64,000 nt of DNA, from NCBI GenBank assembly GCA_049604715.1, contig JBMYTV010000003.1, positions 4,228 through 68,227 on the forward strand. The letters are read 5' to 3'. Origin of the DNA: Patescibacteria group bacterium (lineage in GTDB: Bacteria; Patescibacteriota; Patescibacteriia; S139-126; S139-133). Within the stretch, counting starts at the first letter, position 1. Each line of letters opens with the position of its first letter. Made by a program: the position numbers and the translations under genes. Below, piece by piece: positions 1-64,000 of this stretch. The notes beneath the pieces are model-generated. The model made no database searches and was not told where the DNA came from. It saw only the letters and a list, made by a program, of their open reading frames with translations.

Positions 1-491
1 AGAAACGAACCTTGCCTACCATCTGACGGTTCACCATTTTGGTAACTGACCTTATTGACTAGGCCGGTTGCAAAAAACATAATTTTGTCCGGGTCGTTCA
101 TAATAAGGTTTTGCACCAAACGGTGTTCCGGTTTGGAAGACAATTGCATAAGCCAGCGCTCAAATGACCGCTCAATTGCAGTCTCAGAGGCACCGGTAAA
201 TGTTCCGCTCCATCCCAGGTCTAACTGCGACTTGAGCGGGGTCTTCCACGTAGCAAGTACCTGATACTGTGCAGCGCGAACGCTATCCGGAATCTGGTAT
301 TGCTGTCCTAAGAATGCTTCAGGGCGAAGCAATCCTAAGGATACTGCTGAGGAGGGAGTTGATGAGGTGGGACGGGTCACGACCGGTCTATCTACTCTTT
401 TACCAGTAGAACGGTCAATGACGATAACTTGTGCCGATAAAAACACCGGCAACAGAAAAACAAACAACAAAAACATCCGCTTCAGTTTCAT
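1..491 (-). CDS. Secreted hypothetical protein (3'-partial; runs off window start)
   Basis: Manual reverse-complement translation: ATG at 489-491 gives MKLKRMFLLFVFLLPVFLSAQVIVIDRSTGKRV..., with a signal-peptide-like N-terminus. There is no stop codon through position 1. It is missing from the ORF track because it runs off the window edge. Confidence 0.55.
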   Translation of the reverse strand, partial: MKLKRMFLLFVFLLPVFLSAQVIVIDRSTGKRVDRPVVTRPTSSTPSSAVSLGLLRPEAFLGQQYQIPDSVRAAQYQVLATWKTPLKSQLDLGWSGTFTGASETAIERSFERWLMQLSSKPEHRLVQNLIMNDPDKIMFFATGLVNKVSYQNGEPSDGRQGSF

Positions 492-761
492 ACATATCTC
501 CTTATGAGCTTGAATTCATATTTGACTAATACCTATTTATTTTTCAATGATCTGTCCAGCGATATTGAAAGCTGGTGGCTTTGGACTATTTATAATCCAA
601 AAATAACAAGCTTTCAAAAACAAAAAACTGCTAAGAGAAATAGCAGACATAGCGTGTATTTCTCTCCTCATACTTATTTAGTTGATTGTGAAAAATAGCA
701 TATTTCTGCATATATGTCAAGTGTTTTAGATAAAAAGCTCCCCTTTTTACCTAATATTAGC

Positions 762-786
762 AAAACTACCCTTATGAGGTAGTTTT
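762..786 (-). terminator. Possible hairpin terminator downstream of mltG
   Basis: 9-bp inverted repeat aaactacc/ggtagttt with a 7-nt loop. It lies between the mltG stop (818) and the next minus-strand gene. The U-tract is poor. Confidence 0.25.
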
Positions 787-817
787 GATCTAATAATACG
801 TAATTTTAGAGAAGAAA

Positions 818-1897
818 TTACTGTAGATATTTTGCCTTATTTGCTACATGCTGATCAAAGGTTTCAGCAAAGTGCGTATTTCCAGCTGGATCATGCAAAA
901 AATACAAAAATGAAGTCGTATCCGGATAAACTGCTGCAATCAAAGAATCCAGCCCAGGACTTGCGATAGGTCCCGGTGGCAGACCTGGATACATATATGT
1001 ATTGTACGGTGAATCCACTTCTAAATCCTCAAATGTGACTGCGGGCAAACGTTTGCCTGTTACATAATTGACTGTACTATCCATCTGCAGTGCCATACCT
1101 ATATCAAGTCTATTTTGGATGATACCTGCACCAACCTTTTTATCTTCAAGTGTCTGAAACTCTCGTTCCAGTATTGACGCTATTGTTACTACTTCATATA
1201 TAGTCCTACCTTGTGCAACTACATCACGCCTCATTTCTTCAGAAAACTTAACATCAAAGTTATCAAATGCTTTTCGAACAACATCTTCTACTGTGGCAGT
1301 TTCTTTTACTATATAAGTATCTGGAAAAACATATCCTTCATACCCAGTACCTTCAGGTCTATCTTGTAAAAATACATACTCTTCCTCATATACAGGATTG
1401 GAATATGTCTGACCGTTGGCATTGTTTTTGGTAGTTTGCGGAAAGCCAATCTCAACATAAACATCTTGCAGAGTTACGCCTTCAAGCGTTTCTGATACAG
1501 TTTCTGCTATTTCATCAACTGACCATCCTTCTATAAGTGTAATCCTTATACTGTTATCAATCGTGTTATGCGATGTGAGTATGTCCACCAAATCCTTTTG
1601 ACTCATGGTTTCAGGAAGATCAAACACACCCGCTATAAAATCTTCTTCCAAACCTTTTTGCCACACATATGTACGAAATACAAAGTCATTATGAATAAGT
1701 CCTGCCAGCTCAAGCTCTGCACTGATCTGCTTGACCCCGAGTCCAGGACTTATCTCAACTTGTTGCTGCCGGACAGTATAGTCTTTATTCATTTCATACG
1801 AGTACCAGATGAATCCAAGTACCGCTGCCACGACTCCAAGTGTGACAATGAATTTAATAATCCCTTTGATTGTACCCTGAACAAATTTTGTAATCAT
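818..1897 (-). CDS. mltG: Endolytic murein transglycosylase MltG (YceG family)
   Basis: N-terminal TM helix. C-terminal region YNTYMYPGLPPGPIASPGLDSLIAAVYPD...YFLHD is the characteristic YceG/MltG signature. Confidence 0.8.
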   Translation of the reverse strand: MITKFVQGTIKGIIKFIVTLGVVAAVLGFIWYSYEMNKDYTVRQQQVEISPGLGVKQISAELELAGLIHNDFVFRTYVWQKGLEEDFIAGVFDLPETMSQKDLVDILTSHNTIDNSIRITLIEGWSVDEIAETVSETLEGVTLQDVYVEIGFPQTTKNNANGQTYSNPVYEEEYVFLQDRPEGTGYEGYVFPDTYIVKETATVEDVVRKAFDNFDVKFSEEMRRDVVAQGRTIYEVVTIASILEREFQTLEDKKVGAGIIQNRLDIGMALQMDSTVNYVTGKRLPAVTFEDLEVDSPYNTYMYPGLPPGPIASPGLDSLIAAVYPDTTSFLYFLHDPAGNTHFAETFDQHVANKAKYLQ

Positions 1898-1906
1898 CTT
1901 TTAAAA

Positions 1907-2404
1907 TTATTTTTCGTGTTTACTTTTCCAATCATTGTATTTCTGAACCAGCCATGAACTTGATTGGACCTTGCCACCATGACCAACATTGAAAACCATT
2001 TTGATACCAAGATCTTCACACGTCTTAATATCCCAATAAAGAGATGATTCAGGATCTGCAGCATTTTTTTCATCACGGTCACCACCGTTTGCAAAGATAT
2101 CAGGCTTAATTTTTTCAAGCTCACGAGCAACACTTCTATGATAAGCATCCGTACTAGGGTCATCTTTACTATGCGAACTAATAACTACATCACTAACAAA
2201 GTCGTATGCAGCTAGTATCTCAGCGCGCTCTTGCTCAGGCATAAAAGGAACGCCCTTTTTATCAGCAAGCCAATTGTCATTATTTAGTATAACAACCAAC
2301 TTATCTCCAAGTGCTTTTGCTTCTTGCATCAAACGAACATGCCCTATATGTAGTGGATCAAAGCCGCCACTAACAGCAACGACAATAGGCTTTTTTTCTG
2401 ACAT
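1907..2404 (-). CDS. Cytidylyltransferase-like nucleotidyltransferase (RfaE-II/TagD-like, HIGH motif)
   Basis: VVAVSGGFDPLHIGHVRLMQEA is the (H/T)IGH nucleotidyltransferase signature. The likely start is the internal Met (MSEKKP). Confidence 0.65.
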   Translation of the reverse strand: MSEKKPIVVAVSGGFDPLHIGHVRLMQEAKALGDKLVVILNNDNWLADKKGVPFMPEQERAEILAAYDFVSDVVISSHSKDDPSTDAYHRSVARELEKIKPDIFANGGDRDEKNAADPESSLYWDIKTCEDLGIKMVFNVGHGGKVQSSSWLVQKYNDWKSKHEK

Positions 2405-2461
2405 AAAATACAATTAGTTGTTGAATATTTATATTGTAACATGTTAAAGCACGCTACCCAA

Positions 2462-2490
2462 TTGACTTTTGCTAAAAACTATGCTATAAT
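2462..2490 (+). promoter_or_regulatory. Near-consensus sigma70-type promoter
   Basis: TTGACT at 2462-2467, a 17-nt spacer, and TATAAT at 2485-2490. It lies ~60 nt upstream of the 2553 CDS. Confidence 0.5.
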
Positions 2491-2552
2491 ACCTGTAGTT
2501 ACGCTAAAAAAGCGTACACCCCTGCCACCAAAATTAGTGGCCAAAAACAAAA

Positions 2553-3188
2553 ATGAAAAATCAAAATACCACAATCACCTTGTCAGTAGCAAGTAGTGAC
2601 ACCACCCGTGAGATTCCAGTTCGCACTGGCTCACAAAACGGTTTTGTCGCTTTTATCAAAAATCTTTGGAATGTAATGCCAAAGACTCTTGCTGCTATTC
2701 TCGTGTTCGAAGTAATCGCTGTCTATGGGTTACTTTTTTTTATTGCCCCTACTTCAGCGACTTCTGCAACACTACAAAGCGAGTCTTATGCTATTACTGA
2801 TGATAGTATTATCGCTCTTACAAATAACGAGCGTAGTACATATGATATTGCACCACTTCGTTACAATACTGAACTCTCAAAAGCAGCAAGTGCTAAGGCT
2901 CAGTATATTCTAGATAATGACTCATTTAGTCATGAAGGCGAAGCTGGAGAAACCTTTTCTAGCTGGATTCGCTCAACAGGCTATACCTATACACGTGTTG
3001 GTGAAAACCTAGCTATTCATTTTGATAATCCTGATGATATTTTAGAAGCTTGGCTTGATAGCCCTACACACCGGAAAAACTTATTAAATCCCCTATTTGA
3101 AGACATCGGACTTGCAGTAGTTACTGGAGAGTATAAAGGCAAAACAACAACTGTTGTTGTGCAACTCTTTGGTACTGAAGTCCAATAA
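2553..3188 (+). CDS. Membrane-anchored CAP/SCP (YkwD-like) domain protein
   Basis: N-terminal TM segment. Motifs FSHEGEAGE...GENLA...WLDSPTHRKNLLNPLFEDIGLAV are typical of the bacterial SCP/CAP domain. Confidence 0.7.
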   Translation: MKNQNTTITLSVASSDTTREIPVRTGSQNGFVAFIKNLWNVMPKTLAAILVFEVIAVYGLLFFIAPTSATSATLQSESYAITDDSIIALTNNERSTYDIAPLRYNTELSKAASAKAQYILDNDSFSHEGEAGETFSSWIRSTGYTYTRVGENLAIHFDNPDDILEAWLDSPTHRKNLLNPLFEDIGLAVVTGEYKGKTTTVVVQLFGTEVQ

Positions 3189-3246
3189 TATTCCCTTACT
3201 TAAATAGGCCATAGTTGATATACTATGGTTAGAATTAATTGTATAT

Positions 3247-3675
3247 ATGATCTATTTTGCACTCTCTATTCCTATCATTGTAGCGCTTCTCGCTCAGCTA
3301 ACTAAAGTATTTACCGACATGGTAAAACGAGGCTTTTCGTTTGAAAGCTTTTACGCATATGGCGGTATACCCTCAGGACACGCTGCGTTTGTGAGCTCTA
3401 CTGCCCTCCTCACAGGACTTCTTACTAGCTTTTCTAGCCCTGTATTTATGTTATCAGTAGTATTAGCAATCGTAGTAATACGTGACGCTGTTTCGCTGCG
3501 TAACTATATTGGCTTGCAGGCTCGTACCATCAACAAAATCGCTACCACGCTTCCTGATACAGAAGAGTATAAACTACCTATTATGCAGGAACGAGTTGGT
3601 CACACACCCCTTGAAGTAACTGCTGGTATATTCTTTGGATTGATTATTACCTACTTTCTATTTCAGCTAGTTTAA
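3247..3675 (+). CDS. Divergent PAP2-like membrane protein (DUF212/YuiD-like)
   Basis: Multi-TM protein with a YGGIPSGHAAFVSSTAL motif resembling the acid-phosphatase/DUF212 signature. Confidence 0.55.
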   Translation: MIYFALSIPIIVALLAQLTKVFTDMVKRGFSFESFYAYGGIPSGHAAFVSSTALLTGLLTSFSSPVFMLSVVLAIVVIRDAVSLRNYIGLQARTINKIATTLPDTEEYKLPIMQERVGHTPLEVTAGIFFGLIITYFLFQLV

Positions 3676-3703
3676 GACTCGAACAACTATTTAGTTCAAC
3701 AAG

Positions 3704-3732
3704 CAACCACCCTAACTGGGTGGTTGTTTTTT
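3704..3732 (+). terminator. Rho-independent terminator
   Basis: caaccaccc-taact-gggtggttg hairpin followed by TTTTTT, directly after the 3247-3675 CDS. Confidence 0.6.
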
Positions 3733-3758
3733 AGTGAATACAAATTGTGTTCAGGAAA

Positions 3759-5330
3759 TTATACGAGTGACTGTCCAGACATTTGCTCTGGTTTTTCTAT
3801 ATTAAATAATTTCAAAATGGTCGGCGCAACATCAGCAAGAACTCCAACTGGAGTATTTAAATATAACTCTTTATATTCTGATACAGTTGCCTGCCCTTTC
3901 CACTGCTCCCCTATCATCATGAGTGGCACTGGATTAGATGAATGCTCTTTGTCAATTTTACCACTCTTGAGCTTGATAAGTTCTTCAGCATTTCCATGAT
4001 CAGCGGTAATGAGCACCACACCATTTTGGTTAAGTGTGAGTTCAATAATCTGACCCACACACTCATCCACGACCTGTACTGCATCAAGTGTTGCGTTCAA
4101 ATTGCCAGTATGGCCAACCATATCTGCATTCGCAAAGTTTATTAGAATAAATTCATAATACTGACTTGCAAGAGCATCTAATACTTTTTTTGTAATCTCT
4201 CGAGCGGCCATTTCTGGTTTGTCTGCATATGACTCTACTCGCGGAGATGGTACAAGAACATGTTCTTCATTATCCCATGGCTCCTCACGACCACCATTAA
4301 AGAAATATGTCACATGAGCGTACTTCTCTGTCTCTGCTATATGTAGTTGCTTAATATTGTTTTCACTCAAAACCTTTGCGAGTGGATTCCCTATCATAAG
4401 CGGTGGGAACGCAACCTCAACCGGTAGTCCCTTTTCATACTCAGTCATAGTAACCATAAACATACCCTCAAGATAATCCCGCTTAAAGCCATCAAACTCA
4501 AGTACAGTTAAAGCTTTGGTTATTTGGCGAGCACGGTCAGGTCTAAAGTTAAACATAACAACTGCATCATTCTTTTGAATGCCACGAAACGGCGTCTCTT
4601 CTGAAGTTATAACTGTTGGGATAAACTCCTCATCGAACACACCGCTCTCATATGAAGCCTCCAGAACTTGTATAGGATCTGAAGCTGTTATATCTGATTG
4701 ACCAAGCACCATGGCATTATATGCCTTTTCTACACGATCCCAGTGATTGTCACGATCCATGGCATAAAAACGACCTGACATTGACACTATATGACCAATA
4801 CCAAGCTTGGTAATAACCTTTTGTAGCTTTTTAATATATTTTACAGCAGAATCCTTTGGTGTATCACGACCATCCAAAAATGCATGGATATACACTTCCT
4901 TAAGGTCTTTCATCTTACACATCTCAAGTAATGCATATAAATGCTCCTCATATGAGTGCACACCACCATCACTAACCATGCCAATAATATGCAGTGCTGA
5001 TTGGTTACCTTGAGCATGATTGATAGCTTTTATAAAAGTCTGGTTTTCTACAAATTCGCCGTCAGATATTGCTTTAGTAATACGTGGGAGATTTTGATAA
5101 ATAATACGACCAGCACCCAAGGATAAATGCCCTACCTCTGAATTACCCTGCTCACCCCATGGTAAGCCAACTGCTTCACCAGCAGCCTGTAGAGTATAAA
5201 TAGGATAATGCCTGGCTATATTCTCGAAATGCTCCAAAGGTTTTGCAGTAATAGCATTACCTACAGATGGTTGCGCTACGCCCCAACCATCTAAGACCAT
5301 AAGAACTACTTTTTGTGTTGTTTGTGCCAT
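3759..5330 (-). CDS. gpmI: 2,3-bisphosphoglycerate-independent phosphoglycerate mutase (paralog 2)
   Basis: DGWG N-terminal motif, GNSEVGH (catalytic Ser region), ITADHGN and SNPVP C-terminal motifs, and an iPGM-typical length of 523 aa. Confidence 0.9.
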   Translation of the reverse strand: MAQTTQKVVLMVLDGWGVAQPSVGNAITAKPLEHFENIARHYPIYTLQAAGEAVGLPWGEQGNSEVGHLSLGAGRIIYQNLPRITKAISDGEFVENQTFIKAINHAQGNQSALHIIGMVSDGGVHSYEEHLYALLEMCKMKDLKEVYIHAFLDGRDTPKDSAVKYIKKLQKVITKLGIGHIVSMSGRFYAMDRDNHWDRVEKAYNAMVLGQSDITASDPIQVLEASYESGVFDEEFIPTVITSEETPFRGIQKNDAVVMFNFRPDRARQITKALTVLEFDGFKRDYLEGMFMVTMTEYEKGLPVEVAFPPLMIGNPLAKVLSENNIKQLHIAETEKYAHVTYFFNGGREEPWDNEEHVLVPSPRVESYADKPEMAAREITKKVLDALASQYYEFILINFANADMVGHTGNLNATLDAVQVVDECVGQIIELTLNQNGVVLITADHGNAEELIKLKSGKIDKEHSSNPVPLMMIGEQWKGQATVSEYKELYLNTPVGVLADVAPTILKLFNIEKPEQMSGQSLV

Positions 5331-5335
5331 ACCTT

Positions 5336-6901
5336 TTAGGTCATTATGCTATCAAATACCATTTGCCATGGCTTCTGCACTTCCATGCAGTGAAGAACCG
5401 TAGGTGCAATATGCCCTAGCACTCCTTGCCCTAGCTTCTTCTGCTCATGCGGATGATTTGAAACAATAATAAATGGTACTGGATTAGTAGAGTGCTCTGT
5501 ATCAACACCGCCTGTACCTGTGATTATTTCTTCTACATTACCATGGTCAGCTGTAATAAACAAATGACCGTTTTTTGCTAGCACTGCCTTAACTAAACGG
5601 CCAATATTCTCATCAATAGACTTTACCGCAGCGAGACTGGCCTCAAGGTTTCCAGTGTGACCAACCATATCTGCATTGGCAAAATTAGCAGCTATAAAGT
5701 CATACTCATCATTTTCTATCTTCTCTATGATGGTATCGGTTATCTGAGGAGTTGCCATCTCAGGAGTCTCATCATAAGACTTCACATTTGGCGATGGTAT
5801 AAGCATGCGTTCCTCTCCAGCTACAGGATCAGCATGTCCGCCATTGAAGAAAAAAGTAATATGAGCAAACTTCTCACTCTCAGCTATATAAAGCTGCCGC
5901 AAATCACCAAGCGCATATGGGAGTGTTCCTTCTAAGTCTTCTGAAGGAAATGCAGTAAGTATACTATCTAGATCAGGACCAAAATCAGTCATAGCCACAA
6001 ATACCAAGTTTTCTAATGTCTTTTTTCTAGTAAAACTTTTTGGGTTTTTTTCAGTAAAATCTGGTTGGACAAATACCTTTGATAACTGACGTGCTCTGTC
6101 AGATCGAAAATTGAAAAATATAACCGCGTCATTGTCATGTATACGCGATGGCTTACTGCTATCTGATGCTATGATCCTTGGTGTAATAAACTCATCCGAC
6201 TCTCCTTCTTCATATGCTTTTCGTATAGCCTCTTCAGAAGAACTGAACTTTGGAATGTTTGTCCCAAGTGTAAGTGTGTCATACGCAAGCTCAGTACGAT
6301 CCCAAGACTTACGTCTATCCATACCATAGAACCGTCCCATAATGGTTACAATCTGCTCGTTTGGTTGTAGCTTTTTCTCAAGCTCTGATACAAACGTCAG
6401 CCCTGAGAACTTCTCAGTATCCCTTCCATCGGTAAACAAATGCAAATAGACATGTTCTATTTTGCGTTTGCGAAATAACTCAACCAAGGCTATAAGATGC
6501 TCTGGATTTGAGTGACCAGAGTTAAAATCTGTCAAAAGACCAACCAAGTGAACTGATGATTCATGCTCTGTTACGTGCTGGACTGCTTGTTCAAAGGCAG
6601 CGTTTTTATAAAAAGTACCCTTTTCAATGCTATTTGATATTTTAAGAACGTCCTGCTCTACTATCCTACCTGCACCGATATTAAGGTGACCCGCCTCTGA
6701 GTTACCATCTTGATGTGGAAGCAAACCAACTGCTGAACCAGATGCACCTAGCATGGCATGGGGATACTCCTCCCACAGATGATCCATAATAGGAGTTTGT
6801 GCGAGTTTGATAGGATTTTTTTCTTGTTTTGGGGCTAGTCCCCAGCCATCAATAACCACTAACACTGCTGGACCTGCCTTTTGCGTAGAACTCATATGCA
6901 A
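5336..6901 (-). CDS. gpmI: 2,3-bisphosphoglycerate-independent phosphoglycerate mutase (paralog 1)
   Basis: VIDGWG, GNSEAGH, ITADHGN and STNPVP motifs. It is a divergent tandem paralog of the adjacent gene. Confidence 0.85.
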   Translation of the reverse strand: MHMSSTQKAGPAVLVVIDGWGLAPKQEKNPIKLAQTPIMDHLWEEYPHAMLGASGSAVGLLPHQDGNSEAGHLNIGAGRIVEQDVLKISNSIEKGTFYKNAAFEQAVQHVTEHESSVHLVGLLTDFNSGHSNPEHLIALVELFRKRKIEHVYLHLFTDGRDTEKFSGLTFVSELEKKLQPNEQIVTIMGRFYGMDRRKSWDRTELAYDTLTLGTNIPKFSSSEEAIRKAYEEGESDEFITPRIIASDSSKPSRIHDNDAVIFFNFRSDRARQLSKVFVQPDFTEKNPKSFTRKKTLENLVFVAMTDFGPDLDSILTAFPSEDLEGTLPYALGDLRQLYIAESEKFAHITFFFNGGHADPVAGEERMLIPSPNVKSYDETPEMATPQITDTIIEKIENDEYDFIAANFANADMVGHTGNLEASLAAVKSIDENIGRLVKAVLAKNGHLFITADHGNVEEIITGTGGVDTEHSTNPVPFIIVSNHPHEQKKLGQGVLGHIAPTVLHCMEVQKPWQMVFDSIMT

Positions 6902-6922
6902 AATATTAGACCAATGACTCCT

Positions 6923-8167
6923 CTACGATCGTGTTAATCGCTCTTCAATATAAAGCAAGCGGTTGTACTTTACCACGCGTTCTCCACGTGATGGAGCTCC
7001 AGCTTTTATAAATGGCGCATTGATAGCTACAGATAAATCTGCAATAAAGTCATCAGTGGTCTCACCAGATCGATGAGATACCACAGGCGTTAGATTATGT
7101 TTTTGAGCTAGTTGTACAGTCTCAATAGTCTCCGAAACTGTACCAATTTGATTAAGCTTGATAAGCACGGCATTTGCTGCTTCCATATCAATTCCTTGCT
7201 CAAGACGAGTCTTATTAGTCACAAACAAATCATCGCCAACAATAAGCATATTATCCTTGAGCATACGATTCATAATCTGCCAGTTTGCCCAATCATCTTC
7301 ACCTAGACCGTCTTCAATGGAAATAATCGGATAATGCTCTTGCCACTTTTTATAAAGTTCAATAAGCTCAGTTGCATCAAGCTTTTTACCTTCAAACTCA
7401 TATGTACCACCTTTCATAAATTCAGAAGCTGCTACATCAAGCGCAATAGACACATCAATACCTTGTCGATACCCAGCATGATCAATTGCTTGCATCAAAA
7501 GCTGCAATGCTTGGTTGTTGTCTTCCAAGTTAGGCGCAAACCCTCCCTCATCACCAAGTCCGGTTGCATAACCTTGTTCATGTAAGATTGTTTTTAGAGA
7601 CCGAAAGGTCATTACACAAAACTCAAGTTGCTCTTCAAAGGTATCAGCGCTTGGCACAATCATAAACTCTTGAATTGAAAGTGAGTTGTCAGCGTGCCGT
7701 CCTCCATTAATAATATTCATCATTGGACGTGGGATAGCACCCTTTAGTGTAGTTCCATACACGTCCGCTAAATGCCTATAAAGTGGTTTTCCAGCAGATA
7801 GTGCACCTGCTCTAGCACAAGCCATTGAAACTGCTAAAATTGCATTGGCGCCTAATTTTTTCTTATTAGAAGTACCATCTAGAGCGATCATAGTTTCATC
7901 TATCTTTTGTTGATCTTCAGCGTCCATATCAAGCAGCTCATCTCTGATATCCTTTAGGATGTGTTTGATAGCTTTTTTTACACCATCTCCTCCATAACGA
8001 TCATCCTTATCTCGAAGCTCTAAAGCTTCGTGACTGCCAGTAGACGCTCCTGACGGAACTTGAGCAGAAGCCTCTAAACCAGATGAAAGCACAACAGTTG
8101 CTTGAACAGTTGGCCGACCTCTAGAGTCAATAATTTCTCTTGCTGTAATATCGTGTATATGTGCCAT
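6923..8167 (-). CDS. eno: Enolase
   Basis: N-terminus IIDSRGRPTVQATV. Full-length enolase motifs including SHRSGETTD near the C-terminus. Confidence 0.95.
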   Translation of the reverse strand: MAHIHDITAREIIDSRGRPTVQATVVLSSGLEASAQVPSGASTGSHEALELRDKDDRYGGDGVKKAIKHILKDIRDELLDMDAEDQQKIDETMIALDGTSNKKKLGANAILAVSMACARAGALSAGKPLYRHLADVYGTTLKGAIPRPMMNIINGGRHADNSLSIQEFMIVPSADTFEEQLEFCVMTFRSLKTILHEQGYATGLGDEGGFAPNLEDNNQALQLLMQAIDHAGYRQGIDVSIALDVAASEFMKGGTYEFEGKKLDATELIELYKKWQEHYPIISIEDGLGEDDWANWQIMNRMLKDNMLIVGDDLFVTNKTRLEQGIDMEAANAVLIKLNQIGTVSETIETVQLAQKHNLTPVVSHRSGETTDDFIADLSVAINAPFIKAGAPSRGERVVKYNRLLYIEERLTRS

Positions 8168-8169
8168 AA

Positions 8170-9357
8170 TTATTTAACTAATGGTAGTAATCCAGGTTGG
8201 CGTCTATCTGAAATAAAAGATAATAACGCCCCACCTCCAGTTGATGCAAATGTAACATCATCAAGCAAACCAAGACGAGCAAACACCCGTACTGTTTCTC
8301 CGCCACCTATAAAACTCTTCATTGACCCATCATGAGTACGCGCTGCAATAAATTCAGCAATTGCCTCTGATGCATGAGAGCCTTGTCGCTGTTCAATCAT
8401 ACCAAGTGGCCCATTCCATAGTACTGACTTGGCTTTGCGCAGTTGAGATACATACTCTAGTACCGTGTTCATACCAAGATCTACGATTGCATCTTTTTTC
8501 AAAACGCTTTCAATGTCTTTTAGTTGTGACTCAATTTTCTTAGTACTTGTATCATCACAAATGCAGTCTGTAGGAAGTAGTACTTTTTTGTGACGTGCTA
8601 ACACCTTGCCCTCAGTAACAAAATCTTTTTCATAAATTGATGCACCTACTTCTTGCCGTGCGCTCTTAAGTATTGTGTTAGCAAGTACACCCCCAACTAA
8701 TACTCTTTCTGCTTTTGGCATTAGTTTTTGTATAAGTGGAAGTTTTGTAGCAGCTTTTGCACCTCCCATGATCAAGAAATGTGGTTTTGTTGGCTTGGCA
8801 ATAAACTTATCCAATGTACTAACTTCTTTATCCATCAGAAGCCCAGCATAGCTTGGCAAAAACTCTGGTATACCAGTCATACTTGCGCTGTCACGATGAA
8901 TAGCTCCAAATGCATCATTAATAAACACATCACCAAGGCTTGCTAGGTCATGTGCGAATGTATTGTCACTAACCTCCTCACCAGGATGAAACCGCAAATT
9001 CTCCAAAAGGACAACTTGGCCTGGCTTCATCCTGTCGAGGTGACGGCGGGCCCCCTCACCCTCATGCAAGGGTATCATTTTTACTGGTTTACCCAGTAGC
9101 TTTCCCAGCGTGATAGCAACTGGTTTAAGCGATAAGTTTGGATCTTCCTTTCCATGCGGACGTCCACGGTGCGATAAGATAATAACTTTTGCACGCTTCC
9201 GTATCAGATAACGAAGTGTAGGGATAGTAGCCTCTATCCGGTACCGTTCATCAGCATGCACACGTCCTTTTTCGTCTGTCTCAACATTATAATCAACACG
9301 ATATAAAACGCGTTTAGCCTGAAGTGTATGGAGTTGTGTGCAAACCCGTAGCTTCAT
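8170..9357 (-). CDS. pgk: Phosphoglycerate kinase
   Basis: RVDYNVE near the N-terminus, GGGA/GGGETV glycine-rich motifs, and typical 395-aa length. It sits 2 nt upstream of eno. Confidence 0.9.
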   Translation of the reverse strand: MKLRVCTQLHTLQAKRVLYRVDYNVETDEKGRVHADERYRIEATIPTLRYLIRKRAKVIILSHRGRPHGKEDPNLSLKPVAITLGKLLGKPVKMIPLHEGEGARRHLDRMKPGQVVLLENLRFHPGEEVSDNTFAHDLASLGDVFINDAFGAIHRDSASMTGIPEFLPSYAGLLMDKEVSTLDKFIAKPTKPHFLIMGGAKAATKLPLIQKLMPKAERVLVGGVLANTILKSARQEVGASIYEKDFVTEGKVLARHKKVLLPTDCICDDTSTKKIESQLKDIESVLKKDAIVDLGMNTVLEYVSQLRKAKSVLWNGPLGMIEQRQGSHASEAIAEFIAARTHDGSMKSFIGGGETVRVFARLGLLDDVTFASTGGGALLSFISDRRQPGLLPLVK

Positions 9358-9392
9358 GGGGATAGATAATACTATCTGTAGTATAGCATATC

Positions 9393-11012
9393 TCAGGCAT
9401 TTTTTGCCTGCTTCTTCAAAGGCAATTCAACAACAAATGTTGTTCCTTTGCCCTCACCTTGGCTTTTGGCAGCAATTGAACCACCATGACCTTCTATAAT
9501 CTTCTTTACAATAAATAATCCAAGGCCCGTGCCACCTGCGTCAATTTGTGCAATGCCCTTGGCGCGAGAAAACTTTTCAAACAAATGCTCAGCATACTCA
9601 GGATCAATACCAACACCAGTATCATGCACTTTGACAATAACAGAATCAGGTTTTTTCTCAGTTGTAACCCATACCTTACCCGCTGGTGTGTATTTGATAG
9701 CGTTATCTACTAGATTAACCATCACATCTTTGAGCTTATCTGAGTCACCAGTAAACGGCAGACTTTCACCAGCACCAACATAGTCTAGTTCTAGGCCTTT
9801 TTTCTGAGCGATCGGATGTAGCTGGTTTACTACATCAGTAATAAGATCTTTTACATCAAAGTCTACCTGTGCAATTTTTAGTCTTCCTGATTCAATACGC
9901 GATACATTGAGGAAAACTTGCACCAAACGCGCCAAACGCTCCACTTCATCATATACACGCGTCAATGACTCATTTTGTTCTTTATTAAAGTTGCCAAAGT
10001 CACCAGCAATGATCATAGAGAGATAGCCCTTGATACTTGAGAGTGGTGTACGGAGTTGGTGTGAGGTGATTGATAAAAACTCTGTCTTGGCTTCATCTAG
10101 TTTTTTGAGTTTTTTGTTTGCGGTCTCTAATTCCTTTGCTAGAGATTCGATTTGCTTCCTTCTTTCAATTTCACGTACAACACTCCTAACAAGCATAACA
10201 CCAATAACTATAGTAGTGGTTAGAATTAACCCGTTTCCAATAAAATCTACCAAAGTTGGCGAAGTGATAAATTCCAATAGAGATACTAGTATCAGAGCAC
10301 CTACTAGTAATTCTGTTGCGATAACTCTTATATTAAGCAAATGATGTCGGATTATTGCGTATGAAGTAAATAATACAAACGGCAGTGTATATAAATGACC
10401 ATACCTGACACTTGATAAGTCTTGCAGAGCAACTGGATAAATAAAATTAAATATTAACACCAAGGTCACCGTGGTAATTAAACCGATCCCCAAGAATTTC
10501 CACTGTTGACGAACTATACCCTTTGCTAACCGCCATGACCTCACCAAAGTTACTATGGCCAGAGAAATAAATGCTAAAGAGTAAATAGCAAACAATAACA
10601 TACCTGGACCAGCAACAGGCGTAGGGACATGTCTAGTAGTATCAAGATGAGTAAATAAGAAAGGAGAACGGGCTATAAATACCATTAAAACCATTAAAAA
10701 CAGAAATAAGAACCCCCTTTTAAGACCGATCACACTCTTATTGTGTAGAAAACTCTTGGTTAATAGATAAAACAATAACGGGTGAGGTATTGCAGCTGCT
10801 ATTGTCCACTTTGCAAAATTTAATATAGATTCATGCGTACTATTTATCGCAAAAAAGTTTACCATAATCCAAATTGTCTGGGAAATGCCAAATAGTGCGA
10901 AAAAAATAGCGTCCTGTCTTCTTGCGCGAGACCTAAGCACTAGGGATACCAAAAAAAGATTAACTAAGGCTACTAAGACTAATAGAGCAAATTCGACTTC
11001 TCCAAATGACAT
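9393..11012 (-). CDS. Sensor histidine kinase (multi-TM N-terminus; HisKA + HATPase_c)
   Basis: About 6-7 N-terminal TM helices, a coiled linker, the H-box SITSHQLRTPLSSIKGY, and N/G-box motifs (DNAIKYT, DTGVGI, GGTGLGL). No response regulator is adjacent. Confidence 0.85.
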   Translation of the reverse strand: MSFGEVEFALLVLVALVNLFLVSLVLRSRARRQDAIFFALFGISQTIWIMVNFFAINSTHESILNFAKWTIAAAIPHPLLFYLLTKSFLHNKSVIGLKRGFLFLFLMVLMVFIARSPFLFTHLDTTRHVPTPVAGPGMLLFAIYSLAFISLAIVTLVRSWRLAKGIVRQQWKFLGIGLITTVTLVLIFNFIYPVALQDLSSVRYGHLYTLPFVLFTSYAIIRHHLLNIRVIATELLVGALILVSLLEFITSPTLVDFIGNGLILTTTIVIGVMLVRSVVREIERRKQIESLAKELETANKKLKKLDEAKTEFLSITSHQLRTPLSSIKGYLSMIIAGDFGNFNKEQNESLTRVYDEVERLARLVQVFLNVSRIESGRLKIAQVDFDVKDLITDVVNQLHPIAQKKGLELDYVGAGESLPFTGDSDKLKDVMVNLVDNAIKYTPAGKVWVTTEKKPDSVIVKVHDTGVGIDPEYAEHLFEKFSRAKGIAQIDAGGTGLGLFIVKKIIEGHGGSIAAKSQGEGKGTTFVVELPLKKQAKNA

Positions 11013-11029
11013 GGGTCGTATATTAAAGA

Positions 11030-12100
11030 TTAATAATAAGTTGGTTCCGACTTATAACTTCGTGAAATTGAATCTGTATCATTCACTGACTTCCCTATCC
11101 TAGAAAGCATTAAAATCTCCTCTTCGTCTTCGAGATTAAATATCCCTTTTATAGAATCATATATGCTCAGTACTTTTTCTGATTGTGCCCTAGACAAAAA
11201 GTCAACACTCCGCCTATTTTCATTTATCCTATGACGGAGATATATCAGAGCAGCTACTGGTTGTAGTGATAGTTGTTTGGAGGTTAAATGAAGCCAAATT
11301 CTTTGAAGTAATATCCCTACATCAAGATAAAGTTTTTGTTTTTTCACATTTTTAGTAGTACTTAACAAGATATAGGAATCTGTTTCAGAATAGAGCCCTG
11401 CCGAATCTTTAGAGATTAATTTCGTTAAACCTAGAATCTTAGCTAATCTAGCTAAACCGTCAAAATTGAGTAGCAACCTAAAAACAAATTCTTTTTCTTT
11501 TTCCAAGGCTAATGTTCTTATGTACAAACCCTTTCTTTTTTCTTTATGTACCCTCTCTTTCCAAACTATAGATGACAATAAAGAACTTCGAATGAATTTG
11601 TTCTCTAAAATCAGCATCTCATTATAAGACAATAATTTTGCAATCTCATTTACTTTAGTGGATTGACTTACCACTTTAACGAACACCTTCTTGTCAGAAA
11701 AACTTTTAAGTGTGTTAATGACCGAATCTTGAACACTATTCTTTAAGTATGGACGTCTATCTGTAAATCTATTTTTTATACTTTCATAATTTTCATCGAG
11801 TTTTTTTTCAGACTTTGTAAATTCAACCTTTGCAACAATATCACTACATTTATCAGGAAAATAAAACAAATTGCAACCATATCCCTTATATGAAGAGATA
11901 ATCCTTATATTTTCTAATAACGCACCTACAGCCACTAAGCTACCTCTTTTTTGGTAATTGTAAGCTTCGTTATCATTCGATGCAGTACATTTAATAAACA
12001 ACACATCATTCTTGATTCTAAATCTCCAAGGCTGAGAATTGTCACCTGAAGGAGCTTCAACAGCTTCTACGAGTATTTCTTTTATCTTCTGTTCTAGCAT
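11030..12100 (-). CDS. Nitroreductase-superfamily (FMN-dependent, SagB/McbC-like) oxidoreductase
   Basis: APSGDNSQPWRF motif (nitroreductase family S-x-N-x-QPW-F). A second RRPY-type segment suggests a two-lobed architecture. It is the last gene of a 4-gene operon. Confidence 0.55.
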   Translation of the reverse strand: MLEQKIKEILVEAVEAPSGDNSQPWRFRIKNDVLFIKCTASNDNEAYNYQKRGSLVAVGALLENIRIISSYKGYGCNLFYFPDKCSDIVAKVEFTKSEKKLDENYESIKNRFTDRRPYLKNSVQDSVINTLKSFSDKKVFVKVVSQSTKVNEIAKLLSYNEMLILENKFIRSSLLSSIVWKERVHKEKRKGLYIRTLALEKEKEFVFRLLLNFDGLARLAKILGLTKLISKDSAGLYSETDSYILLSTTKNVKKQKLYLDVGILLQRIWLHLTSKQLSLQPVAALIYLRHRINENRRSVDFLSRAQSEKVLSIYDSIKGIFNLEDEEEILMLSRIGKSVNDTDSISRSYKSEPTYY

Positions 12101-12107
12101 AAATAAG

Positions 12108-13550
12108 TTATTTTTTGGTAATTATTTTTGGTTTACCTGTAGAATCTAGGTATACTCCATTAACCTGCTTTGGATAAAAGTTCTTTTCATTATATTCTTT
12201 GAATACGATACTTGGCAGAGCCTTGCTCTTTATCATCTCTAATAACTTACTATACTCTATATTCAGCCTTTTTAAATTCCTTACTATACTTTCCAGTATA
12301 ATGACTTTATCAGCATCTGTTAAATCAGCTACTTTTAAATTCTTTGAAAGCTCTAAAACTAATGTGAAAATTTCTTCTTTGCTTTTATTCTTTAACTTCG
12401 AATATGAGAAAAACTTACCGGTTAAGAATTTCTTACACTCTCTGGACTCAATGCCTGCCAAAATATGTTCTGGGTATATGTGTAGTGCGTAGAAAGTCAC
12501 ACAAACATTAGACCTACCTGTAACTGCTACAATTGGTAGATTCCAAGCTGGAAATTTTTCAACAATATTCCTTATCAACTTTGAGTCACTCTTTTTTAAT
12601 AACTCGTTTATTGTTAGCACACAGCCCTTATCTTTAATGTTGTATCTAACCAAGGGAATAGGCGTGTTGATAGTAATGATCAATTGTTTATTAACACGTT
12701 CAAAGAAAATAGATCTGGGATGGAATTGGTATAACCCAGGCACAGCATCAACGCTATCGAACAACGTCATTAACAATGAAGTGGGGAGTTTTTTTCTTAA
12801 ACTGATGGTCAGCGGTGTTTCGTAAGCCATTTTACCAGCATCAGTAGACCCGTAAACGCTACATATAGAAAAAGGGTCTCTTTGTCCCAAAACAGTTAAC
12901 AAATCATCTCTCCATTCTTCAGAAATTTTACTTCCCGTAACTAAAACTTTGTATTTCTTATTATTGTCAAGCAACTTTAATTTTTTAGCCTCTAATACTA
13001 TATCCATTACAAAAGCTGGGTGGCCTGCAAGTACTATATTTTTATAAAAATTACCTAAAGATGACAAGACTGACAATGTTCTTTCAACCGAGTATCCTGG
13101 GGTAGCTGTGGTTATATTAAATCCTTGCCTAGATAGCCCACGGCATGCAGCTAATGTATGGTGACCAGCCATCCAAAGGTCCATTGCAAAACTAATTACC
13201 ACTAAAGTGGGCTCACCTTTTTTAATGTTATACAGCCCACTAAATAACTTTTTATGTGATAATAAACTAAGCGCCTCTTGTTGATCACTTCCAAACCAAA
13301 ACGTAGGACTACCTGTTGAGCCTGAGCTGGCATAAACAATAGGAGGCTTGCTTAATTTATCCTGTAACTGATCCACTGAGTACTTCAAAATGTAACTTTC
13401 TTTCGAAGTAAGGGGTATTTGCGACCATTCTATGTATGAGCCAACCGATTTTCTTGTATTATAATCGCTTAACTCCAGGTAACTAGCGTAGGCTGGAACA
13501 TTCTTTATAGCATGATAATAAGTTTGTTTTGCGTTTACAAATCCTTGCAT
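12108..13550 (-). CDS. Adenylate-forming enzyme, PaaK / coenzyme F390 synthetase-like (ANL superfamily)
   Basis: YASSGSTGSPTFW matches the PaaK/F390-synthetase P-loop (SSG[ST]TG.P). 480 aa. Confidence 0.6.
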   Translation of the reverse strand: MQGFVNAKQTYYHAIKNVPAYASYLELSDYNTRKSVGSYIEWSQIPLTSKESYILKYSVDQLQDKLSKPPIVYASSGSTGSPTFWFGSDQQEALSLLSHKKLFSGLYNIKKGEPTLVVISFAMDLWMAGHHTLAACRGLSRQGFNITTATPGYSVERTLSVLSSLGNFYKNIVLAGHPAFVMDIVLEAKKLKLLDNNKKYKVLVTGSKISEEWRDDLLTVLGQRDPFSICSVYGSTDAGKMAYETPLTISLRKKLPTSLLMTLFDSVDAVPGLYQFHPRSIFFERVNKQLIITINTPIPLVRYNIKDKGCVLTINELLKKSDSKLIRNIVEKFPAWNLPIVAVTGRSNVCVTFYALHIYPEHILAGIESRECKKFLTGKFFSYSKLKNKSKEEIFTLVLELSKNLKVADLTDADKVIILESIVRNLKRLNIEYSKLLEMIKSKALPSIVFKEYNEKNFYPKQVNGVYLDSTGKPKIITKK

Positions 13551-13552
13551 TG

Positions 13553-14566
13553 TTACTTAGTAAAACTATTATAATTAATTAGATAATTTCCACAAATCTG
13601 TTTCGTTAAGAGTATGCTTCTGACAGCATCACTTGCCACCGCACCAGCCACCATTGAAGTTGTTCCTAACTGTGGTATTGAAACCAATGTACTACCAACT
13701 TCCTTTAGGGAACTCCGTAACCTATCTCCTGGCTCAAAACCTATTATTTTATTAGCAATTCTAATCCAATCTTGCTTGTTTAATAAATGCCCAGCATCTA
13801 CTATCTTCTCATCTTTTAATACGCCGTGAAACAACTCTTGGTCTTCACTGATGTCATACCTTTCAATGCTAATTACAACTTCTTCACCAAAGTCAGTAGC
13901 CATGACTACTGGAATTTTGTTCACTTTACAGTATTTTCTCAACTCAATTTTTATACTTATGTCATCGACAGCGTCTACTAAAACATCAATATTTTCGTTT
14001 ATCACAAAATCATTAATATTACTTTTCTGTACTCCACAATCAAAAAACTTCATATCTATAAATGGATTTACCTCCCAGGATTTTCGCATAGCAACCTCAC
14101 CTTTTAAAGAACCATAATCAACCAGGCCAGCGTTTATCCGGTTTAGGTTAGTAACCTCTACCGTGTCAAAATCTGCTAAAACAAACTTGTTTCCAACAGC
14201 CGATCGTAGTAAACCATCTAATACTTTCGAACCTACTGACATCCCTGCTATTCCAATCTTTGAATTGTATACCTTTACCTGCTCAGCTTGTCGAATCAAG
14301 TTTTTATTCCGTGAGGTAATTAAATCGACATAAAAATCTTCGCCGGGTAAACAGAAAACCCTATCTAACCAATCGTAATGAGCCCACACTCTTTTAATAT
14401 TATGGTGGCACACAAATTCACTTACCAAACTGTCACTTATACTATTCTTTAACTTTGGATTATCAATTAAAACCAACTCCCTTATACAATCATTGAAAAT
14501 ATTAACAATTTCAACTTCTGTATTGAACTTTGGTTTTTCTTCATATATTGTAGGCTTCTCAATCAC
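13553..14566 (-). CDS. ThiF/MoeB/E1-like adenylyltransferase with ~100-aa N-terminal extension
   Basis: Rossmann nucleotide-binding motif KIGIAGMSVGSKVLDGLL at about residue 105. The N-terminal extension precedes the E1 fold, as in MccB/PaaA-type peptide-binding E1-likes. Confidence 0.6.
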   Translation of the reverse strand: MIEKPTIYEEKPKFNTEVEIVNIFNDCIRELVLIDNPKLKNSISDSLVSEFVCHHNIKRVWAHYDWLDRVFCLPGEDFYVDLITSRNKNLIRQAEQVKVYNSKIGIAGMSVGSKVLDGLLRSAVGNKFVLADFDTVEVTNLNRINAGLVDYGSLKGEVAMRKSWEVNPFIDMKFFDCGVQKSNINDFVINENIDVLVDAVDDISIKIELRKYCKVNKIPVVMATDFGEEVVISIERYDISEDQELFHGVLKDEKIVDAGHLLNKQDWIRIANKIIGFEPGDRLRSSLKEVGSTLVSIPQLGTTSMVAGAVASDAVRSILLTKQICGNYLINYNSFTK

Positions 14567-14569
14567 TTG

Positions 14570-16120
14570 TTAATAGATTAGGGTATTAAAGTTCTTTCTA
14601 AATGCCTCTAAATTACTTGTGAAGTCCTTATCTTTATACCAAACAGGAAATACAGCTCTTACTTTTTTATAGAGTTTATCAGAAGATTTTGAGATTTCTT
14701 CATTTACACCCATCACATCGGTAGCCTGTGCAAGAGTAATCAATCCAACCCCGATAATTTGTTTTATAGCCTCAATAACCTGATAACTTAATAACGAAGA
14801 ATTAGTGCCCATGCTAACAATATCTTGATTGTCAGCATTTGTTGTTATGCTGTGTACATAATTAGGAAAACACAAGGTCTGTATTTCAGCGGTTGTGGAT
14901 GTGGCAACAAATTGCAACCCTTGTAAGGCTATATCAAATCCTGGCTTACGTAGATTTAGGAATGGAGGTAAGTGGTCTCGGACATTTGGGTTGAGAAAGA
15001 TATTAACATGTCTTTCTACAGTCATCGCGATACGTGATAGTCCAATCTTTACTTTATCCATCTCGAATGACACGTAATCCCCATGAAAATTTCCTCCATG
15101 TAATAGGGTATCAGCCTTTCCATTGGTTATTGGATTATCTGTTACTGAATTAATCTCGACTTCTATAACTCGTTTTGCATTTTGTATAACTTCCCAAATA
15201 GGACCGTATATCTGAGGCAAACAACGTATTGAGTATACATCTTGAACTTTATGATCAATTTTTCTCACATCGTGCTTTCCTACGTCAATTTTTTTTGCTA
15301 AATCTAATCTATGCTGTAGTAATTTTGACGTACTAAGTGCATTTCTCATTTTCTTAGCAACAAAAATCTGACCTTTATGTGGACGTAGCGCCTGGATTTC
15401 ACTACTTATAGGGTCATCAAACCCAGCCATAAGTTCATATGTGTATGCTCCTGCAACTATAGCCAAATCGATTATCTTACGTGCCTCATATAAAACCAGC
15501 GATCCAATTCCGGACATGGCCGCCGTACCGTTTATTAAGGCCAAGCCTTCCTTTGATACCAAGTTGCTAGGTTTAATTTTTAATCTTTTTAGTACGCTAC
15601 TTGTTTTTTTTACTCTACCTTTATAATAAACCTTTCCCTCTCCAATCAAAGCTAATGCAACGTGTGCTAACTGGACAAGGTCTCCGCTTGCTCCTACAGA
15701 ACCATAGCGTGGAACAGCTGGGACAATACCTGAGTTGATATATAGCTCAATTTGTTTAATAAGCGACCACCTAACCCCAGACCTACCTTTCAATAGCGTA
15801 TTTAATCGCACTAACATAACTGACATACACTGCTGTCTAGTTAAGTATTCGCCCATTCCAGTCGCGTGACTACGTATTAGGTTATATTGCAATTGATTAA
15901 TTTGCTTCTTACTCAACACGTACTGCGCCATAGGACCAAATCCTGTATTCACACCGTATGTTAAAACCGATTCGCCGATTTTCTCAACAAACTTTCTTGA
16001 CTTATCTACTTTGATTTTACATTTCGCATCTACCCTTACCAACACTCCGTTATTTGTAACCTGCCATATTTGATCAATGGTTAAATCCCCTCCCGTTAGA
16101 ACAACAGGTTTACTTGGCAT
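14570..16120 (-). CDS. MIO-dependent aromatic amino-acid ammonia-lyase/aminomutase (HAL/PAL/TAL family)
   Basis: GSVGASGDLVQLAHVAL contains the Ala-Ser-Gly triad that forms the MIO cofactor, and the context is HutH-like. The 516-aa length matches the family. Confidence 0.8.
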   Translation of the reverse strand: MPSKPVVLTGGDLTIDQIWQVTNNGVLVRVDAKCKIKVDKSRKFVEKIGESVLTYGVNTGFGPMAQYVLSKKQINQLQYNLIRSHATGMGEYLTRQQCMSVMLVRLNTLLKGRSGVRWSLIKQIELYINSGIVPAVPRYGSVGASGDLVQLAHVALALIGEGKVYYKGRVKKTSSVLKRLKIKPSNLVSKEGLALINGTAAMSGIGSLVLYEARKIIDLAIVAGAYTYELMAGFDDPISSEIQALRPHKGQIFVAKKMRNALSTSKLLQHRLDLAKKIDVGKHDVRKIDHKVQDVYSIRCLPQIYGPIWEVIQNAKRVIEVEINSVTDNPITNGKADTLLHGGNFHGDYVSFEMDKVKIGLSRIAMTVERHVNIFLNPNVRDHLPPFLNLRKPGFDIALQGLQFVATSTTAEIQTLCFPNYVHSITTNADNQDIVSMGTNSSLLSYQVIEAIKQIIGVGLITLAQATDVMGVNEEISKSSDKLYKKVRAVFPVWYKDKDFTSNLEAFRKNFNTLIY

Positions 16121-16123
16121 ATA

Positions 16124-17119
16124 CTACAATCGTTCAATAGCAATTTCTACAAGTCGATTCGCATACCCCCACTCATTGTCATACCAAGCAACAACTTTCA
16201 ATAAGTTGCCACCAACAACATTGGTGAGAGATAAATCAACTATGCATGATGCGGGATTGCCAATAATATCTGACGATACAATCGGTTCAGAGGTGACTTC
16301 CATGACTCCTGATAAATCACCCGCTGCCGCAGCGTTTAATACTTCGTTCACTTCCTCCACAGTGACGTCTTTTTTGGTAACAAAGGTCAGATCTGACAGT
16401 GACCCGGTAATAACTGGCACTCGTATTGCCATTCCATCAAATGATCCTTGCAAACTTGGGATAACTTTCGTAGTTGCAATCGCAGCTCCTGTAGTTGTTG
16501 GCACAATATTGTGAGCTGCTGCTCGAGCGCGCCGTAAATCTTTGTGCGGTCCATCAACTAATCTTTGATCAGCAGTATATGCATGTACTGTAGTCATCAT
16601 AGCCTTGTCGATCCCAAATGCATCTTCAACAACCTTTACAACAGGTGCAATACAATTTGTAGTGCATGATGCATTGCAAGCAACATTTTCTTTATCATCC
16701 ATACTATCAGCAACACCCTTCACCAGTGTGGTTGTAACTTCGTCCTTAGCTGGCGCTGAAATAACTACGCGCTTAGCACCTGCTTTGGTGTGTGCAGCTG
16801 CTAACTCCTTTGTTCTAAAAATACCTGTACACTCCAAGACAACATCCACGTCTAAATCACCCCAAGGAAGTTTTGCGGGGTCTTTCTCACTGTAGACTGG
16901 GATACTCGCACCATCTACGATCAAATGTGTATCATCACTCTTAACTTCGTGTGTGTATTTGCCATACACAGAATCATACTGCAAAAGATGCGCTAGTGTT
17001 GCCTTATCTGTCAGGTCATTTACACCAACTACCTCAACATCATCGCGATCATACATCACACGAAAAGCCGCCCTCCCTATTCTTCCAAAACCATTAATGG
17101 CAATACGTTTTTTTGACAT
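16124..17119 (-). CDS. gap: Glyceraldehyde-3-phosphate dehydrogenase
   Basis: INGFGRIGR NAD-binding motif, and SCTTNC containing the catalytic Cys. Confidence 0.95.
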   Translation of the reverse strand: MSKKRIAINGFGRIGRAAFRVMYDRDDVEVVGVNDLTDKATLAHLLQYDSVYGKYTHEVKSDDTHLIVDGASIPVYSEKDPAKLPWGDLDVDVVLECTGIFRTKELAAAHTKAGAKRVVISAPAKDEVTTTLVKGVADSMDDKENVACNASCTTNCIAPVVKVVEDAFGIDKAMMTTVHAYTADQRLVDGPHKDLRRARAAAHNIVPTTTGAAIATTKVIPSLQGSFDGMAIRVPVITGSLSDLTFVTKKDVTVEEVNEVLNAAAAGDLSGVMEVTSEPIVSSDIIGNPASCIVDLSLTNVVGGNLLKVVAWYDNEWGYANRLVEIAIERL

Positions 17120-17182
17120 TGTGAAAAATTTAGATGATCAATAACCTTAGTATAGCAAAAAAACCAAACTCACAAAAGTTTT

Positions 17183-17875
17183 TTACGAAATTGTTGTACC
17201 AACTGACACCCCTTCAAGCAATGACTTCATAGACTCATCACTCCATTGAAACACTACAATCGGTAGTGCGTGTTGCTTTGCCATGGCAAATGCAGTTGCG
17301 TCCATAACCTTTAAATCTTTTTTCAAAGCTTCGTCATAATCAAGAGTGTCATAGCGGTTTGCGTCTGGATTTGTATGTGGGTTATCATCATACACACCAT
17401 CAATATGTGTGCCTTTCAACACCGCATCAACCCCGAGCTCCAAACCAAACAAAACCGCAGCTGTATCAGTGCTGAAGTATGGCAATCCAGTACCGCCTAA
17501 GATAATAACCTCACCATCTTCAAAACGGCGACGCGCCTCAAGGGGTTTATGTGGCTCAACAACAGGATCAATCTGAAATGACGACTCAACTCGAGCAACA
17601 ATGCCGCGCTGCTGCAATACCATTTTGAGCATTAGTCCATTGATTACTGCACCTAACATACCTGCATGATCTGGAATCACAGTTGAATACTTGGCAGGAT
17701 CAACAATACGACCACGCATAATATTTCCCGCACCAACAACTACGGCAATTTTTGTGCCCTGTTTTACAAATGACTCAACATGATCAGCAAGACGCTCGAT
17801 CTTTTCTATGGCGATTGCATTTTCATCGCCTTTAAAAAACTCACCTGATAATTTTAGTAAAATTCGTTGGTACAT
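17183..17875 (-). CDS. pyrH: UMP kinase
   Basis: ILLKLSGE N-terminus and full amino-acid-kinase fold motifs. Confidence 0.9.
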   Translation of the reverse strand: MYQRILLKLSGEFFKGDENAIAIEKIERLADHVESFVKQGTKIAVVVGAGNIMRGRIVDPAKYSTVIPDHAGMLGAVINGLMLKMVLQQRGIVARVESSFQIDPVVEPHKPLEARRRFEDGEVIILGGTGLPYFSTDTAAVLFGLELGVDAVLKGTHIDGVYDDNPHTNPDANRYDTLDYDEALKKDLKVMDATAFAMAKQHALPIVVFQWSDESMKSLLEGVSVGTTIS

Positions 17876-17889
17876 AAAGAAATAAAATA

Positions 17890-17915
17890 ATACTCATAAA
17901 AACAGCCGCTTGCTA
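17890..17915 (-). terminator. Hairpin terminator/attenuator between tsf and pyrH
   Basis: acagccgc-ttgcta-gcggctgt hairpin. On the minus strand it is followed by TTTATGAGTATTATTTTATTT. Confidence 0.45.
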
Positions 17916-17930
17916 GCGGCTGTTTGGAAA

Positions 17931-18518
17931 TTAAATAGAAAAACGATGGAATTCAGTAACCTGAATATTTTCACCGAGCTTTGCGATCATCTCAGTGAAC
18001 CATTTCTCAATGGTTAGTTTGTCATCTTTGATAAATGACTGCTTCATCAGACAAACATCAGAATAGTATTTATCAAGCTTACCTTCTGCGATCTTCTGGA
18101 TTATATCTTCTGGTTTTCCTGACTCTTTCATCTCTTCTTTATAAATAGAAAGCTCTTTGTCTTTTACATCTTGTGGAACCTCATCTGAAGTAATGTATTG
18201 TGGATTCATTGCAGCTACTTGCATAGCAAGATCATTTGCAAGTGCTTTAAAGTCATCAGTGCGTGCAACAAAATCTGTTTCGCAAAGCACTTTTACCATT
18301 GCAGCGATCTTTCCATTGCTATGTACATACATACCAACAATACCTTCACCAGTTGATCGATCTGCCTTTTTTGCGGCAATCTTCTGACCAGCTTTCCGAA
18401 GATACTCAACTGCGGCATCCATGTCACCGTTTGTTTCTTCAAGTGCTTTCTTGGCATCCATCATGCCTGCACCAGTAGCTTCACGAAGCTTCTTTACTGC
18501 TTCTGCTGTAATACTCAT
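17931..18518 (-). CDS. tsf: Elongation factor Ts
   Basis: N-terminal AVKKLREATGAGMMDAKKALEE (UBA-like EF-Ts signature). Confidence 0.9.
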   Translation of the reverse strand: MSITAEAVKKLREATGAGMMDAKKALEETNGDMDAAVEYLRKAGQKIAAKKADRSTGEGIVGMYVHSNGKIAAMVKVLCETDFVARTDDFKALANDLAMQVAAMNPQYITSDEVPQDVKDKELSIYKEEMKESGKPEDIIQKIAEGKLDKYYSDVCLMKQSFIKDDKLTIEKWFTEMIAKLGENIQVTEFHRFSI

Positions 18519-18535
18519 AGTAGTATGTATGTTAA

Positions 18536-19294
18536 TTATTTCTTTGGTTTATTCGGCTTGTCAGCTTTTTGTGCGCTTTCAGCCTGTTTTTTTGCATATA
18601 CTGCTTGTGCCTCATTGATAGTATGAGCAACACATGAGCAGAAAAGTTCAAGTGAACGAACCGCATCGTCATTTCCAGGTACTGGATACTCAATGCCAGT
18701 TGGGTTGATATTGGTGTCTACCACACCTACAACTGGTACTTTCTTAGTATGTGCTTCAAGACGCGGTGTTTTGTCTTCTTTCAAATCAATCATAAAGACA
18801 GCTCCAGGTAGAGTCTTCATGGTACGAATACCACCAACAAGATAGGTCAAACGATCAATCTCTCTTTGGAATTCTAGCTGTTCTTTTTTGGTATATTTTT
18901 CGTGCTTACCTTGATCACGCTCTTCTTCGAGCTTTTCAAGTTTCTTAATCAAATTTTGAATAGTATCAAAATTAGTAAATGTACCACCAAGCCATTTATC
19001 TACAACATATGGACTTTGTGTTTCGCTTGCGTACTTTCGTACAATATCGCGACCTTGTTTTTTGGTACCGATCCAGAGAACTGATTTGCCGCTGGCAACT
19101 GTATCAAATAAAAAGTCCAAGGCTTGTTCAAGACGCTTGGCTGTTTGCTCAAGATCAATAATATGAATACCCTGGCGCACAGCATAAATATACTGCTCCA
19201 TCTTAGGATGCCATCGTGAGGTAGTATGTCCAAAATGGACACCTGCCTGCATCATATCCAGAAGCTCTGGGATCTTGTGTTCTTTCTTTGACAT
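18536..19294 (-). CDS. rpsB: 30S ribosomal protein S2
   Basis: MSKKEHKIPELLDMMQAGVHFGH S2 N-terminus, so the start is at the internal Met and not the track's upstream Met. It carries a Lys-rich C-terminal tail. Confidence 0.9.
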   Translation of the reverse strand: MSKKEHKIPELLDMMQAGVHFGHTTSRWHPKMEQYIYAVRQGIHIIDLEQTAKRLEQALDFLFDTVASGKSVLWIGTKKQGRDIVRKYASETQSPYVVDKWLGGTFTNFDTIQNLIKKLEKLEEERDQGKHEKYTKKEQLEFQREIDRLTYLVGGIRTMKTLPGAVFMIDLKEDKTPRLEAHTKKVPVVGVVDTNINPTGIEYPVPGNDDAVRSLELFCSCVAHTINEAQAVYAKKQAESAQKADKPNKPKK

Positions 19295-19669
19295 ATAGTG
19301 TTTTCCTTTCTGTGGCCAAAATGGCCCCTCTACACACCTTAAACTCAAGATTTTAATGTCAGACTAGCCAACACGAGGAAATACCTTGATAAGTGTGTAT
19401 GTGTGATTATGTTTAATAAAACCTCTACATAGACATAAAAATGCCCATGCTGCATAGGTATGCCAATACAATACTACAAAATACAACTTTTTGCAAGTAC
19501 CTATTTGATACTTAATATACACTATAATTGATTAAGCAAAGTGGCATAGTAAGCTCTAAATAGTCATGGTGAGCATGCCGAACCATATTATTTTTAAAAA
19601 ACACCCTTCGACAAGCTCAGGGCGACCACTCACCAACTCTAAAGTCCTCTTTTTAGCAGCATTTGGGGT

Positions 19670-19757
19670 CTGGGGTGGCAACTTGTTTGAGCGTCATTGC
19701 TAGAGACGGCTAATGGCAAATTGGCTAATCTAGCGAGTTTTGCCACCCCAGTGTTTT
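19670..19757 (+). other. Nested inverted repeat / candidate structured RNA element in the rpsB-rpmE divergent intergenic region
   Basis: A perfect 12-bp stem (ctggggtggcaa 19670-19681 / ttgccaccccag 19740-19751) encloses an inner 6-bp stem (gctaga 19699-19704 / tctagc 19729-19734). It is followed by a TTTTT run. The intergenic region is ~510 bp. Confidence 0.3.
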
Positions 19758-19795
19758 TGGATACTTTTGACAACAAAAGTATCTATCATTTAGTC

Positions 19796-19824
19796 TTGTC
19801 AAAAAAACCATTTTATGCTATTAT
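19796..19824 (+). promoter_or_regulatory. Putative sigma70-type promoter of rpmE
   Basis: TTGTCA at 19796-19801, a 17-nt spacer, and TATTAT at 19819-19824, ~40 nt upstream of the rpmE start. Confidence 0.4.
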
Positions 19825-19862
19825 GGCAGCACTGTATTGAATTATTTGTATATCAGAAATAT

Positions 19863-20147
19863 ATGAAAAAAGATCTACATCCAGAATGGCATCCAGATGC
19901 AACTATTACCTGCAACGGCGAGGTTATTGCTACTGTGGGTTCCACAGTAAAAGAAATGGAAGTTGAGGTATGGGCTGGTAATCACCCATTTTTCACTGGA
20001 CAAAGTAATGTCGTTGACACCGCTGGCCGAGTTGATCGTTTCAAGCGTTTGCAAGAAAAGCAGTCAGCTGTATCAAAGCAGCGTTCTACCAAAACTGTAA
20101 AAAAGGCAAAACAAGCAAAAGCTCGATCAGACAAAGACGAGAAATAA
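19863..20147 (+). CDS. rpmE: 50S ribosomal protein L31 (Cys-less type B form, with basic C-terminal extension)
   Basis: MKKDLHPEWHPDATITC...VWAGNHPFFTGQ L31 core without the Zn-binding Cys pairs. The likely start is the internal MKKDLHP. Confidence 0.8.
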   Translation: MKKDLHPEWHPDATITCNGEVIATVGSTVKEMEVEVWAGNHPFFTGQSNVVDTAGRVDRFKRLQEKQSAVSKQRSTKTVKKAKQAKARSDKDEK

Positions 20148-20162
20148 CCTTATTTTTTGACA

Positions 20163-20196
20163 AAAACCCCGCGAGTGTATTAGACCCGGGGTTTTT
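20163..20196 (+). terminator. Probable intrinsic terminator after rpmE
   Basis: aaaaccccg...cggggttttt: a 9-bp stem with a ~15-nt loop followed by a T-run. Confidence 0.4.
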
Positions 20197-20210
20197 GCTA
20201 TGATACATGT

Positions 20211-21284
20211 ATGGATATCAAACCAAACAAACGAATACCAGAACTTGAAAAGACTATCACTGATCTTGAGCGTGATATGACTGAAGCTGCGCATGATGCA
20301 GTCAAAATGAAAAAATTTGGCAAAGAGTACAACAAGGCAAAAGAACTACATACTCTCTACGTGCAGTACCAAGATACTACAGCCGCACTCAAAGAAGCAG
20401 AAACCATGAGTGTAAGTGATGATATTGAAATGCAGCAACTTGCTGAAGAAGAAATAAAAGAGCTACAACCAAAGGTAGGAGAACTTGCAATGCGCATCGA
20501 TGAACTTGAACATCCTGCTGACCCTATGGATGAGAAAGATATTATTGTAGAGATCAGAGCTGGCACTGGAGGTGATGAGGCTGCATTATTTGCTGGTGAC
20601 CTATTTCGCATGTACTCACGCTTTGCAGAGCGTCGTGGTTGGAAAACTACACTACTTTCAAGTAATGCCATTGGTATTGGTGGATATAAAGAAGTTGTAT
20701 TTGGGATTAGTGGCGAAAACGTATACTCGCTTCTAAAATTTGAATCTGGCACTCACCGCGTACAACGTATTCCTGAAACAGAAAAGTCAGGGCGCGTACA
20801 TACCTCAGCTGCAACAGTAGCAATTCTACCTGAAGCTGATGAAGTTGATGCTGAGATTGACGCAAATGACGTTAAGGTTGAGACATCAACCTCAACTGGT
20901 AATGGCGGTCAGTCAGTAAATACTACTTATTCCGCTATTCGCATCACCCACTTGCCTACTGGTATTGTAGTAAAATGTCAGGACGAAAAATCGCAACAAC
21001 AAAATCGTAAAAAGGCCATGCAGGTATTGAGCGCACGTGTATTGGCGCACAAACAAGAACAAGCCCAAAAAGAACGTAGCTCTATGCGCAAGTCACAGAT
21101 AGGCTCAGGTGATCGTAGTGAAAAAATTCGAACATATAACTTCCCACAGGACAGAGTAACTGATCACCGCATTAAGCAAAACTGGCATAACCTAAATGGC
21201 ATTCTTGATGGAGATATTGATGCTGTTATAACTGCACTCAAAGCAGTTGAACGCAAAGAACTGGAACAAGCCCGAAACGAATGA
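20211..21284 (+). CDS. prfA: Peptide chain release factor 1
   Basis: GGQ motif ([25 protein letters not shown]). RF1-type tripeptide region [24 protein letters not shown]. The stop TGA overlaps the prmC ATG. Confidence 0.9.
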
Positions 21285-22147
21285 CATACAAAAAAGCCCT
21301 TGCCTGGGCTGCTGCAACTTTAAAATCATCCGACTCACCTCACCTTGACAGTGAGGTGCTTTTGGCTTTTGTGCTAAATATAAATCGTGCACATGTACTA
21401 AGCCATTTAGATGATTCCCTAGGGAGAGCAGAACAAAAGAAATTCAAAAAACTTATCCACAAGCGTTTACACGGCACACCTGTTGCCTATTTAACCAAGA
21501 ACAAGTCATTTTATGGTCATGAATTTTATGTAAATAAACATGTGCTTGTCCCCCGTCCTGATACTGAGTGTATTGTTGAATTTCTAAAAAATAAAAACGT
21601 ACATCCAAGAGCTACATATATTGACATAGGCACAGGCTCAGGATGCATTGCTATTTCTATAAAAAAACTTTTCCCTTACAGCACAGTGCTTGCTTCAGAC
21701 ATATCACGTAGGGCACTTAAAGTTGCAAAGAAAAACGCAAAGACGCTTAATGCAGATGTAATTTTTTATACTGGCAACTTATGGAAGCCATACGAAAAGC
21801 TTACCTCAATACGAGCACCACACCATCCGCTTATTGTTATTGCCAATCTCCCCTATCTTGAAAAAAAATACATAACTGGCGACCTTGAGTCAGAACCTCG
21901 CCACGCACTTTTTGCAAAAGACAAAGGACTTAAGCTATACAAGAAGCTACTCAAACAAATACATCACAGCTATATCAAACCCGACATGATCTGTATGGAA
22001 ATATTGCCTGAGCAAGTACAAGGTTTAAAACGTGCAAGCAAACACTCTTTACCAAATTATGCTCCACATATAGTCAAAGATATTAGCAACAAAGAAAGAT
22101 ATGTAATTTTAGAGCGGAAACTTGACGACTCTGATGAAGAGGCGTAG
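21281..22147 (+). CDS. prmC: Release factor glutamine N5-methyltransferase PrmC/HemK
   Basis: SAM-MTase motif [11 protein letters not shown] and substrate motif VIANLPY (an NPPY variant). It is translationally coupled to prfA (ATGA overlap). Confidence 0.8.
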
Positions 22148-22196
22148 GGTAGATACGTAGTCCTTTAAGTTAAACCAATAAACAGGATGGTGTATT

Positions 22197-22598
22197 ATGA
22201 TGAAATACTTGTCCGTTTTACTCGTCGCGCTGTTGCTGATTACAGCGTCAACCTTTGCCCAAACAAAAACTAATGAAGGAAAGGTTGAAACCTTAAAGTC
22301 AGCCACCGGCGAAATCGTTTCAAAGACGTATAGTGATGTTTCCATCACGATTACATGCCCCTGGTTGGATCCCGAAACATACGCCGAGGCCAAGGCAGAA
22401 GTACTCTACGCAAAGGCAGACTCCACCAGCACTACCGCAACACCTTATCGGTTAAACCTCTACCTGAAAGACCAAAGCAAAGCGCACGGCGACTATAACC
22501 TCCGGAATTTGGAAAAGACTGAAATGAAAATTATCATCTCCGACCCGGACAATGGCAACAAAGTATTAGTTCGATTTCCACCTGCAGCCACATCCTAA
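22197..22598 (+). CDS. Small secreted hypothetical protein
   Basis: Signal peptide MMKYLSVLLVALLLITASTFAQT. No recognisable domain. Confidence 0.5.
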   Translation: MMKYLSVLLVALLLITASTFAQTKTNEGKVETLKSATGEIVSKTYSDVSITITCPWLDPETYAEAKAEVLYAKADSTSTTATPYRLNLYLKDQSKAHGDYNLRNLEKTEMKIIISDPDNGNKVLVRFPPAATS

Positions 22599-22605
22599 CC
22601 CTGGC

Positions 22606-22629
22606 AACCACTACAACGTAGTGGTTTTT
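22606..22629 (+). terminator. Rho-independent terminator (plus-strand gene)
   Basis: aaccactac-aac-gtagtggtt hairpin followed by TTTTT. Confidence 0.6.
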
Positions 22630-22640
22630 GTACATTATAA

Positions 22641-22663
22641 AACCTCGCTCTTTGAGCGAGGTT
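22641..22663 (-). terminator. Hairpin terminator for convergent giant gene
   Basis: aacctcgctc-ttt-gagcgaggtt, a 10-bp stem. The minus-strand reading is followed by TTTATAAT. Confidence 0.45.
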
Positions 22664-22681
22664 ATTAAAAGAGTCATTAAG

Positions 22682-25600
22682 TTAACGAATCAAAAGCATC
22701 TTTTTCACCTTGTGAAACGACTCTGTTGATATGCGGTAAAAATACATACCGCTCGCAACATTTCGTGCGTCCCACTGCACATGGTGATATCCGGCATTAT
22801 GCCGCTCATCAACCAAACGAGCAACCTCCTGTCCTAGGAGATTGTATACCACGATTTTCACATGAGTATCATGAGGTAAATCAAACGCTATAGTCGTCAT
22901 TGGATTAAAAGGATTGGGGTAATTTTGATGGAGATTGTACTCTGTTGGCAATAGTGAGATGACTTCATCGTCACCAGCGCTTTGCTTAGCAAGTAGATTA
23001 GCATCATACGGAAGACCACTGCCATCTGCATACAGATCTGTAATCTCACTACTACTCAGCATCCGAGACCACATACCAAGCTGATCAACAGCGCCATTGG
23101 CATAGGGCGCATTACCGTTTTCCCAAGCACCAACCCTGAATACAGCTGCGCTGGTATTGATCGTAGTTGGCAAACCGCCAAGACTGTCGGTAAGAACACC
23201 ATCCTTGTACACGCGAACACTTCCAATTGACATATCATATACCCAGACAAAGTGGTACCACGCATTACTACTGATAGCACCAATATCCAGATATACTTGT
23301 GATGTAGTGTTATTTGTACCGTCTGCAGAAATTACTACCTGAGCCTTGTTACCACTACTAAGTTTCCTAATACATACCATATAGCTTCGATTGGGCTGGC
23401 CATCATCCTTGTAGACAACTGGAAACTTTGTTTTTGTTTCCCATGACTTTGGATGCAGCCATGCTGATATCGTAAAGCTACTGGCTAGATCAAGGCCATA
23501 CTCTGTGCCTGGTTGAATTGACAAATACTCACTGTTACTTGCTGTAAAATCAGCCGCAACATCCTGGATGCCAGCAAGCGACGTAACAGTGTTGTTGTCA
23601 GCCAAATCATTTGAACCATGGGCATCGTATCGCGTGCCACTGGTCTCATTCATCTCCCAGAAAGAAACAAGATCATCAGTCAGTGTCGCATGGTGTGCAA
23701 TATCAGGCTCACTCGGAACCATCACCGTGTCATTACTTGCTGCACGATACACCACCTGCAGCACCGGCCGTTTTGCTACATCAACATGATCAGCAGTAGC
23801 AACCTGCACGTACGATCCGCGTCCCCACACACCGGCATACTCATTCACCGTCATATCGAGGATGTCATCACCTTGCCGCAGAGCAAGTGTAGTCATGCTA
23901 CTCAGATCGATCCATGACCTTCCAGCAGAATCAAGCTCTATCACCACTGTGCTATCAAGATGCAGTGCAAAATCCGTTGGTGCAAAATACAACCGCTCAG
24001 CACCTTCGATAGGGTTAGATATTGCACCCATGTGGCTGTAATCACCTGCTGTAACCGGCAAATCGTACGTCCCGCGTGTTACCCCGAGAAAGTGCGACTG
24101 ACCTTGAGAATTCCGGTAATCAACCACATGCATCTGCAGCGTCGCAGCTACTATTTCAACAGTATCAGGCAACACTGAGGTATCAAATGGCAATGCATAC
24201 CGCCGAATATCACCCCATGCCGGCCCATCAAACTGACTTACGCCAATCTGAACCACTGTAGCATCAACCGATTCAACCACGCCAGTTGCCAGGTCATGAT
24301 GATATGACCAAGAGGTCTGGTAACCATAATTACCATCCTGCACCACTACATCAGCGGCATCAGCATAGATCAGCACGGTATCGCAATCAGCACACGCAGT
24401 TGTTGTATCATCCATGACTGTTGTGACAGTTGTAAGCACTGCTTCTGCACTTGGTGTTCCACCACGCTGGTGCGTAGATACATCAGTCAGGTCATCATTA
24501 AACGGCCAATATCCGATGAGTCCACTATCAGCGGTCGCATAATACTCTGTACTGAGCGTCACGTCTTTAGTTGCATTAATCTGGCTTTGCGTGCGAGTAC
24601 GATTCCACACACGCACTTCATCAACATAGCCATTGATCACAGCGCGATTGTAATAGTACATATTGTCATCCGATCCACCAATATACCATGGATAGTCTGC
24701 CTGCCAGGTTGACCCGCAATTACCAGGCTTTGTAGAAACTAGGTTACCATCAAGAAAAAGCTGAATACCAGCAGAGCCATTATAAGTAGCTACGATATGG
24801 TACCAACGATCAAGCTCTAAACTCACAGGATACTCTGCAACATCAGCCGTACCGCTAATAAAGCAATAGATCTTGGATGGTGTCAGACCAAGCTCAAACA
24901 CAGGATTGTTGTGCTCGTTATGCCAGTTGCTAATAATCGCACCTGTTGAAAGCGCATTCAAATACACCTTGCCTTCAAAGGTAAACTGATTACCACTCAT
25001 ACCACCAGATGCCGCCTCAACACGATCCTTATGCCCATCAAAGGCAGCGACTGTATCTATCACTGTTGTGGTTTGCTCTGCCTGCGGATTTGCAACAGTC
25101 ACTGTATATGGATACCGCACTGTTGCCAAAGTACTTAGGTTCTCTCCTTGACTAAGTACTTGTACTTCATAGCGTGAGACATCAGTTGGTAGTGTGAATA
25201 TAGGACTGAGCCATACTGTATCTTGCGCAAAAGACAGTGTGTCATCTGCAGGATTCACATTCCAGTACGACGTTCCGTACGAATCATATAGCCGCACACG
25301 GAAATTAGGCAGTACTACTTTCTGGCCATCATCTTCATCGTGATCAAATGCCACGCGCACGTACACCTGACTTTCAGGTGTATGTTCACGCTTGATTGAA
25401 TCACCAACAGCGTTACTTAAGAACACGCTCGACACATGCACAGAATCAATACCCCAGGGTTGATACACACTAAACCCAAGTGGATTTTGTGCGCCATCAA
25501 TATCCTGGTAGTCCAGTCCATCATGTGCAGACACCCATAGCTCGTGCGCACCCAGATTGTACATTGGATCCATCACTGCGCTAAATGTCAGACTGTCATA

Positions 25601-27280
25601 CGGCATTAGCGTCACACTGGTATCACCAAACATGGTAAACCGCTGATCCTGAGTCTCAAGCTCAAACCGCACAATCTGCTCGGTAGTATCGCCGCTGGTT
25701 GACGCAACAGTTGCTGTAACAACTGCACTATCATACTGCAGCGGTACTGACCCTGGCACAATACTCACTGCCGTTACTTCCAAAAGATCTGGGTTGTAGG
25801 TTGTGTTTGGGTTACCTGCAAGTACAGGAAATAAACGCTCTTGCACTTCAGGTGCAATTGCACCAATCTGCCAACTCTGACCATCTTTGGTGACAAACAC
25901 CTTGAAGGTGTAGTTGCCACTATCAGCAAACGTGTGGTTCACCGTTTGCTCATAAAAGGCATCACCCGCAACCGTCACGTTATTCCATTCCCAGGATGCG
26001 ATTGTGGGGCCGTAGGCACGCAAACGAATACTCTCGTACGTCACTGACTCACTCTCTAAATTCTTGAGCTTCACCGTAAAATCGTACGGGATGTTCTCCA
26101 CGCCAGATGACGGAATCGTCCATTGGTAGATGGATACTGCACCAGTTCCGTTGCCAGAACCACCACTTCCGCCTATACCCGCTATTGTCATCAAAGCGGT
26201 ATTACTAGCGATCTTTGTGCTACCTAACCACACCTCTACAACACCGGGCGTATTTGAATAATAGCTGGGCACATACTTCATATACCCATGATCAAAATAC
26301 TGGTATGTGTTTCCATCTAACTCATTAAACTCTTCATCGCTGGTTGGCGCACCAAGATCGGTAGGTCCGAAATACTGACCACCTGTTTTGTCAGAAAGGT
26401 TCATGTAAAAATCACGAAAACCTTCTTTCAAAAGAAATGCTTCAGTACCAGCAGAATTCAGCATAATAGCCGTGTGGCCATCATAGAATCCAGTATTGTC
26501 TCCATAAAAATCCTGGAGGGTGATACCGGACCAGTCGTGGACGAAGTATCCACCGCCGTTGTCGTTGGGTAATCCTAAATTACCAGTAAGATAAGCGAAC
26601 AAATTAGAGATTGGTTTTGACTGCTTGGAATATGAGCTTGTATGCCAGGGTGGAAAGTCGCCATATTGAGCAAGTCCCAACACCCAGGGCATAGGGTCTG
26701 TGAAATCTGATCCCATACCTGAACCATTTTCATACCCCCTGAGCCATGCAGAGCCATCATTACTTTTAGCTGTCTGTTCATCAGACAGTCGAAAAGCTAA
26801 ATGAAGATGCTCTGCTCCATCACCATTATGCGCATCATCATTGATATAACCCAAAACATCACCCGGATTAACAACGTCGCCATAGCTGTAAGAAAGTGCT
26901 GCACCACCTCTCTCCTGACTACTTCTTAGGTGACCATAGATTATTAGCAACTTAGTTGCCTCGACTAGCTCACCATAGCTATTAACAAACATAAGCACTT
27001 CCGGTAAAACAGACTCTGTTGCAGCAACTAATTCCCCATAACCCACCGCTGGACCGTAATAAACAATCTTACCCGAGGCGATTGCTTCTACAGCTGTACC
27101 TTCTAAAAGGTCAATATCTGACCCTAGATGATTCTGATTGTAGTAAAAACTACGGCCTTCGTAATAATTCCAACCGGAAGACATGGTCTGATTCGGATAA
27201 TTAAAACCCGAAACAGGACTTTGAGCAAAAAGAATACTCGAAACAAAAATGAGCGCCAACAACAAATACGAAATCTTCAT
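22682..27280 (-). CDS. Giant secreted multidomain protein: N-terminal M23 (LytM-type) peptidase, beta-sandwich repeats, two LamG-like (concanavalin-like) domains, C-terminal T9SS-type sorting domain
   Basis: Signal peptide MKISYLLLALIFVSSILFAQS. M23 motifs HLGSDID ... HLHLAF. LamG-like motifs VDEVRVWNRTRTQSQI and DQLGMWSRMLSSSEITDLY. C-terminus NYPNPFNPMTTIAFDLP...VKIVVYNLLGQEVARLV...SGMYFYRI matches the Por/T9SS C-terminal sorting domain consensus. Confidence 0.75.
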   Translation of the reverse strand: MKISYLLLALIFVSSILFAQSPVSGFNYPNQTMSSGWNYYEGRSFYYNQNHLGSDIDLLEGTAVEAIASGKIVYYGPAVGYGELVAATESVLPEVLMFVNSYGELVEATKLLIIYGHLRSSQERGGAALSYSYGDVVNPGDVLGYINDDAHNGDGAEHLHLAFRLSDEQTAKSNDGSAWLRGYENGSGMGSDFTDPMPWVLGLAQYGDFPPWHTSSYSKQSKPISNLFAYLTGNLGLPNDNGGGYFVHDWSGITLQDFYGDNTGFYDGHTAIMLNSAGTEAFLLKEGFRDFYMNLSDKTGGQYFGPTDLGAPTSDEEFNELDGNTYQYFDHGYMKYVPSYYSNTPGVVEVWLGSTKIASNTALMTIAGIGGSGGSGNGTGAVSIYQWTIPSSGVENIPYDFTVKLKNLESESVTYESIRLRAYGPTIASWEWNNVTVAGDAFYEQTVNHTFADSGNYTFKVFVTKDGQSWQIGAIAPEVQERLFPVLAGNPNTTYNPDLLEVTAVSIVPGSVPLQYDSAVVTATVASTSGDTTEQIVRFELETQDQRFTMFGDTSVTLMPYDSLTFSAVMDPMYNLGAHELWVSAHDGLDYQDIDGAQNPLGFSVYQPWGIDSVHVSSVFLSNAVGDSIKREHTPESQVYVRVAFDHDEDDGQKVVLPNFRVRLYDSYGTSYWNVNPADDTLSFAQDTVWLSPIFTLPTDVSRYEVQVLSQGENLSTLATVRYPYTVTVANPQAEQTTTVIDTVAAFDGHKDRVEAASGGMSGNQFTFEGKVYLNALSTGAIISNWHNEHNNPVFELGLTPSKIYCFISGTADVAEYPVSLELDRWYHIVATYNGSAGIQLFLDGNLVSTKPGNCGSTWQADYPWYIGGSDDNMYYYNRAVINGYVDEVRVWNRTRTQSQINATKDVTLSTEYYATADSGLIGYWPFNDDLTDVSTHQRGGTPSAEAVLTTVTTVMDDTTTACADCDTVLIYADAADVVVQDGNYGYQTSWSYHHDLATGVVESVDATVVQIGVSQFDGPAWGDIRRYALPFDTSVLPDTVEIVAATLQMHVVDYRNSQGQSHFLGVTRGTYDLPVTAGDYSHMGAISNPIEGAERLYFAPTDFALHLDSTVVIELDSAGRSWIDLSSMTTLALRQGDDILDMTVNEYAGVWGRGSYVQVATADHVDVAKRPVLQVVYRAASNDTVMVPSEPDIAHHATLTDDLVSFWEMNETSGTRYDAHGSNDLADNNTVTSLAGIQDVAADFTASNSEYLSIQPGTEYGLDLASSFTISAWLHPKSWETKTKFPVVYKDDGQPNRSYMVCIRKLSSGNKAQVVISADGTNNTTSQVYLDIGAISSNAWYHFVWVYDMSIGSVRVYKDGVLTDSLGGLPTTINTSAAVFRVGAWENGNAPYANGAVDQLGMWSRMLSSSEITDLYADGSGLPYDANLLAKQSAGDDEVISLLPTEYNLHQNYPNPFNPMTTIAFDLPHDTHVKIVVYNLLGQEVARLVDERHNAGYHHVQWDARNVASGMYFYRISTESFHKVKKMLLIR

Positions 27281-27333
27281 AGCTTACTCCTTCTCTCCAA
27301 TGAGAGTTTTTAGTTATTAATGAACTTTTATTA

Positions 27334-27347
27334 GTGCTTATAAGCAC
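27334..27347. promoter_or_regulatory. Perfect 14-bp palindrome upstream of the giant gene
   Basis: GTGCTTATAAGCAC, ~55 nt upstream of the start codon. A shared motif AAGTTCATTWATAA follows it, and that motif is also present upstream of the 28060-29283 paralog. Confidence 0.3.
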
Positions 27348-27419
27348 ATATTGGCCGGATACAGATCCAAAACTTGATTATAAACACTTGTCTCGTAATT
27401 TCGCCTATAATATTAGGTG

Positions 27420-28025
27420 CTAAAAAACTTCCAAGGTTGTTAAAACTTTTATATAATTCTTATCTTCATTGATACTACTAACACCATACAAAGTAACTTC
27501 AATGAGCCTGTCATCAAAAGAAGCCACAATTGCTGTAGTCTCTATAATACCCAGAATATTAATGTAATTAACTCCTTTTATCTGTCCAATTGAAATAGTT
27601 TCTTTATCAGCTGCCAATTCTTCCAAATTATAAAGGAGAAGATCATTGCCCGGATGTAGTTTCTGCTTTGCAATGGCTTTATAAAAATCAGGGACTGATA
27701 GCTTTTCTGGATTATTAAAAACTTTAACCTTAAAGCTTCCTTCATCAAGGGGATCATTACTAACAAACAAATTCACAAAAGATTCTCCTTCCAATACAAC
27801 CCCCCACCCCTCCGGATACATAAACTCAAACCCATACTCCTCATTCCGGTACGTCTGCCAGTCTGAGGTGTCGATGTCTGATGCGATCAACTCTCCTTCT
27901 TGAGGCGCTTGGGTTGTGTGATCCTCGTTATCCGGTTGGTTATTTTTTTGAACATACCAAACACTACCTCCAATAAGGAGAATACCTAAAATTGATATTA
28001 TTACTATTATATTTTTTTTATTCAT
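27420..28025 (-). CDS. Small N-terminally anchored secreted protein, paralog family member A
   Basis: MNKKNIIVIISILGILLIGG TM/signal anchor plus the conserved block SDIDTSDWQTYRNEEYGFEFMYPEGW shared with two neighbours. Confidence 0.7.
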   Translation of the reverse strand: MNKKNIIVIISILGILLIGGSVWYVQKNNQPDNEDHTTQAPQEGELIASDIDTSDWQTYRNEEYGFEFMYPEGWGVVLEGESFVNLFVSNDPLDEGSFKVKVFNNPEKLSVPDFYKAIAKQKLHPGNDLLLYNLEELAADKETISIGQIKGVNYINILGIIETTAIVASFDDRLIEVTLYGVSSINEDKNYIKVLTTLEVF

Positions 28026-28059
28026 GTACTTTTTAATAATTTATAAATATATACAGTTA

Positions 28060-29283
28060 TTATATAACTCCACATATGTATAAACTATATTCACTCTCTA
28101 AATTCTTGAGCTTCACCGTAAAATCGTACGGGATGTTCTCCACGCCAGATGACGGAATCGTCCATTGGTAGATGGATACTGCACCAGTTCCGTTGCCAGA
28201 ACCACCACTTCCGCCTATACCCGCTATTGTCATCAAAGCGGTATTACTAGCGATCTTTGTGCTACCTAACCACACCTCTACAACACCGGGCGTATTTGAA
28301 TAATAGCTGGGCACATACTTCATATACCCATGATCAAAATACTGGTATGTGTTTCCATCTAACTCATTAAACTCTTCATCGCTGGTTGGCGCACCAAGAT
28401 CGGTAGGTCCGAAATACTGACCACCTGTTTTGTCAGAAAGGTTCATGTAAAAATCACGAAAACCTTCTTTCAAAAGAAATGCTTCAGTACCAGCAGAATT
28501 CAGCATAATAGCCGTGTGGCCATCATAGAATCCAGTATTGTCTCCATAAAAATCCTGGAGGGTGATACCGGACCAGTCGTGGACGAAGTATCCACCGCCG
28601 TTGTCGTGAGCGTGGCCAATATTACTGAGTAATCTGTGTTTTTCTCGAAAGAACTGAGAAGGCTTGTCATGATTCTGATCATGCCAAACTGCTTCATTAT
28701 TTTCCCAAAAAAAACCAACATTTGGATATGGCGACTCACTCTCTAACCAAGCTACAGGATCGACAAAAGAGTTAGTAGATGGGGAATCTGAACAAGGCAT
28801 TCTGCCCCATGGACTGTTGGGAATGACTTCACCAGACACAACACCAAAGTGAAGGTGGTTGCCTGATGGCCAATACCCTATTGATCCAATCGCTTCTCCA
28901 GCGTACACTAAATCATTTTCTTGCAGAGTTGACTCAACATGACCGTAAAATGAAAGAAAATACTCCGAGGTACCTTCCAGGCGATGTTTAACAATCAAAG
29001 CAACATTACCACCGCCCCAACCATTTGTACTCACCAAAAGAACAACACCATCGGCTACAGCGTATACGGAACTACCCAAGGCAGTTTCATAATCATGTCC
29101 GATATGGTATTCATCAGGAAAATAGCCCGTACCACCATTACAGCCACTAGCCAACCAACCTGCAAAATTTCCCAAACTACTACTACCTGTAGGATAATAA
29201 CAACCCGTCGCTGAATGCTGCATACTTTGTGACCAACAAAAACAAGACCAAAAAAATACTAGCGTTATTACAAACCGTTTCAT
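28060..29283 (-). CDS. Secreted M23 (LytM-type) metallopeptidase with C-terminal domain duplicated from the giant protein
   Basis: Signal peptide MKRFVITLVFFWSCFCWSQS. M23 motifs HIGHDYE...HLHFGV. The C-terminal ~180 aa are identical, at the nucleotide level too, to residues ~230-410 of the 1532-aa protein. Confidence 0.75.
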   Translation of the reverse strand: MKRFVITLVFFWSCFCWSQSMQHSATGCYYPTGSSSLGNFAGWLASGCNGGTGYFPDEYHIGHDYETALGSSVYAVADGVVLLVSTNGWGGGNVALIVKHRLEGTSEYFLSFYGHVESTLQENDLVYAGEAIGSIGYWPSGNHLHFGVVSGEVIPNSPWGRMPCSDSPSTNSFVDPVAWLESESPYPNVGFFWENNEAVWHDQNHDKPSQFFREKHRLLSNIGHAHDNGGGYFVHDWSGITLQDFYGDNTGFYDGHTAIMLNSAGTEAFLLKEGFRDFYMNLSDKTGGQYFGPTDLGAPTSDEEFNELDGNTYQYFDHGYMKYVPSYYSNTPGVVEVWLGSTKIASNTALMTIAGIGGSGGSGNGTGAVSIYQWTIPSSGVENIPYDFTVKLKNLESEYSLYICGVI

Positions 29284-29404
29284 TGCTGTCTCCTTCCTCT
29301 AACGAGGATATTTGATTATAAATGAACTTCTTAACCAACTTATTTGTTGTTGGTACAAGTAGAAAAAAGTATTGTTTCTACCTAATCAACAACAAATCAA
29401 TGTT

Positions 29405-29995
29405 TTAATATACTATTTTCTCGTTTTCAAAATTTAAAGTAAGTAATATCCTATCATATACAGCTAACAAATCATCTTCAATGGCTGCTACTGCGAAATT
29501 TAAGGTATAGCCATTACGATTGATGAGTGTTTCGAGTCCTCCTGTTGTGGATCCACGTAATGCATTTAGCTCCCCAATCTTTACATCAAAACTATCTTGG
29601 TACACTTTTCTATTACCCTTCCAAGTTTGAACCCATATTTTCTGTAAACTTTCTGTATCATACTCATATACCGCTACTGACAACGAGTATGTTTCAGTCC
29701 CTTCTAAATAACGCCTTTTCTCAGTCTCGTAAAAACGTATAATTCCAGGATTATTTCTTCCAATCTCCCACCCCTCAGGATACTTGAACTCAAAACCATA
29801 CTCTTCATTCCGATACGTTTGCCAGTCTGATGTGTCAATGTCAGACGTGATCAACTCTTTGTCATCTTGAGTTTGGGTTGTAGATTGTTGCTCACTTAGC
29901 TGTCCACTATTCCCAACATACCAAACATACCCAGCACTTCCGGCTGCAAAAATGACAAGAATTATAATTGCATAAATAAGTATTTTTTTATTCAT
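29405..29995 (-). CDS. Small N-terminally anchored secreted protein, paralog family member B
   Basis: MNKKILIYAIIILVIFAAGS anchor plus SDIDTSDWQTYRNEEYGFEFKYPEGWE. Confidence 0.7.
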   Translation of the reverse strand: MNKKILIYAIIILVIFAAGSAGYVWYVGNSGQLSEQQSTTQTQDDKELITSDIDTSDWQTYRNEEYGFEFKYPEGWEIGRNNPGIIRFYETEKRRYLEGTETYSLSVAVYEYDTESLQKIWVQTWKGNRKVYQDSFDVKIGELNALRGSTTGGLETLINRNGYTLNFAVAAIEDDLLAVYDRILLTLNFENEKIVY

Positions 29996-30143
29996 ATTTT
30001 TATAATAATGTTACTATATATACCTTTATTGTAACGAATAAAAACATATATAGTAATATTAGCGTTTCATGACTACCTCCGTTGATGTAAAGGAACCTTC
30101 TTGATCTTATGACCAAGCTATTCTTGTCTGGTCACAAAACTAA

Positions 30144-30755
30144 TTAATCGATTTTAAATGTACTCATAACAGCATCTAGGTAACCGCTATTTCTAGTATG
30201 TAATGGCGCTTGAATATTAATCGTTTCAGAATCACTAAACTGAATACAATAACTACTGTAACCTGGAAACTTATATTGAGTTGAACCACCTATCGAAATG
30301 TTTTGATCTAATTCGTAGTAATAGTATCTTCTCCCATACAACTCTCCTTTCCTTTCATTTTTTACTTTACTCTGTAAATCCATATAATAATCACCCCCTA
30401 AGCTAAATAAGCTATCTATACACGCTTCGAAAGACGGGAGACTTACTTCGATAACATAAACATCATCCTCTAAATAATCCCCGATAATTATTTCATTTAA
30501 AGTACCATTCGAGTAACTCAAATCTACCTCCCACCCCTCCGGATACATAAACTCAAACCCATACTCCTCATTCCGATACGTCTGCCAATCTGATGTGTCT
30601 ATATCAGATGTGATCTCCTTAACATTATCTTGAGTTGTTGTTTGTCCTATATCACTTGGCTGTCCATTATTCCCAATATACCAAAGATACCCTACAGCCA
30701 AACCTGAGAGGATGATGATATTGAGAAGTAAAAATAAAAATATTTTTTTATTCAT
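30144..30755 (-). CDS. Small N-terminally anchored secreted protein, paralog family member C
   Basis: The likely start is the internal MNKKIFLFLLLNIIILSG, since the track's upstream Met extension is unlikely. Conserved block SDIDTSDWQTYRNEEYGFEFMYPEGWE. Confidence 0.65.
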   Translation of the reverse strand: MNKKIFLFLLLNIIILSGLAVGYLWYIGNNGQPSDIGQTTTQDNVKEITSDIDTSDWQTYRNEEYGFEFMYPEGWEVDLSYSNGTLNEIIIGDYLEDDVYVIEVSLPSFEACIDSLFSLGGDYYMDLQSKVKNERKGELYGRRYYYYELDQNISIGGSTQYKFPGYSSYCIQFSDSETINIQAPLHTRNSGYLDAVMSTFKID

Positions 30756-30995
30756 GGTATTAGTAAAAATAGTTAACTTTAGCACGAGTATTGCGAGCGT
30801 GAAGCTGCTTGCATGCAATAATGCTCAAACAATAATGACCATTACTAATTCCATGATATAAGACAAATGATAAAGTTTGTTTCATACCTTTTTGAATACT
30901 CGTTATACTCTCTCCACAAACATAACTAGTATACCAAAGATATTTGGTCTGAAGGCCCCGCCCATGCTCTATGACAAAAGCGGGGCTTGCAGGTT

Positions 30996-31217
30996 CTATC
31001 CAATGTCAATAAGTGCCACGCGTACAGATCTTCCATTTGGCAAATCAACTTGTGCACTTGAACCAAGCTCGAGTGAAAGCAGTGCCTGTGCTATTGGCGT
31101 CTCTGATGAAATCTGGCCGCAAGCCGGATTTGATTGGCGAGAATCTACTACTGTAAACTCTGCCACTGTACCATCAAGTAGTACTTTATAGCGTTTTTGT
31201 GGATTTACTTTCCGCAT
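30996..31217 (-). CDS. Stand-alone GreA/GreB C-terminal (FKBP-like) domain protein
   Basis: ISSETPIAQALLSLELGSSAQVDLPNGRSVRVALIDI parallels the GreA C-terminal domain (ISxxSPLAxALLGKxxGDxVEV..PxG...YEIxxI). Only 73 aa, with no N-terminal coiled-coil. Confidence 0.5.
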   Translation of the reverse strand: MRKVNPQKRYKVLLDGTVAEFTVVDSRQSNPACGQISSETPIAQALLSLELGSSAQVDLPNGRSVRVALIDIG

Positions 31218-31343
31218 AAACTAATTGCTTTTTTGGTAGCTTCAGACCCCCTCCTCCTGCAATGTTAGCTAAAAACATCTTTTAAATATTGTCAAACTAA
31301 AATGGCAAATCTGTCCATGTTTTCTGTGGATAACTTTTTTTTA

Positions 31344-31372
31344 TTGACAAATTAGCTAAAAAAAAGTATGAT
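31344..31372 (+). promoter_or_regulatory. Sigma70-type promoter of TrmB-family regulator gene
   Basis: TTGACA at 31344-31349, a 17-nt spacer, and TATGAT at 31367-31372, ~28 nt before ATG 31400. Confidence 0.5.
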
Positions 31373-31399
31373 TTTGTTGTAGCGTTTATTGGACAAAAT

Positions 31400-32152
31400 A
31401 TGAAAAATACTACCCTACTTCGTAAAATAGGCCTTAATGATACAGCAATTGCTATATACCTGTATTTACTTGAGCAAAAAAAAGCCACTATCTTAGATGT
31501 TTCCCGCGCAACCAAAGTTGCGCGTACCAGTGTGTACAATAATATTGAGCTACTCAAAGAGTGGAACCTAGTTGGTGAGGCTATTGAAGGGACGAAAAAG
31601 TATTTGTATGCAGAGTCACCAAGCAATTTGGTGAATGCCGTGCGTATGAAAGAAAAAATAGCCCAACAAGCTGCTGAGCTACTACTACCAACCTTTGAGA
31701 AAGATCGGTATGAATCAAAGATTCAGTTTGGATATGGTGAGGAGGGGTTTAGGAAATTTGCCTATGATATGTTGGAAAGCGGCGAAAAAGATGTGAGGCA
31801 AATCATTAATAGCAAGTCATTATTTACCTACTCAAACAATAAGTTTTTACAAAAACACTGGGATGAAAGAAAAAAAAGAGGCATTGCTGTCAAAATACTA
31901 ATGAAATCTTCAGATAAAAAATTTATCTCCGCCGATACTAATACAATAAAAAACATAGAATATTTAAGGCAAATCAAATTCTTACCTACACAAATTACAA
32001 TTGACACTTCCTTTATTATCTATGGCGACTACATTACTTTCTTTGCACCACCTGAGGAAGGCTATGTTTTTAGATTTCAAAGTAATAGCTTTGTGTCGAC
32101 TATAAAAAGTATATTTGACTACTTATGGGATGTCTCGGAAGAATTTGAATAG
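31400..32152 (+). CDS. TrmB-family wHTH transcriptional regulator
   Basis: N-terminal LGLNDTAIAIYLYLLEQKKATILDVSRATKVARTSVYNNIELLKEWNLV is the TrmB-type winged helix. Confidence 0.65.
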   Translation: MKNTTLLRKIGLNDTAIAIYLYLLEQKKATILDVSRATKVARTSVYNNIELLKEWNLVGEAIEGTKKYLYAESPSNLVNAVRMKEKIAQQAAELLLPTFEKDRYESKIQFGYGEEGFRKFAYDMLESGEKDVRQIINSKSLFTYSNNKFLQKHWDERKKRGIAVKILMKSSDKKFISADTNTIKNIEYLRQIKFLPTQITIDTSFIIYGDYITFFAPPEEGYVFRFQSNSFVSTIKSIFDYLWDVSEEFE

Positions 32153-32154
32153 CG

Positions 32155-32811
32155 TTAACACCCAAAAACAATTTTACCTGAGTGGCCGGTACAAATTACT
32201 TTTGGGTTTAAGCTAACCATTTTTTCATAACTTTGTTGTAATTTTTTAGAATCTGCAGCTATAATTGATGGCGAAGGAGCTACTCTACCGTCTTTCTCTA
32301 CTATTAAATCCCCTGAGAACAAAATACTCTTTTTTTGTAAATAAAATGAAAGGTGACCATCACAGTGACCCGGTGTTGAGTACACGTGGATGCCCCCGCA
32401 GTAATCTATATAGTCATTATCAGTTACTATATTCTCTATTTTTATACTCGGCACTGAGTAAAAGTAGATAACCCTTAACAACCCATTTAACCGACCATAG
32501 TGTTCAGGCATCTCACGATGAAGTAGATAGGAGCATGTTTCCTCACTAGCAAATATAACAGGATTACATCTTCTTAATATATGGACTAGCCCACCTACAT
32601 GATCCCCATCTGCATGAGTAAGCAAAATAGACTTAATGTCTTTATATTCCTTCCCTATGGTATTTAAACATTTATTTATTCTATATTTTGAAAATTGCCT
32701 CAACCCAGTATCTACAAAAACTATTTTTCCATCATTATCTTTTAACAAGTAGAACGCTCCATTTGATACAATACACCCCCACACGTTCTCCTCAATTTGA
32801 ATAAACTTCAT
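32155..32811 (-). CDS. Metallo-beta-lactamase fold hydrolase
   Basis: LLTHADGDHVGG (HxHxDH), later YSTPGHCDGH and CTGHSG metal ligands. Confidence 0.8.
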   Translation of the reverse strand: MKFIQIEENVWGCIVSNGAFYLLKDNDGKIVFVDTGLRQFSKYRINKCLNTIGKEYKDIKSILLTHADGDHVGGLVHILRRCNPVIFASEETCSYLLHREMPEHYGRLNGLLRVIYFYSVPSIKIENIVTDNDYIDYCGGIHVYSTPGHCDGHLSFYLQKKSILFSGDLIVEKDGRVAPSPSIIAADSKKLQQSYEKMVSLNPKVICTGHSGKIVFGC

Positions 32812-32823
32812 ATAAACAATTCT

Positions 32824-33915
32824 TTAATAAACCACCTCAACGCTTTCTGGAACCACCTCTACCCATACATTTCCTGGCACAAAAGACATTTCATTCCCTT
32901 CATTATCATAAAATCGCGTAGGCAAGTCCTGCTCTTCTTTTTTCCAGGTTCCCTTTACTACCCGTCCATTCATAAAGAATACTGCCTCCCCATTTCCTAT
33001 AATCTCAAGGGCAATGCGCAGATCAGCATCAAGCACATCTTCTGGTGGCACCCTTTGGATAACAACATTATCAATGCCAATTACCTTGCCATTGTAAGCA
33101 TCTACCTGCGGCTCATCAACGCGCAAGCGCATATATGCACCCTGGTCTTCATTCCACACATAAGTTGCGTCATAAGTGCGTTTATCAGAATAATCTATCA
33201 AAATCTCCTCAACTTCAGTTGGGGCTGGTTTTGGCTTTTCAAACAAAAAGCTAAAGTGTGACACATCAAGGTGCTCCTCATTAAAAAGTCCTCGCTCAAG
33301 CAGAGCCTCACGTATATCAGGAGCTGTAGTAAAAGTACTATGAGGTGCTATATATCTATCATCACGATAAAAATAAAGCGGACCATAGCTAGTCATTTCA
33401 TTGAGATTATCTACTGCTCCAGCTTGAAGTAAAGCCAATGCATCAGGAGAACCACCAACATGCACAAGTAGAGCATCATACTCTGCTGCCCATGGGATAT
33501 AATACGGCCTGACTGACCTCACTGGACCAATCACAGCATCAGACGCAACTGACAAATCAAACACAGCCATAAAACGCGTAGTCCCACCCTCAACAAGTGT
33601 TGAATAAACAACAGGCGCAAATGAAAGCCCATACTGATGATCCCATACCTCAAAGTGATTATCTATCATCACTGCTACAGGATGACTTGGGAATGTAGCA
33701 GTAAATTCAGAATCATCAAAAAACCACTGCCTATTTTCAGTATCAGTGTTCGGAGTTAGTGCATCATCAAGACTACCTGGGTTGGCATTAAAGTACTGAA
33801 TAAGAGAACTAACCACCACAAGTAGTATACCCGCGACAACAAGCAGAAAACCTACAAGCAATTGCCAGTAGGTACGTCTAGGTGGTTGCTCTGATGATAT
33901 AACCTTTTTAACCAT
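32824..33915 (-). CDS. Membrane-anchored hypothetical protein (possibly DUF3048/YerB-like)
   Basis: N-terminal TM helix. A weak resemblance to DUF3048 (…RPYYIPWAAEYDALLVHVGGSPDAL…). Confidence 0.35.
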   Translation of the reverse strand: MVKKVISSEQPPRRTYWQLLVGFLLVVAGILLVVVSSLIQYFNANPGSLDDALTPNTDTENRQWFFDDSEFTATFPSHPVAVMIDNHFEVWDHQYGLSFAPVVYSTLVEGGTTRFMAVFDLSVASDAVIGPVRSVRPYYIPWAAEYDALLVHVGGSPDALALLQAGAVDNLNEMTSYGPLYFYRDDRYIAPHSTFTTAPDIREALLERGLFNEEHLDVSHFSFLFEKPKPAPTEVEEILIDYSDKRTYDATYVWNEDQGAYMRLRVDEPQVDAYNGKVIGIDNVVIQRVPPEDVLDADLRIALEIIGNGEAVFFMNGRVVKGTWKKEEQDLPTRFYDNEGNEMSFVPGNVWVEVVPESVEVVY

Positions 33916-33918
33916 GTC

Positions 33919-34446
33919 TTACTGGAATCTAAAGATAGTAAAACCGTTTGGTGCTTCGCTAATAAAGTCTCGTTCCGGACAATCGCCAGAGCCATGCCCT
34001 TCTTGAATTGTTTCAAAGTTAAATATTTGAAAAACAACAAATGCGCGCGTGCAGCCAAACGAACCTCGCGGAAAACTCTGATACCGGTAATAATACACAT
34101 TATCATTAACTGGATCTGCTGGATGACCACTCAAAAGCCCTTCCTTAACCAGCTCAGCCATAAATTGCTGAGGATGACCTTCTGGTTCAATAGTTGTATC
34201 CCATCCACCATAATCTGAGTCAATCGTATCTGGATATTTTCCAAACCGATCATAGTACAAATCCATTGCTTTGACAATATCTTGTACATCTGACTGCCGT
34301 GTTGCATCCCGAGCCTTAGCCTGAATGTCATCAAAGCTAGAAAAAAAGATAATAGCAATACAAGCTACAATAACTATTGCGAAGCTTTTTTGTAATTTTG
34401 ATGTTCGTTTTCGTCCATCTCCCATAAATATCTTGGTTATTTCCAA
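33919..34446 (-). CDS. Type IV pilin-like (pseudopilin-fold) membrane protein, non-canonical N-terminus
   Basis: Hydrophobic helix followed by AKARDATRQSDVQDIVKAMDLYYDRFGKYP, the pilin-domain A.ARD..R.SD...I..A...YY...G.YP signature. No G/FTLIE prepilin site. Confidence 0.45.
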   Translation of the reverse strand: MEITKIFMGDGRKRTSKLQKSFAIVIVACIAIIFFSSFDDIQAKARDATRQSDVQDIVKAMDLYYDRFGKYPDTIDSDYGGWDTTIEPEGHPQQFMAELVKEGLLSGHPADPVNDNVYYYRYQSFPRGSFGCTRAFVVFQIFNFETIQEGHGSGDCPERDFISEAPNGFTIFRFQ

Positions 34447-34889
34447 TCTCGAGCACCAGTGCTATATAACTCAAACCATTCTGAGCTAGCACCACCATCT
34501 TGCTCCATACTAAAATTATTTTTTTCTAGTGCCGCTCTGAGCTTAAACTCTTGCCCATCAGAGCGATAATTATAACATCCTTTCTTTGGCTCATCTGGCT
34601 CCAAACCTGCAAGTGGATCTTGCGGAAGTGTTACTAGCCATGGCACCAGCGCCTCAAACAATCCTTCTATATCAGAAAAACACGTAAACTGATTTATAGT
34701 TGGATACGTCTCATACAATTCATAATGATAATGCAGCATGGTCTGCATTTGCTTGAGATCAGCTAGTCTGCGTAAATCTCGCTCTCGTGACTGCCTGCCT
34801 TGCAAAAGTACAACAATAACAATGGTTAATAGAATAACTACTATAATCCAAAACCATGGTATGTGGGGACGTTTTTTATGGAATAACAT
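34437..34889 (-). CDS. Type IV pilin-like membrane protein, non-canonical N-terminus
   Basis: TM helix followed by RERDLRRLADLKQMQTMLHYHYELYETYP, the same pilin-fold signature. It overlaps its downstream neighbour by 10 nt. Confidence 0.4.
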   Translation of the reverse strand: MLFHKKRPHIPWFWIIVVILLTIVIVVLLQGRQSRERDLRRLADLKQMQTMLHYHYELYETYPTINQFTCFSDIEGLFEALVPWLVTLPQDPLAGLEPDEPKKGCYNYRSDGQEFKLRAALEKNNFSMEQDGGASSEWFELYSTGARDWK

Positions 34890-34974
34890 ATGTATTATTA
34901 TACCACAAAATAAAATTCACCCACAATAAAACCCCTTCCAAATATATGAAAGGGGTTTTGTAAAAAATGTAAGA

Positions 34975-35658
34975 TTATTCTTTCTTTTCTTCAGCTTCTG
35001 ATGTCTCGCCTTCTGGCTTTGCCTCACCTTCTGCTTGTTCACCTTCTGCTTGTTCACCTTCTGCTGTTTCTTCAGATGGTTTTTCAATCTCTTCAACTTT
35101 ACGTGGCTCAGATACATTAAGTACTGATACAGTAGAGTCATTTAATACTTCAATTCCTTCGGGAAGCTTAAGGTCGCTAACCAATACAGAAGAAGTAAAG
35201 TCTACCAAGTTTGAAACATCTACCTCAATCTGTGCTACCAAATCACCAGGCAAACAAGATACTTCAACACTATCAAGATGTTTCACCATAATACCACCAA
35301 GCTCTTTAACTGCTGGCGCAACACCAACAAATGAAAGTGGAATCTCAGTAGTCAATTTCTGGTTCATATCAATCTTATATAGATCAGCATGAATAATGTG
35401 ATCTTTTACAGGATGACGCTGAATGTCCTTAATAAGTACTTTACCAACATCCTTGCCATCAATTTTCAAATCAATAAGCGCACTCTCACCAGCTTCTGAA
35501 GCAACGCGAGAAAATGGCTGTGCACCAGCAACTATGTGTAAGTTTTCTTCACCACGTCCATACAATACAAGTGGTACATTTTTCTGCTCGCGAACCTTAG
35601 TAGCATCAATACTTGTATCTCGGGTGGTTGTTTCTAATGAGTATGTTTGTCCTGTCAT
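34975..35658 (-). CDS. rplY: 50S ribosomal protein L25 / general stress protein Ctc form, acidic repeat tail
   Basis: MTGQTYSLETTTRDTS...VPLVLYGRGEENLHIVAGAQPF L25 N-domain, a Ctc-type C-domain, and a C-terminal AEGEQAEGEQAEGE repeat. The likely start is the internal Met. Confidence 0.8.
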   Translation of the reverse strand: MTGQTYSLETTTRDTSIDATKVREQKNVPLVLYGRGEENLHIVAGAQPFSRVASEAGESALIDLKIDGKDVGKVLIKDIQRHPVKDHIIHADLYKIDMNQKLTTEIPLSFVGVAPAVKELGGIMVKHLDSVEVSCLPGDLVAQIEVDVSNLVDFTSSVLVSDLKLPEGIEVLNDSTVSVLNVSEPRKVEEIEKPSEETAEGEQAEGEQAEGEAKPEGETSEAEEKKE

Positions 35659-35735
35659 ACGGGTATCTTTAGTAAAAAAATAACAAACTGCCAATCAGTA
35701 TGCTCATTCGATTGTAACTAATTTTACAAAATTCG

Positions 35736-36842
35736 TCAAGTCGCTCGCTGATACCGGATGTAGATACTTTGTACTAATCCTAGCGCAATAAGTACAGACC
35801 ATAAAGAGCTACCACCCTGACTAACCAGTGGTAAAGGAATTCCAGTCACAGGAAATAGACTAATATTCATAGCTATATTCATATATGTTTGGATAGTCAC
35901 AAAGGCCATAACACCAATAACTACATAAAATCCAAATGGCTCGCGTATTCTCCGGGCTATTCTAAGCATCCGATAAAGCAGCACTGCGTATAGCAAAATC
36001 AGTACTACAGCCCCAACAAAACCAAGCTCTTCAGCAATCACTGAAAAAATAAAGTCAGTTCTATTTTCTGGCAAAAAACTAAGCTGAGACTGAGGCCCAA
36101 GTCCAAGCCCTCTCCCAAACAGCTCACCAGAACCCACAGCTGTTAAAGCCTGGTTGATATTATACCCCTGCCCCAAAGGATCACGTTCAGGATCCAAAAA
36201 TGTTGTCAGACGAGCTTTTTGATAGTCTGCCATAAATTGCCAACCAATCACTGCCAAAACCAGCATCACCCCAGCAAGCAGTGCTAGCTGTTTACGTTGA
36301 ATCTTTGTAAAAAATAACATAGTCGCCCAAATAACACCCACTATAAATGCACTACCTAAGTCAGGTTGAATAAATAGCAACAGCAAGAGTGGCGCAATGA
36401 GGCCAATACTTACCCCTATATATCGCCACTGATTCATAAACTGATGGTATTGGGCAAAAAATTGCGCAAAAAACAAAATCATCAAAACTTTTACAAACTC
36501 AACTGGCTGAATACTAACAGGACCAATCACAAACCAACCACGCACACCTCGAATCTCAACCCCAAACGCAATCACCAGTATAAGCAACAACACCCCAAGT
36601 ATATACACGTACCAGTTGTATGAAGAAAAATGTATATAGTGCATCGACACCATCATACTAAACAATCCAATACCCACCACAAAAAAGATCAGTTGCTTAT
36701 AAAAAGTTACCAACCCCTCACCTGTGTTTGCATCCAGACTATATAGAATAATAAGTCCGTATGTCACCAGAAGCAATGAACTGGCAATCATAAGCCAGTC
36801 CAGTTTTGTTATGGTCTTTTGCCTAAAAAGTCGAAAAGGCAT
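35736..36842 (-). CDS. SEDS-family peptidoglycan glycosyltransferase (RodA/FtsW)
   Basis: About 10 TM helices. GSGELFGRGLGLGPQSQLSFLPENRTDFIFSVIAEELGFVGA is the SEDS signature. Confidence 0.85.
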   Translation of the reverse strand: MPFRLFRQKTITKLDWLMIASSLLLVTYGLIILYSLDANTGEGLVTFYKQLIFFVVGIGLFSMMVSMHYIHFSSYNWYVYILGVLLLILVIAFGVEIRGVRGWFVIGPVSIQPVEFVKVLMILFFAQFFAQYHQFMNQWRYIGVSIGLIAPLLLLLFIQPDLGSAFIVGVIWATMLFFTKIQRKQLALLAGVMLVLAVIGWQFMADYQKARLTTFLDPERDPLGQGYNINQALTAVGSGELFGRGLGLGPQSQLSFLPENRTDFIFSVIAEELGFVGAVVLILLYAVLLYRMLRIARRIREPFGFYVVIGVMAFVTIQTYMNIAMNISLFPVTGIPLPLVSQGGSSLWSVLIALGLVQSIYIRYQRAT

Positions 36843-37727
36843 TTACTCAAATTGCTCAATAGTGAATGGCAAAATATTATCAGGATCAAGCAAGTTTGTC
36901 GACAGCTCTACTCGCCATCCTGTCACCTGCGGGATACTATAAAACCACCGAACACTCATGGGCTTAGCTTGCCCTGACCGCACCTCTGATGCTTGTAGCT
37001 GCGCTACTCCCACAATTCTCTGCCCACTCAACAAAATAGCCCTAACATCTACATTGCGATAGTTATACACAGAGTCATTCATAATATCAAAGGAGAGCTC
37101 ACGTGTTGTTGGAGTTAGCTGCTTGGTTGTGACTGCGTCTGCAGATAGTCCAATGTCAATAAATCTACCATCAACATAAAAAGTATTATCACGAATACGC
37201 TTCCACTGTTCAGATACTGTCACTACCTTTACACCTTGCGAATTACTAAATGCATTAACAAGATCTGGATCATCAACACTCAAAAGCATCAGTGTCTTTT
37301 GTTCACGTGGCAAAATATACTCACTCAGTTCTTCACTTTGCCATGAGCCAGCGGTAAATGCTACGCGAAGCTCTGGCATCCAATGTTTTTCATTTGGATT
37401 TACTACTTCTACCAAAATATCATACACCCCTTGTTCGCGTGTCACGATCTGTACGGTTCTCCACTGAAGTGGGCGCGGACTGTACCGCTGTAGTTGATCA
37501 CCGCTCAAAAGTGATGTGTCAGTAATCTGCTGCTGAATCGTTCCAATCTCATCAAGTCCGTAAAAATCAATAAACTGCTTGATGTTGTAAAATACCAAAC
37601 CACCAGCTAATAAAAATCCAAGTGACAAAGCAATAGCCTTGATCATTACCCGGTTACGAGTAAACCAATACCCGAACTTAAGCTGGCCTTCTGTAAAGTC
37701 TTCAAATTGTTGTGGGGATTGAGCCAT
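36843..37727 (-). CDS. Bitopic membrane protein of unknown function (upstream partner of SEDS gene)
   Basis: Cytoplasmic N-terminus, one TM helix (IKAIALSLGFLLAGGLVFYNI), then a periplasmic domain. It abuts the SEDS gene with no gap. Confidence 0.4.
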   Translation of the reverse strand: MAQSPQQFEDFTEGQLKFGYWFTRNRVMIKAIALSLGFLLAGGLVFYNIKQFIDFYGLDEIGTIQQQITDTSLLSGDQLQRYSPRPLQWRTVQIVTREQGVYDILVEVVNPNEKHWMPELRVAFTAGSWQSEELSEYILPREQKTLMLLSVDDPDLVNAFSNSQGVKVVTVSEQWKRIRDNTFYVDGRFIDIGLSADAVTTKQLTPTTRELSFDIMNDSVYNYRNVDVRAILLSGQRIVGVAQLQASEVRSGQAKPMSVRWFYSIPQVTGWRVELSTNLLDPDNILPFTIEQFE

Positions 37728-37863
37728 GAGCGCAAAAATATACGTTATCTATATTGTATCGCATTTGCTCTTGATTGTGAACGTATCACCTTGACAATTC
37801 ACTAACTTTCTACTACAGTAGTATGCAACGAACCAACCAAAACGTTCATTTAAAACGGGAGAT

Positions 37864-38547
37864 GTGATGGATATTGAAACCATCTTGAGGGCATTTTCAA
37901 AATTTAAAAATCGGAACGACTATAATGAAATGGCATTCGTTCCATGGGGTAAAAAGAATGTAAGGGGCAGTACTGTCTTTGAATGGAAGAAAAAAGGTAA
38001 GAGATCTGCGTATTGGCGAGTCAAGATCAGACACAGACCTGCAAAAGTGAAGACTATCTACTGCATGACAATGAACAAGGGTAAAACAATCCAGAAACCT
38101 TCGATCATTGTCTCATTTAATTTCTTCATAAACGTAGACAAGATCAATGCACGAGAGCTGGGACTGACCTACACTAAAGGTAAGTACAAGCGTGTGTACT
38201 ATGCTGGTGGCGTTGTTGTCGCAGAAATCACCTCTTTGTTGAACCGAATTCGTATTAGAAAAGTCTGCGATGAGACAGTGGATTTGTTAAATACAATTTT
38301 AGGCAAAACACAAAATGACTCACTGTCTTTCAAAAAACGTGACATCGGAGCCAAAGTTGCTTCTCCATCATCAAAAAGAGAAGATCAAGCCAGAATACCA
38401 ACGCTTGATATCCGAGGCGATGTAGCAGTTGCCAATCGGATGGAGCTTATCCAAAAATGGCTTCTTGTCAGAAGGATTCAGCGAGCTAAGCTACTAGAAA
38501 TGTCAAATACCCAGCTAATTATCTGGATCCGTAACAATTGTTTGTAA
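37864..38547 (+). CDS. Hypothetical basic protein
   Basis: 227-aa ORF with a clean terminator downstream. No recognisable motif. Confidence 0.4.
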   Translation: MMDIETILRAFSKFKNRNDYNEMAFVPWGKKNVRGSTVFEWKKKGKRSAYWRVKIRHRPAKVKTIYCMTMNKGKTIQKPSIIVSFNFFINVDKINARELGLTYTKGKYKRVYYAGGVVVAEITSLLNRIRIRKVCDETVDLLNTILGKTQNDSLSFKKRDIGAKVASPSSKREDQARIPTLDIRGDVAVANRMELIQKWLLVRRIQRAKLLEMSNTQLIIWIRNNCL

Positions 38548-38562
38548 ACATCTACACCCCCT

Positions 38563-38586
38563 CCTACCAAAATGGTAGGATTTTTT
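38563..38586 (+). terminator. Rho-independent terminator
   Basis: cctacc-aaaat-ggtagg hairpin followed by ATTTTTTATT. Confidence 0.6.
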
Positions 38587-38638
38587 ATTGGTTTTTGAGA
38601 TCTGGTATACTATACGTATAACCATTTATTATATTTGT

Positions 38639-38959
38639 ATGGGTTTATTTGAGTACGCACAAGAAATCATGTACTTAAGCTTTGCGCTCGGAGCTTTGCT
38701 GATTGCTGGTGCATTTACTTGGCTTGTTGCTACTGTTATCAAAATAGTACGTGACATCCAAGTAGTAGTTGATAAAACCAAAACCGCTGTCACCATGCTT
38801 CATGATGTCAGTGCAGTTGCAAAAGAAAAAATAAGCGACTTCTCCACTCAGTTCAATGTTGTCACAACTGGTGTTGGTGCGATCCTTAAATGGATTGATA
38901 ACCGCAATAGCAACCATGCACCAACGCGTGATAAAGAAGACACTGAATCCGAAGAATAA
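38639..38959 (+). CDS. Small membrane protein (hypothetical)
   Basis: A TM helix ([22 protein letters not shown]) and an acidic C-terminus. The start is placed at the internal Met, because the track start abuts the upstream terminator. Confidence 0.35.
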
Positions 38960-38982
38960 CACAAGCACACCCCAAACACCTA

Positions 38983-41900
38983 ATGAGTTTTGTTCACCTG
39001 CATGTACATAGCCACTATTCCCTGCTCGATGGATTATCCAAAATCGATCAGATAATTGATACTGCCAAAACTCACAACATGCCTGCTATTGCCTTGACTG
39101 ACCATGGTGTCATGTACGGAGCAGTAGAGTTTTATAAAAAAGCTAAAAAAGCTGGTATTAAACCCATTATTGGTGTTGAAGTATATTTAGCACCAAATGG
39201 ACGTTTGAATAAAAGATCCAAAACTGACACCACTCGTTACCACTTGGTGCTGCTTGCGCGTAATTTTACTGGATATAAAAACCTAGTAAAACTTACTACA
39301 GAGGCTCATCTTAATGGTTTTTACTATAAACCACGCATTGACTGGGAGTACTTATCTGAGCATGCAGAAGGACTTGTTGCGCTGTCTGGTTGTATGGGTA
39401 GTGAAATTCCCCAAATCATATTGTCAGGCAACATAGAAAAAGCCACGAAGCGCGCCCGTGAGTACCAAGAACTATTTGGTAAAGATAACTACTTTCTAGA
39501 AGTACAGCACCACCCAAACATACCAGACAATCAAAAACTCAATGACGCCCTATTTGCACTTGGCAAGGAACTAGATATACCAGTAGTTGCAACTAATGAT
39601 GCCCACTACCCAGGTACAGATGATAATGAAGCGCATGATATTCTAATATGTCTCCAAACTAAGAAAAAGAAGAACGATACTGATCGTTTGAACTTTTTGG
39701 AAAACAATTTATCTATACTCTCCCCTGATGAAATGCGTGCTGCATTTCCAAATAACCCTGAAGTTATTTCAAACACACTAACTGTGGCTGAGCGCTGCGA
39801 TATTGAGCTTCCGCTTGGTGAAATTCAACTACCCCACTTTGAGCTTCCAGACAATGTAACAGCTGATCAGTACCTGAGGCAGTTGTGTGAGAAAAACATT
39901 GCCAAACTCTACCCAAACGAACCAGAAGAACTACGAGAACGCCTTGACTATGAGTTATCTATTATTGAAAAAACTGGCTATGCGTCTTACTTTCTGATTG
40001 TGCAAGACTTTGTCATCTGGGCAAAAGACCAAGGAATTGTTGTCGGACCAGGCCGTGGATCAGCTGCAGGGTCAATTGTCGCATATCTTACTCGTATTAC
40101 AAATATCGACCCCCTCAAGTATGAACTTCTATTTGAGCGTTTTCTCAACCCCGAACGTATCTCTATGCCTGATATTGATCTTGACTTTGCTGATACCAGG
40201 CGTGATGAAGTCATCGAATACGTGGGTGAAAAATATGGCCATGATCATGTTGCTCAAATCATTACCTTTGGAACCATGGCTGCGCGTGTGGTGGTACGTG
40301 ATGTAGGCCGCGTACTTGGCGCGTCATACTCGCTCTGTGATCAAATAGCAAAAATGATCCCTATGTTTGCATCACTTGATGAAGCACTCTCAACTGTACC
40401 AGAGCTTAAAAATATTTATGAAGAAGATGATCTTGCAAAACAGATTATAGACTCTGCTCGCAAACTTGAAGGTGGTGTGCGGCATACATCAGTACATGCC
40501 TGCGGTGTAGTAATCACAAAGGACCCACTCACTGAATACCTGCCACTGCAACACTCTGCAACTGACGACAATGCCATCATCACTCAGTTTGCAGGTGGTC
40601 CTGTAGAAGATATGGGTCTTCTTAAAATGGACTTTTTGGGACTGAAAAACCTCAGTATTATTGAGCGTACACTTACCATTGTAGAAAAAGTACATGGCGA
40701 CAGTATTGATATTGAAACAATTCCACTGGATGACCAAAGAGCTTTTGAACTTTTGCAGCGCGGCGCCACGACTGGTGTGTTTCAACTTGAATCTTCTGGC
40801 ATGAAGCGCTACCTCAAAATGCTTAAGCCAACTGAACTTGAAGATATCATTGCTATGGTAGCACTATACCGTCCAGGTCCTATGGAATTTATTTCTGACT
40901 ATATTGACGGTAAGCATGGCAAAAAGAAAATTACCTACCTTGATAAACGACTTGAACCTATTTTGAAAAAAACATACGGCATTGCGGTGTACCAAGAACA
41001 AATCATGCAAATCGCCCGTGATCTGGCTGGCTTTACTTATGGCGAAGCTGATGTTTTACGTAAAGCTGTGGGTAAAAAGATTAAAGAACTTCTTGATGAA
41101 CAAGAAGGTAAGCTAATTGATGGATTAGTACAAAATGGTCTTGATAAAAAAACAGCAGAACACATCTGGGAGTTTATCTTGCCGTTTGCCCGATATGGTT
41201 TCAACAGGTCTCATGCTGCTTGCTATGCTATGATCGCCTATCAAACTGCATATCTTAAAGCAAACTACCCCGTTGCCTTTATGGCTGCTCTACTGACTGC
41301 AGACCAAGGTAATCTTGAACGCGTTGCGATTGAGATTCAAGAATGCCGTGAAATGGGCATTGAGGTTTTACCGCCTGATGTCAATGAAAGTTTTTCTGAC
41401 TTTGCTGTAATTGCAAATAGCATACAGACAGACACCCCGCGCATTCGTTTTGGGTTTAAAGCTATTAAAAACGTTGGCAGTGGCATTATTAAAGCTATTC
41501 GTGATGAAATAAAAGAAAATGGACCATTTACCTCAATTGCAGACTTCTTGTTCCGCGTGCAAGATAAAGACATGAACAAAAAATCACTTGAAAGTTTGAT
41601 TAAGTCAGGTACATTGAACTCGCTTTGCGAACAAAAACAGTTACTTGAGAATCTTGATATGATGCTGAACTACAACCGTATTGCCAAACAAGAATCATCA
41701 AGTGGGCAGACAAATCTTTTTGGTATGATGGATGACACACTACCCCCTCTCACACTTACACCAACTGAAGAACTAGATACAGAGACGCAGCTTTTATGGG
41801 AAAAAGAATATTTGGGACTTTATATTACTGATCACCCAATGAATGCATATGCGCCATACCTAAAAGACATCTCCATTGTCCCCTGCGCTGAACTTAGTGA

Positions 41901-42444
41901 ACATGTTGATGCTGTTGTACGTATAGCAGGTGTGGTGACCAAATTACAACGTATTTTGACACGTAAAGGCGATAGTATGTTATTTGCCTCTCTTGAAGAT
42001 CACACTGGACTTACAGAAGCACTTATATTCCCCAAGCTCTTAGCTAAAACACAACATATCTGGATTGAAGGTACGACTATTTTTATACAAGGCAAAGTAT
42101 CTGACAAAGATGGAGAGATCAAACTACTTGCTGAAAGTGTACAACCTATTAACCTTGAAAAACTCAAAAACGTAACAAATGAGAAAATTCAACATGCAAC
42201 CCAGTCATCATTTGTAATTGATGATAAAGGCGACCGCATAGTGTTGCATTTACCAAAAAGGCCCCAACCAGAACTACTTGAAAAACTAAAAAACCTATTT
42301 GTAGAGCATCCTGGTGAGCATCAAGTACACCTGCGTATTGTTGAGCATGATGATGCAACCACGATTGCCACCCAATTTTCCATTGGGTATAATGAATATG
42401 TAGGTGAGAAAATAAAAGTTCTCATGTTTGAACACTTAGTATAA
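38983..42444 (+). CDS. dnaE: DNA polymerase III alpha subunit
   Basis: PHP domain N-terminus [17 protein letters not shown], polymerase core motifs, and a 1153-aa length. Confidence 0.95.
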
Positions 42445-42452
42445 GCAAACAT

Positions 42453-43607
42453 ATGCCTAAAAAAGCACGAAAAAACGTACGACAAAACCAAGTGTCTTCA
42501 TTTCACCAACGAATGACTATTGGCTTTTTAGTGGTGAGCTCATTGCTTGTATTACTTATCTTTTACTTTACTGTTGCAGAGGTACATATAAAAATAGTAC
42601 CCGAATCATCAGATTTAATGACTGAGTTTAGTGTTGAGCTTCTTCCTGATGTAGAAACAACTCTTGCTGGTACCAACATCATTCCTGCAACCATTACTAC
42701 AGGCACAGAAACACGTACCCAGACCATCAGACTTGAAGGCGGCACTCCTGTTCCAGCTGTTGCAACCGGAATGGTGACTATTATCAACAATTATTCTCGT
42801 TCGCAGCCACTTATAGCAACAACACGTCTGCTCACACCAGATGGCAAGCTCTTCCGTATCAGCGAAGGCGTAACAGTCCCAGCTGGTGGAAGTGTTGAAG
42901 TTGAAGCATATGCAGATGAAGCAGGAGCTGAGTTTGAAATTGGACCTAGTACCTTTACCATCCCTGGACTATGGGAAGGCTTGCAAGATGATATTTATGC
43001 AGAAAGCAGTGCTGACTTCACTGGTGGTACTGTTCTTGAGAAAACAGTTAATGAAAATGTCATTGACAGTAAATCTCAAGAATTTGTTGACCAGCTAACC
43101 CAAGACATCGAGCGTACTACTTACCCAGAAGAAGGATATGTACAAATTGCACGAGTAACTGGCGACGCAACCTGGGAAGCTAATGTAGAACCAGGCGCAA
43201 CTGTTGAAAACTTCCAAATCACAGTTAATATTCCAGTCACAACAGTAATGTTTGCTCAAAGTGACCTTGATAGCGTTGCAGTAAACACTTTGGTAAGCCA
43301 AACTCCACCATACCAACAGTTCCTATCTGCAGACCTCTCTCAGCTTACCTATGACATTGTTAATGTAGAAAATGATGGTAGCGGTGCAACGATTGAAGCT
43401 CAAGTAAGGGGCAAAAGCGCAAGTAGACTACAACGTGATAACCTTGATATCTCAGAACTAAAAGGCAAACAGTACGAAGAACTTATCGAACATGTAGAAA
43501 ACATCCCAGGTGTAGCTGATGTACAAATATCATTTACCCCGTCATGGCTCAAAAAGGTCCCGTCACTGCAAGATCATGTGTTTATAGAAATTATTGATAG
43601 TAATTAA
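42453..43607 (+). CDS. Membrane-anchored hypothetical protein
   Basis: N-terminal basic segment plus TM helix (MTIGFLVVSSLLVLLIFYF). The extracytoplasmic domain has no recognisable motif. It lies immediately downstream of dnaE. Confidence 0.4.
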   Translation: MPKKARKNVRQNQVSSFHQRMTIGFLVVSSLLVLLIFYFTVAEVHIKIVPESSDLMTEFSVELLPDVETTLAGTNIIPATITTGTETRTQTIRLEGGTPVPAVATGMVTIINNYSRSQPLIATTRLLTPDGKLFRISEGVTVPAGGSVEVEAYADEAGAEFEIGPSTFTIPGLWEGLQDDIYAESSADFTGGTVLEKTVNENVIDSKSQEFVDQLTQDIERTTYPEEGYVQIARVTGDATWEANVEPGATVENFQITVNIPVTTVMFAQSDLDSVAVNTLVSQTPPYQQFLSADLSQLTYDIVNVENDGSGATIEAQVRGKSASRLQRDNLDISELKGKQYEELIEHVENIPGVADVQISFTPSWLKKVPSLQDHVFIEIIDSN

Positions 43608-43624
43608 TCTTTTCATTTTTAAAC

Positions 43625-43657
43625 CCCACTTACATTTAAGTGGGGTTGATTTTTGCA
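43625..43657. terminator. Bidirectional hairpin terminator between convergent genes
   Basis: aaccccactt-acattt-aagtggggtt, a 10-bp stem flanked by T-runs (plus strand) and A-runs. Confidence 0.65.
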
Positions 43658-43665
43658 TTTTAATC

Positions 43666-44031
43666 TTATATTTCAGTTAACATCTCCTTAATACTGGGTA
43701 AAGTGAACTGGAACATACCATCTTGTGCCCGGGATTTCCGTGACTCCTCATCAATACTGACAAAATGATGCCCGATAAGATTTTTGAGCTTTTTGACTGG
43801 CTCGGTGTATTGGTCTATAGTATTAATTTTCAAACCAACATCTATTGGCCGTTCAAGTCGTAGTTCTTCAACAAGCTTGCCTATGAATGTGCCTCTACCA
43901 CAACCAAGGTTAGAATTGCCTTTGGTTGAATCAAGCACAAAATAACGAGTTCCTCTTAAGAGAAACGACTTAACTATTTTGCGCTTTTGCTTCTTTTTCT
44001 TTTTACTTGGAATAAAATCCATATCACTCAC
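43666..44031 (-). CDS. Hypothetical protein (possible truncated SAM-MTase-like fragment)
   Basis: 121 aa. A VLDSTKGNSNLGCGRGTF glycine-rich segment and a Lys-rich N-terminus. Confidence 0.3.
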   Translation of the reverse strand: MSDMDFIPSKKKKKQKRKIVKSFLLRGTRYFVLDSTKGNSNLGCGRGTFIGKLVEELRLERPIDVGLKINTIDQYTEPVKKLKNLIGHHFVSIDEESRKSRAQDGMFQFTLPSIKEMLTEI

Positions 44032-44122
44032 CTCTTTAGATTAAACAAAGCATTAGAAGAGAATCATTACTTGATTCCCCTTGATTTCTTGACCAAATAT
44101 ATCTCCATGCTATACTAGCTCT

Positions 44123-44328
44123 GTCAGAATACATGTGTATACAACCTTTATACAGGGAGAAGCAACCATAGACTGAGAGTTGTTTTATAAATAAGGTATA
44201 CATATACCACCTGATGCACATTTGTGCTACAACCTCATACATAATGAAGTGTCTCATTTTTTGAGAAATTCGGGTGGAACCGCCCATGTGGGTCCCGGAA
44301 AGCTGTATAGCTTTGTCGGGATTTTTTG
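44123..44328 (+). ncRNA. T-box riboswitch leader of thrS
   Basis: Promoter TTGACC (44089-44094), 16-nt spacer, TATACT (44111-44116). Conserved T-box sequence AAATTCGGGTGGAACCGCCC at 44266-44285, against the consensus AANNNGGGTGGNACCGCG. Terminator hairpin cccggaaagc...gctttgtcggg (44294-44320) plus ATTTTTTG. It is directly upstream of an aminoacyl-tRNA synthetase gene. Confidence 0.6.
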
Positions 44329-44407
44329 TATCTAATGACAGAATTCTAAAATGCACTATACACTTTATAAAGGAACATAACTAACCATTTAACACATCAG
44401 CTGCTTT

Positions 44408-46183
44408 ATGTCAAAGAAACCAGATTTACATAATCTATCTGACCTAGACAAAATTCGACACTCAGTTGCCCATCTTATGGCGGCCGCAGTGCTCAAACTA
44501 TGGCCAGATACCAAAATGACACTTGGTCCACCTATTGAAAATGGCTTCTACTATGACTTTGCTTTTAGTCAGCCAATCTCTGATGACGACCTACCAAAGA
44601 TTGAGAAAACCATGAAAAAAATACTTCCAACATGGAAGTCATTTGATGGTAAAAAAATATCAGCAGAAGAAGCGCAGGAGCTCTTTAAGGGAAATGAGTT
44701 TAAACTAGAAATGATCAACCAACTTGATCAAGAGAACGAAACCATTACCGTTTATACATCAGGAGATTTCACTGACCTCTGTCGTGGCGGTCACGTAGAG
44801 CAACCCAACAAGGAAATGAAACACTTCAAGCTTCTATCTGTAGCAGGTGCGTACTGGCGTGGTGATGAAGCAAACCCTATGCTTACCCGTATTTATGGCA
44901 CTGCATTTGCTACCAAAGAAGAACTTGAGGAGCATCTTTATTTACTTGAAGAAGCTAAAAAGCGTGATCACAGAAAACTAGGAAAAGATCTTGATCTATA
45001 TACATTCTCAGAAGACGTTGGGCCAGGCCTTACCCTTTGGAAGCCAAAAGGCACTGTTATACGTGATGAGCTAGAAAACTGGGGCAAAGAAACTGAACGT
45101 GCATGGGGATATGAGCGAGTTGCTACACCCCATATTGCAAAACACACGCTGTTCGAAACTTCAGGCCACCTCCCCTACTACAAAGACGATATGTACAGCG
45201 CTATGGATATTGATGGCGAGGACTATTACCTCAAAGGTATGAACTGCCCATTGCATCATGAAATCTTTTTATCTAGTGCACACTCATACCGTGACCTACC
45301 ACTTCGCTATGCTGAATACGGCATGGTCTATCGCTATGAACAATCAGGTACCTTATTTGGACTTATGCGTGTACGTTCAATTGAACAAAATGATGCACAT
45401 ATCTACTGTACTATGGACCAAGCAGAGGAAGAATTCTTGCAAGTACTCAAACTTCATGAGTATTATTACCAAAAACTTGGCCTAACTCCAGATGACTATT
45501 ATATTTTGATTGGCCTCCCGGATGAAAGTAAACGTGATAAATATCATGGCGACAAAGAACTTTGGGACAAAGCAGAAGCCATGATGCGATCAGCTATTGA
45601 GAAATCAGGCATCAAAGCCGTAGATGATATTGGCGGCGCTGCCTTTTATGGACCTAAAATTGATATTGTCATCAAGTCAGCTATTGGCCGCGAATTTACA
45701 ATCTCAACTAACCAGCTTGACTTGTTTATGCCGCGCCGGTTCAACCTCCAATACACCAATGATAAAGGTGAAAAAGAATACTGTGCGGTTATTCACCGAG
45801 CCCCGCTTGGATCACACGAAAGGTTTGTTGGCTTTTTGATTGAGCACTTTGCTGGCGAGTTCCCGCTATGGCTCTCGCCTGTGCATGTTAGCCTACTTTC
45901 AGTAGGCGCTGATCACCATGACTTTGTCAAAGAGCTAGCCAGTGAACTTAAGAAAAGCGGACTTCGAGTTGAAGTTGATAATTCTGATGAAACAGTTGGT
46001 AAAAAGATTCGCCATGCTGCAACACAAAAGATTCCGTATGTTCTCGTCATAGGAGATAAAGAAATGAACTCAGATAAACTGCATGTACGTGTTCGTGGAC
46101 AAGAAGAGCTCCTTGAAGTCGACAAAGATACTTTTGTTAAAGGCATACAAAAGAAAATCCAAGACAAAGAGCTATCACTATAA
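44408..46183 (+). CDS. thrS: Threonyl-tRNA synthetase (lacks N-terminal TGS domain)
   Basis: The editing domain starts at HSVAHLMAAAV. Class II motifs are present (FRVRSIEQNDAHIY; GERFVGFLIEH), and so is a C-terminal anticodon-binding domain. 591 aa. Confidence 0.9.
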   Translation: MSKKPDLHNLSDLDKIRHSVAHLMAAAVLKLWPDTKMTLGPPIENGFYYDFAFSQPISDDDLPKIEKTMKKILPTWKSFDGKKISAEEAQELFKGNEFKLEMINQLDQENETITVYTSGDFTDLCRGGHVEQPNKEMKHFKLLSVAGAYWRGDEANPMLTRIYGTAFATKEELEEHLYLLEEAKKRDHRKLGKDLDLYTFSEDVGPGLTLWKPKGTVIRDELENWGKETERAWGYERVATPHIAKHTLFETSGHLPYYKDDMYSAMDIDGEDYYLKGMNCPLHHEIFLSSAHSYRDLPLRYAEYGMVYRYEQSGTLFGLMRVRSIEQNDAHIYCTMDQAEEEFLQVLKLHEYYYQKLGLTPDDYYILIGLPDESKRDKYHGDKELWDKAEAMMRSAIEKSGIKAVDDIGGAAFYGPKIDIVIKSAIGREFTISTNQLDLFMPRRFNLQYTNDKGEKEYCAVIHRAPLGSHERFVGFLIEHFAGEFPLWLSPVHVSLLSVGADHHDFVKELASELKKSGLRVEVDNSDETVGKKIRHAATQKIPYVLVIGDKEMNSDKLHVRVRGQEELLEVDKDTFVKGIQKKIQDKELSL

Positions 46184-46186
46184 AAC

Positions 46187-46218
46187 AAAAGTGCTACTTG
46201 GATATTTGTAGCACTTTT
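46187..46218. terminator. Bidirectional hairpin terminator
   Basis: aaaagtgctac-ttggatattt-gtagcactttt, a 10-11-bp stem between convergent thrS and the membrane-protein gene. Confidence 0.6.
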
Positions 46219-46793
46219 TAAAGCTTTTTGATGATGGATTTTGCTCGCTTACTGCGATGGTGAAAATAATATCCAACCACAATCGCTGTTGCGGCAATAA
46301 CTAACCATGGGATATCTGAGAGAAAATTATAAATCGCTGTGTACGCAGCAAGTCCTGCCTTCAGTATAGAACTCAACATCATAGCCCACATACGAGCATC
46401 ACGGAAAAATACTGCAGCTTTTGTTATCTCTGGATGCACTAAGGCAATTACTGTAAGAAGTGTGAGCTCAAATCCTGTGACAGGTAAAAGACCAAAAACG
46501 AAAATCAATAAAGCAAAACCTACTCGAGAACGCTGATCAAGGTCCAAAATCAAATCAACGACAAATCCACAATGATTATGCAGTAGTGTTGACGGACTGT
46601 CTCCATTTTGTTTGGATCTATGTAGTGTTCGAAAGTACTTGCTCCACAGCATAGTATACTTTAGGAACGAAAGTGCAATCAGCGCCATACAAAACCCAAA
46701 CAAACCAATATGTGGTACCAGCATTTTCTTTGCTGACTCTGGGATACCAAAAAGTCTGATAAAGATTTCAACTAAATCTAGCTGCTCTACCAT
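46218..46793 (-). CDS. Integral membrane hypothetical protein
   Basis: 4-5 predicted TM helices. No confident family assignment. Confidence 0.4.
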   Translation of the reverse strand: MVEQLDLVEIFIRLFGIPESAKKMLVPHIGLFGFCMALIALSFLKYTMLWSKYFRTLHRSKQNGDSPSTLLHNHCGFVVDLILDLDQRSRVGFALLIFVFGLLPVTGFELTLLTVIALVHPEITKAAVFFRDARMWAMMLSSILKAGLAAYTAIYNFLSDIPWLVIAATAIVVGYYFHHRSKRAKSIIKKL

Positions 46794-46849
46794 CTCGATA
46801 TCTCCATTTGTTTTGTTAATCTACATTTGTTTTGATATAACCACATCAC

Positions 46850-47776
46850 ATGCAAAAAGAAAAGCCACAAATCATCTGCATAGTCGGCCCTACAGCATCT
46901 GGTAAAACCAGCGCTGCAATCGACTATGCCAAAAAACACAGTGGATACGTGATCTCAGCTGACTCAAGGCAGCTGTACCGTGGTATGAATATCGGCACTG
47001 CCAAACCAGTTGGCAAAATGCATAAACTCCCTGATATGGATTTGGAAGCGTATGTGGTTGAAGATGTTCCTCACTTTATGATTGATATCGCTGATCCAGA
47101 CAACCCTCTCACACTTGCCGACTACCAAGAGCAGGTGTATACAATTCTACAAAATGAGAACTTACAAAAGCACTACAAGACCCCACTCCTTGTTGGTGGC
47201 ACAGGACTATACATACAAAGTATTGTTGATAACTATACACTACCACATGGCGAGCCAAACCAGGACCTCAGAGTCAATCTAGAATCAAAGGACCTAGAAG
47301 AGCTACAAACTATGCTGCAAGAGCAAGATCCACAAAGTTATAAGGTTATTGATATACAAAATAAACGCCGTCTTATCCGGGCTCTAGAGCATACACTCAC
47401 AACAGGTGATTCATTTGCAGATGCACAAAGGGCTAACAAATCACCATATACATTTATTTTATATGGCATATCTGTACAAAAAGATATTCTGCATACTCGT
47501 ATAAATACAAGGGTTGATGAGATGATCAAAAGTGGACTTATAGAAGAAGTACGATCACTGTATACAAAATATGGCAAAATTCAAACCCTCGACACTATCG
47601 GATACACTGAGGTTATCAACTACCTTAATGGTAACTTAGAAAAACAAGAAGCAATTGAGCAAATAAAAGTTCACACTAGGCAATATGCCAAACGGCAAAT
47701 GACGTGGTTCAAACGAGACAAACGTATTCAGTGGACAGAGGATAGTAGTACAATTAGTAAAACACCTACATTGTAG
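46850..47776 (+). CDS. miaA: tRNA dimethylallyltransferase
   Basis: P-loop ICIVGPTASGKTSAAIDYAKK, the ADSRQLYRGMNIGTAKP motif, and an IPP-transferase-typical length. Confidence 0.85.
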   Translation: MQKEKPQIICIVGPTASGKTSAAIDYAKKHSGYVISADSRQLYRGMNIGTAKPVGKMHKLPDMDLEAYVVEDVPHFMIDIADPDNPLTLADYQEQVYTILQNENLQKHYKTPLLVGGTGLYIQSIVDNYTLPHGEPNQDLRVNLESKDLEELQTMLQEQDPQSYKVIDIQNKRRLIRALEHTLTTGDSFADAQRANKSPYTFILYGISVQKDILHTRINTRVDEMIKSGLIEEVRSLYTKYGKIQTLDTIGYTEVINYLNGNLEKQEAIEQIKVHTRQYAKRQMTWFKRDKRIQWTEDSSTISKTPTL

Positions 47777-47788
47777 GTGTTTTTAAAT

Positions 47789-48676
47789 TCACTTTTTCGG
47801 TCTAATAAGGCCGCCTTTTTTCCGGCCAACTTTTGACTTCATCTCGCCGGTTGAAACCACATCGGCATTGACAGGCATGCCAACCCAATAACTTCCACGC
47901 GATTTCTTTCCTGATCCCGGTCTCCTTTCAGCAAGACCAGTTCGGTAAAAGTTGCTTAAGAAGTTTGAGACATCATGGGGAGTAGGAAAACAGTCTGTTT
48001 TCCCAGCTAGTTTCTTACGTAAGCCAAGCGTCTTAATCTCATAAAAAAGAACCTTAACGCCCCGAACCTCTTTGCCATTCACAACTAATGGCTTTTCTTC
48101 AGCAGACTTTGGATTTGTGTTAACCCGACAATTTAATAACGCCTGATAACCGTAAAAATTGCACTTGCTGATTTTGATCTGGATCCTGTCCTTTTCACGT
48201 GTAACTTCTACTTTAGTGTCCGACTTTTGGCGGGTAACCTGTACCGGTTTTATGAAGTTAACCTTTCTTTTCTTTTGAGCCGACTTACGGTCCTTTGCTT
48301 TAATGGCAGTAATTCTCCTCACAATACCAGGATACCGGACTGGAACTGCATCGTCCTTGATGCCGAGTAGTTGGCAGGCCACGGAAAAAGCTTCCTGGGC
48401 TTGCTCTGCATCCAAATATTTGCCGCCACCATTCTTGATGGTGATTTTGCCATCCCTCAAGCTGGATAGCCTGTTACCTTCAAGAAACCATCTTACAACT
48501 TGCGTGAGGTACATCTTTACATGATGCCCTCTACCCCGCTTCGTTGACATAATAGCAAGAATCCGGTCAGCATCACCGATGATCTTCTGCCAATTCTTGG
48601 ACTCAATGTCCTTAGCGATTCTATTCCTGTCTGTATCTGCAGCAGGCGCAATCAAAATATCAACTTGTCTTAACAT
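47789..48676 (-). CDS. Hypothetical highly basic protein (island orf1)
   Basis: 295 aa, Lys/Arg-rich C-terminal tail. The local GC is visibly higher than in neighbouring genes. No recognisable family. Confidence 0.4.
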   Translation of the reverse strand: MLRQVDILIAPAADTDRNRIAKDIESKNWQKIIGDADRILAIMSTKRGRGHHVKMYLTQVVRWFLEGNRLSSLRDGKITIKNGGGKYLDAEQAQEAFSVACQLLGIKDDAVPVRYPGIVRRITAIKAKDRKSAQKKRKVNFIKPVQVTRQKSDTKVEVTREKDRIQIKISKCNFYGYQALLNCRVNTNPKSAEEKPLVVNGKEVRGVKVLFYEIKTLGLRKKLAGKTDCFPTPHDVSNFLSNFYRTGLAERRPGSGKKSRGSYWVGMPVNADVVSTGEMKSKVGRKKGGLIRPKK

Positions 48677-48769
48677 AAGTCTTTCCCTCTATGTTTTACA
48701 TTGTACATGAGCCAATTAGTAACAGCATACTTTACTAATTTTACGTAAAATTGTCAAGGCAAAATTAAA

Positions 48770-48790
48770 ACACCTACTTTTTGCAGGTGT
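48770..48790 (-). terminator. Hairpin terminator after island orf2
   Basis: acacct..ttttt..aggtgt hairpin. The minus-strand reading is followed by TTTAATTTTG. Confidence 0.45.
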
Positions 48791-48809
48791 CCTATAATTC
48801 TAAATATCA

Positions 48810-49952
48810 CTAACCTTTCAATGTTTTGATAGCCTTTTGCAGGTCTGCCAAAGATTTTGTCCGGCGTCCTATGGAATCCTCTACAGCTGCCGGCATATCA
48901 TGACCATCAGACTTAAGGAGCATACCTACTTTCCTTAGCCCGTTACGCTCGATGCAAAGCTTACACATAGCTGTTGCAAGAGTGAAAATTGCCCCGGGTA
49001 CACTCGGTTTGACTAAGCTTGATTCAGATCGTTTCTTCGGCCTCTTCTTTTTCTTGTCTTGACCCGACACTATCAAACCTGTCTTACCACTAGACTTAAT
49101 CGGCTTGATCAGCGAAGTGGCAGCTTCCTGCTCACCAGATTTCGGCAAGAGAACATAAACACGGGGGTTATTTTTCTGACTCGGCTGGTAAAGTAATCCG
49201 GTTTTCTTGAGCCGGTTAACCAAAATGCGGGCTGACTCTGTGGTCTTTGCAAAACCTGCATCAACCAACTGCTGAAGAACTCCCTTCAACACCCACGGAA
49301 GTATCTTATACTGACGTGAATTATGAGTAGTCTCGTAACCAGAAGCCTGAACTTTACCTCGCAAAAATACCAAAATCCTTTTATCTTTTTCCGCGGTATC
49401 CTTTCGTTTCTTGCGACTCTTTTTAGCGCTTGGCTGGATCAATGTCTTTTCCTGACTACCGGATTTGGAATATAGATCATGCAAGCTATTGAGGATGAAC
49501 TGATCTCCAGGCAGAATATTGATGGTATCCTTGTCAGTTACACCCACAATTGCGCAGGCGATTCCAATAGACCGCTCAATTTCGTGCGGGGTCATGTCCG
49601 GACAGGCGCTTATCTGAGACTTTTTTCTCTCATCAAAGATATGGCCATGTAAAAACATCTCCATAACATCCTTGAAACAAAGCGGTGGGTGCGAAACCTT
49701 TCTTGAACGCGCGCCGCCACCGGCTTTGACCTTGACCTGCTTAAGAAGATCATCGCACCGACTTAACCGTCGCCAAAATTTTTCTTCATTACCAATAATT
49801 TTGAACTGCTTGTACAACAAGTTGTATAGCCTAATACGATGACGAGAGCTCGGGTTGTCCGCAGCGTCTGGATGGTAAATTACCACGTTTCTGTTACTAG
49901 GGAGACCTGGCATAGATCCTCCTTGTGAATTAATCAGTGGATATTGAATCAA
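48810..49952 (-). CDS. Hypothetical highly basic protein (island orf2)
   Basis: 380 aa with KK/RK-rich stretches (SAKKSRKKRKD, DKKKKRPKKR). No recognisable catalytic motif. Confidence 0.4.
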   Translation of the reverse strand: MIQYPLINSQGGSMPGLPSNRNVVIYHPDAADNPSSRHRIRLYNLLYKQFKIIGNEEKFWRRLSRCDDLLKQVKVKAGGGARSRKVSHPPLCFKDVMEMFLHGHIFDERKKSQISACPDMTPHEIERSIGIACAIVGVTDKDTINILPGDQFILNSLHDLYSKSGSQEKTLIQPSAKKSRKKRKDTAEKDKRILVFLRGKVQASGYETTHNSRQYKILPWVLKGVLQQLVDAGFAKTTESARILVNRLKKTGLLYQPSQKNNPRVYVLLPKSGEQEAATSLIKPIKSSGKTGLIVSGQDKKKKRPKKRSESSLVKPSVPGAIFTLATAMCKLCIERNGLRKVGMLLKSDGHDMPAAVEDSIGRRTKSLADLQKAIKTLKG

Positions 49953-50012
49953 TTAATGTGCTATCTACATCTTGTGACTATAAATGATACCTAATATTAG
50001 CCAAAACGTCAA

Positions 50013-50035
50013 CAAATCCGCCCAGGGCGGATTTG
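50013..50035 (-). terminator. Hairpin terminator after SPFH gene
   Basis: caaatccgccc-ag-ggcggatttg GC-rich stem. The minus-strand reading is followed by TTGACGTTTTGG. Confidence 0.45.
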
Positions 50036-50072
50036 CTGTATTTGGATAAACTATGTAAATTCTTCTCTAATA

Positions 50073-50813
50073 TTAGCCCTTTGCAACCTTTTCAAATGCC
50101 CTTAGTACCTCAAGTGGGAGAGCAAAAATCACTGTATTTGACTGATCAGAACTCAAGTCATTAAGCGTATTTAGTGTACGCAAGTGAAGCGCTCCAGTTT
50201 GCTCATGAAGCATTTGTGCTGCATGCGCAAGATTACCTGCTGCCTCAACCTCACCCGATGACTTAATCACCACAGCTCGTCTCTCACGTTCAGCTTCTGC
50301 TTGTTTTGCAATCACACGTTGCATTTCATCTGGTAGTATCACATCTTTGAGCTCTACAGTCTCAACGCTAATGCCCCATGGATCAGTTGCTTTATCTACA
50401 ATCTCTTTAATACGCTGTGCAGCTGCGTCACGGTTTGCCAAAAGCTCATCAAGCTCAAGCTCACCACATACGTTACGCATAGTGGTTTGCGCTAACTGCG
50501 ATACTGCAAAACGAAAATTCTCTACCTCAAGCACAGCCTTTGCAGAATCAACTACCTTGTAATAAATCACTGCATTTATCTTTGCAGATACATTATCTTT
50601 GGTAATAGCTTCTTGAAAAGGTACATCTACTGCTTTGACGCGGATATCTACCTTTGTCATGCTCTGAATAATCGGGAAAATCAAACGCCAGCCTGGGTTT
50701 ATGGTTTTGACATACTTACCCAGTTGAAATTTAACTCCTCGCTGGTATTGATTGACTTGTCTGATGCTGATAATCAGTAGAAAGACAATAATACCTAAAA
50801 TTGTTTGCCACAT
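50073..50813 (-). CDS. SPFH/Band-7 (stomatin-like) membrane protein
   Basis: N-terminal TM helix, an SPFH core (VDIRVKAVDVPFQEAITKDNVSAKINAVIYYKV), and a coiled-coil region AKQAEAERERRA. Confidence 0.85.
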   Translation of the reverse strand: MWQTILGIIVFLLIISIRQVNQYQRGVKFQLGKYVKTINPGWRLIFPIIQSMTKVDIRVKAVDVPFQEAITKDNVSAKINAVIYYKVVDSAKAVLEVENFRFAVSQLAQTTMRNVCGELELDELLANRDAAAQRIKEIVDKATDPWGISVETVELKDVILPDEMQRVIAKQAEAERERRAVVIKSSGEVEAAGNLAHAAQMLHEQTGALHLRTLNTLNDLSSDQSNTVIFALPLEVLRAFEKVAKG

Positions 50814-50845
50814 ACTGTTTTGGCTAATAATTATAGATGAATGGA

Positions 50846-51439
50846 CTATCCTTCAAAATTAATCCATTCGTTATTTTTTTCAAAATTTTTATAATACTTA
50901 CTTGCTTGCGGCTTTGTTGCTCCATAGTATTTACTATTGAGCTTATCCTTTCCATAGGCAACTGATGCTGGGCTAGATAGAGGACTAAATGAAATCTGCG
51001 CTATCGGCATCTTATAATACAACTGAACGGGCAAATTGGCAATATTATGAAGCTCTAGAGTAATTTTGAGCTTATTACCTGGATCAATATACCCAGCAGT
51101 TGCGTGCACAATAATACCTACGCGCCCAAGTGAGCTCTTTCCCTCTAGCCTTCCTACCATATCTTCAGGAACACCAATAATCTCATATGTCATGCCAAGT
51201 GCAAATTCACGCGGATGCAGCACAAAAGGCCTATCCTTATCAATACTCACCTCCTCCATCATATCATCAAGTGGCTCTCTGAGATCAATAGATGTGTGAT
51301 TGTCATTACGAAAAACCAAGAAGTCACTACCTAAGTGCAGATCTACAGATGCTGGCTGGATGCTATTTGGAAACAATGGATCAATAACGATCTTGCCTTC
51401 GTCAATACTTTTTTGAATGTCTTTGTCAGATAAAATCAT
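50846..51439 (-). CDS. dcd: dCTP deaminase
   Basis: MILSDKDIQKSIDEGKIVIDPL N-terminus and the dUTPase-fold motif GxIDPGN (AGYIDPGNKL). Confidence 0.85.
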   Translation of the reverse strand: MILSDKDIQKSIDEGKIVIDPLFPNSIQPASVDLHLGSDFLVFRNDNHTSIDLREPLDDMMEEVSIDKDRPFVLHPREFALGMTYEIIGVPEDMVGRLEGKSSLGRVGIIVHATAGYIDPGNKLKITLELHNIANLPVQLYYKMPIAQISFSPLSSPASVAYGKDKLNSKYYGATKPQASKYYKNFEKNNEWINFEG

Positions 51440-51499
51440 AAATTACATGTCATTAATACGTTGTTTTAAGATATTCTCTTCATTTAATTCAATTAAGCC

Positions 51500-51961
51500 C
51501 TAGTTAACCCTTGAATCTATGTGACTATTTTCTCTCTTATCTCCTGATATATGATCAATAAAAGGCTTGGTTGTTGGTAAAAACGTCAAACTTTTAGCAT
51601 CTTTAAGTTCGACCCATTTCAGCTCATTTATCTTCGGGTCATTGTTGCTTAATTCGCCACTAATCAAGTCACAAAGATAACAAATGACAACTGTATGCAT
51701 AGAATATTCTGTATGATGCCAAGTCCTCGAAGTTGTTAATGGTAACAAACTCTTTACACTCACCCCTAACCCTGTCTCCTCTTTTATTTCACGAACAACC
51801 GTTTCTTCTAAAGACTCGCCAAATTCATTTTTGCCGCCAGGAAAATCCCACTTTAAGTGTGCAGTAGATACAGCTGGATCAAACCGTTGGCTTACCAATA
51901 TAGCACCATCAGAATTAACGACAGCCCCTAAAACTACAAAAAAGTGCTTTCTATTCTCCAT
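51500..51961 (-). CDS. Nudix hydrolase
   Basis: Nudix box GGKNEFGESLEETVVREIKEETGL. Confidence 0.85.
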   Translation of the reverse strand: MENRKHFFVVLGAVVNSDGAILVSQRFDPAVSTAHLKWDFPGGKNEFGESLEETVVREIKEETGLGVSVKSLLPLTTSRTWHHTEYSMHTVVICYLCDLISGELSNNDPKINELKWVELKDAKSLTFLPTTKPFIDHISGDKRENSHIDSRVN

Positions 51962-51966
51962 AATAA

Positions 51967-53463
51967 CTATACTAATTTACTTTGTAACAAATCTTTCACT
52001 GCTTTAGGGTCAGCCTTACCTTTTGATTCCTTCATAACCATACCAAGCAAAAACTGTATCACTGGCTCTTTACCACCCTTGTACTCCTCCACCTGATCTG
52101 GATAAGCAGCAATAACCGCATCTACCCATTTTTGCAAGTCATCTGCATTGTCAGACTGAGCTAAATCTTTCTCTGACATAATATCAGATGGGTCAGTGCC
52201 ATTTTCGAACATTTCTTTTAAAATAATCTGAGCATTTGTTGAGTTCACTTTATTGGTAAATACAAGTGTCAAAAACTCAGCAAAATTCTCAGGTGTTATA
52301 GGAATACTACCAAAGTTCATCTGCTTTTGGTTAAGTAGTTTGAACATGTTTGTCAACACCCATCCTGACACAAGCTTACAGAGTTTCTTTTTGTGAGCTT
52401 CCCAAATCTCATCAGCTGTTCCCTCAATAGTATCTTGCGCCTCTATCCACGCTTTAAGCTCTGAGATAACTTGCTCAACATAGCTTGTCAGTTCTCTATC
52501 TTGAGCTATGACCATAACGTCCTCGAGTGAGAACGCGTATTCCTCAAGCAGACGTAAACGACGCGACTGTGGCAACTCTGGTAATGACGCTCGTATTTCT
52601 TGTATATAGTCTTCAGTAACATGCAAAGGAGGGATATCTGGCTCTGGGAAATACCGATAATCGCTAGCCTCTTCTTTTGTCCGCTGCTCAACTGTCTCGC
52701 CCACATCATCATCCCACCCACGAGTTGTGAGTATATCTGGTGGTGTTCCTTCATCCCAAAGCCGCGCTTGCCGTTTTTGCTCAAACAAAAGCGCCTTCTC
52801 AACCGCCTTAAATGAGTTAATGTTTTTTATTTCCGTCTTTGCGTATAGTTTTTTGTCGCCTACTGGTCTAAGTGAAATATTTGCATCACATCTGAGCTGA
52901 CCTTTTTCCATATCTGCATCAGAAACACCAGTCTGCCGCATAATCATACGAAGTTCTTGTAAAAACAGTTTGGCTTGTAGTGGATTTTCAATATCAGGCT
53001 TGGTAACGATCTCCATCAAGCTCATTCCTGATCTGTTAAAATCAATTTTTGCCTTGCCAGATTCATGAATATTCTTAGCTGTATCCTCTTCCAAGTGAAG
53101 CCTCTCTATAGCAACACGCTTTATATCACCACCCACAAAAAACTCTACAAACCCCTCCTCAGCAAGTGGTTTGTCATACTGTGAAATCTGATAACCTTTT
53201 GGCAAATCAGGATAAAAATAACTCTTACGATCAAACTTTGAAAATTCGCGTACCTGGCAGTTGATAGCAAGTGCTGCTTTTACGCCAAAAGCTACTGCCT
53301 GCTTATTTAAAACTGGCAGTGTCCCAGGGTGTCCAAGTGAAATCGGAGAGATTGATGAATTTGGCTTATCTGGATCAAAAATAGTTGGATCAGCACAAAA
53401 CATCTTTGACTGTGTTTTGGGCTGTACATGTATTTCCAATCCTATAACTGTTTCATATTGCAT
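51967..53463 (-). CDS. gatB: Asp/Glu-tRNA amidotransferase subunit B
   Basis: MQYETVIGLEIHVQ N-terminus, a C-terminal YqeY-like helical domain, and a 498-aa length. Confidence 0.9.
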   Translation of the reverse strand: MQYETVIGLEIHVQPKTQSKMFCADPTIFDPDKPNSSISPISLGHPGTLPVLNKQAVAFGVKAALAINCQVREFSKFDRKSYFYPDLPKGYQISQYDKPLAEEGFVEFFVGGDIKRVAIERLHLEEDTAKNIHESGKAKIDFNRSGMSLMEIVTKPDIENPLQAKLFLQELRMIMRQTGVSDADMEKGQLRCDANISLRPVGDKKLYAKTEIKNINSFKAVEKALLFEQKRQARLWDEGTPPDILTTRGWDDDVGETVEQRTKEEASDYRYFPEPDIPPLHVTEDYIQEIRASLPELPQSRRLRLLEEYAFSLEDVMVIAQDRELTSYVEQVISELKAWIEAQDTIEGTADEIWEAHKKKLCKLVSGWVLTNMFKLLNQKQMNFGSIPITPENFAEFLTLVFTNKVNSTNAQIILKEMFENGTDPSDIMSEKDLAQSDNADDLQKWVDAVIAAYPDQVEEYKGGKEPVIQFLLGMVMKESKGKADPKAVKDLLQSKLV

Positions 53464-53576
53464 GATTCAATTGTACCTTATTTTAAGCCTAAAAAAAAGC
53501 TTTTTTGACAGAAAAGCAGAAGTATACTCTAATTAAGAAAATAATATATTGTTGCATATAAAATGGGTCAAAATGG

Positions 53577-54242
53577 TCAGTTTTTTATATGCTTTCGGAT
53601 ATCATCTTGTATATCATCTGGCGTTCGAAGAACACCTTCTTGATCACATGGTATGCGTATCCATTCTTTTTGACGCTCAGCCACAAAAGCATACCCTGCT
53701 CGGGCTTTTTCTAAATGATCAGCATTTTCTAAGCCATCCAAATCACCATCTATGTATGCCTTTTCATCCCGACCATGTAGCAACTTCATTGCGAGCTCAA
53801 CTGGCATATCAAGCCAAAAAACTTTAGCTGGTCTTGGAATGCCAAATATATTGTACTCAACCTTTTCCAGCCAGTGCAAAAACGCCAATTTTTCCTCATC
53901 ATCTTGTAGCTTGCCTAGTTGGTGTCCCATATTTGCGGTTGCGTAACGGTCAAGCAGTACCCAATAACCATCTTCAAGCCATGCCTTGAGCATTGTTTTT
54001 GTCTCAAACCTGTTAAATGCGTACAAAAGTGAAGCAAGCTTGGGATCTATTTCACTTGCAGGCCCAAACTCATTATTTAGATACGATGTAACCAACTCAC
54101 CGCTTATACAATCATCATACTGCGGATACTTAAATGACTTGTACTTCTGCCCCCTAGCCTCAAGCCAGGCAACAAACAAGTCATATTGCGTAGACTTACC
54201 AGATCCGTCAATACCCTCGAATACATAAATACCTGGTTTCAT
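53577..54242 (-). CDS. tmk: Thymidylate kinase
   Basis: P-loop YVFEGIDGSGKSTQ, and a LID/DRY-like region LDRYATANMGHQ. Confidence 0.85.
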   Translation of the reverse strand: MKPGIYVFEGIDGSGKSTQYDLFVAWLEARGQKYKSFKYPQYDDCISGELVTSYLNNEFGPASEIDPKLASLLYAFNRFETKTMLKAWLEDGYWVLLDRYATANMGHQLGKLQDDEEKLAFLHWLEKVEYNIFGIPRPAKVFWLDMPVELAMKLLHGRDEKAYIDGDLDGLENADHLEKARAGYAFVAERQKEWIRIPCDQEGVLRTPDDIQDDIRKHIKN

Positions 54243-54243
54243 A

Positions 54244-54711
54244 CTAGAGACGTTTATATGTTACAAAAGAAAAGTCAGTATGATCCTCTCGCTTTGTTTC
54301 AGTCCATTCATTCCAATTAAGCTTCGGGAAATGAGCATCACCTTTTGGCTTATCATGAACCTCTGTGATTTCCATCACTTCAGCCAGTGGAAATAATAGT
54401 TTATAAACAGAAGTCCCGCCAATAATATATACATCACCTTCAAGCTGCTGCACATCTTCTGGTGTGTGTATGATCTGTACTGTTGGTGGTACTGGTAAAT
54501 TCTGTTGCCTAGTTAGCACTACATTGTGCCGTCTAGGTAGTGGCTTACCAATGCGATCATAAATGCTCTCATAAGTTTTTCTACCCATAACAACAGTGTT
54601 ACCAGTTGTCAGTCGCTTAAAACGCTGCAAATCCTCTGGTAAATACCATGGTAGATCATTATCTATTCCAATAACCCCGTTGTCAGCAACGGCTGCAATA
54701 AGTGTAATCAT
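54244..54711 (-). CDS. folA: Dihydrofolate reductase
   Basis: MITLIAAVADNGVIGIDNDLPWYLPEDLQRFKRLTTGNTVVMGRKTYES is the canonical DHFR N-terminus. Confidence 0.9.
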   Translation of the reverse strand: MITLIAAVADNGVIGIDNDLPWYLPEDLQRFKRLTTGNTVVMGRKTYESIYDRIGKPLPRRHNVVLTRQQNLPVPPTVQIIHTPEDVQQLEGDVYIIGGTSVYKLLFPLAEVMEITEVHDKPKGDAHFPKLNWNEWTETKREDHTDFSFVTYKRL

Positions 54712-55580
54712 ACGGCAATATCAAATTTAATTCGTGGATAACTCTCGTACCCCACTACTTTTGAGTCAGTATACTCCCAATCAAAAATTGAGGTAAAATT
54801 TTCAGTTTCTAGTTTTGGTAGTGCGTGCTTTTGTGGATCACGGAATAACTGTTCTTTTGCTCCTTTAACATGATTTTCATATATATGCACATCACCTAAA
54901 AATCCTATGAGCTTACCCTCCTCCAAGCCAGACTCCTTTGCAAGTAAGTGAAGCAATAAAGCGTAACTAGCAATATTAAACGGCAGACCAAGCATCACAT
55001 CTACTGATCGTTGATTCCAGAGTAGATTGATCCTGTTATTTATAACAGTTACCTGAAATCCATAGTGACAAGGAGGTAATGCCATTTCATCTAACTGAAG
55101 TGGATTCCATGCACTTACAATCATCCGCCTATCATGTGGATTACTTTTTAGCGTGTCAACTACCTTTTTTAGTTGATCAATGCCTTGGTTTGTATAGTCA
55201 CTATCCCATGACTCATACTCAGCGTTAAAGTGGCGCCATTGAAACCCATAAATTGCACCCAAGTCCCTCTCCTCCATCATTTTCTTTTTACGCATCGAGT
55301 CATGACCATATGGGGCTTTTTTCGGGTATGCCCATTCATCCCAGATGTGGTTGTTTCTATCAATAAGCCACTGCTTATCAGTTATTGCTTTTATAAAAAA
55401 CTCTAACTCAGACGAAATCAACCTAAAAGGCATCTTCTTTGTAGTAAGAAGTGGAAACCCATCCTTCATGTCATGTTCAAACATTTGCCCCGCAATAGCT
55501 ATGGTATCAATACCAGTACGGTTTGATTTCTTTTCTCCAGTATCGATAATTTTTTGTACAATATCTAAATATGCTTTCAT
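54708..55580 (-). CDS. thyA: Thymidylate synthase
   Basis: MKAYLDIVQKII...NRTGIDT...PFRLIS motifs, and the catalytic region ALPPCHYGFQV. The internal Met start is preferred. A 4-nt overlap with folA. Confidence 0.9.
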   Translation of the reverse strand: MKAYLDIVQKIIDTGEKKSNRTGIDTIAIAGQMFEHDMKDGFPLLTTKKMPFRLISSELEFFIKAITDKQWLIDRNNHIWDEWAYPKKAPYGHDSMRKKKMMEERDLGAIYGFQWRHFNAEYESWDSDYTNQGIDQLKKVVDTLKSNPHDRRMIVSAWNPLQLDEMALPPCHYGFQVTVINNRINLLWNQRSVDVMLGLPFNIASYALLLHLLAKESGLEEGKLIGFLGDVHIYENHVKGAKEQLFRDPQKHALPKLETENFTSIFDWEYTDSKVVGYESYPRIKFDIAV

Positions 55581-55590
55581 AAAAATTGTA

Positions 55591-56022
55591 TTAACCTGTT
55601 GAACCAAACCCTCCGCGACTTTCAGTCTTAAAATCACCCTCAATCTCCTCCCATTCAGCCATATCTACCCGTATAAATACTCCCTGCCCAAGCCTGTCAC
55701 CTCTCTTCACTTCTATAGACTCACTAGTAGGGTTATAGACAAGAAGCTTTGCTTCATCTTCGGGCCCATGATAATCCTGATCCAAAACACCAAATCCATG
55801 GGGGATGATAAGACCAGTCTTTTTGTTCAAAGATGAACGTGCCATCACTGCAAGCATATACCCTTGTGGTACTTTTACAATGACATTAGTTGGAAGTAGT
55901 GCATATCCATGGGGATCAATAGTAGCGCCTTCGCGTAAAACCAAGTCAAAACCACAGGCACCGTCAGTTTCATACTGTGGGAGTGGTAATTCTTTATCAA
56001 CTCGTTTAATTTCTACTTTCAT
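55591..56022 (-). CDS. dut: dUTP diphosphatase
   Basis: Trimeric dUTPase motifs (ARSSLNKKTGLIIPHGFGVLDQDYHG; final RGGFGSTG). Confidence 0.85.
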   Translation of the reverse strand: MKVEIKRVDKELPLPQYETDGACGFDLVLREGATIDPHGYALLPTNVIVKVPQGYMLAVMARSSLNKKTGLIIPHGFGVLDQDYHGPEDEAKLLVYNPTSESIEVKRGDRLGQGVFIRVDMAEWEEIEGDFKTESRGGFGSTG

Positions 56023-56026
56023 ATAT

Positions 56027-56530
56027 TTATATTAAAGCAACAGCCTTATTAATTATTGAAACACTATCAATGGAATTATAGAACTTTAAATTCTCTATTT
56101 CACTAAGCGGTATCCACTCGGGCATATCCAAATACTCTTGCTCATTCTCAGCTATATTTTCGATAGAAAGTTTGCCGCTTGCTTTTTCAATAATATAATA
56201 AACCAATACTGAGTTTATAGGAGACTTGTACTTGTTTGATGTTGGCTTGTAAAAAGAACTCTTACACTCAACTATTTTACCAAGACTTTCAATATTCATA
56301 CCGGTTTCTTCAAAAAACTCGCGCCTAAGTGCCTCGTCAATTGTTTCATGAATATCAATACCACCACCCGGAAAATCATACCCATCCCACTGTTTTGATA
56401 ATAATATCTTTTCATCCTGTATATATACACCATATACGGAGGGACGCCATACCAAATCTTTGACATCAACTTCATGCTCATTCTTATCTTTATCTACACA
56501 TATTACCGTTTTTTTATCCATGTGACTCAA
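56027..56530 (-). CDS. Nudix hydrolase (second copy)
   Basis: Nudix box GGGIDIHETIDEALRREFFEETGM. Confidence 0.8.
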   Translation of the reverse strand: MSHMDKKTVICVDKDKNEHEVDVKDLVWRPSVYGVYIQDEKILLSKQWDGYDFPGGGIDIHETIDEALRREFFEETGMNIESLGKIVECKSSFYKPTSNKYKSPINSVLVYYIIEKASGKLSIENIAENEQEYLDMPEWIPLSEIENLKFYNSIDSVSIINKAVALI

Positions 56531-57089
56531 TTATACTATTTAACTCACTATAGAAATCATCCTCTAGCCCATCATTCTGTATTAATATATCAACTCTTTC
56601 CATGACTTCACGCAATCGCATACCAACACCCTCTGTAACATTCTCCTTTTCTTCCTGAGTTTTAAACTCTTCAAATGTTACTTTATCAGCCTTTTTTCCT
56701 CTACCAGTGATGCGTTCATACCGCATCTCGATCGGCGCATCAATACCAATAAGCTCGAGATCAGAATACGCATTTCGCAGTATATCAACCTCTCCTGGAT
56801 GACGAAATGATGTAATTACGATATTTTCATCGTCTACTTCTGCTAGTTTCTGGACCATCTTCTTGGCTATAACATCATTACCATGCTCAGCTCGCAAAGC
56901 ATCTGCCGTGTTTCTCCAATTATCCCGATTATGTTCAAGCCCTAGCTTCTCTGTTTCATCTCGGACAATATCAGACAAAGAAAAATGTACAAATCCATGT
57001 GATTCAAAAAAACGAGCAGCTGTATCTTTACCTGCTCCTTGGGTGCCGACTATACCAATAATGCGCTTAGTAAAATTCATCGTATTCAT
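56514..57089 (-). CDS. P-loop nucleoside/nucleotide kinase-family protein (dNMP/AAA_17-like)
   Basis: Walker A IGIVGTQGAGKDTAARFF. Small kinase fold, likely starting at the internal MNTMNF. It is adjacent to the dTMP pathway genes. Confidence 0.55.
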   Translation of the reverse strand: MNTMNFTKRIIGIVGTQGAGKDTAARFFESHGFVHFSLSDIVRDETEKLGLEHNRDNWRNTADALRAEHGNDVIAKKMVQKLAEVDDENIVITSFRHPGEVDILRNAYSDLELIGIDAPIEMRYERITGRGKKADKVTFEEFKTQEEKENVTEGVGMRLREVMERVDILIQNDGLEDDFYSELNSIIESHG

Positions 57090-57438
57090 GATACTTTTGT
57101 GTGCGTCTGCGCTGCTTGCTTCGAGTTGGTATATCAACCCAACTCCAAATCAATGAGATAAAGTAACCGTACAAAACAACTGAAACCAAATACACAGGCC
57201 CCATTACATCAGCTCCTGCGTATTCGCGTGTAACACAATAGTCCATTGCATCACATATAACATTCAAAAACCACGTAGCTGGCGCAAACAAAGTATTCAC
57301 AATAAACTGCATTTGATCGCTTACAAATACCCCGCCAAGAAGCAATCTCCCAGCAGAATAAAATGGATATAAAACAAGTGCAACTACTGCAACACTTTTA
57401 ACAAAAAACCATACCTGTTGTTTTTTCACACGTGGCAT
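57067..57438 (-). CDS. Small multi-TM membrane protein (hypothetical)
   Basis: 3-4 hydrophobic helices. It overlaps the downstream kinase gene start by ~20 nt. Confidence 0.35.
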   Translation of the reverse strand: MPRVKKQQVWFFVKSVAVVALVLYPFYSAGRLLLGGVFVSDQMQFIVNTLFAPATWFLNVICDAMDYCVTREYAGADVMGPVYLVSVVLYGYFISLIWSWVDIPTRSKQRRRTQKYHEYDEFY

Positions 57439-57510
57439 ATATATACTATAGCAAACAACACAGCCTCCCACAAAATGTGGGAGGCTGCTGTAACAATACA
57501 GTTGTATTGA

Positions 57511-58188
57511 CTATACTTTTACCTTAATACCAGGACCCATGGTAGTTGTCAGCGTGATACCGAGCATATAACTACCCTTCAAGCTATCTGGCTTCAATCC
57601 CTTTATAGTATCAAGGAAAAGAGTAATATTTTCATTTAGAGCCTCTGTGCCCATACTTACCTTTCCTACTGCTACGTGCACATTTGCAGTTGCGTCATTC
57701 TTAAAGGTAATTTTACCTTGTGAGAGTTCCTTCACTGCTTTCTCAACATCAGGTGTAACTGTTTCTGCTTTTGGTGAAGGCATAAGACCTTTTGGACCAA
57801 GCACCTTAGCAACTTGCGCCAAGTGCTTCATCATCTCAGGTGTTGCAATAGCAATATCAAAATCAGCTTTACCTGACTTTTTGATATCTGCAATCAAATC
57901 TTCACCACCCACCAAAGCTGCTCCAGCTGCTGTTGCCTTTTTCTGATCTGCTTCATTTGCAAAAACTGCAATACGTTTTTGCTTACCAAAACTATGCGGG
58001 AACGTTAATGTTCCTCTGACTTGCTGATCACCCTTCTTCGGGTCAATACCAAGTCGAATATGCAATTCTACAGTAGAATCAAAAGATGTTGTTGCTGTCT
58101 CTGGCAATAGAGCCAGCGCCTCCTCAAGTGTGTATACATTCTGAGCTGTAATCTTCTCAGATGCTTTCTTGTACTTCTTTCCTTTAAA
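57511..58188 (-). CDS. rplA: 50S ribosomal protein L1
   Basis: TLEEALALLPETATTSFDSTVELHIRLGIDPKKGDQQVRGTLTFPHSFGKQKRIAVF is the canonical L1 sequence. The internal Met start is preferred. Confidence 0.9.
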   Translation of the reverse strand, partial: FKGKKYKKASEKITAQNVYTLEEALALLPETATTSFDSTVELHIRLGIDPKKGDQQVRGTLTFPHSFGKQKRIAVFANEADQKKATAAGAALVGGEDLIADIKKSGKADFDIAIATPEMMKHLAQVAKVLGPKGLMPSPKAETVTPDVEKAVKELSQGKITFKNDATANVHVAVGKVSMGTEALNENITLFLDTIKGLKPDSLKGSYMLGITLTTTMGPGIKVKV

Positions 58189-58258
58189 CATAATATTTTT
58201 TCTTACGTGGTCCAATCGGCTCTTAGCTTATGCTTTCTGCCTCCCACGACTAATTAAT

Positions 58259-58708
58259 TTACGCTTTCTTTGAATCACCGCGTCTGCGATCTCGCTTGAT
58301 AGTAGCCCAGTGATACAAATATAATGGCACACCTACGATAATCATAGAAAGTGCTGTTGATGCCTGCTGCTGACGACGGCGTTTCTGAAAATCTGTTTGA
58401 TCATTTTTGTTGTTTTCAAGCCACCATTCATAATCTGCAAGCCAAGCATCAATTTGTTTCAGCTGCGCATCTGTAAGTTCGCAGCCTTCATCACAATTTT
58501 GTAGTGATTCAACTAATTCTACATCTCGGTCAATAACAAGTGACGGCGGACGCTCGTTATAATAGTACGTATCTGAGTCTGCTTCAGTAAAAATCCACGC
58601 CTTAAGCGCAAGATTCACAAGCATAGTCGCACCAATAACGGTGATAGCAAGCCCGACAAGTGCAAATAAATACAAATACACTGTTCGGATCCATGATGTA
58701 GCTGACAT
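58259..58708 (-). CDS. Two-TM membrane protein inserted between rplK and rplA (hypothetical)
   Basis: 149 aa with N- and C-terminal TM helices. No known domain. Confidence 0.45.
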   Translation of the reverse strand: MSATSWIRTVYLYLFALVGLAITVIGATMLVNLALKAWIFTEADSDTYYYNERPPSLVIDRDVELVESLQNCDEGCELTDAQLKQIDAWLADYEWWLENNKNDQTDFQKRRRQQQASTALSMIIVGVPLYLYHWATIKRDRRRGDSKKA

Positions 58709-58730
58709 ATAGTTATTGTCAATTATTAGT

Positions 58731-59153
58731 TTATTCGACAGTCAAGCCCATTTGGCGGGCTGTACCCTCGATAATCTTCATTGCTGCATCAATATCAGCA
58801 GCGTTAAGATCAGGCATTTTTGTTTCTGCAATTTCCTTTACCTGTGCTTTTGTTACTTTACCTACTTTATCTTTAAGTGGGTTGCCAGAACCTTTCTTAA
58901 TTCCAGCTGCTTTTTTCAAAAGCTCAGCTGCAGGAGGTGTTTTTAGTTTAAAATCATAACTGCGATCCTCATAAATAGAAATCTCTACAGGTACGATGTT
59001 TCCTCGCTGATCTTGGGTAGCTTCGTTAAATTTGGTACAAAACTCCTGAATATTTAAACCATGCTGTCCAAGTGCAGGTCCAATTGGCGGTGCTGGATTA
59101 GCTGCGCCACCTGGAATTTGTAGTTTTAAAACTGTTTGTACTACTTTACTCAT
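58731..59153 (-). CDS. rplK: 50S ribosomal protein L11
   Basis: [36 protein letters not shown] is the canonical L11 sequence. Confidence 0.95.
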
Positions 59154-59253
59154 AAAATTTCTTTAACATACAGGATGAACCTCACTTTTGTGAGAAGCAA
59201 GTTTGTTATACAACAAACTACACAAAGATTAAGTGAAACTCAATACTATATAC

Positions 59254-60054
59254 TTAAGATGTATGTAATTTTTCAAAAAGCTGGTCAGCTGTTTTTTTGT
59301 ATTCAACTGCTACATCTGGTGAATCCGCTTGCAGCAATCTTGCTAATTGTTGAGCAAGTCGGGCTTGATAATATACCCATCCATTGTCAGCTGCACGCTG
59401 ATATGCCTTTTTAGCAGTGGATAAAACATCTGAATTAACCTCATTATCTATACTTAATCGAGCAATAACTGCATCAAACCAAACTGCTAACCAACGAGAA
59501 GCGCTTCTTTCAAGTAAGTCGTCAAGAGCTTTTCGCTGTGTATCAATATCAGACTCAAGACAAGCAATACATATTTCAGCACTAGCTAGTCTTTCAGAAA
59601 AATGAGCATCAGCAGCTAGTTGTTTAGCTTCTTCAAAAGCTTCTCTAGCCTCATCTAGACTTTCAGCTAAAAAAAACACATTACCAGCTACAACTAGTGC
59701 GCTGGCGATTATTTCGGGTTGCCCAAGCCGACGAGCAGAATCCACAGCCATACTTGCATATTCACGAGCAGTTTCAATATCACCTTTCATTAAAGAAAGT
59801 TCTGCGCGAATACGCTTAGCAGTGACATGCGCTGCATTTTCTTCTGTTGCAAGAGTCAAAATATCCTTAACTGTCTCGTTTGCTTGTTGTAACTTACCAA
59901 GATCACGTTCAATAATTGCCTTTTGCAACAATACAGATGTATTCTTTTTGTCAAAATCCAAAACTGTACCAATCTTTTCTAATGCACCTGATAAATTCCC
60001 CTGACTGTTTCGTAATTTATCTGCTTCCTCAAGTAACTGCGAAGCTTCAACCAT
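59254..60054 (-). CDS. TPR-like helical repeat protein
   Basis: Alpha-helical repeat composition with Ala/Leu-rich pairs of helices across 266 aa. It sits between nusG and rplK. Confidence 0.5.
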   Translation of the reverse strand: MVEASQLLEEADKLRNSQGNLSGALEKIGTVLDFDKKNTSVLLQKAIIERDLGKLQQANETVKDILTLATEENAAHVTAKRIRAELSLMKGDIETAREYASMAVDSARRLGQPEIIASALVVAGNVFFLAESLDEAREAFEEAKQLAADAHFSERLASAEICIACLESDIDTQRKALDDLLERSASRWLAVWFDAVIARLSIDNEVNSDVLSTAKKAYQRAADNGWVYYQARLAQQLARLLQADSPDVAVEYKKTADQLFEKLHTS

Positions 60055-60063
60055 ACAATTCGT

Positions 60064-60639
60064 TTAAGAAACTTTTTGAATTTGAAGAAAATCAAGCTCT
60101 ACAGGTGTTTCACGTCCAAACATTGAAACAAGTACGCGTACTTTTCCACGTGCTTCATCAATATCAGCAACTTTTCCTTCGTATTCTTTAAATGGACCAT
60201 CAATAATCTGCACAGCCTCACCTACTGACACGTTGATCTTAAACTTAGGCTCTTCAACGCCCATGCGTCTTCGTAGATTATCAATTTCTTCTTTAGAAAG
60301 TGGCGCTGGAGTTGTTCCAGTTCCAATAAATCCAGTTACATTAGGAGTATTTCGTACAACATACCATGAATCATCTGTAACAATCATGCTTACAAGTACA
60401 TATCCTGGGAAGATTTTTTCACGAACAGTTTTACGCTTACCATTTTTAATCTTGATCTTTGTCTCTGTTGGAATCAACACATCAAAAATCTTATCTTCCA
60501 TATCCATAGATTCAATACGCTGCTTAAGATTGCGAGCAACGTTTTCTTCGTATCCTGAGTATGTGTGAAGCGCGTACCAACGAGCCTCATTCGTGACCTG
60601 TTGTTGAGACATAAATTTTATTTTATCTATTGATAACAA
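60064..60639 (-). CDS. nusG: Transcription termination/antitermination factor NusG
   Basis: NGN domain ARWYALHTYSGYEENV and KOW motif GEAVQIIDGPFKEYEGKV. Confidence 0.9.
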   Translation of the reverse strand: MLSIDKIKFMSQQQVTNEARWYALHTYSGYEENVARNLKQRIESMDMEDKIFDVLIPTETKIKIKNGKRKTVREKIFPGYVLVSMIVTDDSWYVVRNTPNVTGFIGTGTTPAPLSKEEIDNLRRRMGVEEPKFKINVSVGEAVQIIDGPFKEYEGKVADIDEARGKVRVLVSMFGRETPVELDFLQIQKVS

Positions 60640-60811
60640 ACTGCAATGCGGTGTTTAAAACATAATCAATTCCCCCTAAAAACAACGCAACAAATGCAGA
60701 AATGACAATAACCGTAATTGTTGAGTTTACGGCTTGCTTTCGTGTAGGCCAAGTAACTTTACCAAGTTCTGCCTTTGACTCCTTAAAATAGTTAACTAAT
60801 CGTGCAAACAT
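60623..60811 (-). CDS. secE: Preprotein translocase subunit SecE
   Basis: 62-aa single-TM protein (KVTWPTRKQAVNSTITVIVISAFVALFLGGIDYVL) immediately upstream of nusG. Confidence 0.8.
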   Translation of the reverse strand: MFARLVNYFKESKAELGKVTWPTRKQAVNSTITVIVISAFVALFLGGIDYVLNTALQFVINR

Positions 60812-60959
60812 AAGTCATCTAAAAAATTCGTATATTAAAACCACTTTTAAAAGCCCTTTCCGGGCCATTAGTTTAGTGGCTCAATTATACTAAAAGAATA
60901 CAAATAATGCAAGTTCTTTATACTTGACAAAATCATAATAAGATTGTTTTTTATAAATC

Positions 60960-60986
60960 AAAAAAACCGCCATTTCTGGCGGTTTT
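60960..60986 (-). terminator. Rho-independent terminator after gyrB
   Basis: ccgcca-tttc-tggcgg hairpin. The minus-strand reading is followed by TTTTTTT. Confidence 0.6.
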
Positions 60987-60988
60987 GG

Positions 60989-64000
<3,012 letters not shown>

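Follow-up and report, generated by a model that had tools for sequence, protein, structure and literature searches.

Gene Content of the gap-pgk Interval

Which genes separate gap from pgk in this Patescibacteria genome, and did they enter a glycolytic operon as a foreign insertion, as the initial annotation proposed? In the 64,000-nt stretch of DNA analyzed here (the window), the two genes are 6,766 bp (6.77 kb) apart with all ORFs on the minus strand, which confirms the gene coordinates and the same-strand separation of about 6.7 kb reported initially. The interval holds four tightly packed enzyme genes (2–17 nt spacers) and the gene for a 539-aa kinase, and domain searches bear out the earlier description of a four-gene cluster accompanied by a multi-TM kinase with no adjacent response regulator. 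On the upstream side, the type I GAPDH gene gap (16124..17119; TIGR01534, 419 bits, above the cutoff of 367) is separated by 3 nt from the first enzyme gene; on the downstream side, pgk (8170..9357; PF00162, 379 bits) lies 35 nt from the kinase gene and is the first gene of a conserved pgk-eno-gpmI-gpmI block. As in the gap-pgk(-tpi) operon, gap, pgk, eno, and gpmI are packed on one strand; unlike in that operon, gap and pgk are far apart, no tpi is present between pgk and eno, and gpmI forms a conserved tandem pair.

Predicted Functions of the Enzymes

The gene next to gap (14570..16120; PF00221, 529 bits) encodes a 516-aa MIO aromatic amino-acid ammonia-lyase/aminomutase. Its best NCBIfam match is the FlxA tyrosine ammonia-lyase (595 bits, under the cutoff of 700), and among solved structures the tyrosine aminomutase SgTAM is closest (E 1e-92). 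The MIO motif GSVG-ASG-DL is intact, a His occupies the position of SgTAM His93, NQD is read where HAL reads QED, and the loop TGFGPM is lyase-like; these motifs are kept in all 26 MIO enzymes of the module described below. The enzyme is predicted from them to act on tyrosine (TAL-like), lyase and aminomutase being indistinguishable by sequence, and we propose it as the source of an acyl acid, p-coumarate.

The second gene (13553..14566; PF00899) encodes a 337-aa ThiF/E1-like ATP-dependent enzyme that matches positions 37–325 of the NCBIfam model PRK07877, "Rv1355c family," with 210 bits (E 4e-62), as against 75 bits for the next-best ThiF model; in an alignment with TcdA, the nucleotide/Mg motifs NxNRQ and DAVDD are matched. 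The fourth gene (11030..12100) encodes a 356-aa monomeric flavoenzyme with a double nitroreductase fold (NTR) of the FDO subgroup. The two proteins correspond to the N- and C-terminal halves of the Rv1355c-family model (210 and 133 bits, respectively), each well under its full-length cutoff, and their substrate and even reaction type could therefore differ. Rv1355c is TrzS, a ThiF-FDO fusion and proven N-acyl-oxazolone synthetase that cyclizes and desaturates N-acyl-Trp; TyzB and TyzC are its unfused equivalents, and N-acyl 4-alkylidene-oxazol-5-one chemistry has been demonstrated for TyzB/TyzC, TrzS, and OxzB (PMC12856293, PMC10404671). Sequence comparison identifies the ThiF protein as a homolog of the cyclase half of TrzS and NTR as a homolog of its desaturase half.

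The third gene (12108..13550) encodes a 480-aa protein with no Pfam match, scoring just 19 bits against the PaaK model TIGR02155 (cutoff 646). The adenylation motif of ANL enzymes (SSGSTGSPT) is intact, and the AF2 model (pLDDT 92.6) retrieves BT_0428, PaaK1/2, AjiA1, NatL2, and ClxA as top Foldseek matches (TM ~0.6, ~15% identity), which together place the protein in a distinct subfamily of divergent PaaK-fold adenylate-forming ligases of about 480–500 aa. With NatL2 and ClxA of benzoxazole biosynthesis it shares the two-domain PaaK fold and the ANL motif, and it would share their aromatic-acid substrates; unlike PaaK-family ligases, it fails the PaaK equivalog model, and its nucleophile may be CoA, an amine, or a hydroxyl. 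NatL2 condenses aromatic acids via acyl-AMP without CoA (PMC7204872). PaaK itself yields CoA thioesters, and identity to any characterized enzyme of its family is ~15%. Our guess from the fold is that the ligase joins the acid and an amino acid and so stands in for the OxzA/TyzA/TrzA acyltransferase.

Conservation of the Module

A total of 23 loci were complete, with at least 5 kb sampled on both sides of the ligase gene. The ThiF and NTR genes are each present in 22 of them, co-occurring with the ligase in all 22, and the 7TM kinase in 21, so that all four genes stand together in 21/23 loci. A MIO lyase or an ELFV dehydrogenase is found in 14 loci; the other 9 have no acid-generating enzyme. 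The gene order of the window is found again at many independent metagenomic loci whose neighborhoods are unrelated (near dnaA/dnaN, near pgk, and elsewhere). Accessory genes at some loci encode a catechol-OMT-like Methyltransf_3 protein and an ABC exporter, and fit aromatic-acid chemistry. By gene content, the interval is a five-gene unit, apparently widespread in CPR/Patescibacteria, rather than a random foreign insert.

Mosaic Structure of the 7TM Kinase

The N-terminal sensor domain of the kinase (residues 1–280, 10173..11012; PF16927 and hydropathy) is of the HisKA_7TM type, with 7–8 TM helices, short loops, and no PAS or HAMP; its family comprises 1,405 clusters at 50% identity and is always N-terminal in kinase-sized proteins. 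The remainder (residues 281–539, 9393..10172; HisKA, HATPase_c) consists of a coiled-coil linker and the DHp and catalytic domains, where the H-box (SH318QLRTPL) and the N, G1, F, and G2 boxes are all preserved; judged by these motifs, the kinase is catalytically intact.

Identity to relatives jumps sharply at about residue 280. The window sensor is 81% identical to that of L176, 35% to that of L088, and 22% to that of L083 (best other match, L110, 46%), whereas the core is ~73% identical to those of L176 and L084, 69% to that of L083, and 63% to that of L088, i.e., conserved to the same degree as the housekeeping flanks. The ligases of the window and L083 are 32% identical. The same two-class split was found in other locus pairs, and identities of the biosynthetic genes track the sensor (rho 0.42–0.54) better than the core (0.27–0.38). 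In these alignments the kinase is a mosaic of a variable "specificity" sensor half and a vertically shared catalytic half, as in pherotype loci. The early suggestion that the kinase is related to the cluster holds up: it is functionally tied to the ligase, ThiF, and NTR genes by the linkage described above and by replacement of the sensor together with the enzymes. This co-replacement, which the signaling reading considered below would lead one to expect, is not universal: in L163 the sensor was swapped, and the ligase was retained (58–71% identical to the ligases of relatives).

The proposed search for a cognate response regulator yielded no receiver domain within the 64-kb window, either with CheY and PhoB as tblastn queries or with a profile of 27 receivers associated with the module; the window also contained no T2SSE ATPase. 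In loci L108, L109, L144, and L163, genes for stand-alone receivers and receiver-PilB/T2SSE ATPase fusions follow the kinase.

Proposed Pathway and Signaling Role

Considering the observed gene content, homologies, folds, linkage, synteny, and kinase mosaic, we suggest, with middling confidence, that the conserved module makes an aromatic oxazolone-type molecule sensed by its own 7TM kinase. The MIO enzyme would deaminate L-tyrosine to p-coumarate, the ELFV amino-acid dehydrogenase of sister modules producing a 2-oxo acid instead. An N-acyl amino acid would form as the PaaK-fold ligase adenylates the acid and links it to an amino acid through the latter's amino group. The ThiF-like enzyme would then adenylate the carboxylate of this intermediate and cyclize it, and desaturation by the flavin oxidase would give an N-acyl 4-alkylidene-oxazol-5-one. 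All substrates and products, and amide formation by the ligase, are our predictions from homology. The hydrophobic product may be detected inside the membrane by the 7TM sensor domain, with the phosphoryl group passing to receivers encoded elsewhere, which at other loci are the stand-alone and ATPase-fused types; ligand sensing and output are likewise putative. The module would thus be a candidate cell-to-cell signaling system in poorly understood ultra-small bacteria.

It is possible, though rather doubtful, that the product of the module, an oxazolone-type or related aromatic metabolite, serves another purpose (antimicrobial, stress protectant, membrane lipid, or host-interaction effector), the kinase sensing a different cue, such as a host-derived aromatic acid or envelope stress, and regulating production or response. 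Conserved linkage of kinase and operon is expected just as much of a kinase that only regulates the operon in response to another cue, the sensor of L163 was exchanged without its ligase, and the 9/23 loci without an acid-making enzyme suggest uptake of external acids. For known oxazolones, links to stress have been proposed (PMC12856293; bioRxiv 2020.06.11.147165). Against such regulation, a DNA-binding response regulator is linked in no locus, and the linked receivers, which either stand alone or are joined to a pilus/secretion ATPase, suggest that the output is behavior and not control of transcription. Receptor-ligand specificity also predicts that the sensor half and the enzymes are exchanged jointly while the core is retained, as observed here.

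History and Base Composition of the Locus

Six related lineages were recovered, the four closest being L176, L083, L084/85, and the window (eno 68–73% identical). The spacing check suggested in the initial annotation gave a uniform answer: gap is within reach of pgk in 0/6 lineages, and in all relatives it is absent from the vicinity of both the module and pgk. The same kinase directly precedes pgk-eno-gpmI-gpmI in the four closest lineages, its place being taken by a large LamG/Por-tail protein in the more distant L082 and L086/87. On both sides, L083 and the window are collinear, yet L083 lacks a 16.7-kb block containing gap; the simpler reading is that gap (with rpsB-tsf-pyrH) was brought beside a pre-existing module-kinase-pgk arrangement. 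The gap gene is an upstream flank outside the module, and its placement here is specific to the lineage of the window. We propose that the module and kinase have been upstream of pgk since before this lineage split from L176, L083, and L084, and that a divergent version has taken the place of the biosynthetic genes and the sensor half, with the kinase core and flanks left in place.

The AT-rich segment placed by eye at 11.0–16.1 kb is real but was misjudged in extent and depth: GC drops from ~10,170, within the kinase gene, and is in the mid-30s for three of the four enzyme genes (NTR 0.321, z -2.6; ligase 0.351; ThiF 0.348; MIO 0.377) against 0.425 in pgk, 0.433 in gap, and a mean of 0.396 (sd 0.029) for window genes. 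The tetranucleotide profile deviates as well, the 5-kb windows at 10–15 and 11–16 kb ranking second most deviant (z +2.9 and +2.5), with z of +1.9 and +1.3 for the GC-normalized dinucleotide signature. The drop is carried by codon position 1 (cluster GC1 0.39–0.47 vs. ~0.55) and therefore reflects amino-acid content; GC3 (0.27–0.32, window mean 0.32) and synonymous codon usage (z +0.03 to +1.28) are ordinary, so that codon usage, suggested earlier as a check, looks native.

These data make a recently acquired island within an ancestral gap-pgk operon, its kinase an incidental orphan, very improbable. Total GC and tetranucleotide content do deviate, the module has a patchy distribution and a genomic position that varies among lineages, and its GC3 is far below that of the host in some other genomes (e.g., L153 and L156); gap and pgk are also adjacent in 72/80 distant genomes, a sample consisting mostly of Nitrospira, so that the usual adjacency claimed initially applies to these and not to the related lineages. 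Nevertheless, module GC follows host GC across loci (0.26 to 0.55), no tRNA, integrase, or flanking repeats were found as island borders at the interval, and the native synonymous sites, the kinase-pgk adjacency in four lineages, and the conservation of the kinase core all speak against recent insertion. What stands of the claimed horizontal origin is that the low-GC tract (~10,170–16,120) coincides with the segment exchanged between lineages, namely the kinase sensor half and the biosynthetic genes.

Catabolism or salvage of aromatic amino acids, by deamination and PaaK-like CoA thioester formation as in phenylacetate degradation with the kinase sensing the substrate, is very improbable: the fold of the ligase is that of PaaK, sources annotate it as a phenylacetate-CoA ligase, and both alternative first enzymes strip the alpha-amino group, but the ligase score is far under the PaaK cutoff, ring oxygenase, hydratase, and thiolase genes occur in no locus, and the invariant partners ThiF and FDO take part in no known pathway of aromatic catabolism. 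To our knowledge, CPR genomes generally lack aromatic catabolic pathways. Least credible is a light sensor, a GFP-chromophore-like 4-(hydroxybenzylidene)-oxazolone or activated p-coumarate being bound to the 7TM kinase: arylidene-oxazolones are conjugated electrophiles, and a TAL and acid-activating ligase beside a sensor recall pyp-tal-pcl, in which TAL and p-coumarate ligase supply the chromophore of photoactive yellow protein, but the sensor domains of 41 kinases have no invariant Lys/Cys (at position 68 the window has K, the consensus R), many loci derive from dark groundwater samples by their record names, and the 9/23 loci noted above have no lyase.

Comparison with Known Systems

Bacillus comQXP(A) and Staphylococcus agrBDCA are signal/receptor loci of the pherotype type, as are Vibrio cqsA-cqsS and luxM-luxN. 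The module resembles them in having synthesis genes beside a polytopic membrane kinase whose TM domain would be the binding site of a hydrophobic signal, and in a polymorphism that covers both the synthesis genes and the kinase's sensor half, the catalytic half and flanks being conserved. It differs in its signal (a putative oxazolone vs. peptides, hydroxyketones, and AHLs), in having no adjacent DNA-binding regulator, in that any secretion, autoinduction, or density dependence is hypothetical here, in the exchange of a sensor alone in L163, and in the far greater divergence of its "types" (about 20–35% identity).

Like OxzAB of Pseudoalteromonas rubra, TyzACB, and TrzAS of Mycobacterium tuberculosis, the module pairs a ThiF-like cyclase with an NTR-superfamily flavin oxidase beside an enzyme able to supply an N-acyl amino acid, and it has an aromatic amino-acid link; unlike in TrzS, each half has its own gene, and a further gene lies between them. 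The GNAT/AHL-synthase-like acyl-CoA N-acyltransferase (OxzA, TyzA, TrzA) that defines the known oxazolone clusters, and whose absence runs counter to the proposed pathway, is replaced by the PaaK-fold ligase. In addition, the module has a dedicated acid-generating MIO lyase or ELFV dehydrogenase, so that an aryl-propenoyl or 2-oxoacyl group would be expected in place of a fatty acyl group. The 7TM kinase is an obligatory neighbor only here, the product is putative, and the hosts are Patescibacteria, whereas the known oxazolone clusters occur in Proteobacteria and Actinomycetota.

Gene Organization of the gap-pgk Interval

The gap and pgk genes lie on one strand at a distance of 6,766 bp, and the interval between them contains a four-gene cluster followed by a gene for a 7TM histidine kinase; on both points the ORF map and the Pfam assignments agree with the initial annotation. 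The whole array occupies the minus strand and comprises pyrH (17183-17875), gap (16124-17119), a MIO enzyme of 516 aa (14570-16120), a ThiF-family protein of 337 aa (13553-14566), a ligase of 480 aa without a Pfam match (12108-13550), a nitroreductase-like protein of 356 aa, termed NTR (11030-12100), the 7TM kinase of 539 aa with HisKA_7TM, HisKA, and HATPase_c domains (9393-11012), pgk (8170-9357), eno (6923-8167), and a tandem pair of gpmI genes (3759-5330 and 5336-6901). The spacers in this array are 2-35 nt long. Since the intergenic gaps are too short and the promoter and terminator counts in the window equal the shuffled expectation, the scan for these signals is uninformative on co-transcription. 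Rfam and tRNA scans of the window returned nothing.

The tpi gene is absent between pgk and eno. The two gpmI paralogs, which encode cofactor-independent phosphoglycerate mutases, are only approximately 40% identical to each other. Their order is retained in all relatives examined (L082-L087; here and below, L-numbers designate related or metagenomic loci compared with the window), and the long maintenance of both suggests two distinct functions.

Distribution of the Module

A metagenome scan with the ligase alignment yielded 80 further loci, some of which are near-duplicates. The components of the module were counted with one profile HMM each in 23 loci in which the ligase gene is flanked by 5 kb or more on each side, the window copy included. 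ThiF and NTR were each found in 22 of these 23 loci, and the ligase, ThiF, NTR, and 7TM kinase occur together in 21. The MIO lyase is present in 11 loci and an ELFV dehydrogenase in three; pgk was found in two loci (the window copy and L083), and gap in one, the window copy itself. In every Patescibacteria-type context examined, ligase homologs (30-49% identity) adjoin ThiF, NTR, and the 7TM kinase, and the gene order of the window, MIO-ThiF-ligase-NTR-kinase, is found repeatedly elsewhere. The surrounding neighborhoods are unrelated to one another (dnaA/dnaN-ruvAB, pgk, and others). Some loci additionally contain a MIO lyase, a Methyltransf_3 O-methyltransferase, another methyltransferase, or an ABC exporter. 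The NTR family was reported from Doudnabacteria, Nomurabacteria, Giovannonibacteria, and Paceibacterota. Cyanobacterial homologs of the ligase (~30% identity) were rejected as module members, as they stand alone, without ThiF, NTR, or the kinase.

A second architecture was observed in eight loci (L095, L138, L148, L153, L155, L156, L159, and L175), where a longer kinase of about 725 aa is preceded by a receiver gene on the opposite strand, sometimes a MIO lyase, the ligase, ThiF, and NTR, the last again on the opposite strand. These loci are located on contigs of up to 1.07 Mb with a host GC content of 0.54-0.60, and the hosts are perhaps not typical Patescibacteria. The GC3 of the module in L153 and L156 is about 0.12-0.16 below that of the host.

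Enzymes and Proposed Pathway

The ThiF-family protein matches the N-terminal half of the NCBIfam model PRK07877, 'Rv1355c family' (210 bits, E 4e-62, over model positions 37-325), and no other ThiF model scores above 75 bits. The score is below the full-length cutoff of 476 because a half-length protein cannot attain it. The nucleotide and Mg motifs are conserved, and the protein is predicted to belong to the clade of ThiF-like cyclases that includes TrzS, OxzB, and TyzB. NTR is assigned to the FDO subgroup of flavin-dependent oxidases of the NTR superfamily, whose members in the OxzAB/TyzACB/TrzAS clusters are fused or adjacent to the ThiF gene. In Mycobacterium tuberculosis, TrzS (Rv1355c) turns N-acyl-Trp into N-acyl tryptazolone through steps that require ATP and O2. 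Tyrazolones are produced by the unfused pair TyzB and TyzC, and OxzB is a proteobacterial fusion. In each of these three systems, the N-acyl amino acid is supplied beforehand by a GNAT-like acyltransferase (PMC12856293, PMC10404671, PMC12596934, bioRxiv 2020.06.11.147165).

An N-acyltransferase of the OxzA/TyzA/TrzA type (GNAT/AHL-synthase-like) is absent from the window and from the Pfam-annotated related loci, and its conserved position is taken by the PaaK-fold ligase. Since a sequence search of the ligase against PDB gave nothing significant, its fold was searched instead. The AF2 model (pLDDT 92.6) has the two-domain ANL fold of PaaK, with Foldseek matches at E 5e-18 to PaaK2 and BT_0428 (TM about 0.62, about 15% identity) and with NatL2 and ClxA among the structural neighbors. 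The ANL adenylation motif SSGSTGSPT is intact. The ligase is not a PaaK equivalog, scoring 19 bits against the TIGR02155 cutoff of 646. NatL2, a PaaK-family enzyme, condenses two aromatic acids via acyl-AMP without CoA (PMC7204872).

The MIO enzyme (PF00221, 529 bits) carries the motifs GSVGASGDL, YGVNTGFGPM, and YSIRCLPQ, corresponding to the Ala/Thr-Ser-Gly MIO motif, the loop with the catalytic Tyr, and the Tyr/Arg that bind the carboxylate, respectively. It has ASG, a His at the position of SgTAM His93, and NQD in place of the QED of HAL, and these residues, together with GFGPM, are common to all 26 module MIO enzymes (26/26). The His and the NQD favor selectivity for Tyr, which is the likely substrate. 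The score of the FlxA TAL model, 595, stays under the cutoff of 700, and the best solved match is an aminomutase. Judged against RsTAL and SgTAM, the GFGPM loop would be lyase-like. Overall, a lyase is tentatively favored over a 2,3-aminomutase.

The functions of these proteins, all of them inferred rather than observed, would combine into the following pathway. The MIO enzyme would deaminate Tyr to p-coumarate, whereas modules with the ELFV dehydrogenase would convert an amino acid to a 2-oxo acid; both alternatives are predicted to remove the alpha-amino group and to produce a carboxylic acid. The ligase would adenylate this acid and form an N-acyl amino acid, ThiF would cyclize the latter, and the FDO would desaturate the cyclized product to an N-(aryl-acyl) alkylidene-oxazolone. 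The O-methyltransferase and the ABC exporter of some loci would fit tailoring and export, respectively. The predicted biosynthetic core is a new form of the oxazolone pathway known from OxzAB, TyzACB, and TrzAS, from which it differs in that ThiF and the FDO are split, the ligase replaces the acyltransferase, and the acid would be made on site. If so, N-acyl amino acids and oxazolones would be formed by a novel route, in which a PaaK-fold ligase stands in for the acyl-CoA N-acyltransferase and the aryl-propenoyl or 2-oxoacyl donors are supplied locally. The reading of the cluster as a RiPP/TOMM system (E1-like protein plus FMN dehydrogenase) was rejected, since no locus contains a YcaO or precursor-peptide gene and the best models are small-molecule oxazolone enzymes.

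Mosaic Structure of the 7TM Kinase

The H, N, G1, F, and G2 boxes of the kinase are intact (SH318QLRTPL, DNAIKYT, DTGVGI, FEKFSR, and GGTGLGL), and the HisKA and HATPase_c domains score 57 and 105 bits, respectively. The sensor (residues 1-280) consists of 7-8 TM helices connected by short loops, and a coiled coil of about 40 residues connects it directly to the DHp domain; PAS and HAMP domains are absent. As predicted from these features, the architecture is a design for sensing a signal within the membrane. A covalently bound chromophore was rejected, as the sensor has no conserved Lys or Cys.

Sliding-window identity breaks sharply at kinase residue ~280 (about nt 10,170), at the boundary between the sensor and the core (residues 281-539). 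Compared with L083, the sensor is 22%, the core 69%, and the ligase 32% identical, with 31% for ThiF and 20% for NTR; the respective values for sensor, core, and ligase are 35, 63, and 48% for L088, and 46, 42, and 38% for L110. Compared with L176, where the ligase is not visible, the core is 73% and the sensor 81% identical (residues 113-280 only), so the sensor is not simply fast-evolving. In other pairs of loci with a core identity of 0.6-0.83, the sensor identity is either core-like (0.54-0.80) or collapsed (0.22-0.35). Collapsed sensors are usually accompanied by collapsed ligase identity, with the exception of L163, where the sensor alone has been swapped, and the identity of the biosynthetic genes correlates with the sensor better than with the core. 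The exchanged tract, about 10,170-16,120, approximates the low-GC tract of the initial annotation. The suggestion that the kinase may sense a signal related to the cluster implied that the two belong together, and this association is now strongly supported: the kinase is present in 21 of the 23 loci, and its sensor is usually replaced along with the enzymes. The sensor family comprises 1,405 clusters at 50% identity, only 12 of which reach E 1e-30 or better, and throughout these clusters the domain is invariably N-terminal in kinase-sized proteins.

The locus thus has a pherotype-like organization, as seen among few close relatives: synthesis genes next to a polytopic kinase, a variable segment covering synthesis and sensor, and a conserved core. 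This mirrors the organization of the comQXP and agr pherotype loci. With a predicted oxazolone pathway tied to a sensor kinase, and with sensor and enzymes swapped together, a signaling role of oxazolones becomes a testable hypothesis on one specific ligand and its specific receptor. A search of the accessible literature found no prior description of this gene combination or of oxazolones in Patescibacteria, and the coupling to a mosaic 7TM receptor kinase was likewise not found described in the searchable literature.

Receivers and Possible Output

The kinase was initially described as lacking an adjacent response regulator, and this holds on a larger scale: neither a receiver domain nor a T2SSE ATPase was found in the whole 64-kb window. 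Receiver genes are located within 7 kb of the module in 10 of the 23 related loci, and some of them are fusions with T2SSE. In four loci, a gene for a stand-alone receiver lies just downstream of the kinase and precedes one for a T2SSE/PilB-type ATPase with an N-terminal receiver (L108:14620-16377, L109:16480-18228, L144:13948-15732, and L163:16222-17988). The ATPase reading frame of the L108 fusion is split in two. T2SSE ATPases also neighbor the module in L089/90, L110, and L173. Taken together, these neighborhoods suggest that the two-component system may act directly on a pilus or secretion motor.

A broader reading, which we put forward tentatively and consider rather unlikely, is that Patescibacteria have a widespread oxazolone-based cell-cell or kin-recognition signaling, diversified into specificity types, each of which would have its own N-(aryl-acyl) oxazolone and a 7TM receptor kinase to match, and the output would be direct phosphorylation of the receiver-fused PilB-type ATPase, hence acting on type IV pili and affecting host attachment. 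If true, this would be the first physiological role for oxazolones and the first dedicated communication system of CPR. The authors of the M. tuberculosis study describe the physiological role of bacterial oxazolones as an open question and speculate on signaling (PMC12856293). Patescibacteria (CPR) have tiny genomes, few regulators, and an epibiotic lifestyle that needs host contact; a conserved signal/receptor module, linked in some loci to a PilB-type ATPase, would offer a way to study how they sense partners or kin.

Composition and History of the Site

The previously noted compositional drop is real, and the profile across the region is non-uniform. The GC content of the enzyme genes is 0.321 for NTR (z -2.6), 0.351 for the ligase, 0.348 for ThiF, and 0.377 for the MIO enzyme, vs. 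0.425 for pgk, 0.433 for gap, and a window gene mean of 0.396. The 10-15 kb and 11-16 kb segments are the second most deviant in tetranucleotide composition (z +2.9 and +2.5), behind 22-27 kb, which covers a giant-protein gene. The deficit sits in the first codon position, GC1 being 0.39-0.47 in the module enzyme genes vs. about 0.55, and results from amino acid content, with K, N, I, L, and S raised and G, A, D, and E lowered. Synonymous sites are ordinary: GC3 is 0.27-0.32 vs. a window mean of 0.32, and the length-corrected z scores of codon usage are between +0.03 and +1.28.

The initial annotation regarded this drop as consistent with a horizontally acquired insertion that split gap from pgk. 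In 17 related loci, the GC content of the module tracks that of the host from 0.26 to 0.55, with a slight shift toward AT (lower GC in 14/17 loci, mean -0.034). The neighborhood contains no tRNA and no integrase, and a search for flanking repeats gave only short chance matches. Given ordinary GC3 and codon usage, a GC content that follows the host, and no tRNA, integrase, or repeat, the composition is no evidence of recent foreign origin. The insertion is not supported: the kinase, with or without a visible module, occupies the same site in the relatives L176, L083, and L084/85. As a caution for annotation, a dip in GC1 only, next to strongly conserved glycolytic genes, should not be taken as a sign of recent transfer.

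The adjacency of gap and pgk as the ancestral state at this site fares no better. Of 80 distant genomes from a scan of GTDB species representatives with PGK, 72 have gap immediately upstream of pgk; most of these genomes are Nitrospira, and no match exceeded 41% identity. The relatives of the window, few of them close, were retrieved via a large protein collection, and gap is near pgk in none of those compared (L176, L084/85, L083, L082, and L086/87). The L176 contig (pgk 58%, eno 73% identical) begins inside a 7TM kinase (77% identical) directly upstream of pgk-eno, and L084/85 (eno 69%) have the same arrangement, with a kinase C-terminal half 73% identical. In L083 (eno 68%), the order is x150-x175-DUF3048-[NTR-ThiF-ELFV dehydrogenase-ligase]-7TM kinase-pgk-eno-gpmI-gpmI-CAP-CTP transferase-YceG. 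Both flanks of this locus are collinear with the window, but it lacks the 16.7-kb window block 16124-32811 (gap, pyrH, tsf, rpsB, prfA, prmC, the giant M23 protein, three PsbP_2, TrmB, and Lactamase_B). In L082 and L086/87 (eno 52-55%), the gene immediately upstream of pgk encodes a LamG/Por-tail protein, a homolog of the one encoded at 22.7-27.3 kb in the window. The closer clade has the kinase-pgk junction in common (L176, L083, and L084/85, with or without a visible module), and the position of gap beside the module is confined to the window among the relatives compared. The simplest history would be a rearrangement that moved the rpsB-tsf-pyrH-gap block next to a pre-existing module-kinase-pgk arrangement.

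Several further features of the region were observed. PGK is more divergent (49-51% identity to L083 and L084) than the neighboring eno (68-69%) and gpmI (67-73%), which may reflect accelerated evolution or replacement of pgk beside the kinase junction. A phage-integrase-family gene directly downstream of the module kinase in L092 (L092:14842-15804) is the sole mobility gene seen beside any module copy. The strongest compositional outlier in the window is the minus-strand gene 22682-27280 (GC 0.459, z +2.2; tetranucleotide z +3.2), encoding a protein of 1,532 aa with Peptidase_M23, two Laminin_G_3, and Por_Secre_tail domains, the last being a C-terminal sorting tail of the T9SS type and unexpected for Patescibacteria. 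Three small PsbP_2-like proteins (27420-28025, 29405-29995, and 30144-30818, minus strand), interleaved with an M23 peptidase gene (28060-29283), have low GC1 and normal GC3, as in the cassette, and homologs of these genes occur upstream of pgk in L086. Two adjacent minus-strand ORFs of 295 and 380 aa without Pfam matches (47789-48676 and 48810-49952) rank first in the window for GC3, at 0.45-0.46 (z +2.8 and +3.0), and by synonymous-site composition would be better candidates for recent HGT than the cassette.

Follow-up and report, generated by a model that had tools for sequence, protein, structure and literature searches.

The closest described relatives of the locus reported here are the oxazolone pathways, in which N-acyl tyrosine, phenylalanine, or tryptophan is converted to an oxazolone by a ThiF-like protein and a nitroreductase-superfamily oxidase (NTR), as published for OxzB (bioRxiv 10.1101/2020.06.11.147165), TyzB/TyzC (PMC10404671), and TrzS, which is Rv1355c (PMC12856293). 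A signaling role for oxazolones is so far a proposal in the literature. Clusters combining NasY with ThiF and nitroreductase genes make N-acyl dehydrotyrosines, namely the stieleriacines and the thalassotalic and kyonggic acids (PMC12479983). Ligation without CoA by PaaK-type enzymes is also documented, for NatL2/BomJ (PMC7204872) and ClxA (PMC12519233).

The window, by which we mean the whole 64-kb stretch of patescibacterial DNA that was analyzed, carries an operon (Table 1) that we read, with a probability of roughly 55%, as a small-molecule biosynthetic unit whose predicted chemistry is a variant of the oxazolone/N-acyl-dehydroamino-acid pathway and whose genes are physically linked to that of a membrane sensor kinase. 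Four minus-strand genes, for an MIO enzyme, a ThiF/E1-like enzyme (E1), a PaaK-type ANL enzyme, and an NTR, are packed with intergenic gaps of 3, 2, and 7 nt by ORF calling. The four families, the spacing, and the operon reading had all been given in the first-pass annotation and stand after ORF, profile, and structure searches, but the unit is larger than the four genes described there, which overlooked a histidine kinase gene directly downstream, starting 17 nt past the NTR stop, and gap directly upstream. The surroundings are glycolytic, with gap upstream and pgk, eno, and two iPGM genes downstream. The same annotation had taken the gene set as undescribed and its E1-nitroreductase pair as related to TOMM/microcin B17 maturation. 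The pair is instead, judging from its profiles, the known ThiF plus flavin-dependent-oxidase pair of oxazolone biosynthesis; what does hold is that the searched literature contained no account in which this pair occurs alongside a PaaK-type ligase, a deaminase, and a kinase.

Table 1. Genes of the operon and its upstream neighbor, in window coordinates.
Feature	Position	Strand	Details
HisKA_7TM histidine kinase	9393-11012	-	Pfam HisKA_7TM + HisKA + HATPase_c; last gene of the module
NTR (nitroreductase superfamily)	11030-12100	-	356 aa; ThiF-NTR fusion-family profiles and predicted fold
PaaK-type ANL enzyme	12108-13550	-	480 aa; predicted fold and motifs
ThiF/E1-like enzyme	13553-14566	-	337 aa, GTG start; Pfam ThiF
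MIO enzyme	14570-16120	-	516 aa; Pfam Lyase_aromatic
gap (GAPDH)	16124-17119		3 nt between its end and the MIO start

E1 matches Pfam ThiF (PF00899) at E = 5e-19, the family proposed for it at first pass, and its top NCBIfam match is the Rv1355c family (210 bits over model positions 37 to 325 of 722), with the runner-up at 75 bits. The Rossmann motif, GIAGMSVGS, lies at residues 104 to 112, in agreement with its earlier placement about 100 residues from the N terminus. Since the Rv1355c-family profile aligns from E1 residue 19 (model position 37), the N-terminal extension of about 95 to 100 residues is, by this alignment, a feature common to that family. Over 42 aligned E1 orthologues, GxGxxG, AD.D.....NLNR, K155, D201, and R210 are conserved, so that the residues for ATP binding and catalysis are retained, and no conserved Cys was seen. 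The NTR scores 144 bits against PRK14851 (328 to 661 of 679) and 133 against the Rv1355c family (374 to 708 of 722), in each case the C-terminal half of a ThiF-NTR fusion family, and 108 against the Acg family, with nothing else in NCBIfam at E <= 0.01. The Pfam Nitroreductase match (PF00881) suggested at first pass is weak, and it is the fusion families that uphold the superfamily assignment; the motif reported as SxNxQPWxF is present with a true spacing of SxxNxQPWxF (SGDNSQPWRF), 1 residue longer. The invariant residues are APSGxNxQPW and R111/R115. The top PDB match of the NTR AlphaFold model (pLDDT 92.8) is the Acg homologue 2ymv (E = 8e-15, TM 0.71/0.77), and the remaining matches, all at E >= 1e-5, fall more than 9 orders of magnitude behind. 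Both proteins, E1 at 210 bits and NTR at 133, are below the 476-bit equivalog cutoff of the fused Rv1355c-family model. When a profile of the E1 orthologues was used for searching, E1-NTR fusions made up more than 36 of the 150 best matches; 3 of 5 tested exceed that curated cutoff, and one of these, P0181, sits in the gene context dehydrogenase - ANL - [E1-NTR] - kinase. By sequence, then, E1 is a predicted ThiF/E1-like ATP-dependent cyclase, the stand-alone equivalent of TyzB and of the ThiF portion of OxzB/TrzS, and E1 and NTR together correspond to the ThiF-flavin oxidase known as "oxazolone synthetase" (OxzB, TyzB/TyzC, TrzS/Rv1355c), divided between two proteins. The NTR is proposed to be a flavin-dependent oxidase of Acg/TyzC-like single-chain fold, acting as a C-alpha/C-beta desaturase.

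The ANL enzyme has no Pfam match. Its assignment to the PaaK family had been drawn from the motif SSGSTGSPT, which is present; the suggested comparison with PaaK TIGR02155 gives a weak E = 3.5e-4 (19 bits, equivalog cutoff 646), and it is the AlphaFold model (pLDDT 83.1) that upholds the family, matching PaaK1/PaaK2 at E = 3e-15, with BT_0428, AjiA1, the ligase ClxA, and 2-hydroxyisobutyryl-CoA ligase as further structural matches. SSGSxGxPxFW, YGxxDA, and PLxRYNIxDxG are conserved. The ANL is fused to E1 in P0216 and to E1 plus a ScyB-like dehydrogenase in P0217. From its position, co-occurrence, and fusions, we propose that this divergent PaaK-type adenylate-forming enzyme is an amide ligase making an N-acyl amino acid, and that it occupies the position held in known systems by the OxzA/TyzA/TrzA/NasY acyltransferase.

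For the MIO enzyme, the match to Pfam Lyase_aromatic (PF00221, E = 1e-158) and the MIO-forming Ala-Ser-Gly triad in GSVGASGDL bear out the first-pass assignment; the inner-loop Tyr55 is also present. Of the NCBIfam models, the FlxA tyrosine ammonia-lyase scores best, at 595 bits (cutoff 700), above HutH at 454 and two aminomutase models at 401 (Tyr 2,3-aminomutase) and 409. In the PDB, it comes closest to the tyrosine aminomutase SgTAM (E = 1e-92). The motif "NQD" has Gln where histidine ammonia-lyases have Glu, a criterion taken from the legend of Fig. S1 in PMC3992019. With this Gln and no adjacent Hut genes, an ordinary HutH, raised beforehand as the identity that would undercut the operon reading, is not supported; the enzyme is probably an aromatic amino-acid ammonia-lyase or aminomutase acting on Tyr/Phe, not His. 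It may be either of the two: in the E1-MIO fusion P0230, the MIO domain scores above the cutoff for tyrosine 2,3-aminomutase (TIGR03832), and an aminomutase would give a beta-amino acid and a different ring chemistry. The gene is an exchangeable accessory, found in 20 of 44 loci (defined below), with MIO lyases from 3 clades; other loci fill the slot with a ScyB-like aromatic amino-acid dehydrogenase or a class I aminotransferase. Three unrelated types of amino-acid-deaminating enzyme in one slot are consistent with their supplying a deaminated acid that serves as the acyl donor, although about half of the loci lack any deaminase gene, and the donor is thus not necessarily derived from an amino acid.

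The operon of 4 genes plus a histidine kinase is a conserved unit in many ultrasmall Patescibacteria. E1, ANL, and kinase recur jointly, in shuffled gene order, in about 43 species-level genomes; with the addition of one Nocardia locus, the ANL adjoins E1 in 44 independent loci. The NTR is detected in about 35 of these, and a kinase orthologue in 37; the 7 without a detected kinase comprise 5 short or ending beside the module, 1 with a partial kinase at the contig end, and the one in Nocardia. Adjacent module genes share a strand in 124 of 132 pairs, with a median gap of 1 nt, an arrangement far beyond chance. Moreover, the natural fusions (E1-NTR, ANL-E1, ScyB-like dehydrogenase-ANL-E1, and E1-MIO) tie the module parts together, and a methyltransferase is an accessory in some loci.

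The favored pathway would begin with deamination of an aromatic amino acid, most likely Tyr and possibly Phe, by the MIO enzyme to an aryl-acrylic acid (p-coumarate or cinnamate). The ANL, replacing the GNAT-type N-acyl amino acid synthase as its position, co-occurrence, and fusions suggest, would adenylate this acid and use it to acylate an amino acid at its amino group, which yields an N-acyl amino acid. E1 would then adenylate the carboxylate and cyclize the product to a 5(4H)-oxazolone, and the Acg/TyzC-like flavin oxidase would install the C-alpha=C-beta double bond, chemistry assigned because of homology to the biochemically characterized OxzB, TyzB/TyzC, and TrzS. The expected product is a 2-styryl-4-arylidene-oxazolone or a ring-opened N-acyl-dehydroamino acid. 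The route sketched at first pass, from deaminated aromatic acid through adenylation or ligation to E1 activation and flavin oxidation, was close to this in order. Finally, and as the least certain step, the co-operonic 7TM kinase would most likely sense the product or a related cue. Across loci the kinase gene often overlaps the preceding module gene by 4 nt, and the phospho-acceptor His318 is conserved. No response regulator lies within the 64-kb window, and metagenome contigs hold 14 full-length homologues of the kinase whose upstream sequence spans at least 5 kb, only 5 of them with module genes nearby; the family is therefore also found outside the module. The proposed role of the kinase is to sense what the pathway makes, or a related cue, or else to regulate the operon. 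The product may be a chemical signal encoded beside its sensor, as in a signal-synthase/receptor pair.

Counting against an oxazolone reading, the N-acyltransferase hallmark of all characterized oxazolone clusters is missing, and since the window is 64 kb of the genome, that gene could be elsewhere. Built on this is an alternative that we consider unlikely, in which the product is still of oxazolone type, the ANL is an ordinary aryl- or acyl-CoA ligase (making, for example, p-coumaroyl-CoA), and N-acylation falls to a synthase encoded elsewhere, as OxzA, TyzA, or TrzA. All characterized oxazolone systems do use acyl-CoA and an N-acyl amino acid synthase (NAS), pairs of TAL and 4-coumarate-CoA ligase are known (FlxA/FlxY, PMC3992019), and genuine CoA ligases are among the nearest structural relatives of the ANL; yet across the 44 neighborhoods no GNAT/NAS or other acyltransferase family is conserved while the ANL is always there, even fused to E1, and a tight link of E1 to a CoA ligase would be odd when the enzyme that makes the substrate of E1 is never linked in this way. 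The ANL score, far under the PaaK equivalog cutoff, points the same way. Rated lower is the idea that E1 and NTR act on another carboxylate, such as an N-acyl beta-tyrosine formed via an aminomutase, to give a six-membered oxazinone or other heterocycle, a new scaffold. The SgTAM match and the P0230 domain speak for it, and the position of this E1 clade under the Rv1355c cutoff allows substrate drift, but the MIO enzyme in the window favors the FlxA lyase over the aminomutase models, the dehydrogenase or aminotransferase in its slot elsewhere cannot produce beta-amino acids, and other members of the same E1 profile family, with an identical gene context, do exceed the Rv1355c cutoff.

In TOMM clusters, E1-like and nitroreductase-superfamily proteins co-occur. 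This and the E1 N-terminal extension could suggest that E1 activates a peptide or protein C terminus and that the nitroreductase-like enzyme oxidizes an azoline, as for microcin B17, but such a reading is very improbable here: the operon has no YcaO, as had been recognized at first pass together with the absence of a precursor ORF, and its gaps of 2 to 17 nt have no room for a precursor gene; among ORFs of at least 80 aa in the 44 loci, nothing recurs beyond the named families; no TOMM-type dehydrogenase is among the top 50 PDB matches of the NTR model, which has the Acg-type fold and the profile matches given above; E1 lacks a conserved Cys; and its alignment to the Rv1355c family, in which the characterized member acts on small molecules (PMC12856293), includes the N-terminal region. 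Equally remote is housekeeping or catabolism of aromatic amino acids or His (Hut-like or phenylpropanoid) with the kinase as nutrient sensor, or else an anti-phage defense module. The glycolytic neighbors invite the former, but flanking genes vary from locus to locus, so that context is incidental; moreover, the MIO residue and the lack of adjacent Hut genes argue against a Hut-like role, and none of the loci examined has a hydratase, lyase, or thiolase gene that would serve to degrade phenylpropanoids. The latter draws on PADLOC matches of E1 to E1-E2 (Cap2-like) models and on distant ANL homologues that adjoin NACHT or CHAT proteins in Cyanobacteria and Nocardia, but the matches cover the generic Rossmann region at 33 bits or less and the other 3 enzymes have none. 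The TOMM/RiPP, HutH, and defense readings of the operon are unsupported.

Among known systems, McbBCD (TOMM/microcin B17) also encodes an E1-like protein together with a nitroreductase-superfamily flavoprotein, but the module differs in lacking YcaO and precursor peptide, in its Acg-type flavoprotein fold, and in an E1 of Rv1355c type that its residues predict to be catalytically intact. CqsA/CqsS, LqsA/LqsS, and agrBDCA are autoinducer synthase-sensor kinase loci and, in a comparison made from general knowledge, share with the module the placement of genes for synthesis of a labile small molecule beside a multi-pass membrane histidine kinase; the enzymes are unrelated, the module has no adjacent response regulator in the window, its ligand sensing is putative, and its kinase family also occurs without the module. 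FlxA/FlxY (flexirubin) and TAL/pCL (photoactive yellow protein, PYP) likewise place an MIO tyrosine ammonia-lyase-like enzyme beside an adenylate-forming enzyme, which in the module would activate the acrylic acid, FlxA being the top-scoring NCBIfam model for the module enzyme and the PYP product serving a sensor protein, but the module ligase is PaaK-type and not 4CL-type, there is neither polyketide machinery nor a PYP/PAS domain, and the 7TM region of the kinase lacks any conserved Cys or Lys to which a chromophore could be covalently bound.

The benzoxazole enzymes NatL2/BomJ, AjiA1, and ClxA, ligases that form no CoA thioester, have the PaaK fold of the module ANL, AjiA1 and ClxA being among its top structural matches at just 14-17% identity in structural alignments, and, by way of an ATP-dependent acyl adenylate, attach an aryl acid to the nucleophile of a second small molecule before heterocycle formation. 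They join two aminohydroxybenzoates with an amidohydrolase as partner, whereas the module ANL is partnered with ThiF/NTR and its amide formation is predicted. The NasY clusters share the ThiF-nitroreductase pair, the tiny-gap operon-like layout, and the occasional methyltransferase, and as in them the module end product may be a ring-opened dehydro-N-acyl amino acid instead of an oxazolone, but they have the NAS hallmark gene and no ANL, MIO/dehydrogenase, or kinase. OxzAB (Pseudoalteromonas rubra), TyzACB, and TrzAS (Mycobacterium tuberculosis) share with the module a ThiF-like ATP-dependent cyclase with an Acg/TyzC-type flavin oxidase, as separate adjacent genes (TyzB/TyzC) or as a fusion (OxzB/TrzS), both forms occurring in the module family, and aromatic amino-acid chemistry. 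They use a GNAT-type N-acyl amino acid synthase, in place of which the module invariably has a divergent PaaK-type ANL; the module, moreover, frequently includes a deaminase (MIO lyase, ScyB-like dehydrogenase, or aminotransferase), so its acyl group is probably aromatic and not a fatty acyl from acyl-CoA. The module further differs in its genome-reduced patescibacterial hosts, in separate proteins below the NCBIfam equivalog cutoff, and in a co-operonic 7TM histidine kinase, a linkage that makes the proposed signaling role of oxazolones testable.

The unit comprises five genes, a histidine kinase being added to the four that the first-pass annotation had reported. The four minus-strand ORFs described there, encoding a MIO ammonia-lyase/aminomutase (MIO), a ThiF-like protein (E1), a PaaK-type adenylating enzyme (ANL) and a nitroreductase-superfamily flavoprotein (NTR), were recovered at the positions it had reported and with its spacing of 3, 2 and 7 nt, and the same ORFs are called by NCBI in the source, a Patescibacteria MAG. 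All four family assignments held as well: MIO is a full-length Lyase_aromatic domain (Pfam PF00221, E = 1e-158, residues 13-488), E1 is a ThiF-family protein by Pfam, NTR is placed by its matches to fusion families, and ANL by its PaaK fold. The motifs quoted for MIO, E1 and ANL are present, and that of the nitroreductase reads SGDNSQPWRF, one residue longer than had been written. The operon interrupts a glycolytic string, in the order gap, operon, pgk, eno and two tandem iPGM genes, with the end of gap (GAPDH) lying 3 nt upstream of the four-gene block. Since the G+C content of 9393-16120 (0.34-0.37) is below that of the flanks (0.39-0.42) and the insertion falls between gap and pgk, acquisition by horizontal transfer is suggested. 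Across the whole 64-kb window, a tRNA scan found no tRNA genes, and no Rfam family was found at the gathering threshold. A promoter/terminator scan was uninformative, its counts being equal to those from shuffled sequence. The window also holds large ORFs at 22682-27280 (1532 aa) and 38983-42444 (1153 aa).

Positions of the operon genes and of the tandem iPGM genes in the window
Feature	Position	Strand	Remark
MIO	14570-16120	(-)	516 aa ORF
E1	13553-14566	(-)	337 aa ORF, GTG start
ANL	12108-13550	(-)	480 aa ORF
NTR	11030-12100	(-)	356 aa ORF
Histidine kinase	9393-11012	(-)	539 aa; start 17 nt downstream of the four-gene block
iPGM genes, tandem	5336-6901 and 3759-5330		downstream glycolytic string

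In NCBIfam, E1 matches the Rv1355c family best, at 210 bits over positions 37-325 of the 722-position model, with the next family at 75 bits, and NTR matches the C-terminal halves of PRK14851 (144 bits) and Rv1355c (133 bits), followed by the Acg family (108 bits); at E <= 0.01, NTR retrieved nothing from NCBIfam beyond ThiF-NTR fusion and Acg families. Neither window protein reaches the curated Rv1355c-family cutoff of 476 bits. The AlphaFold model of NTR (pLDDT 92.8) matches the Acg homologue 2ymv (E = 8e-15, TM 0.71/0.77); the remaining PDB chains score 1e-5 or worse, and no TOMM-type dehydrogenase is among the top 50. Comparison of 29-42 E1 orthologues shows conservation or invariance of the GxGxxG and AD.D.....NLNR motifs, K155 and D201, so that the ATP-binding/catalytic motif is intact, with D201 the putative counterpart of TrzS D217. 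Precedents for such a pair have been described. OxzB is a ThiF-nitroreductase di-domain oxazolone synthetase acting on N-acyl Tyr/Phe supplied by the acyltransferase OxzA (bioRxiv 10.1101/2020.06.11.147165; review PMC12596934). In Mycobacterium tuberculosis, Tyr or Phe is N-acylated by TyzA, the product is desaturated by TyzC, a flavin-dependent oxidase of the NTR superfamily, and the ThiF homologue TyzB performs an ATP-using cyclisation (PMC10404671), whereas Rv1355c itself is TrzS, a ThiF-FDO fusion (FDO being the flavin oxidase) which, working with the acyltransferase TrzA, produces N-acyl tryptazolones (PMC12856293). Clusters of NasY, ThiF and NTR have further been linked to N-acyl dehydrotyrosines (PMC12479983). 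From this literature, the Rv1355c/PRK14851 half matches and the Acg-type fold, we conclude that the window's pair represents the known two-enzyme oxazolone-synthetase unit divided over two genes and not a TOMM remnant.

Fusion proteins extend this argument to the other enzymes. A word-indexed search for E1 homologues returned Patescibacteria-type stand-alone E1s alone; the fusions were reached by an exhaustive profile search with E1 orthologues, which gave 1317 representatives below 1e-30, and fusions were counted among the best 150 of these. Among those 150 are at least 36 E1-NTR fusions of 700-780 aa, two ANL-E1 fusions, one of which (P0217) carries an additional N-terminal ScyB-like dehydrogenase, and one E1-MIO fusion (P0230). 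When five fusions were scored against the Rv1355c model, three exceeded its cutoff (P0181, 534 bits; P0288, 805 bits; P0303, 685 bits) and two fell short (P0178, 452 bits; P0194, 382 bits); those that pass thus include relatives retrieved by the same profile and, in the case of P0181, set in the module's gene context. The fusions bridge the split Patescibacteria form and the characterised TrzS-type architecture. The genomic settings are those of the module: one locus (L086) reads NTR, dehydrogenase-ANL-E1 fusion, hydrolase, 7TM kinase; another (L088) reads E1-MIO fusion, ANL, NTR, kinase; and two (L089 and L090) read dehydrogenase, ANL, E1-NTR fusion, kinase. Because fusion genes join the four enzymes and sit in the same module context, they show that all four belong to one pathway. 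Also among the 150 are some fusions of E1 or E1-NTR to an alpha/beta-hydrolase, an arrangement seen in P0184 and P0294; in L086 (9732-10607) and in a further locus, L087, the hydrolase is a separate gene between fusion enzyme and kinase. It might serve oxazolone ring opening or product release.

By profile, ANL has no Pfam match and a marginal hit to the PaaK equivalog TIGR02155 (19 bits, E = 3.5e-4, cutoff 646). Its AlphaFold model (pLDDT 83) nevertheless has PaaK1/PaaK2, BT_0428, AjiA1 and ClxA as top Foldseek matches (E = 3e-15 to 3e-11), and it also resembles 2-hydroxyisobutyryl-CoA ligase, so that the predicted structure is a two-domain PaaK-type adenylate-forming fold. The P-loop (SSGSTG), YGxxDA and PLxRYNIxDxG are kept in 20-42 orthologues. 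Among PaaK-type enzymes, NatL2/BomJ and ClxA ligate an aryl acid with another small molecule and need no CoA to do so (PMC7204872; PMC12519233). Cyanobacteria and Actinobacteria have distant homologues of ANL (~30% identity) whose contexts are unlike the module; the one from Scytonema hofmannii (L005), next to an EAD1-NACHT STAND protein, was rejected as a module relative, and a Nocardia sp. locus (L050) with the order CHAT-ANL-ThiF-esterase appears more conflict-system-like.

A one-genome-per-species scan with the ANL orthologue alignment yielded 80 loci, which were examined by tblastn with the window's five proteins and by ORF clustering. This neighbourhood search, which the first-pass annotation had proposed, found ANL adjoining E1 in 44 loci (the Nocardia locus included), with the kinase in 37, NTR detected in about 35 and a MIO gene in 20. 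Hosts include Doudna-, Wildermuth-, Nomura-, Yanofsky-, Nealson- and Lloydbacteria, Paceibacteria, Saccharimonadales and unclassified MAGs, with a few labelled Gammaproteobacteria. Gene order is shuffled (MIO-E1-ANL-NTR-HK, E1-ANL-MIO-NTR-HK, NTR-E1-ANL-HK, ANL-E1-NTR-HK and others, HK being the kinase), while neighbouring module genes lie on one strand in 124 of 132 pairs, at a median gap of 1 nt. The MIO slot may instead hold a class I aminotransferase or a Glu/Leu/Phe/Val-type dehydrogenase, for which ScyB, a tryptophan dehydrogenase, is the best model (293 bits). Other accessories are a SAM methyltransferase and an alpha/beta-hydrolase. Six loci labelled, as recorded, Gammaproteobacteria/Pseudomonadales (L034, L038, L039, L063, L072, L076; G+C 37-43%) contain genes for ANL, E1 and the kinase; a divergent NTR was detected in 2/6, and in 5/6 the kinase is longer, at ~740 aa. 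L038 and L076 also encode an MmyB-like HTH regulator. In another locus (L006), three paralogous multi-pass membrane proteins of ~255 aa without Pfam match (2463-3236, 4529-5302 and 8381-9136) are interleaved with E1, MIO and ANL on a contig in which a kinase was not detected; by BLAST they have no similarity to the kinase 7TM region.

The MIO enzymes of these loci fall into three clades, namely FlxA-like, HAL-like with Gln, and PAL-like. According to a published alignment criterion (PMC3992019), histidine lyases have Glu at the position of Glu414 of P. putida HAL, where TAL/PAL have Gln. The window enzyme has both the triad in GSVGASGDL and the inner-loop Tyr55 in YGVNTGFG; its top NCBIfam model is the FlxA tyrosine ammonia-lyase NF053541 (595 bits, under the equivalog cutoff of 700), aminomutase models score 401-409 bits, and its nearest solved structure is the tyrosine aminomutase SgTAM. 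At what we take to be the HAL Glu414 position, placed by a motif-level comparison with reference sequences, it carries Gln (NADNQDIVSM), and N-Q-D recurs in 21/21 module-linked MIO enzymes examined. Judged by these sequence features, Tyr is the likeliest substrate, and the enzyme may be a lyase or a mutase. Most FlxA-like homologues in the module have Thr-Ser-Gly (GAVGTSGDL) in place of the Ala-Ser-Gly of the window enzyme, an observation covering the MIO genes of L004, L006, L008, L009, L014-L017, L019, L020, L029 and L066.

Several other assignments must be weighed against an oxazolone-type pathway. Histidine catabolism, which the first-pass annotation had itself raised as a check on MIO, is ruled out by Gln at the HAL-specific Glu position, a HutH score of 454 bits against a cutoff of 539, and the absence of Hut neighbours. 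For E1, the best PDB sequence match is the tRNA ct6A dehydratase TcdA (E = 2e-10); this assignment was rejected, as E1 reaches 52 bits with the TcdA model of NCBIfam vs 210 with Rv1355c. The analogy to TOMM/microcin B17 maturation drawn earlier must be abandoned. Its author had already noted that YcaO and a precursor gene are missing, and we find no YcaO either within the operon or across the 44 loci, while the gaps of 2-17 nt between operon genes leave no room for a precursor; moreover, the flavoprotein is Acg- rather than SagB/McbC-type, and the E1 is of small-molecule type. Anti-phage defence was likewise rejected, PADLOC giving only weak, generic matches of the E1 Rossmann region to Cap2-like E1-E2 models and nothing for MIO, ANL or NTR.

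The family and fold of each protein, intact catalytic motifs and an obligate genomic linkage are established, and to the biosynthetic model as a whole, an oxazolone-type pathway, we assign a probability of about 0.55. By homology, E1 would use ATP to cyclise an N-acyl amino acid, and NTR would introduce the C-alpha/C-beta unsaturation, giving a 4-arylidene-oxazol-5-one or the hydrolysed dehydro-N-acyl amino acid. No N-acyl amino acid synthase gene was found in the operon or its flanks in the window, and no acyltransferase family recurs in any of the 44 neighbourhoods. ANL may make the N-acyl amino acid, since it is always present at the slot of the known acyltransferase, is found fused to E1 and has CoA-free PaaK-type precedents. 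The acyl donor, in turn, may be a deaminated aromatic amino acid, because three mechanistically unrelated deaminating enzymes alternate in one slot. If Tyr served both as acceptor and as source of the donor, 2-(4-hydroxystyryl)-4-(4-hydroxybenzylidene)oxazol-5-one would result. The rough pathway order offered in the first-pass annotation was sound. Its statement that the gene combination has no described relative stands in part: the E1-NTR core corresponds to known oxazolone synthetases, while for the PaaK-type ligase, the exchangeable deaminase and the link to a kinase no description turned up in the papers searched.

The fifth gene encodes a HisKA_7TM, HisKA and HATPase_c kinase by Pfam, which commonly has a 4-nt overlap with the gene before it. 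A clustered kinase is lacking in seven loci: five are on short contigs or contigs ending beside the module, one (L025) has a partial kinase at the contig end, and one is the Nocardia locus. Biosynthetic genes and membrane histidine kinase form one conserved unit wherever a locus is long enough, as in autoinducer synthase/sensor kinase pairs. At autoinducer loci such as cqsA/cqsS or agr, synthesis genes are co-encoded with a multi-pass sensor kinase. The reverse does not hold, as module genes lie near only 5/14 full-length kinase homologues on metagenome contigs having >= 5 kb of upstream sequence, and a tblastn search of the 64-kb window with 20 receiver proteins taken from related loci gave no response regulator. 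A covalent chromophore in a PYP- or rhodopsin-like photoreceptor (coumaroyl or azlactone) finds no support, the 7TM region having no conserved Lys or Cys among 38 kinases. Directly downstream of the kinase in two independent loci, L013 (15742-17913) and L017 (14248-17525), lie a receiver-only regulator, a receiver-fused PilB-type T2SSE ATPase and PilC (T2SSF), which hints at type IV pili as the kinase output; a T2SSE ATPase is also near the module in L002 and L008. The papers describing oxazolones name no established role for them and suggest signalling (PMC12856293; bioRxiv 10.1101/2020.06.11.147165). We consider it less likely than not that the module forms a genuine signal-receptor circuit. 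A fuller version, of similarly low probability, is a self-contained Patescibacteria communication circuit in which a labile aromatic oxazolone (or N-acyl-dehydroamino acid) autoinducer made from scavenged aromatic amino acids would be perceived by the co-transcribed 7TM kinase and relayed through receiver-domain proteins, among them REC-fused PilB-type ATPases, to type IV pili, controlling attachment to or movement between host cells. If true, oxazolones made by ThiF and NTR would for the first time have an assigned physiological role, and Patescibacteria episymbionts would have their first dedicated signalling molecule.

Although the genomes of Patescibacteria are tiny and encode next to no biosynthesis, the five-gene module is kept in many lineages, and its retention across so many reduced genomes argues for an important role. 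The literature searched contains no paper linking oxazolones or the module gene set to Patescibacteria. The interest lies in the host group, in the breadth of conservation and in an experimental handle on oxazolone function, the conserved kinase link providing a testable signalling hypothesis and a candidate receptor for bacterial oxazolones. The products are probably fully aromatic and strongly conjugated, and the ligase, cyclase and oxidase could be biocatalysts for azlactone synthesis. Like OxzAB, TyzACB and TrzAS, the module places a ThiF-like cyclase adjacent or fused to an FDO-subgroup oxidase; unlike them, it has no adjacent GNAT-type N-acyl amino acid synthase of the OxzA/TyzA/TrzA/NasY kind, and it suggests an extension of the oxazolone pathway in which a PaaK-type ligase replaces the acyl-CoA-dependent GNAT in making the N-acyl precursor.

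Follow-up and report, generated by a model that had tools for sequence, protein, structure and literature searches.

The closest described counterparts of the locus reported here come from bacterial antagonism and from wall lysis. In the Tse3-Tsi3 and Tle4-Tli4/TplEi pairs of the Pseudomonas aeruginosa T6SS, an envelope-degrading enzyme stands beside a cognate extracytoplasmic protein, and the present locus has the same general arrangement. The Sec-exported M23 endopeptidases lysostaphin, LytM and zoocin A combine an HxxxD...H...HxH active site with a wall-targeting domain, a plan that the two predicted peptidases of this locus appear to share. In Patescibacteria (CPR) and other ultra-small bacteria, almost none of which are cultivable, host attachment, feeding and killing are largely unexplained.

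The stretch of DNA analysed (64 kb, hereafter the window) belongs to a genome labelled Patescibacteria. Five co-oriented genes on its minus strand form an island that comprises two hydrolase genes, a giant one and M23b, and three genes for small anchored proteins (small1, small2 and small3). All five open reading frames (ORFs) are present at the positions given by the original prediction, in consecutive order. Small1 is paired with the giant gene and small2 with M23b, while small3 is an orphan partner without a hydrolase of its own. The neighbours of the island are core genes (RF1, PrmC, S2, EF-Ts, L25 and FtsW), and Rfam and tRNA scans of the window gave no matches.

Domains and active sites of the two hydrolases

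The giant gene (22682-27280, minus strand) is an ORF of 1532 aa whose product is identical to NCBI protein P0001, named 'LamG-like jellyroll fold domain-containing protein [Patescibacteria group bacterium]'. Its order is signal peptide, M23 domain, LGFP-like module, beta-sandwich region, LamG domain, unassigned region, second LamG domain and T9SS-type C-terminal domain; the M23 domain, the two LamG domains and the sorting tail, all foreseen by the original prediction, were recovered with Pfam and NCBIfam profiles. The M23 catalytic domain (26780-27133, minus strand; aa 50-167) contains an insertion of ~28 aa and scores 31.1 bits with Peptidase_M23 (Pfam PF01551; cut-off 28.7 bits). The giant, searched alone, has no significant match to PDB sequences; AF2 gives pLDDT values of 70-89 across the M23 stretch. 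For the N-terminus together with the module, modelled from an alignment of only 16 sequences, pLDDT is 55.7 overall and ~50-60 in the module.

M23b (28060-29283, minus strand) encodes 407 aa, or 387 aa from the start annotated by NCBI, and is a predicted secreted peptidase with the same accessory module. Its M23 domain (aa 59-149, nt 28837-29109) scores 46.3 bits, above the same cut-off, and matches solved M23 structures at E 2e-5, in agreement with the earlier assignment of this gene as an M23 peptidase. The active sites align with those of relatives and of lysostaphin. HxxxD, the middle His and HxH are intact in both proteins (H51/D55/H117/H158/H160 in the giant, H60/D64/H115/H143/H145 in M23b). 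With all five catalytic/zinc residues kept, both domains are predicted to be active-type peptidases.

The accessory module (26246-26638, minus strand; giant aa 215-345; DNGGGxxVHxWxGxxLQDFYGxNTGF...LLKEGF...LGAPTSDE) is presumed to bind the wall. Its resemblance to the LGFP repeat (PF08310) is weak: scores are 13.9 bits in the giant and 16.0 bits in M23b, both below the cut-off of 22, and LGFP is reached at E <= 1e-3 in 5 of 50 module-family members (best 2.7e-4). The module therefore seems LGFP-like at most. It is also rare, with only 103 clusters in 1.84 billion representatives, and patchy in distribution. It stands after M23, CHAP, C39-like or amidase domains, and M23, CHAP, C39 or amidase domains were found in 31 of the 50 members. 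The C-termini of these hydrolases are highly variable: lectin, CBM, FG-GAP and T9SS-tail domains are fused on, and the proteins can be as long as 3800 aa.

In the giant, the variable part includes two concanavalin-A-like lectin (LamG) domains. Laminin_G_3 (PF13385) matches the whole protein in two stretches, above its cut-off (131 bits, E 4e-38). These correspond to LamG domain 1 (24575-25039, minus strand; aa 748-902) and LamG domain 2 (23042-23494, minus strand; aa ~1263-1413), the latter with 68.3 bits on the sub-sequence.

Sorting tail and 517-nt repeat

The giant ends in a type-A T9SS C-terminal sorting domain (22697-22921, minus strand; about aa 1454-1529 of 1532) that contains NYPNPFNP and scores 40.5 bits with Por_Secre_tail (cut-off 27) and 39.3 bits with TIGR04183 (cut-off 23). 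The tail motif occurs once in the window, in this protein. Such a tail is unexpected in a genome labelled Patescibacteria. To our knowledge, neither a T9SS nor an outer membrane is known in this group; genes of the T9SS machinery (PorK/L/M/N, Sov/SprA, PorU/V) were not found within the 64-kb window, and no paper linking T9SS to Patescibacteria was found in the literature. The tail is 40-55% identical to tails of Cloacimonetes and Bacteroidetes proteins. Among the homologues of the giant, P0002-P0004 share the N-terminal hydrolase part, and all other matches are to the C-terminal tail only, in T9SS-tailed proteins, two of them labelled Cloacimonetes and Bacteroidetes. Low-GC contigs (24-348 kb) carry the T9SS-tailed relatives P0002, P0135 and P0241, each preceded by the same partner; P0241 has type IV pilus genes, DUF4012 and DUF5667 among its neighbours.

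The two hydrolase genes contain an exact 517-nt direct repeat (100% identity). Copy 1 (26049-26565, minus strand) encodes aa 240-411 of the giant and copy 2 (28091-28607, minus strand) aa 227-398 of M23b, so that the last 172 repeat-encoded residues of M23b are identical to that part of the giant. The flanks of the repeat are non-homologous (20-30% identical), and M23b stops 9 codons past it, inside an Ig-like domain. M23b is apparently a recently rearranged and truncated gene, and may be a remnant. An independent Logan contig (L004) reproduces the order small3-small2-M23b exactly and ends 30 nt into copy 2, a break that is expected if the repeat has two real contexts. Simple tandem duplication was ruled out as the origin of the repeat because unrelated sequence lies beside both copies; the small paralogues are old duplicates.

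Third-position GC (GC3) is 0.405 in the giant gene and 0.48 in the repeat, compared with a background of 0.32 ± 0.05, and rises to as much as 0.53 in the adjoining ORF 22197-22598; the small genes have values of 0.30-0.31. The raised GC3 of these three stretches, the unexpected tail, the restriction of matches outside P0002-P0004 to that tail, and the sharp edges of an exact repeat, a classic assembly hazard, could together indicate that the giant gene is Bacteroidota/FCB-type DNA, either mis-assembled or dead after transfer, and that the repeat is an assembly error. This explanation is very improbable, since Patescibacteria-type genes lie on both sides of the island, foreign-looking and native-looking genes interleave within it, L004 was assembled independently, and T9SS-tailed relatives recur on low-GC contigs behind the same partner.

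The original prediction had overlooked the 517-nt repeat, the truncation of M23b and the oddity of the T9SS tail in a genome so labelled, as well as the PsbP_2/Mog1 fold of the small proteins.

Small anchored proteins and their conserved pairing with hydrolases

Small1 (27420-28025, minus strand; 201 aa) lies directly upstream of the giant gene and small2 (29405-29995, minus strand; 196 aa) directly upstream of M23b, followed on the upstream side by their paralogue small3 (30144-30755, minus strand), which has 203 aa from its ATG; a TTG start would extend its ORF to 30818. As had been proposed, the three are anchored paralogues of ~200 aa with a near-identical block. This block, (T/A)SDIDTSDWQTYRNEEYGFEF(M/K)YPEGW(E/G), is 28 aa long, near-invariant and found nowhere else in the 64-kb window. 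Its copies differ at 8-13 of 84 nt, mainly synonymously, which indicates that the block has been kept by selection and not by recent copying. Overall the paralogues are 33-35% identical and hardly alignable beyond the N-terminal ~75 aa. The family is not dispersed, since the three copies in the island are the only ones found for the contig. With the metal ligands also intact, neither of the outcomes that the original prediction had named as refuting it was observed.

The small proteins score at or near the cut-off of PsbP_2 (PF18933; 27 bits), with 27.3 bits for small1, 30.6 for small2 and 26.5 for small3, in matches confined to the N-terminal third of the profile. Two of the three are already annotated by NCBI as 'PsbP-related protein'. 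A confident model predicts a PsbP/Mog1 alpha/beta sandwich for small2, and the small proteins are assigned to the PsbP_2/Mog1 fold. Read from sequence, each has a Lys-rich N-terminal segment and one hydrophobic helix, replaced in some relatives by a lipobox, and then a linker that leads to the domain. This plan would place the PsbP-like domain outside the membrane, where the predicted hydrolase would act. Across loci the anchor is retained by two means, a TM helix or a lipobox, while the C-terminal parts of the partners are extremely divergent. Elsewhere the PsbP fold is used by chaperones (Eag) and envelope lipoproteins (LpqN). Similarity of Tsi3 to PsbP/Mog1 has been published (PMC3792639).

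A prophage lysis module, with the M23 proteins as endolysins and the small proteins as holin- or spanin-like factors, was considered because the M23 domains match PHROG endolysin families at E 1e-8. These matches are, however, limited to the generic M23 domain, the small proteins have no PHROG match at all, and none of 2.9 million viral contigs contains the module, so that the PHROG and viral-contig searches come close to refuting this reading, which was rejected. The hydrolases bear their own signal peptides, the small proteins have a folded ectodomain of 130 aa, unlike holins, and the genes nearby are housekeeping genes with no phage genes among them.

Pairing was assessed in two directions. 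In the first, loci were collected solely by way of the hydrolase module or the hydrolase, using a 5-sequence module alignment (an 8-sequence version was too divergent). Among those with upstream DNA available, 12/12 informative loci have an anchored PsbP-motif gene as the immediate upstream neighbour of the hydrolase, on the same strand (L001, L005, L006, L007, L008, L009, L011 with two pairs, L012, L013, L014 with three pairs, L016 and L023). Conversely, when the small protein alone served to collect loci, the next gene downstream encodes an M23 or CHAP hydrolase with a signal peptide in 4/4 (L019, L020, L021 and L022). The adjacency of enzyme and PsbP-like partner is thus conserved in 16/16 informative loci. 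Alternating arrays also occur in L005, L011 and L014, and orphan partners comprise small3, L005_s1 and L006_s1. Apart from these paired and orphan genes, neither the ~137 kb of locus DNA nor the remainder of the window contains a motif-bearing ORF. GC (0.32-0.53), flanking genes and catalytic domain all differ between loci, leaving only the pair conserved. The earlier proposal that the alternation of peptidases and small proteins reflects a functional module rather than random paralogy therefore has strong support. Because the same pairing recurs in every related locus examined, the two-gene cassette looks like a real, apparently undescribed functional unit. No report linking PsbP-like proteins or PsbP_2 to wall hydrolases in Patescibacteria was found in the literature, and the PsbP_2 family has so far no assigned function.

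BLAST comparison of the variable parts of the partners gave only two weak to moderate cases of co-variation: small2 resembles the partner of the M23b homologue P0135, and L006_s1 resembles L014_s3, both loci having the same NlpC-like enzyme. Two such cases fall short of proof that partner and enzyme co-evolve as cognates. The giant has a 47%-identical relative, P0002; the partners of these two enzymes have only the N-terminal block in common, and no obvious correspondence is seen between the variable part and the catalytic domain.

Within each cassette the hydrolase gene begins 90-170 nt downstream of the partner gene. The spacer between small2 and M23b (29284-29404, minus strand) contains a stable hairpin directly after the small2 stop (arms 29331-29352 / 29387-29408; folding z = -3.5), and that between small3 and small2 (29996-30143, minus strand) contains an inverted repeat that forms a hairpin (arms 30006-30030 / 30037-30061). 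By spacer folding, a hairpin follows the small gene in 14/20 spacers across loci. A search of the island for consensus promoters and terminators found them no more often than in shuffled sequence; the hairpins emerged only from folding the spacers, in which no conserved sequence motif was seen by eye.

Possible roles and comparison with known systems

The preferred interpretation, to which a probability of about 0.45 is given, is that the island consists of tandem copies of a conserved two-gene cassette in which a tethered partner neutralises its cognate hydrolase in an immunity-like manner. The first gene would encode a protein tethered at the external face of the cell membrane by an uncleaved N-terminal helix (by a lipobox in some relatives), with a flexible polar linker of ~30 aa bearing the PsbP/Mog1-fold domain. 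The second, behind the hairpin, would encode a Sec-exported multi-domain peptidoglycan hydrolase with an N-terminal catalytic domain (M23 here; CHAP, NlpC-like or C39-like in relatives), the rare LGFP-like and putatively wall-binding module, and a highly variable C-terminal part that in the giant would comprise beta-sandwiches, two LamG lectin domains and the T9SS-type tail. The hydrolases would be outward-directed wall-cutting enzymes of an epibiotic small-genome bacterium, and each tethered PsbP-fold protein would bind its cognate enzyme at the producer surface and neutralise it there, much as periplasmic Tsi3 neutralises the muramidase Tse3. The immunity-like role is a best guess and the target may be the wall of a host or prey; both are drawn by analogy from the fold shared with Tsi3/Tli4, the tethering outside the membrane and the orphan copies.

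Conserved tethering, orphan partners, divergent partner C-termini, a rare and patchy family and variable hydrolase C-termini are in line with conflict systems. Several observations count against immunity: the partner gene lies upstream, behind a terminator-like hairpin, whereas most known immunity genes are downstream and tightly coupled; the best-conserved element of the partner is the same across enzyme types, which suits a general role no less than a specific one; M23b is truncated; and the PsbP fold also serves Eag chaperones and LpqN. In addition, producers of the known Gram-positive secreted M23 bacteriolysins are protected by wall modification and not by inhibitors.

The pairing would be equally well explained if the tethered protein were a helper that receives the exported hydrolase and holds or matures it at the surface, whether as its private docking site, as an activator or as a steric chaperone/foldase, comparable to lipase-specific foldases or to the membrane activators in ActH-LytH, SpdC-SagB and FtsEX-PcsB. 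A near-invariant N-terminal block independent of enzyme type suits common docking, and the partner gene comes first, as its own hairpin-bounded unit. Such a role is nevertheless rather unlikely: a 1:1 helper would not be expected to leave orphans without a hydrolase (small3, L005_s1 and L006_s1), divergence as extreme as that of the partner domain is unusual in a foldase, and Eag chaperones are cytoplasmic and bind transmembrane segments, which the hydrolases here lack.

It is less probable still, and on the whole improbable, that the hydrolases are the bacterium's own autolysins for growth and division, regulated at the membrane by the small proteins, with no attack on host or prey. M23 and CHAP enzymes are common autolysins, the island is set among core genes, and the small genes match the genome in composition (GC3 of 0.30-0.31 versus 0.32). 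On the other hand, the extreme rarity and patchiness of the module family (103 clusters in 1.84 billion), the tandem amplification of the cassette, the large fusion proteins (up to 3800 aa, with lectin, CBM, FG-GAP and T9SS-tail domains), and the fresh rearrangement of one copy are untypical of conserved division machinery.

If the immunity-like interpretation is extended, host-dependent bacteria of ultra-small size (Patescibacteria, together with one or more genomes labelled Omnitrophota) might share an unrecognised, Sec-dependent and polymorphic wall-breaching system. In this tentative and rather doubtful extension, hydrolases would diversify on the LGFP-like module beside cognate tethered PsbP-fold immunity proteins, through tandem amplification and recombinational reshuffling (illustrated by the 517-nt exchange), and the T9SS domain would have been co-opted without a T9SS or acquired from hosts. 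Were it acquired from Bacteroidota-type hosts, the tail would indicate those hosts; the type of peptidoglycan cut, together with the origin of the tail, could point to host identity. Neutralisation by the small proteins, if true, would be the first function for a subfamily of the uncharacterised PsbP_2 and would show that the PsbP/Mog1 fold serves enzyme neutralisation outside the Gram-negative T6SS. The compact, recurrent cassette offers a handle for direct tests in surrogate hosts, and binding, inhibition and substrate specificity are measurable because both domains are small and soluble.

Compared with known systems, the giant resembles T9SS type-A cargo of Bacteroidota/FCB in having a signal peptide, a body of several domains and, at its very C-terminal end, a Por_Secre_tail, but its genome is labelled Patescibacteria and the window has no T9SS gene. 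Eag proteins (DUF1795: EagR1, EagT6/PA0094 and SciW) reside in the cytoplasm, where they bind N-terminal TM segments in PAAR/Rhs effectors, whereas the partners here are membrane-anchored with a predicted external domain, and the hydrolases carry a signal peptide and lack both PAAR/Rhs and internal TM segments. In lysostaphin, LytM and zoocin A, producer immunity relies on wall modification of the Lif/FemABX type instead of a tethered protein; the architecture here is far larger (LamG domains and T9SS tail), and the module is LGFP-like, not SH3b. The nearest named family for the small proteins is PsbP_2, the 'PsbP-related protein' of NCBI.

Tse3-Tsi3 and Tle4-Tli4/TplEi differ from the cassette in several respects. 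No secretion-system genes (T6SS/T7SS) were found in the window, and the hydrolases carry Sec signal peptides; the partner is encoded upstream, separated by a hairpin, and predicted to be tethered by a helix or a lipid; there is no sequence similarity; and the organisms are Patescibacteria-like and Omnitrophota-like. Orphans and multiple copies, by contrast, are common to both. Given the ordinary signal peptides and the window free of secretion-system genes, the cassette may work like an effector-immunity pair, but not as a member of the T6SS or T7SS.

Island genes and their products

All five minus-strand ORFs of the original prediction were found: the giant gene (22682-27280; 1532 aa), small1 (27420-28025), M23b (28060-29283; 407 aa), small2 (29405-29995) and small3 (30144-30755). 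Pfam confirmed a Peptidase_M23 domain in both hydrolases (giant, aa 50-167, 31.1 bits, barely over the cut-off; M23b, aa 59-149, 46.3 bits) and two copies of Laminin_G_3 in the giant (aa 748-902 and ~1263-1413); both Pfam and NCBIfam recognise its type-A T9SS sorting domain (aa 1454-1528). The metal ligands, whose possible breakage had been raised, are intact: aligned to relatives and to lysostaphin, both M23 domains retain HxxxD, the middle histidine and HxH. NCBI contains all five proteins, on a single contig (123,830 bp) of a MAG that bears the label "Patescibacteria group bacterium", with generic annotation only ("LamG-like jellyroll fold domain-containing protein", "M23 family metallopeptidase", "PsbP-related protein").

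Outside its generic M23 domain and sorting tail, the giant is nearly an orphan among 5.8 billion proteins; P0002, which comes closest, shares 47% identity with it across the first ~350 residues and 49% in the tail. Behind the catalytic domain lies a conserved ~130-aa module (DNGGGxxVHxWxGxxLQDFYGxNTGF...LLKEGF...LGAPTSDE), named LGFP-like because its matches to Pfam LGFP are weak, and presumed to be wall-binding; its structure prediction is of low confidence. The module is rare (103 matching clusters among 1.84 billion representatives), sits mostly at residues ~200-350 in proteins of 300-3800 aa, and is also found behind CHAP and C39-like peptidase domains. The 50 family members scanned contained 24 M23, four CHAP, two C39-like and one amidase_3 catalytic domains, and varied C-terminal parts (five CBM_4_9, four LamG and three T9SS tails, as well as FG-GAP, RCC1 and NHL).

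The giant's sorting domain is bona fide T9SS type by score and similar to the sorting domains found in Cloacimonetes- and Bacteroidetes-type proteins. The tail is not peculiar to this contig, being present in P0002, P0003/P0241, P0135, P0136, P0146 and P0154; P0002, P0135 and P0241, each preceded by the same partner, lie on contigs of 24-348 kb that are low in GC, and P0241 neighbours a type IV pilus cluster, DUF4012 and DUF5667. The literature searched makes no link between T9SS and Patescibacteria. The tail may have been co-opted in genomes without a T9SS or be a recent acquisition from FCB bacteria; alternatively, these genomes may be wrongly classified.

Probable recombination and genomic setting

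A 517-nt repeat, overlooked in the earlier sequence-only reading, is 100% identical between 26049-26565 and 28091-28607, with unrelated flanks. The final 172 residues of M23b, barring a 9-residue tail, equal giant residues 240-411, and M23b ends mid-way through an Ig-like domain. The nearest relatives of its N-terminal M23 domain are P0135-P0137, those of the giant's are P0002 and P0004; the two domains belong to separate lineages. The identical end, the mid-domain stop and the M23 domain of different lineage make M23b look like a recombinant, truncated gene. The order small3-small2-M23b is exactly reproduced in an independent Logan assembly of SRR27204692, which stops 30 nt inside the repeat. 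A k=31 graph breaks in this way where a repeat has two real contexts, so a very recent non-reciprocal exchange is a more likely origin of the repeat than an artefact. That the island arrangement itself is artefact or debris is highly improbable.

GC3 is 0.30-0.34 in the small genes and both M23 N-termini (window background, 0.32 +/- 0.05), 0.405 in the giant gene and 0.48 in the repeat. The most atypical GC3 in the window (0.53) belongs to a 133-aa plus-strand ORF (22197-22598) convergent with the giant gene; its N-terminus is like a signal peptide and ends in FAQ. Pfam, NCBIfam and PHROG gave no match to this ORF, the fetched loci contain no relative, and it may have been co-acquired with the giant gene.

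Housekeeping genes lie on both sides of the island, with EF-Ts, S2, L31, RF1 and PrmC upstream and a TrmB-like regulator, a metallo-beta-lactamase-fold protein, DUF3048, a pilin-like protein, L25 and FtsW downstream; a prophage lysis module is an extremely unlikely identity for it. Directly upstream of small3 is a 73-aa minus-strand ORF (30996-31217), which we take to resemble the GreA/GreB C-terminal domain. A homologue (E 3e-8) occurs upstream of the partner-hydrolase pair of L009 (3500-3859), an association in two loci only that may be coincidence.

Elsewhere in the window, two tandem paralogous cofactor-independent phosphoglycerate mutases (3759-5330 and 5336-6901, minus strand) adjoin enolase and phosphoglycerate kinase, a redundancy unusual in a small genome. 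A low-GC block (11030-14566, minus strand; GC 0.32-0.35) encoding nitroreductase-like, family-less 480-aa and ThiF-like proteins adjoins a histidine kinase and an aromatic amino-acid lyase, and could be a small peptide-modification cluster. Two neighbouring genes without Pfam match (47789-48676 and 48810-49952, minus strand; GC3 0.45-0.46) may be another acquired segment. No tRNA genes or Rfam families (gathering threshold) were found in the 64-kb window.

Partner-hydrolase pairing across loci

The suggestion that the alternation of peptidases and small proteins reflects a functional module is supported by related loci. Among loci fetched from species-representative genomes and JGI metagenomes with the hydrolase module as the only query, together with those of the closest hydrolase relatives, an anchored (helix or lipid), block-bearing PsbP-like gene lay immediately upstream on the same strand in 12/12 loci with upstream DNA (L001, L005, L006, L007, L008, L009, L011, L012, L013, L014, L016 and L023); L010, L015 and L018, which begin inside or at the hydrolase gene, were left out of this count. 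Conversely, in four loci picked solely through small-protein homologues on long contigs, the next gene downstream encodes a signal-peptide-bearing M23 or CHAP hydrolase (4/4). No block-bearing ORFs occur elsewhere in the ~137 kb of these loci, and L005, L011 and L014 have alternating arrays of the same kind as the window. The arrangement is more than chance. The loci differ in GC (0.32-0.53), neighbours and catalytic domain (four types), and one genome is labelled Omnitrophota, a diversity by which shared descent of the whole region does not account for the pairing. Judged from sequence, the loci show a conserved cassette in which a predicted tethered PsbP-fold protein accompanies an exported hydrolase with intact catalytic residues and a special module.

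Patescibacteria and Omnitrophota are both ultra-small and putatively host-dependent. The pair outside Patescibacteria (partner, M23 and module) lies at 3974-8220 of L007, an Omnitrophica WOR_2 MAG with a GC of 0.53. In L006 (3653-4523), a Patescibacteria MAG, two ORFs, presumably similar to an IS200/REP-type tyrosine transposase, break up a small-small-hydrolase array.

The partner-to-hydrolase spacer measures 92-166 nt in 17/19 pairs. Folding z was below -2 in 14 of the 20 spacers folded, and a stable hairpin, judged by eye, mostly lies just past the partner's stop. These hairpins suggest that transcription of partner and hydrolase is separate or attenuated.

Fold and possible role of the partner

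The three small proteins have in common an N-terminal helix, a polar linker and the predicted near-identical block, which spans 28 almost invariant residues and has no further copies in the 64-kb window; beyond it they diverge to near-unalignability. Paralogue pairs differ at 8-13 of the block's 84 nt, mainly synonymously, which indicates that the gene copies are old and the block is under selection. Homologues occur in Kerfeldbacteria, Moranbacteria, Falkowbacteria and other Patescibacteria.

In a confident model of small2 (84 sequences; pLDDT 83.9), residues 3-28 form a membrane helix and 29-57 a disordered linker, followed by an alpha/beta domain (59-190) predicted to have the PsbP/Mog1 fold. 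The domain matches (scores in brackets) BT_1490 (13.3), CyanoP (11.4), Mog1 (9.7), the mycobacterial envelope lipoprotein LpqN (9.2), DcrB (7.3), the T6SS immunity proteins TplEi/Tli4 (10.4), Tsi3 (9.0) and PA3488 (6.4), and the Eag chaperones PA0094 (9.4) and SciW (7.4). Tsi3 is similar to Mog1 and PsbP (PMC3792639), and T6SS toxin genes have adjoining PsbP/MOG1-like genes (PMC3482391, PMC4524185). In a Foldseek search of BFVD, the fold also appeared in phage proteins named 'host cell surface-exposed lipoprotein' or 'lipoprotein' (E 5e-7 to 4e-4); by this modelled likeness, phages too may deploy tethered PsbP-like proteins.

By analogy, the tethered partner may have an immunity-like, neutralising role, to which we tentatively assign a probability of about 0.45; it would bind its enzyme outside the membrane. 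This role is favoured because Tsi3, Tli4 and Tli5 use the PsbP fold in that way, the partner domain is located at the producer's own wall, tethering is conserved through two different chemistries, orphan partners exist (small3; L005, L006), partner domains diverge extremely fast, and the enzymes, besides being rare and patchy, are amplified and polymorphic. The main rival, in which the partner is a docking, activating or foldase protein, is rather unlikely, though its upstream position, the hairpin and a block conserved whatever the enzyme fit that role equally well; evidence of co-variation between partner and enzyme is thin. Housekeeping autolysis is improbable, the traits of the cassette being hallmarks of conflict systems and not of growth autolysins. 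Attack on a host wall would be a reasonable function of the hydrolases.

The literature searched yielded no description of this cassette family, of its Sec-dependent tethered layout and its module, or of where the family occurs among ultra-small bacteria; cassettes that combine an enzyme with its cognate partner, and immunity proteins with the PsbP fold, are already known.

Follow-up and report, generated by a model that had tools for sequence, protein, structure and literature searches.

The type IX system of protein secretion (T9SS) and its C-terminal domain (CTD) signal are regarded as features that mark out the FCB superphylum and diderm envelopes. A 64,000-nucleotide stretch of a contig from a Patescibacteria group bacterium (hereafter the window) encodes a giant protein whose tail had been read, from the sequence alone, as a domain of this kind. 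Is the domain genuine, how did it come to be there, and what could it do in such a cell? The sequence-only reading had offered a horizontally acquired gene with an orphan tag, an organism with a T9SS, or a chimeric contig.

The giant protein and its genome

The giant ORF (22682..27280, minus strand, as are its domains, its terminator hairpin, and the M23 and PsbP_2-like genes below) encodes 1532 aa and runs from a signal peptide through an M23 peptidase, a conserved family module, a variable middle, and two LamG domains to a T9SS type-A CTD. The CTD occupies aa 1454–1532 (22685..22921), ends in KKMLLIR at the stop codon, and includes the peptide quoted in the sequence-only reading, which had assigned the last ~75 aa to this family. 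The profile searches agree with that assignment. The tail reaches 40.5 bits with Pfam PF18962 (Por_Secre_tail; curated cutoff 27, E 3.5e-10) over aa 1454–1528 (22697-22921), and 39.3 bits with NCBIfam TIGR04183 (curated cutoff 23) over aa 1454–1529. A CTD HMM built from homologues and run over the six-frame translation of the window (595 segments) matched this domain and nothing else; the runner-up had an E value of 5.5. Eight positions (P15, N16, P17, F18, N19, T22, G71, and Y73) are invariant across a 54-sequence alignment, and the giant CTD retains all of them, with every invariant CTD element present: PNPFN, T, G..Y, and the KKMxLxK/R tail. The AF2 model is a beta-sandwich of six long strands (pLDDT 93.3). 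Its Foldseek matches include the CTDs of PorZ, mirolase, and RemA (E 3e-4 to 1e-2), but many unrelated Ig folds match as well, so the fold test is not specific. The protein begins with a putative Sec signal peptide and ends with this domain, and we conclude that the domain is a genuine T9SS type-A CTD.

By eye, the N-terminus MKISYLLLALIFVSSILFAQSP resembles a Sec signal peptide. The predicted peptide spans aa 1–20 (27221..27280), reading MKISYLLLALIFVSSILFA up to the cleavage site and QSP after it, which places a Gln at the predicted +1; this and all other cleavage sites were judged by eye from the sequence rather than with a predictor. The Peptidase_M23 domain (aa 50–167, 26780..27133) scores 31.1 bits with PF01551 (cutoff 28.7), and its catalytic and zinc-binding motifs are intact (HxxxD as HLGSD at aa 51, HxH as HLH at aa 158). 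It is followed by the conserved family module (aa ~195–415, 26036..26698), which has a weak LGFP-like Pfam match and is also found in the neighbouring M23 gene and in P0002, P0034, P0297, and P0289. PF13385 scores 131.2 bits (cutoff 27.6) across two stretches of the protein. The first Laminin_G_3 (ConA-like lectin) domain lies at aa 748–902 (24575..25039); the second, a LamG or TafC-like jellyroll domain, lies at aa 1199–1419 (23024..23686), and P0297 keeps it as a pair with the CTD. A PDB sequence search with the whole protein returned no match. The exact NCBI match is MGB0757201.1, carried on a contig of 123,830 bp and titled ‘LamG-like jellyroll fold domain-containing protein [Patescibacteria group bacterium]’.

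A GC-rich hairpin past the stop codon (CCTCGCTC-TTTG-AGCGAGG, 22643..22661), followed by a T-run on the minus strand, is likely the terminator of the gene. A second hairpin with a T-run (22606-22626) appears to serve a convergent ORF on the plus strand (22197..22598). This ORF encodes a predicted secreted protein of 133 aa with a signal peptide ending in TFA before QTK. Its GC3 is 0.53, and no family matched it in the profile search.

The genome is CPR, as the sequence-only reading had supposed of the gene's surroundings. In NCBI, both the exact giant protein and the neighbouring M23 gene bear a Patescibacteria label. By GyrB, the best relatives belong to Uhrbacteria, Jacksonbacteria, Peribacteria, and Peregrinibacteria; the top GyrB matches, all CPR MAGs, are 59–67% identical, against ~50–53% for FCB. 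Every named relative of the giant's N-terminal module comes from Patescibacteria, Uhrbacteria, or Moraniibacteria. CPR housekeeping genes flank the giant gene on both sides, and the window also encodes DUF5671, PsbP_2, and TM-anchored exoproteins. No rRNA or tRNA genes were found in the 64 kb.

A recurring two-gene cassette

The neighbouring M23 gene (28060..29283) encodes a paralogous hydrolase of 407 aa that lacks a CTD and is 53% identical to aa 5–415 of the giant. Its signal peptide also has, by eye, a Gln at +1. Within the two genes, a 517-nt tract (26049..26565 in the giant, 28091-28607 in the paralog) is 100% identical, while the flanking sequence is only ~45–55% identical. The tract is an exact direct repeat with its copies 2,042 nt apart, probably from recent gene conversion between the tandem M23 copies.

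Directly upstream of the giant gene lies a PsbP_2-like partner gene (27420..28025; PF18933, 27.3 bits), whose product is TM-anchored at the N-terminus and contains the motif DTSDWQTYRNEEYGFEF.YPEGW. A second PsbP_2-like gene (29405..29995) lies upstream of the CTD-less paralog, and a third is found at 30144..30755, with a likely start at the ATG at 30755 rather than the TTG at 30818. We had considered the partner as a receptor for the CTD, but since it precedes the CTD-less paralog too, it is not a CTD-specific receptor, and this idea is weakened.

A PsbP_2-like gene is found immediately upstream of the giant hydrolase in all six independent loci compared (the window, L081, L084, L088, L089, and L090). 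Three of the six are labelled Patescibacteria, L084 is labelled only ‘bacterium’, and L081 and L088 carry no taxon label. L090 is among the labelled loci, and P0320 is likewise labelled Patescibacteria. L089 and the window have in common PrfA (52% identical), PrmC, L25, FtsW, and a pilin-like gene, and the FtsW of L089 falls into one cluster (90% or more) with a protein from a Patescibacteria MAG. Across the family, the N-terminal hydrolase is exchangeable (M23, CHAP, or Peptidase_C39_2), and the middle regions are mutually unrelated (FG-GAP, PKD, CBM_4_9, LamG). The cassette is a polymorphic two-gene unit, made up of a membrane-anchored PsbP_2-like protein and, after it, a large secreted cell-wall hydrolase, that recurs in Patescibacteria. 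In the window it stands as a tandem duplicate. A metagenome scan with the conserved module found two short loci only, and a scan of viral contigs found no match.

That the contig or bin is a chimera, with a Bacteroidota or other FCB gene joined to CPR DNA, is scarcely credible: assemblers can mis-join at an exact repeat such as the 517-nt tract, where a false join might lie, and the composition of 22–27 kb is atypical, but the giant's N-terminal third is a tandem paralog of its neighbour, five independent assemblies combine the N-terminal module and the CTD in a single ORF preceded by a PsbP_2-like gene, the housekeeping neighbourhood is common to L089, reading frame and GC3 are smooth through the repeat, and a repeat within one contig permits a single linear assembly path only.

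The CTD itself recurs as well. It is C-terminal in nine of the nineteen family members of at least 900 aa, and all nine are near consensus, though the catalytic modules of these nine clusters are only 34–51% identical. Its presence on at least nine clusters makes it a recurrent feature of the family and not a one-off orphan. Our literature search found no paper tying T9SS CTDs to CPR/Patescibacteria.

Origin of the hydrolase lineage

The closest named CTDs belong to Ignavibacteria, Bacteroidota, Marinimicrobia, and Calditrichia, with identities of up to about 63–64%. By pairwise identity, the CTDs of CPR proteins fail to form a group of their own. We dropped pairwise identity as a basis for a CTD phylogeny, as a domain of ~80 aa is too short to resolve one.

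The signal peptides appear to point the same way. In Bacteroidetes, signal peptides follow a Q-rule, with Gln directly after the signal peptidase I site (PMC5837995). By eye, Gln is found at +1 in eight of the nine CTD-bearing members. In the window it is found in three adjacent genes (the giant, the neighbouring M23 gene, and the 133-aa ORF), contrary to the earlier statement that the window holds no other Bacteroidota-like hallmark. In L081 and L084, classical signal peptides on other proteins lack a Gln at the by-eye +1.

Composition is less even. The giant gene had been estimated by eye to be GC-richer than its surroundings (mid to upper 40s per cent); its measured GC is 45.9%, against 39.4% in the rest of the window. 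By tetranucleotide usage, no stretch of the window is more atypical than its body (z 3.2–3.7). GC3 of the giant gene exceeds that of flanking genes by 1.5 sd in the window, 3.4 sd in L084, and 4.8 sd in L090, where the homologue adjoins a serine recombinase and mobile-element genes. GC3 is not raised in L081, L088, and L089, so the signal of horizontal transfer is uneven. Part of the giant's GC excess also comes from an amino acid usage poor in K and I and rich in G, A, S, T, and D (K 2.2% vs 7.4%, I 4.2% vs 7.3%). Given this usage and three of six loci with no rise in GC3, we treat the GC excess as only partly valid proof of transfer.

Together, the FCB-closest CTDs, a Gln at the predicted +1 of the signal peptides, and the raised GC3 in three loci suggest that the hydrolase lineage most likely originated in FCB bacteria, with horizontal exchange of parts continuing since. 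Of the proposed horizontally acquired gene with an orphan tag, the foreign origin is favoured by composition and by the FCB affinity of the CTD. The orphan status is not, given near-consensus CTDs on at least nine clusters.

This origin leaves room for another account, in which an FCB bacterium was the recent source of the gene or just of the C-terminal two thirds, and the CTD is a functionless relic that has yet to decay. The atypical gene body, the FCB-group nearest CTDs, the Q-rule signal peptide (by the by-eye cleavage site), and the mobile-element setting of the L090 homologue would all fit a recent capture. We nevertheless find it unlikely. A decaying tag is not what is seen on nine clusters whose catalytic modules have diverged so far while the CTD stays terminal and near consensus, and the cassette occupies the same neighbourhood in L089, a relative whose PrfA is only about half identical. 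The N-terminal third of the giant is a local paralog after gene conversion, and GC3 is uniform over the whole gene, including this paralogous part.

A possible role for the domain in a CPR cell

On balance, we favour the view that the giant protein is a Sec-exported, polymorphic hydrolase-adhesin of Patescibacteria, derived from FCB bacteria, whose CTD has a role outside a T9SS. It would be a multi-domain peptidoglycan hydrolase-adhesin in which the M23 and conserved modules lead into a middle of variable Ig/lectin content, then a pair of LamG domains and the CTD. Its lineage, bearing two signatures of FCB T9SS cargo (the Gln +1 signal peptide and the type-A CTD), would have entered the CPR from FCB bacteria and would still be swapping parts horizontally. 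If the cell has neither an outer membrane nor a T9SS, as is presumed, the signal peptide by itself would suffice to place the protein outside. On the same presumption, the CTD could not be an outer-membrane export signal in CPR. The protein may instead retain it as a folded beta-sandwich that serves some other purpose at the C-terminus, most plausibly surface retention or binding to a host target. The hydrolase is most likely a host-directed enzyme that cuts cell wall.

The T9SS occurs in the FCB superphylum, where it carries cargo over the outer membrane (PMC11205867, PMC12618676), and Patescibacteria are proposed to have no outer membrane (PMC12102498). Pfam searches found no T9SS or outer-membrane family among the ~60 ORFs of the window, which covers 64 kb of a ~124-kb contig, and the Pfam lists of related loci (~95 kb) likewise lack them. 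A 1153-aa and 384-aa pair (38983-43607) was considered as PorU/PorV and rejected, as it consists of DnaE and an unknown protein.

These results bear on the possibility that the protein is ordinary cargo, that is, that the lineage has a T9SS (SprA/Sov, PorV, PorU, PorZ, GldK/L/M/N, PorT), or a derived export and anchoring system that recognises CTDs, together with an outer layer, and that the CTD works as it does in FCB bacteria, being cut off by PorU while the cargo is bound to A-LPS or set free. A Q-rule signal peptide combined with a CTD is the exact signature of Bacteroidota cargo, and the motifs relevant to T9SS are all conserved on many family members. CTDs this near the T9SS-recognised consensus are the pattern expected if a recognition system still acts. 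Even so, we think this very unlikely, given that the literature reports T9SS from FCB bacteria only (PMC11205867) and no outer membrane in Patescibacteria (PMC12102498), the lack of such families in the window and the related loci, a type IV pilus cluster in L084 with no secretin within its visible part, and related genomes of only ~1.0–1.2 Mb.

The CTD could also be kept for an action on the host rather than on the producer. If these Patescibacteria were epibionts of T9SS-bearing FCB bacteria, their hydrolase-adhesins might mimic T9SS cargo and use the Bacteroidota-style CTD to dock onto surface components of the host's T9SS that bind CTDs (PorV/SprA). Docking would let the protein attach, or offer it a way past the host outer membrane to the peptidoglycan, which the M23, CHAP, or C39 head would then cut. 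We regard this reading as highly improbable.

The favoured hydrolase-adhesin resembles several known systems. It shares with the type-A CTD cargo of Bacteroidota and other FCB bacteria (gingipain RgpB, PorZ, mirolase, and RemA and ChiA of F. johnsoniae) a predicted Sec signal peptide whose +1 residue, by eye, is Gln, a large multi-domain body of enzyme or lectin modules, and a terminal CTD of ~80 aa with HMM scores above cutoffs, canonical motifs, and an Ig-like beta-sandwich. It differs in its CPR genome with no T9SS or outer-membrane gene in the window, in its pairing with a CPR-type TM-anchored PsbP_2-like gene, and in an M23 module whose named relatives are in CPR. One protein from Paludibacter sp. 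(P0198, MDD3194273.1) belongs to the same M23 subfamily (E 1e-39 to the giant's N-terminus) and has a weakly CTD-like C-terminus (15.9 bits with the homologue-built HMM; the record is partial), but its host is a bona fide Bacteroidota in which a T9SS is expected.

Polymorphic toxin and effector cassettes, such as the TANFOR T9SS toxins of Bacteroidetes (PMC7073777) and PsbP/MOG1-associated toxin loci (bioRxiv 10.1101/2025.01.14.632903), are similar in pairing large secreted proteins, whose ends are conserved and whose enzymatic and variable modules are swapped, with a small neighbouring partner gene, and in their tandem paralogs and gene conversion. In the giant, however, the enzymatic head is N-terminal rather than C-terminal, the partner is upstream and membrane-anchored, with an at most hypothetical immunity function, and the organism is CPR. 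Finally, the M23 hydrolases of Patescibacteria epibionts (Patescibacteria, Uhrbacteria, and Moraniibacteria MAGs) have M23 modules 44–57% identical to that of the giant, whose catalytic motifs are intact, but these relatives are 250–700 aa long and lack a CTD, and most have lipoprotein or plain signal peptides with no Gln at +1.

A TIGR04183 match should be taken neither as proof that a protein is T9SS cargo nor as proof that a bin is contaminated. The conserved CTDs on these polymorphic Patescibacteria hydrolases can mean one of three things. A secretion signal may have been put to a different use in monoderm, ultrasmall bacteria; or genes may still be flowing from FCB bacteria to CPR, which would hint at the identity of the hosts; or, least likely of all, some CPR would recognise CTDs themselves.

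The sorting domain and its genomic setting

The giant gene (22682..27280, reverse strand) is an intact open reading frame encoding 1532 amino acids, from an N-terminal hydrophobic leader to a type-A C-terminal sorting domain (CTD) of type IX secretion systems (T9SS). Its tail matches the one quoted in the sequence-only reading, and the identification made there holds: Por_Secre_tail (PF18962) scores 40.5 bits at amino acids 1454–1528 (Pfam cutoff 27), and TIGR04183, the NCBIfam model for type-A sorting domains, scores 39.3 bits (cutoff 23). FlgD_ig and CHU_C give sub-threshold Pfam matches on the same tail. The giant protein has all of the residues that are invariant in a 54-sequence alignment (PNPFN, T, and G..Y) as well as the KKMxLxK/R end. 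An AlphaFold2 model of the domain, built on this alignment, is a beta-sandwich (pLDDT 93.3). Foldseek matched the model in the PDB to Bacteroides DUF3244 domains, to the CTDs of PorZ, mirolase, and RemA, and to many generic Ig folds, with marginal E-values throughout, so the fold fits a CTD without singling one out. A CTD HMM built from homologous tails and run on 595 six-frame segments of the window found this single CTD (runner-up E-value 5.5). Pfam also identifies two Laminin_G_3 stretches (131 bits) and a Peptidase_M23 domain (amino acids 50–167; 31.1 bits, cutoff 28.7) whose HxxxD and HxH motifs are both intact. A likely hairpin terminator follows the CTD end of the gene.

The surroundings had been described as CPR-like, and NCBI labels, GyrB relatives, and gene content all back that description. 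An identical NCBI entry, MGB0757201.1 (‘LamG-like jellyroll fold domain-containing protein [Patescibacteria group bacterium]’), lies on a 123,830-bp contig, where the neighbouring gene is labelled ‘M23 family metallopeptidase [Patescibacteria group bacterium]’. The best relatives of the window GyrB (59–67 per cent identity) come from MAGs named Uhrbacteria, Jacksonbacteria, Peribacteria, Peregrinibacteria, Moraniibacteria, and Liptonbacteria, with one evidently mislabelled 1.23-Mb chromosome also among them; GyrB from the FCB group is about 50–53 per cent identical. Four GyrB loci (L002, L003, L006, L009) come from MAGs labelled ‘uncultured Gammaproteobacteria’ or ‘Bdellovibrionales’, yet are 59–66 per cent identical to the window's CPR GyrB; the 1.23-Mb chromosome is one of them, and these taxon labels are probably wrong. 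The window carries housekeeping genes (glycolysis, PrfA, PrmC, DnaE, ThrRS, GyrB, NusG-L11-L1, the dTMP pathway, and FtsW), the CPR-typical families DUF5671, PsbP_2, and DUF3048, and many exoproteins with an N-terminal transmembrane anchor. Among about 60 ORFs of the 64-kb window, none matched an outer-membrane or T9SS family, and in this densely coding stretch no tRNA gene and no Rfam family at gathering score was detected that could confirm the taxonomy independently. Two tandem full-length cofactor-independent phosphoglycerate mutase genes (3759–5330 and 5336–6901) lie beside enolase and PGK.

The hydrolase family and its gene cassette

At E ≤ 1e-3, a search of 1.84 billion cluster representatives yields only 278 relatives of the N-terminal module, and the named ones are CPR without exception. 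We ran the CTD HMM on the best 150 of these relatives and on earlier matches. Among the nineteen members of at least 900 amino acids in this set, nine had a terminal CTD (P0001, P0002, P0034, P0184, P0205, P0211, P0289, P0291, and P0297); a Paludibacter (Bacteroidota) protein gave a weak match. All nine CTDs lie near the family consensus, while the catalytic modules are merely 34–51 per cent identical. The CTD is a maintained, recurrent trait of the family and not a single orphan.

In the giant homologues at loci L081, L084, L088, and L089, the constants are a module at about amino acids 200–340 and the CTD. The N-terminal hydrolase is exchanged among M23, CHAP, and Peptidase_C39_2, and the middle among FG-GAP, PKD/LVIVD, CBM_4_9, and LamG. 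Every giant homologue whose gene context was examined has a PsbP_2-like homologue directly upstream: L081 (P0002; M23, FG-GAP, and CTD), L084 (P0034; CHAP and CTD), L088 (P0297; Peptidase_C39_2, LamG, and CTD), L089 (P0289; M23, CBM_4_9, and CTD), and L090 (P0184; PKD/LVIVD and CTD). The window has three such transmembrane-anchored proteins (27420–28025, 29405–29995, and 30144–30755), each with the motif DTSDWQTYRNEEYGFEF.YP..W. This partner is not specific to the CTD, since it also lies upstream of the adjoining CTD-less M23 paralog. In the literature outside subscription journals, our searches turned up nothing that ties T9SS CTDs to CPR. What emerges is a polymorphic Patescibacteria hydrolase cassette that keeps a canonical type-A CTD and a predicted signal peptide in the Bacteroidetes style.

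Amino acids 5–415 of the giant protein are 53 per cent identical to the adjoining 407-amino-acid M23 gene (28060–29283). The two genes share a 517-nt direct repeat at 100 per cent DNA identity (26049–26565 and 28091–28607), with flanks only about 45–55 per cent identical. The M23 gene stops ten codons past this tract; the giant continues for more than 1,100 residues. This pattern fits recent gene conversion between tandem paralogs, or else marks a questionable spot in the assembly.

Locus L089 shares cassette-flanking genes with the window (PrfA, 52 per cent identical; PrmC; a pilin-like gene; L25; FtsW; and a 294-amino-acid gene), in rearranged order. Its FtsW clusters at ≥90 per cent with a ‘Patescibacteria group bacterium’ protein, and the same label is attached to the L090 recombinase and to MFA6466757.1, a 90 per cent relative of the L090 CTD protein. 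A 1.035-Mb Patescibacteria contig encodes another close relative, one that lacks the CTD. The local paralogy, the recurrent PsbP_2-like partner, the L089 neighbourhood, and these labels together make a chimeric contig, as the sequence-only reading had allowed, or a contaminated bin very unlikely.

Origin of the CTD-bearing lineage

In a CTD-only search, relatives were at most 63–64 per cent identical, and the named ones were Ignavibacteria, Bacteroidota, Marinimicrobia/Neomarinimicrobiota, and Calditrichia. Three CPR CTDs ranked 24th–131st of 152 against one another, each being nearer FCB sequences, in an 80-amino-acid domain that offers little resolution. Just three proteins of the window have a classical cleavable signal peptide: the giant (27221–27280; LFA|QSP), the adjoining M23 paralog (29215–29283; CWS|QSM), and a convergent 133-amino-acid ORF (22197–22598; TFA|QTK). 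All three carry Gln at the predicted +1 position; the remaining exported proteins have N-terminal transmembrane anchors. Gln is also predicted at +1 in eight of the nine CTD-bearing relatives and is absent there from the remaining classical signal peptides of L081 and L084. A Gln in this place follows the ‘Q-rule’, which has been described as Bacteroidetes-specific (PMC5837995); our assignment to it is tentative because cleavage sites were judged by eye.

The gene had been thought GC-richer than most of the window, and it measures 45.9 per cent against 39.4 per cent in the remainder, an excess to which amino-acid usage contributes (Lys 2.2 vs 7.4 per cent, Ile 4.2 vs 7.3 per cent). The window's most atypical tetranucleotide usage falls at 22–27 kb (z 3.2–3.7). 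Relative to its flanks, the giant gene has a GC3 higher by 1.5 standard deviations in the window, 3.4 in L084, and 4.8 in L090; GC3 is not raised in L081, L088, or L089. In L090 (7501–13504, Patescibacteria MAG; giant-gene GC3 0.44 vs 0.235 in the flanks), the neighbours of the cassette are a large serine recombinase, two DNA methylases, MutH, an HTH/ImmA pair, and a helicase, and the cassette may be carried there by a mobile element.

Overall, we favour an FCB origin for the hydrolase lineage, probably Bacteroidota-like, with modules still exchanged horizontally, over one recent transfer into this genome. Of the earlier proposal of a horizontally acquired orphan tag, the horizontal origin remains likely, though for the family as a whole; with nine CTD-bearing members, the tag is not a lone orphan.

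Elsewhere in the window, the second most atypical tetranucleotide stretch (z 2.4–2.6) is a low-GC cluster (11030–16120; 32–38 per cent GC). It holds a split Rv1355c-like protein, whose ThiF-type E1 half (13553–14566) and nitroreductase half (11030–12100) flank a 480-amino-acid, weakly PaaK-like gene; adjoining it are an aromatic amino-acid lyase (14570–16120) and a 7TM histidine kinase (9393–11012). Two adjacent genes (47789–48676 and 48810–49952) have no Pfam/NCBIfam match and a GC3 of 0.45–0.46 (window mean 0.325).

Proposed role of the hydrolase and its CTD

Reports of T9SS come from the FCB superphylum only, and its function is transport across the outer membrane (PMC11205867, PMC12618676), a layer that Patescibacteria have been proposed not to possess (PMC12102498). 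The CTD is therefore probably no T9SS signal in the producing cell. The giant protein would be exported by Sec, which would suffice to place it outside a cell with no outer membrane. Conservation of the CTD argues that the folded domain has some role, with surface retention or target binding as candidates. That it mimics cargo to dock on T9SS surface proteins of FCB hosts strikes us as highly improbable.

The swapped heads (M23, CHAP, and C39_2), unrelated adhesin-like middles, tandem paralogs with gene conversion, and variable membrane-anchored partner are more in keeping with polymorphic proteins of conflict or host interaction than with housekeeping autolysins. The giant is therefore probably a cell-wall hydrolase-adhesin directed at a host or competitor, with the PsbP_2-like protein as a putative self-protection or docking partner.
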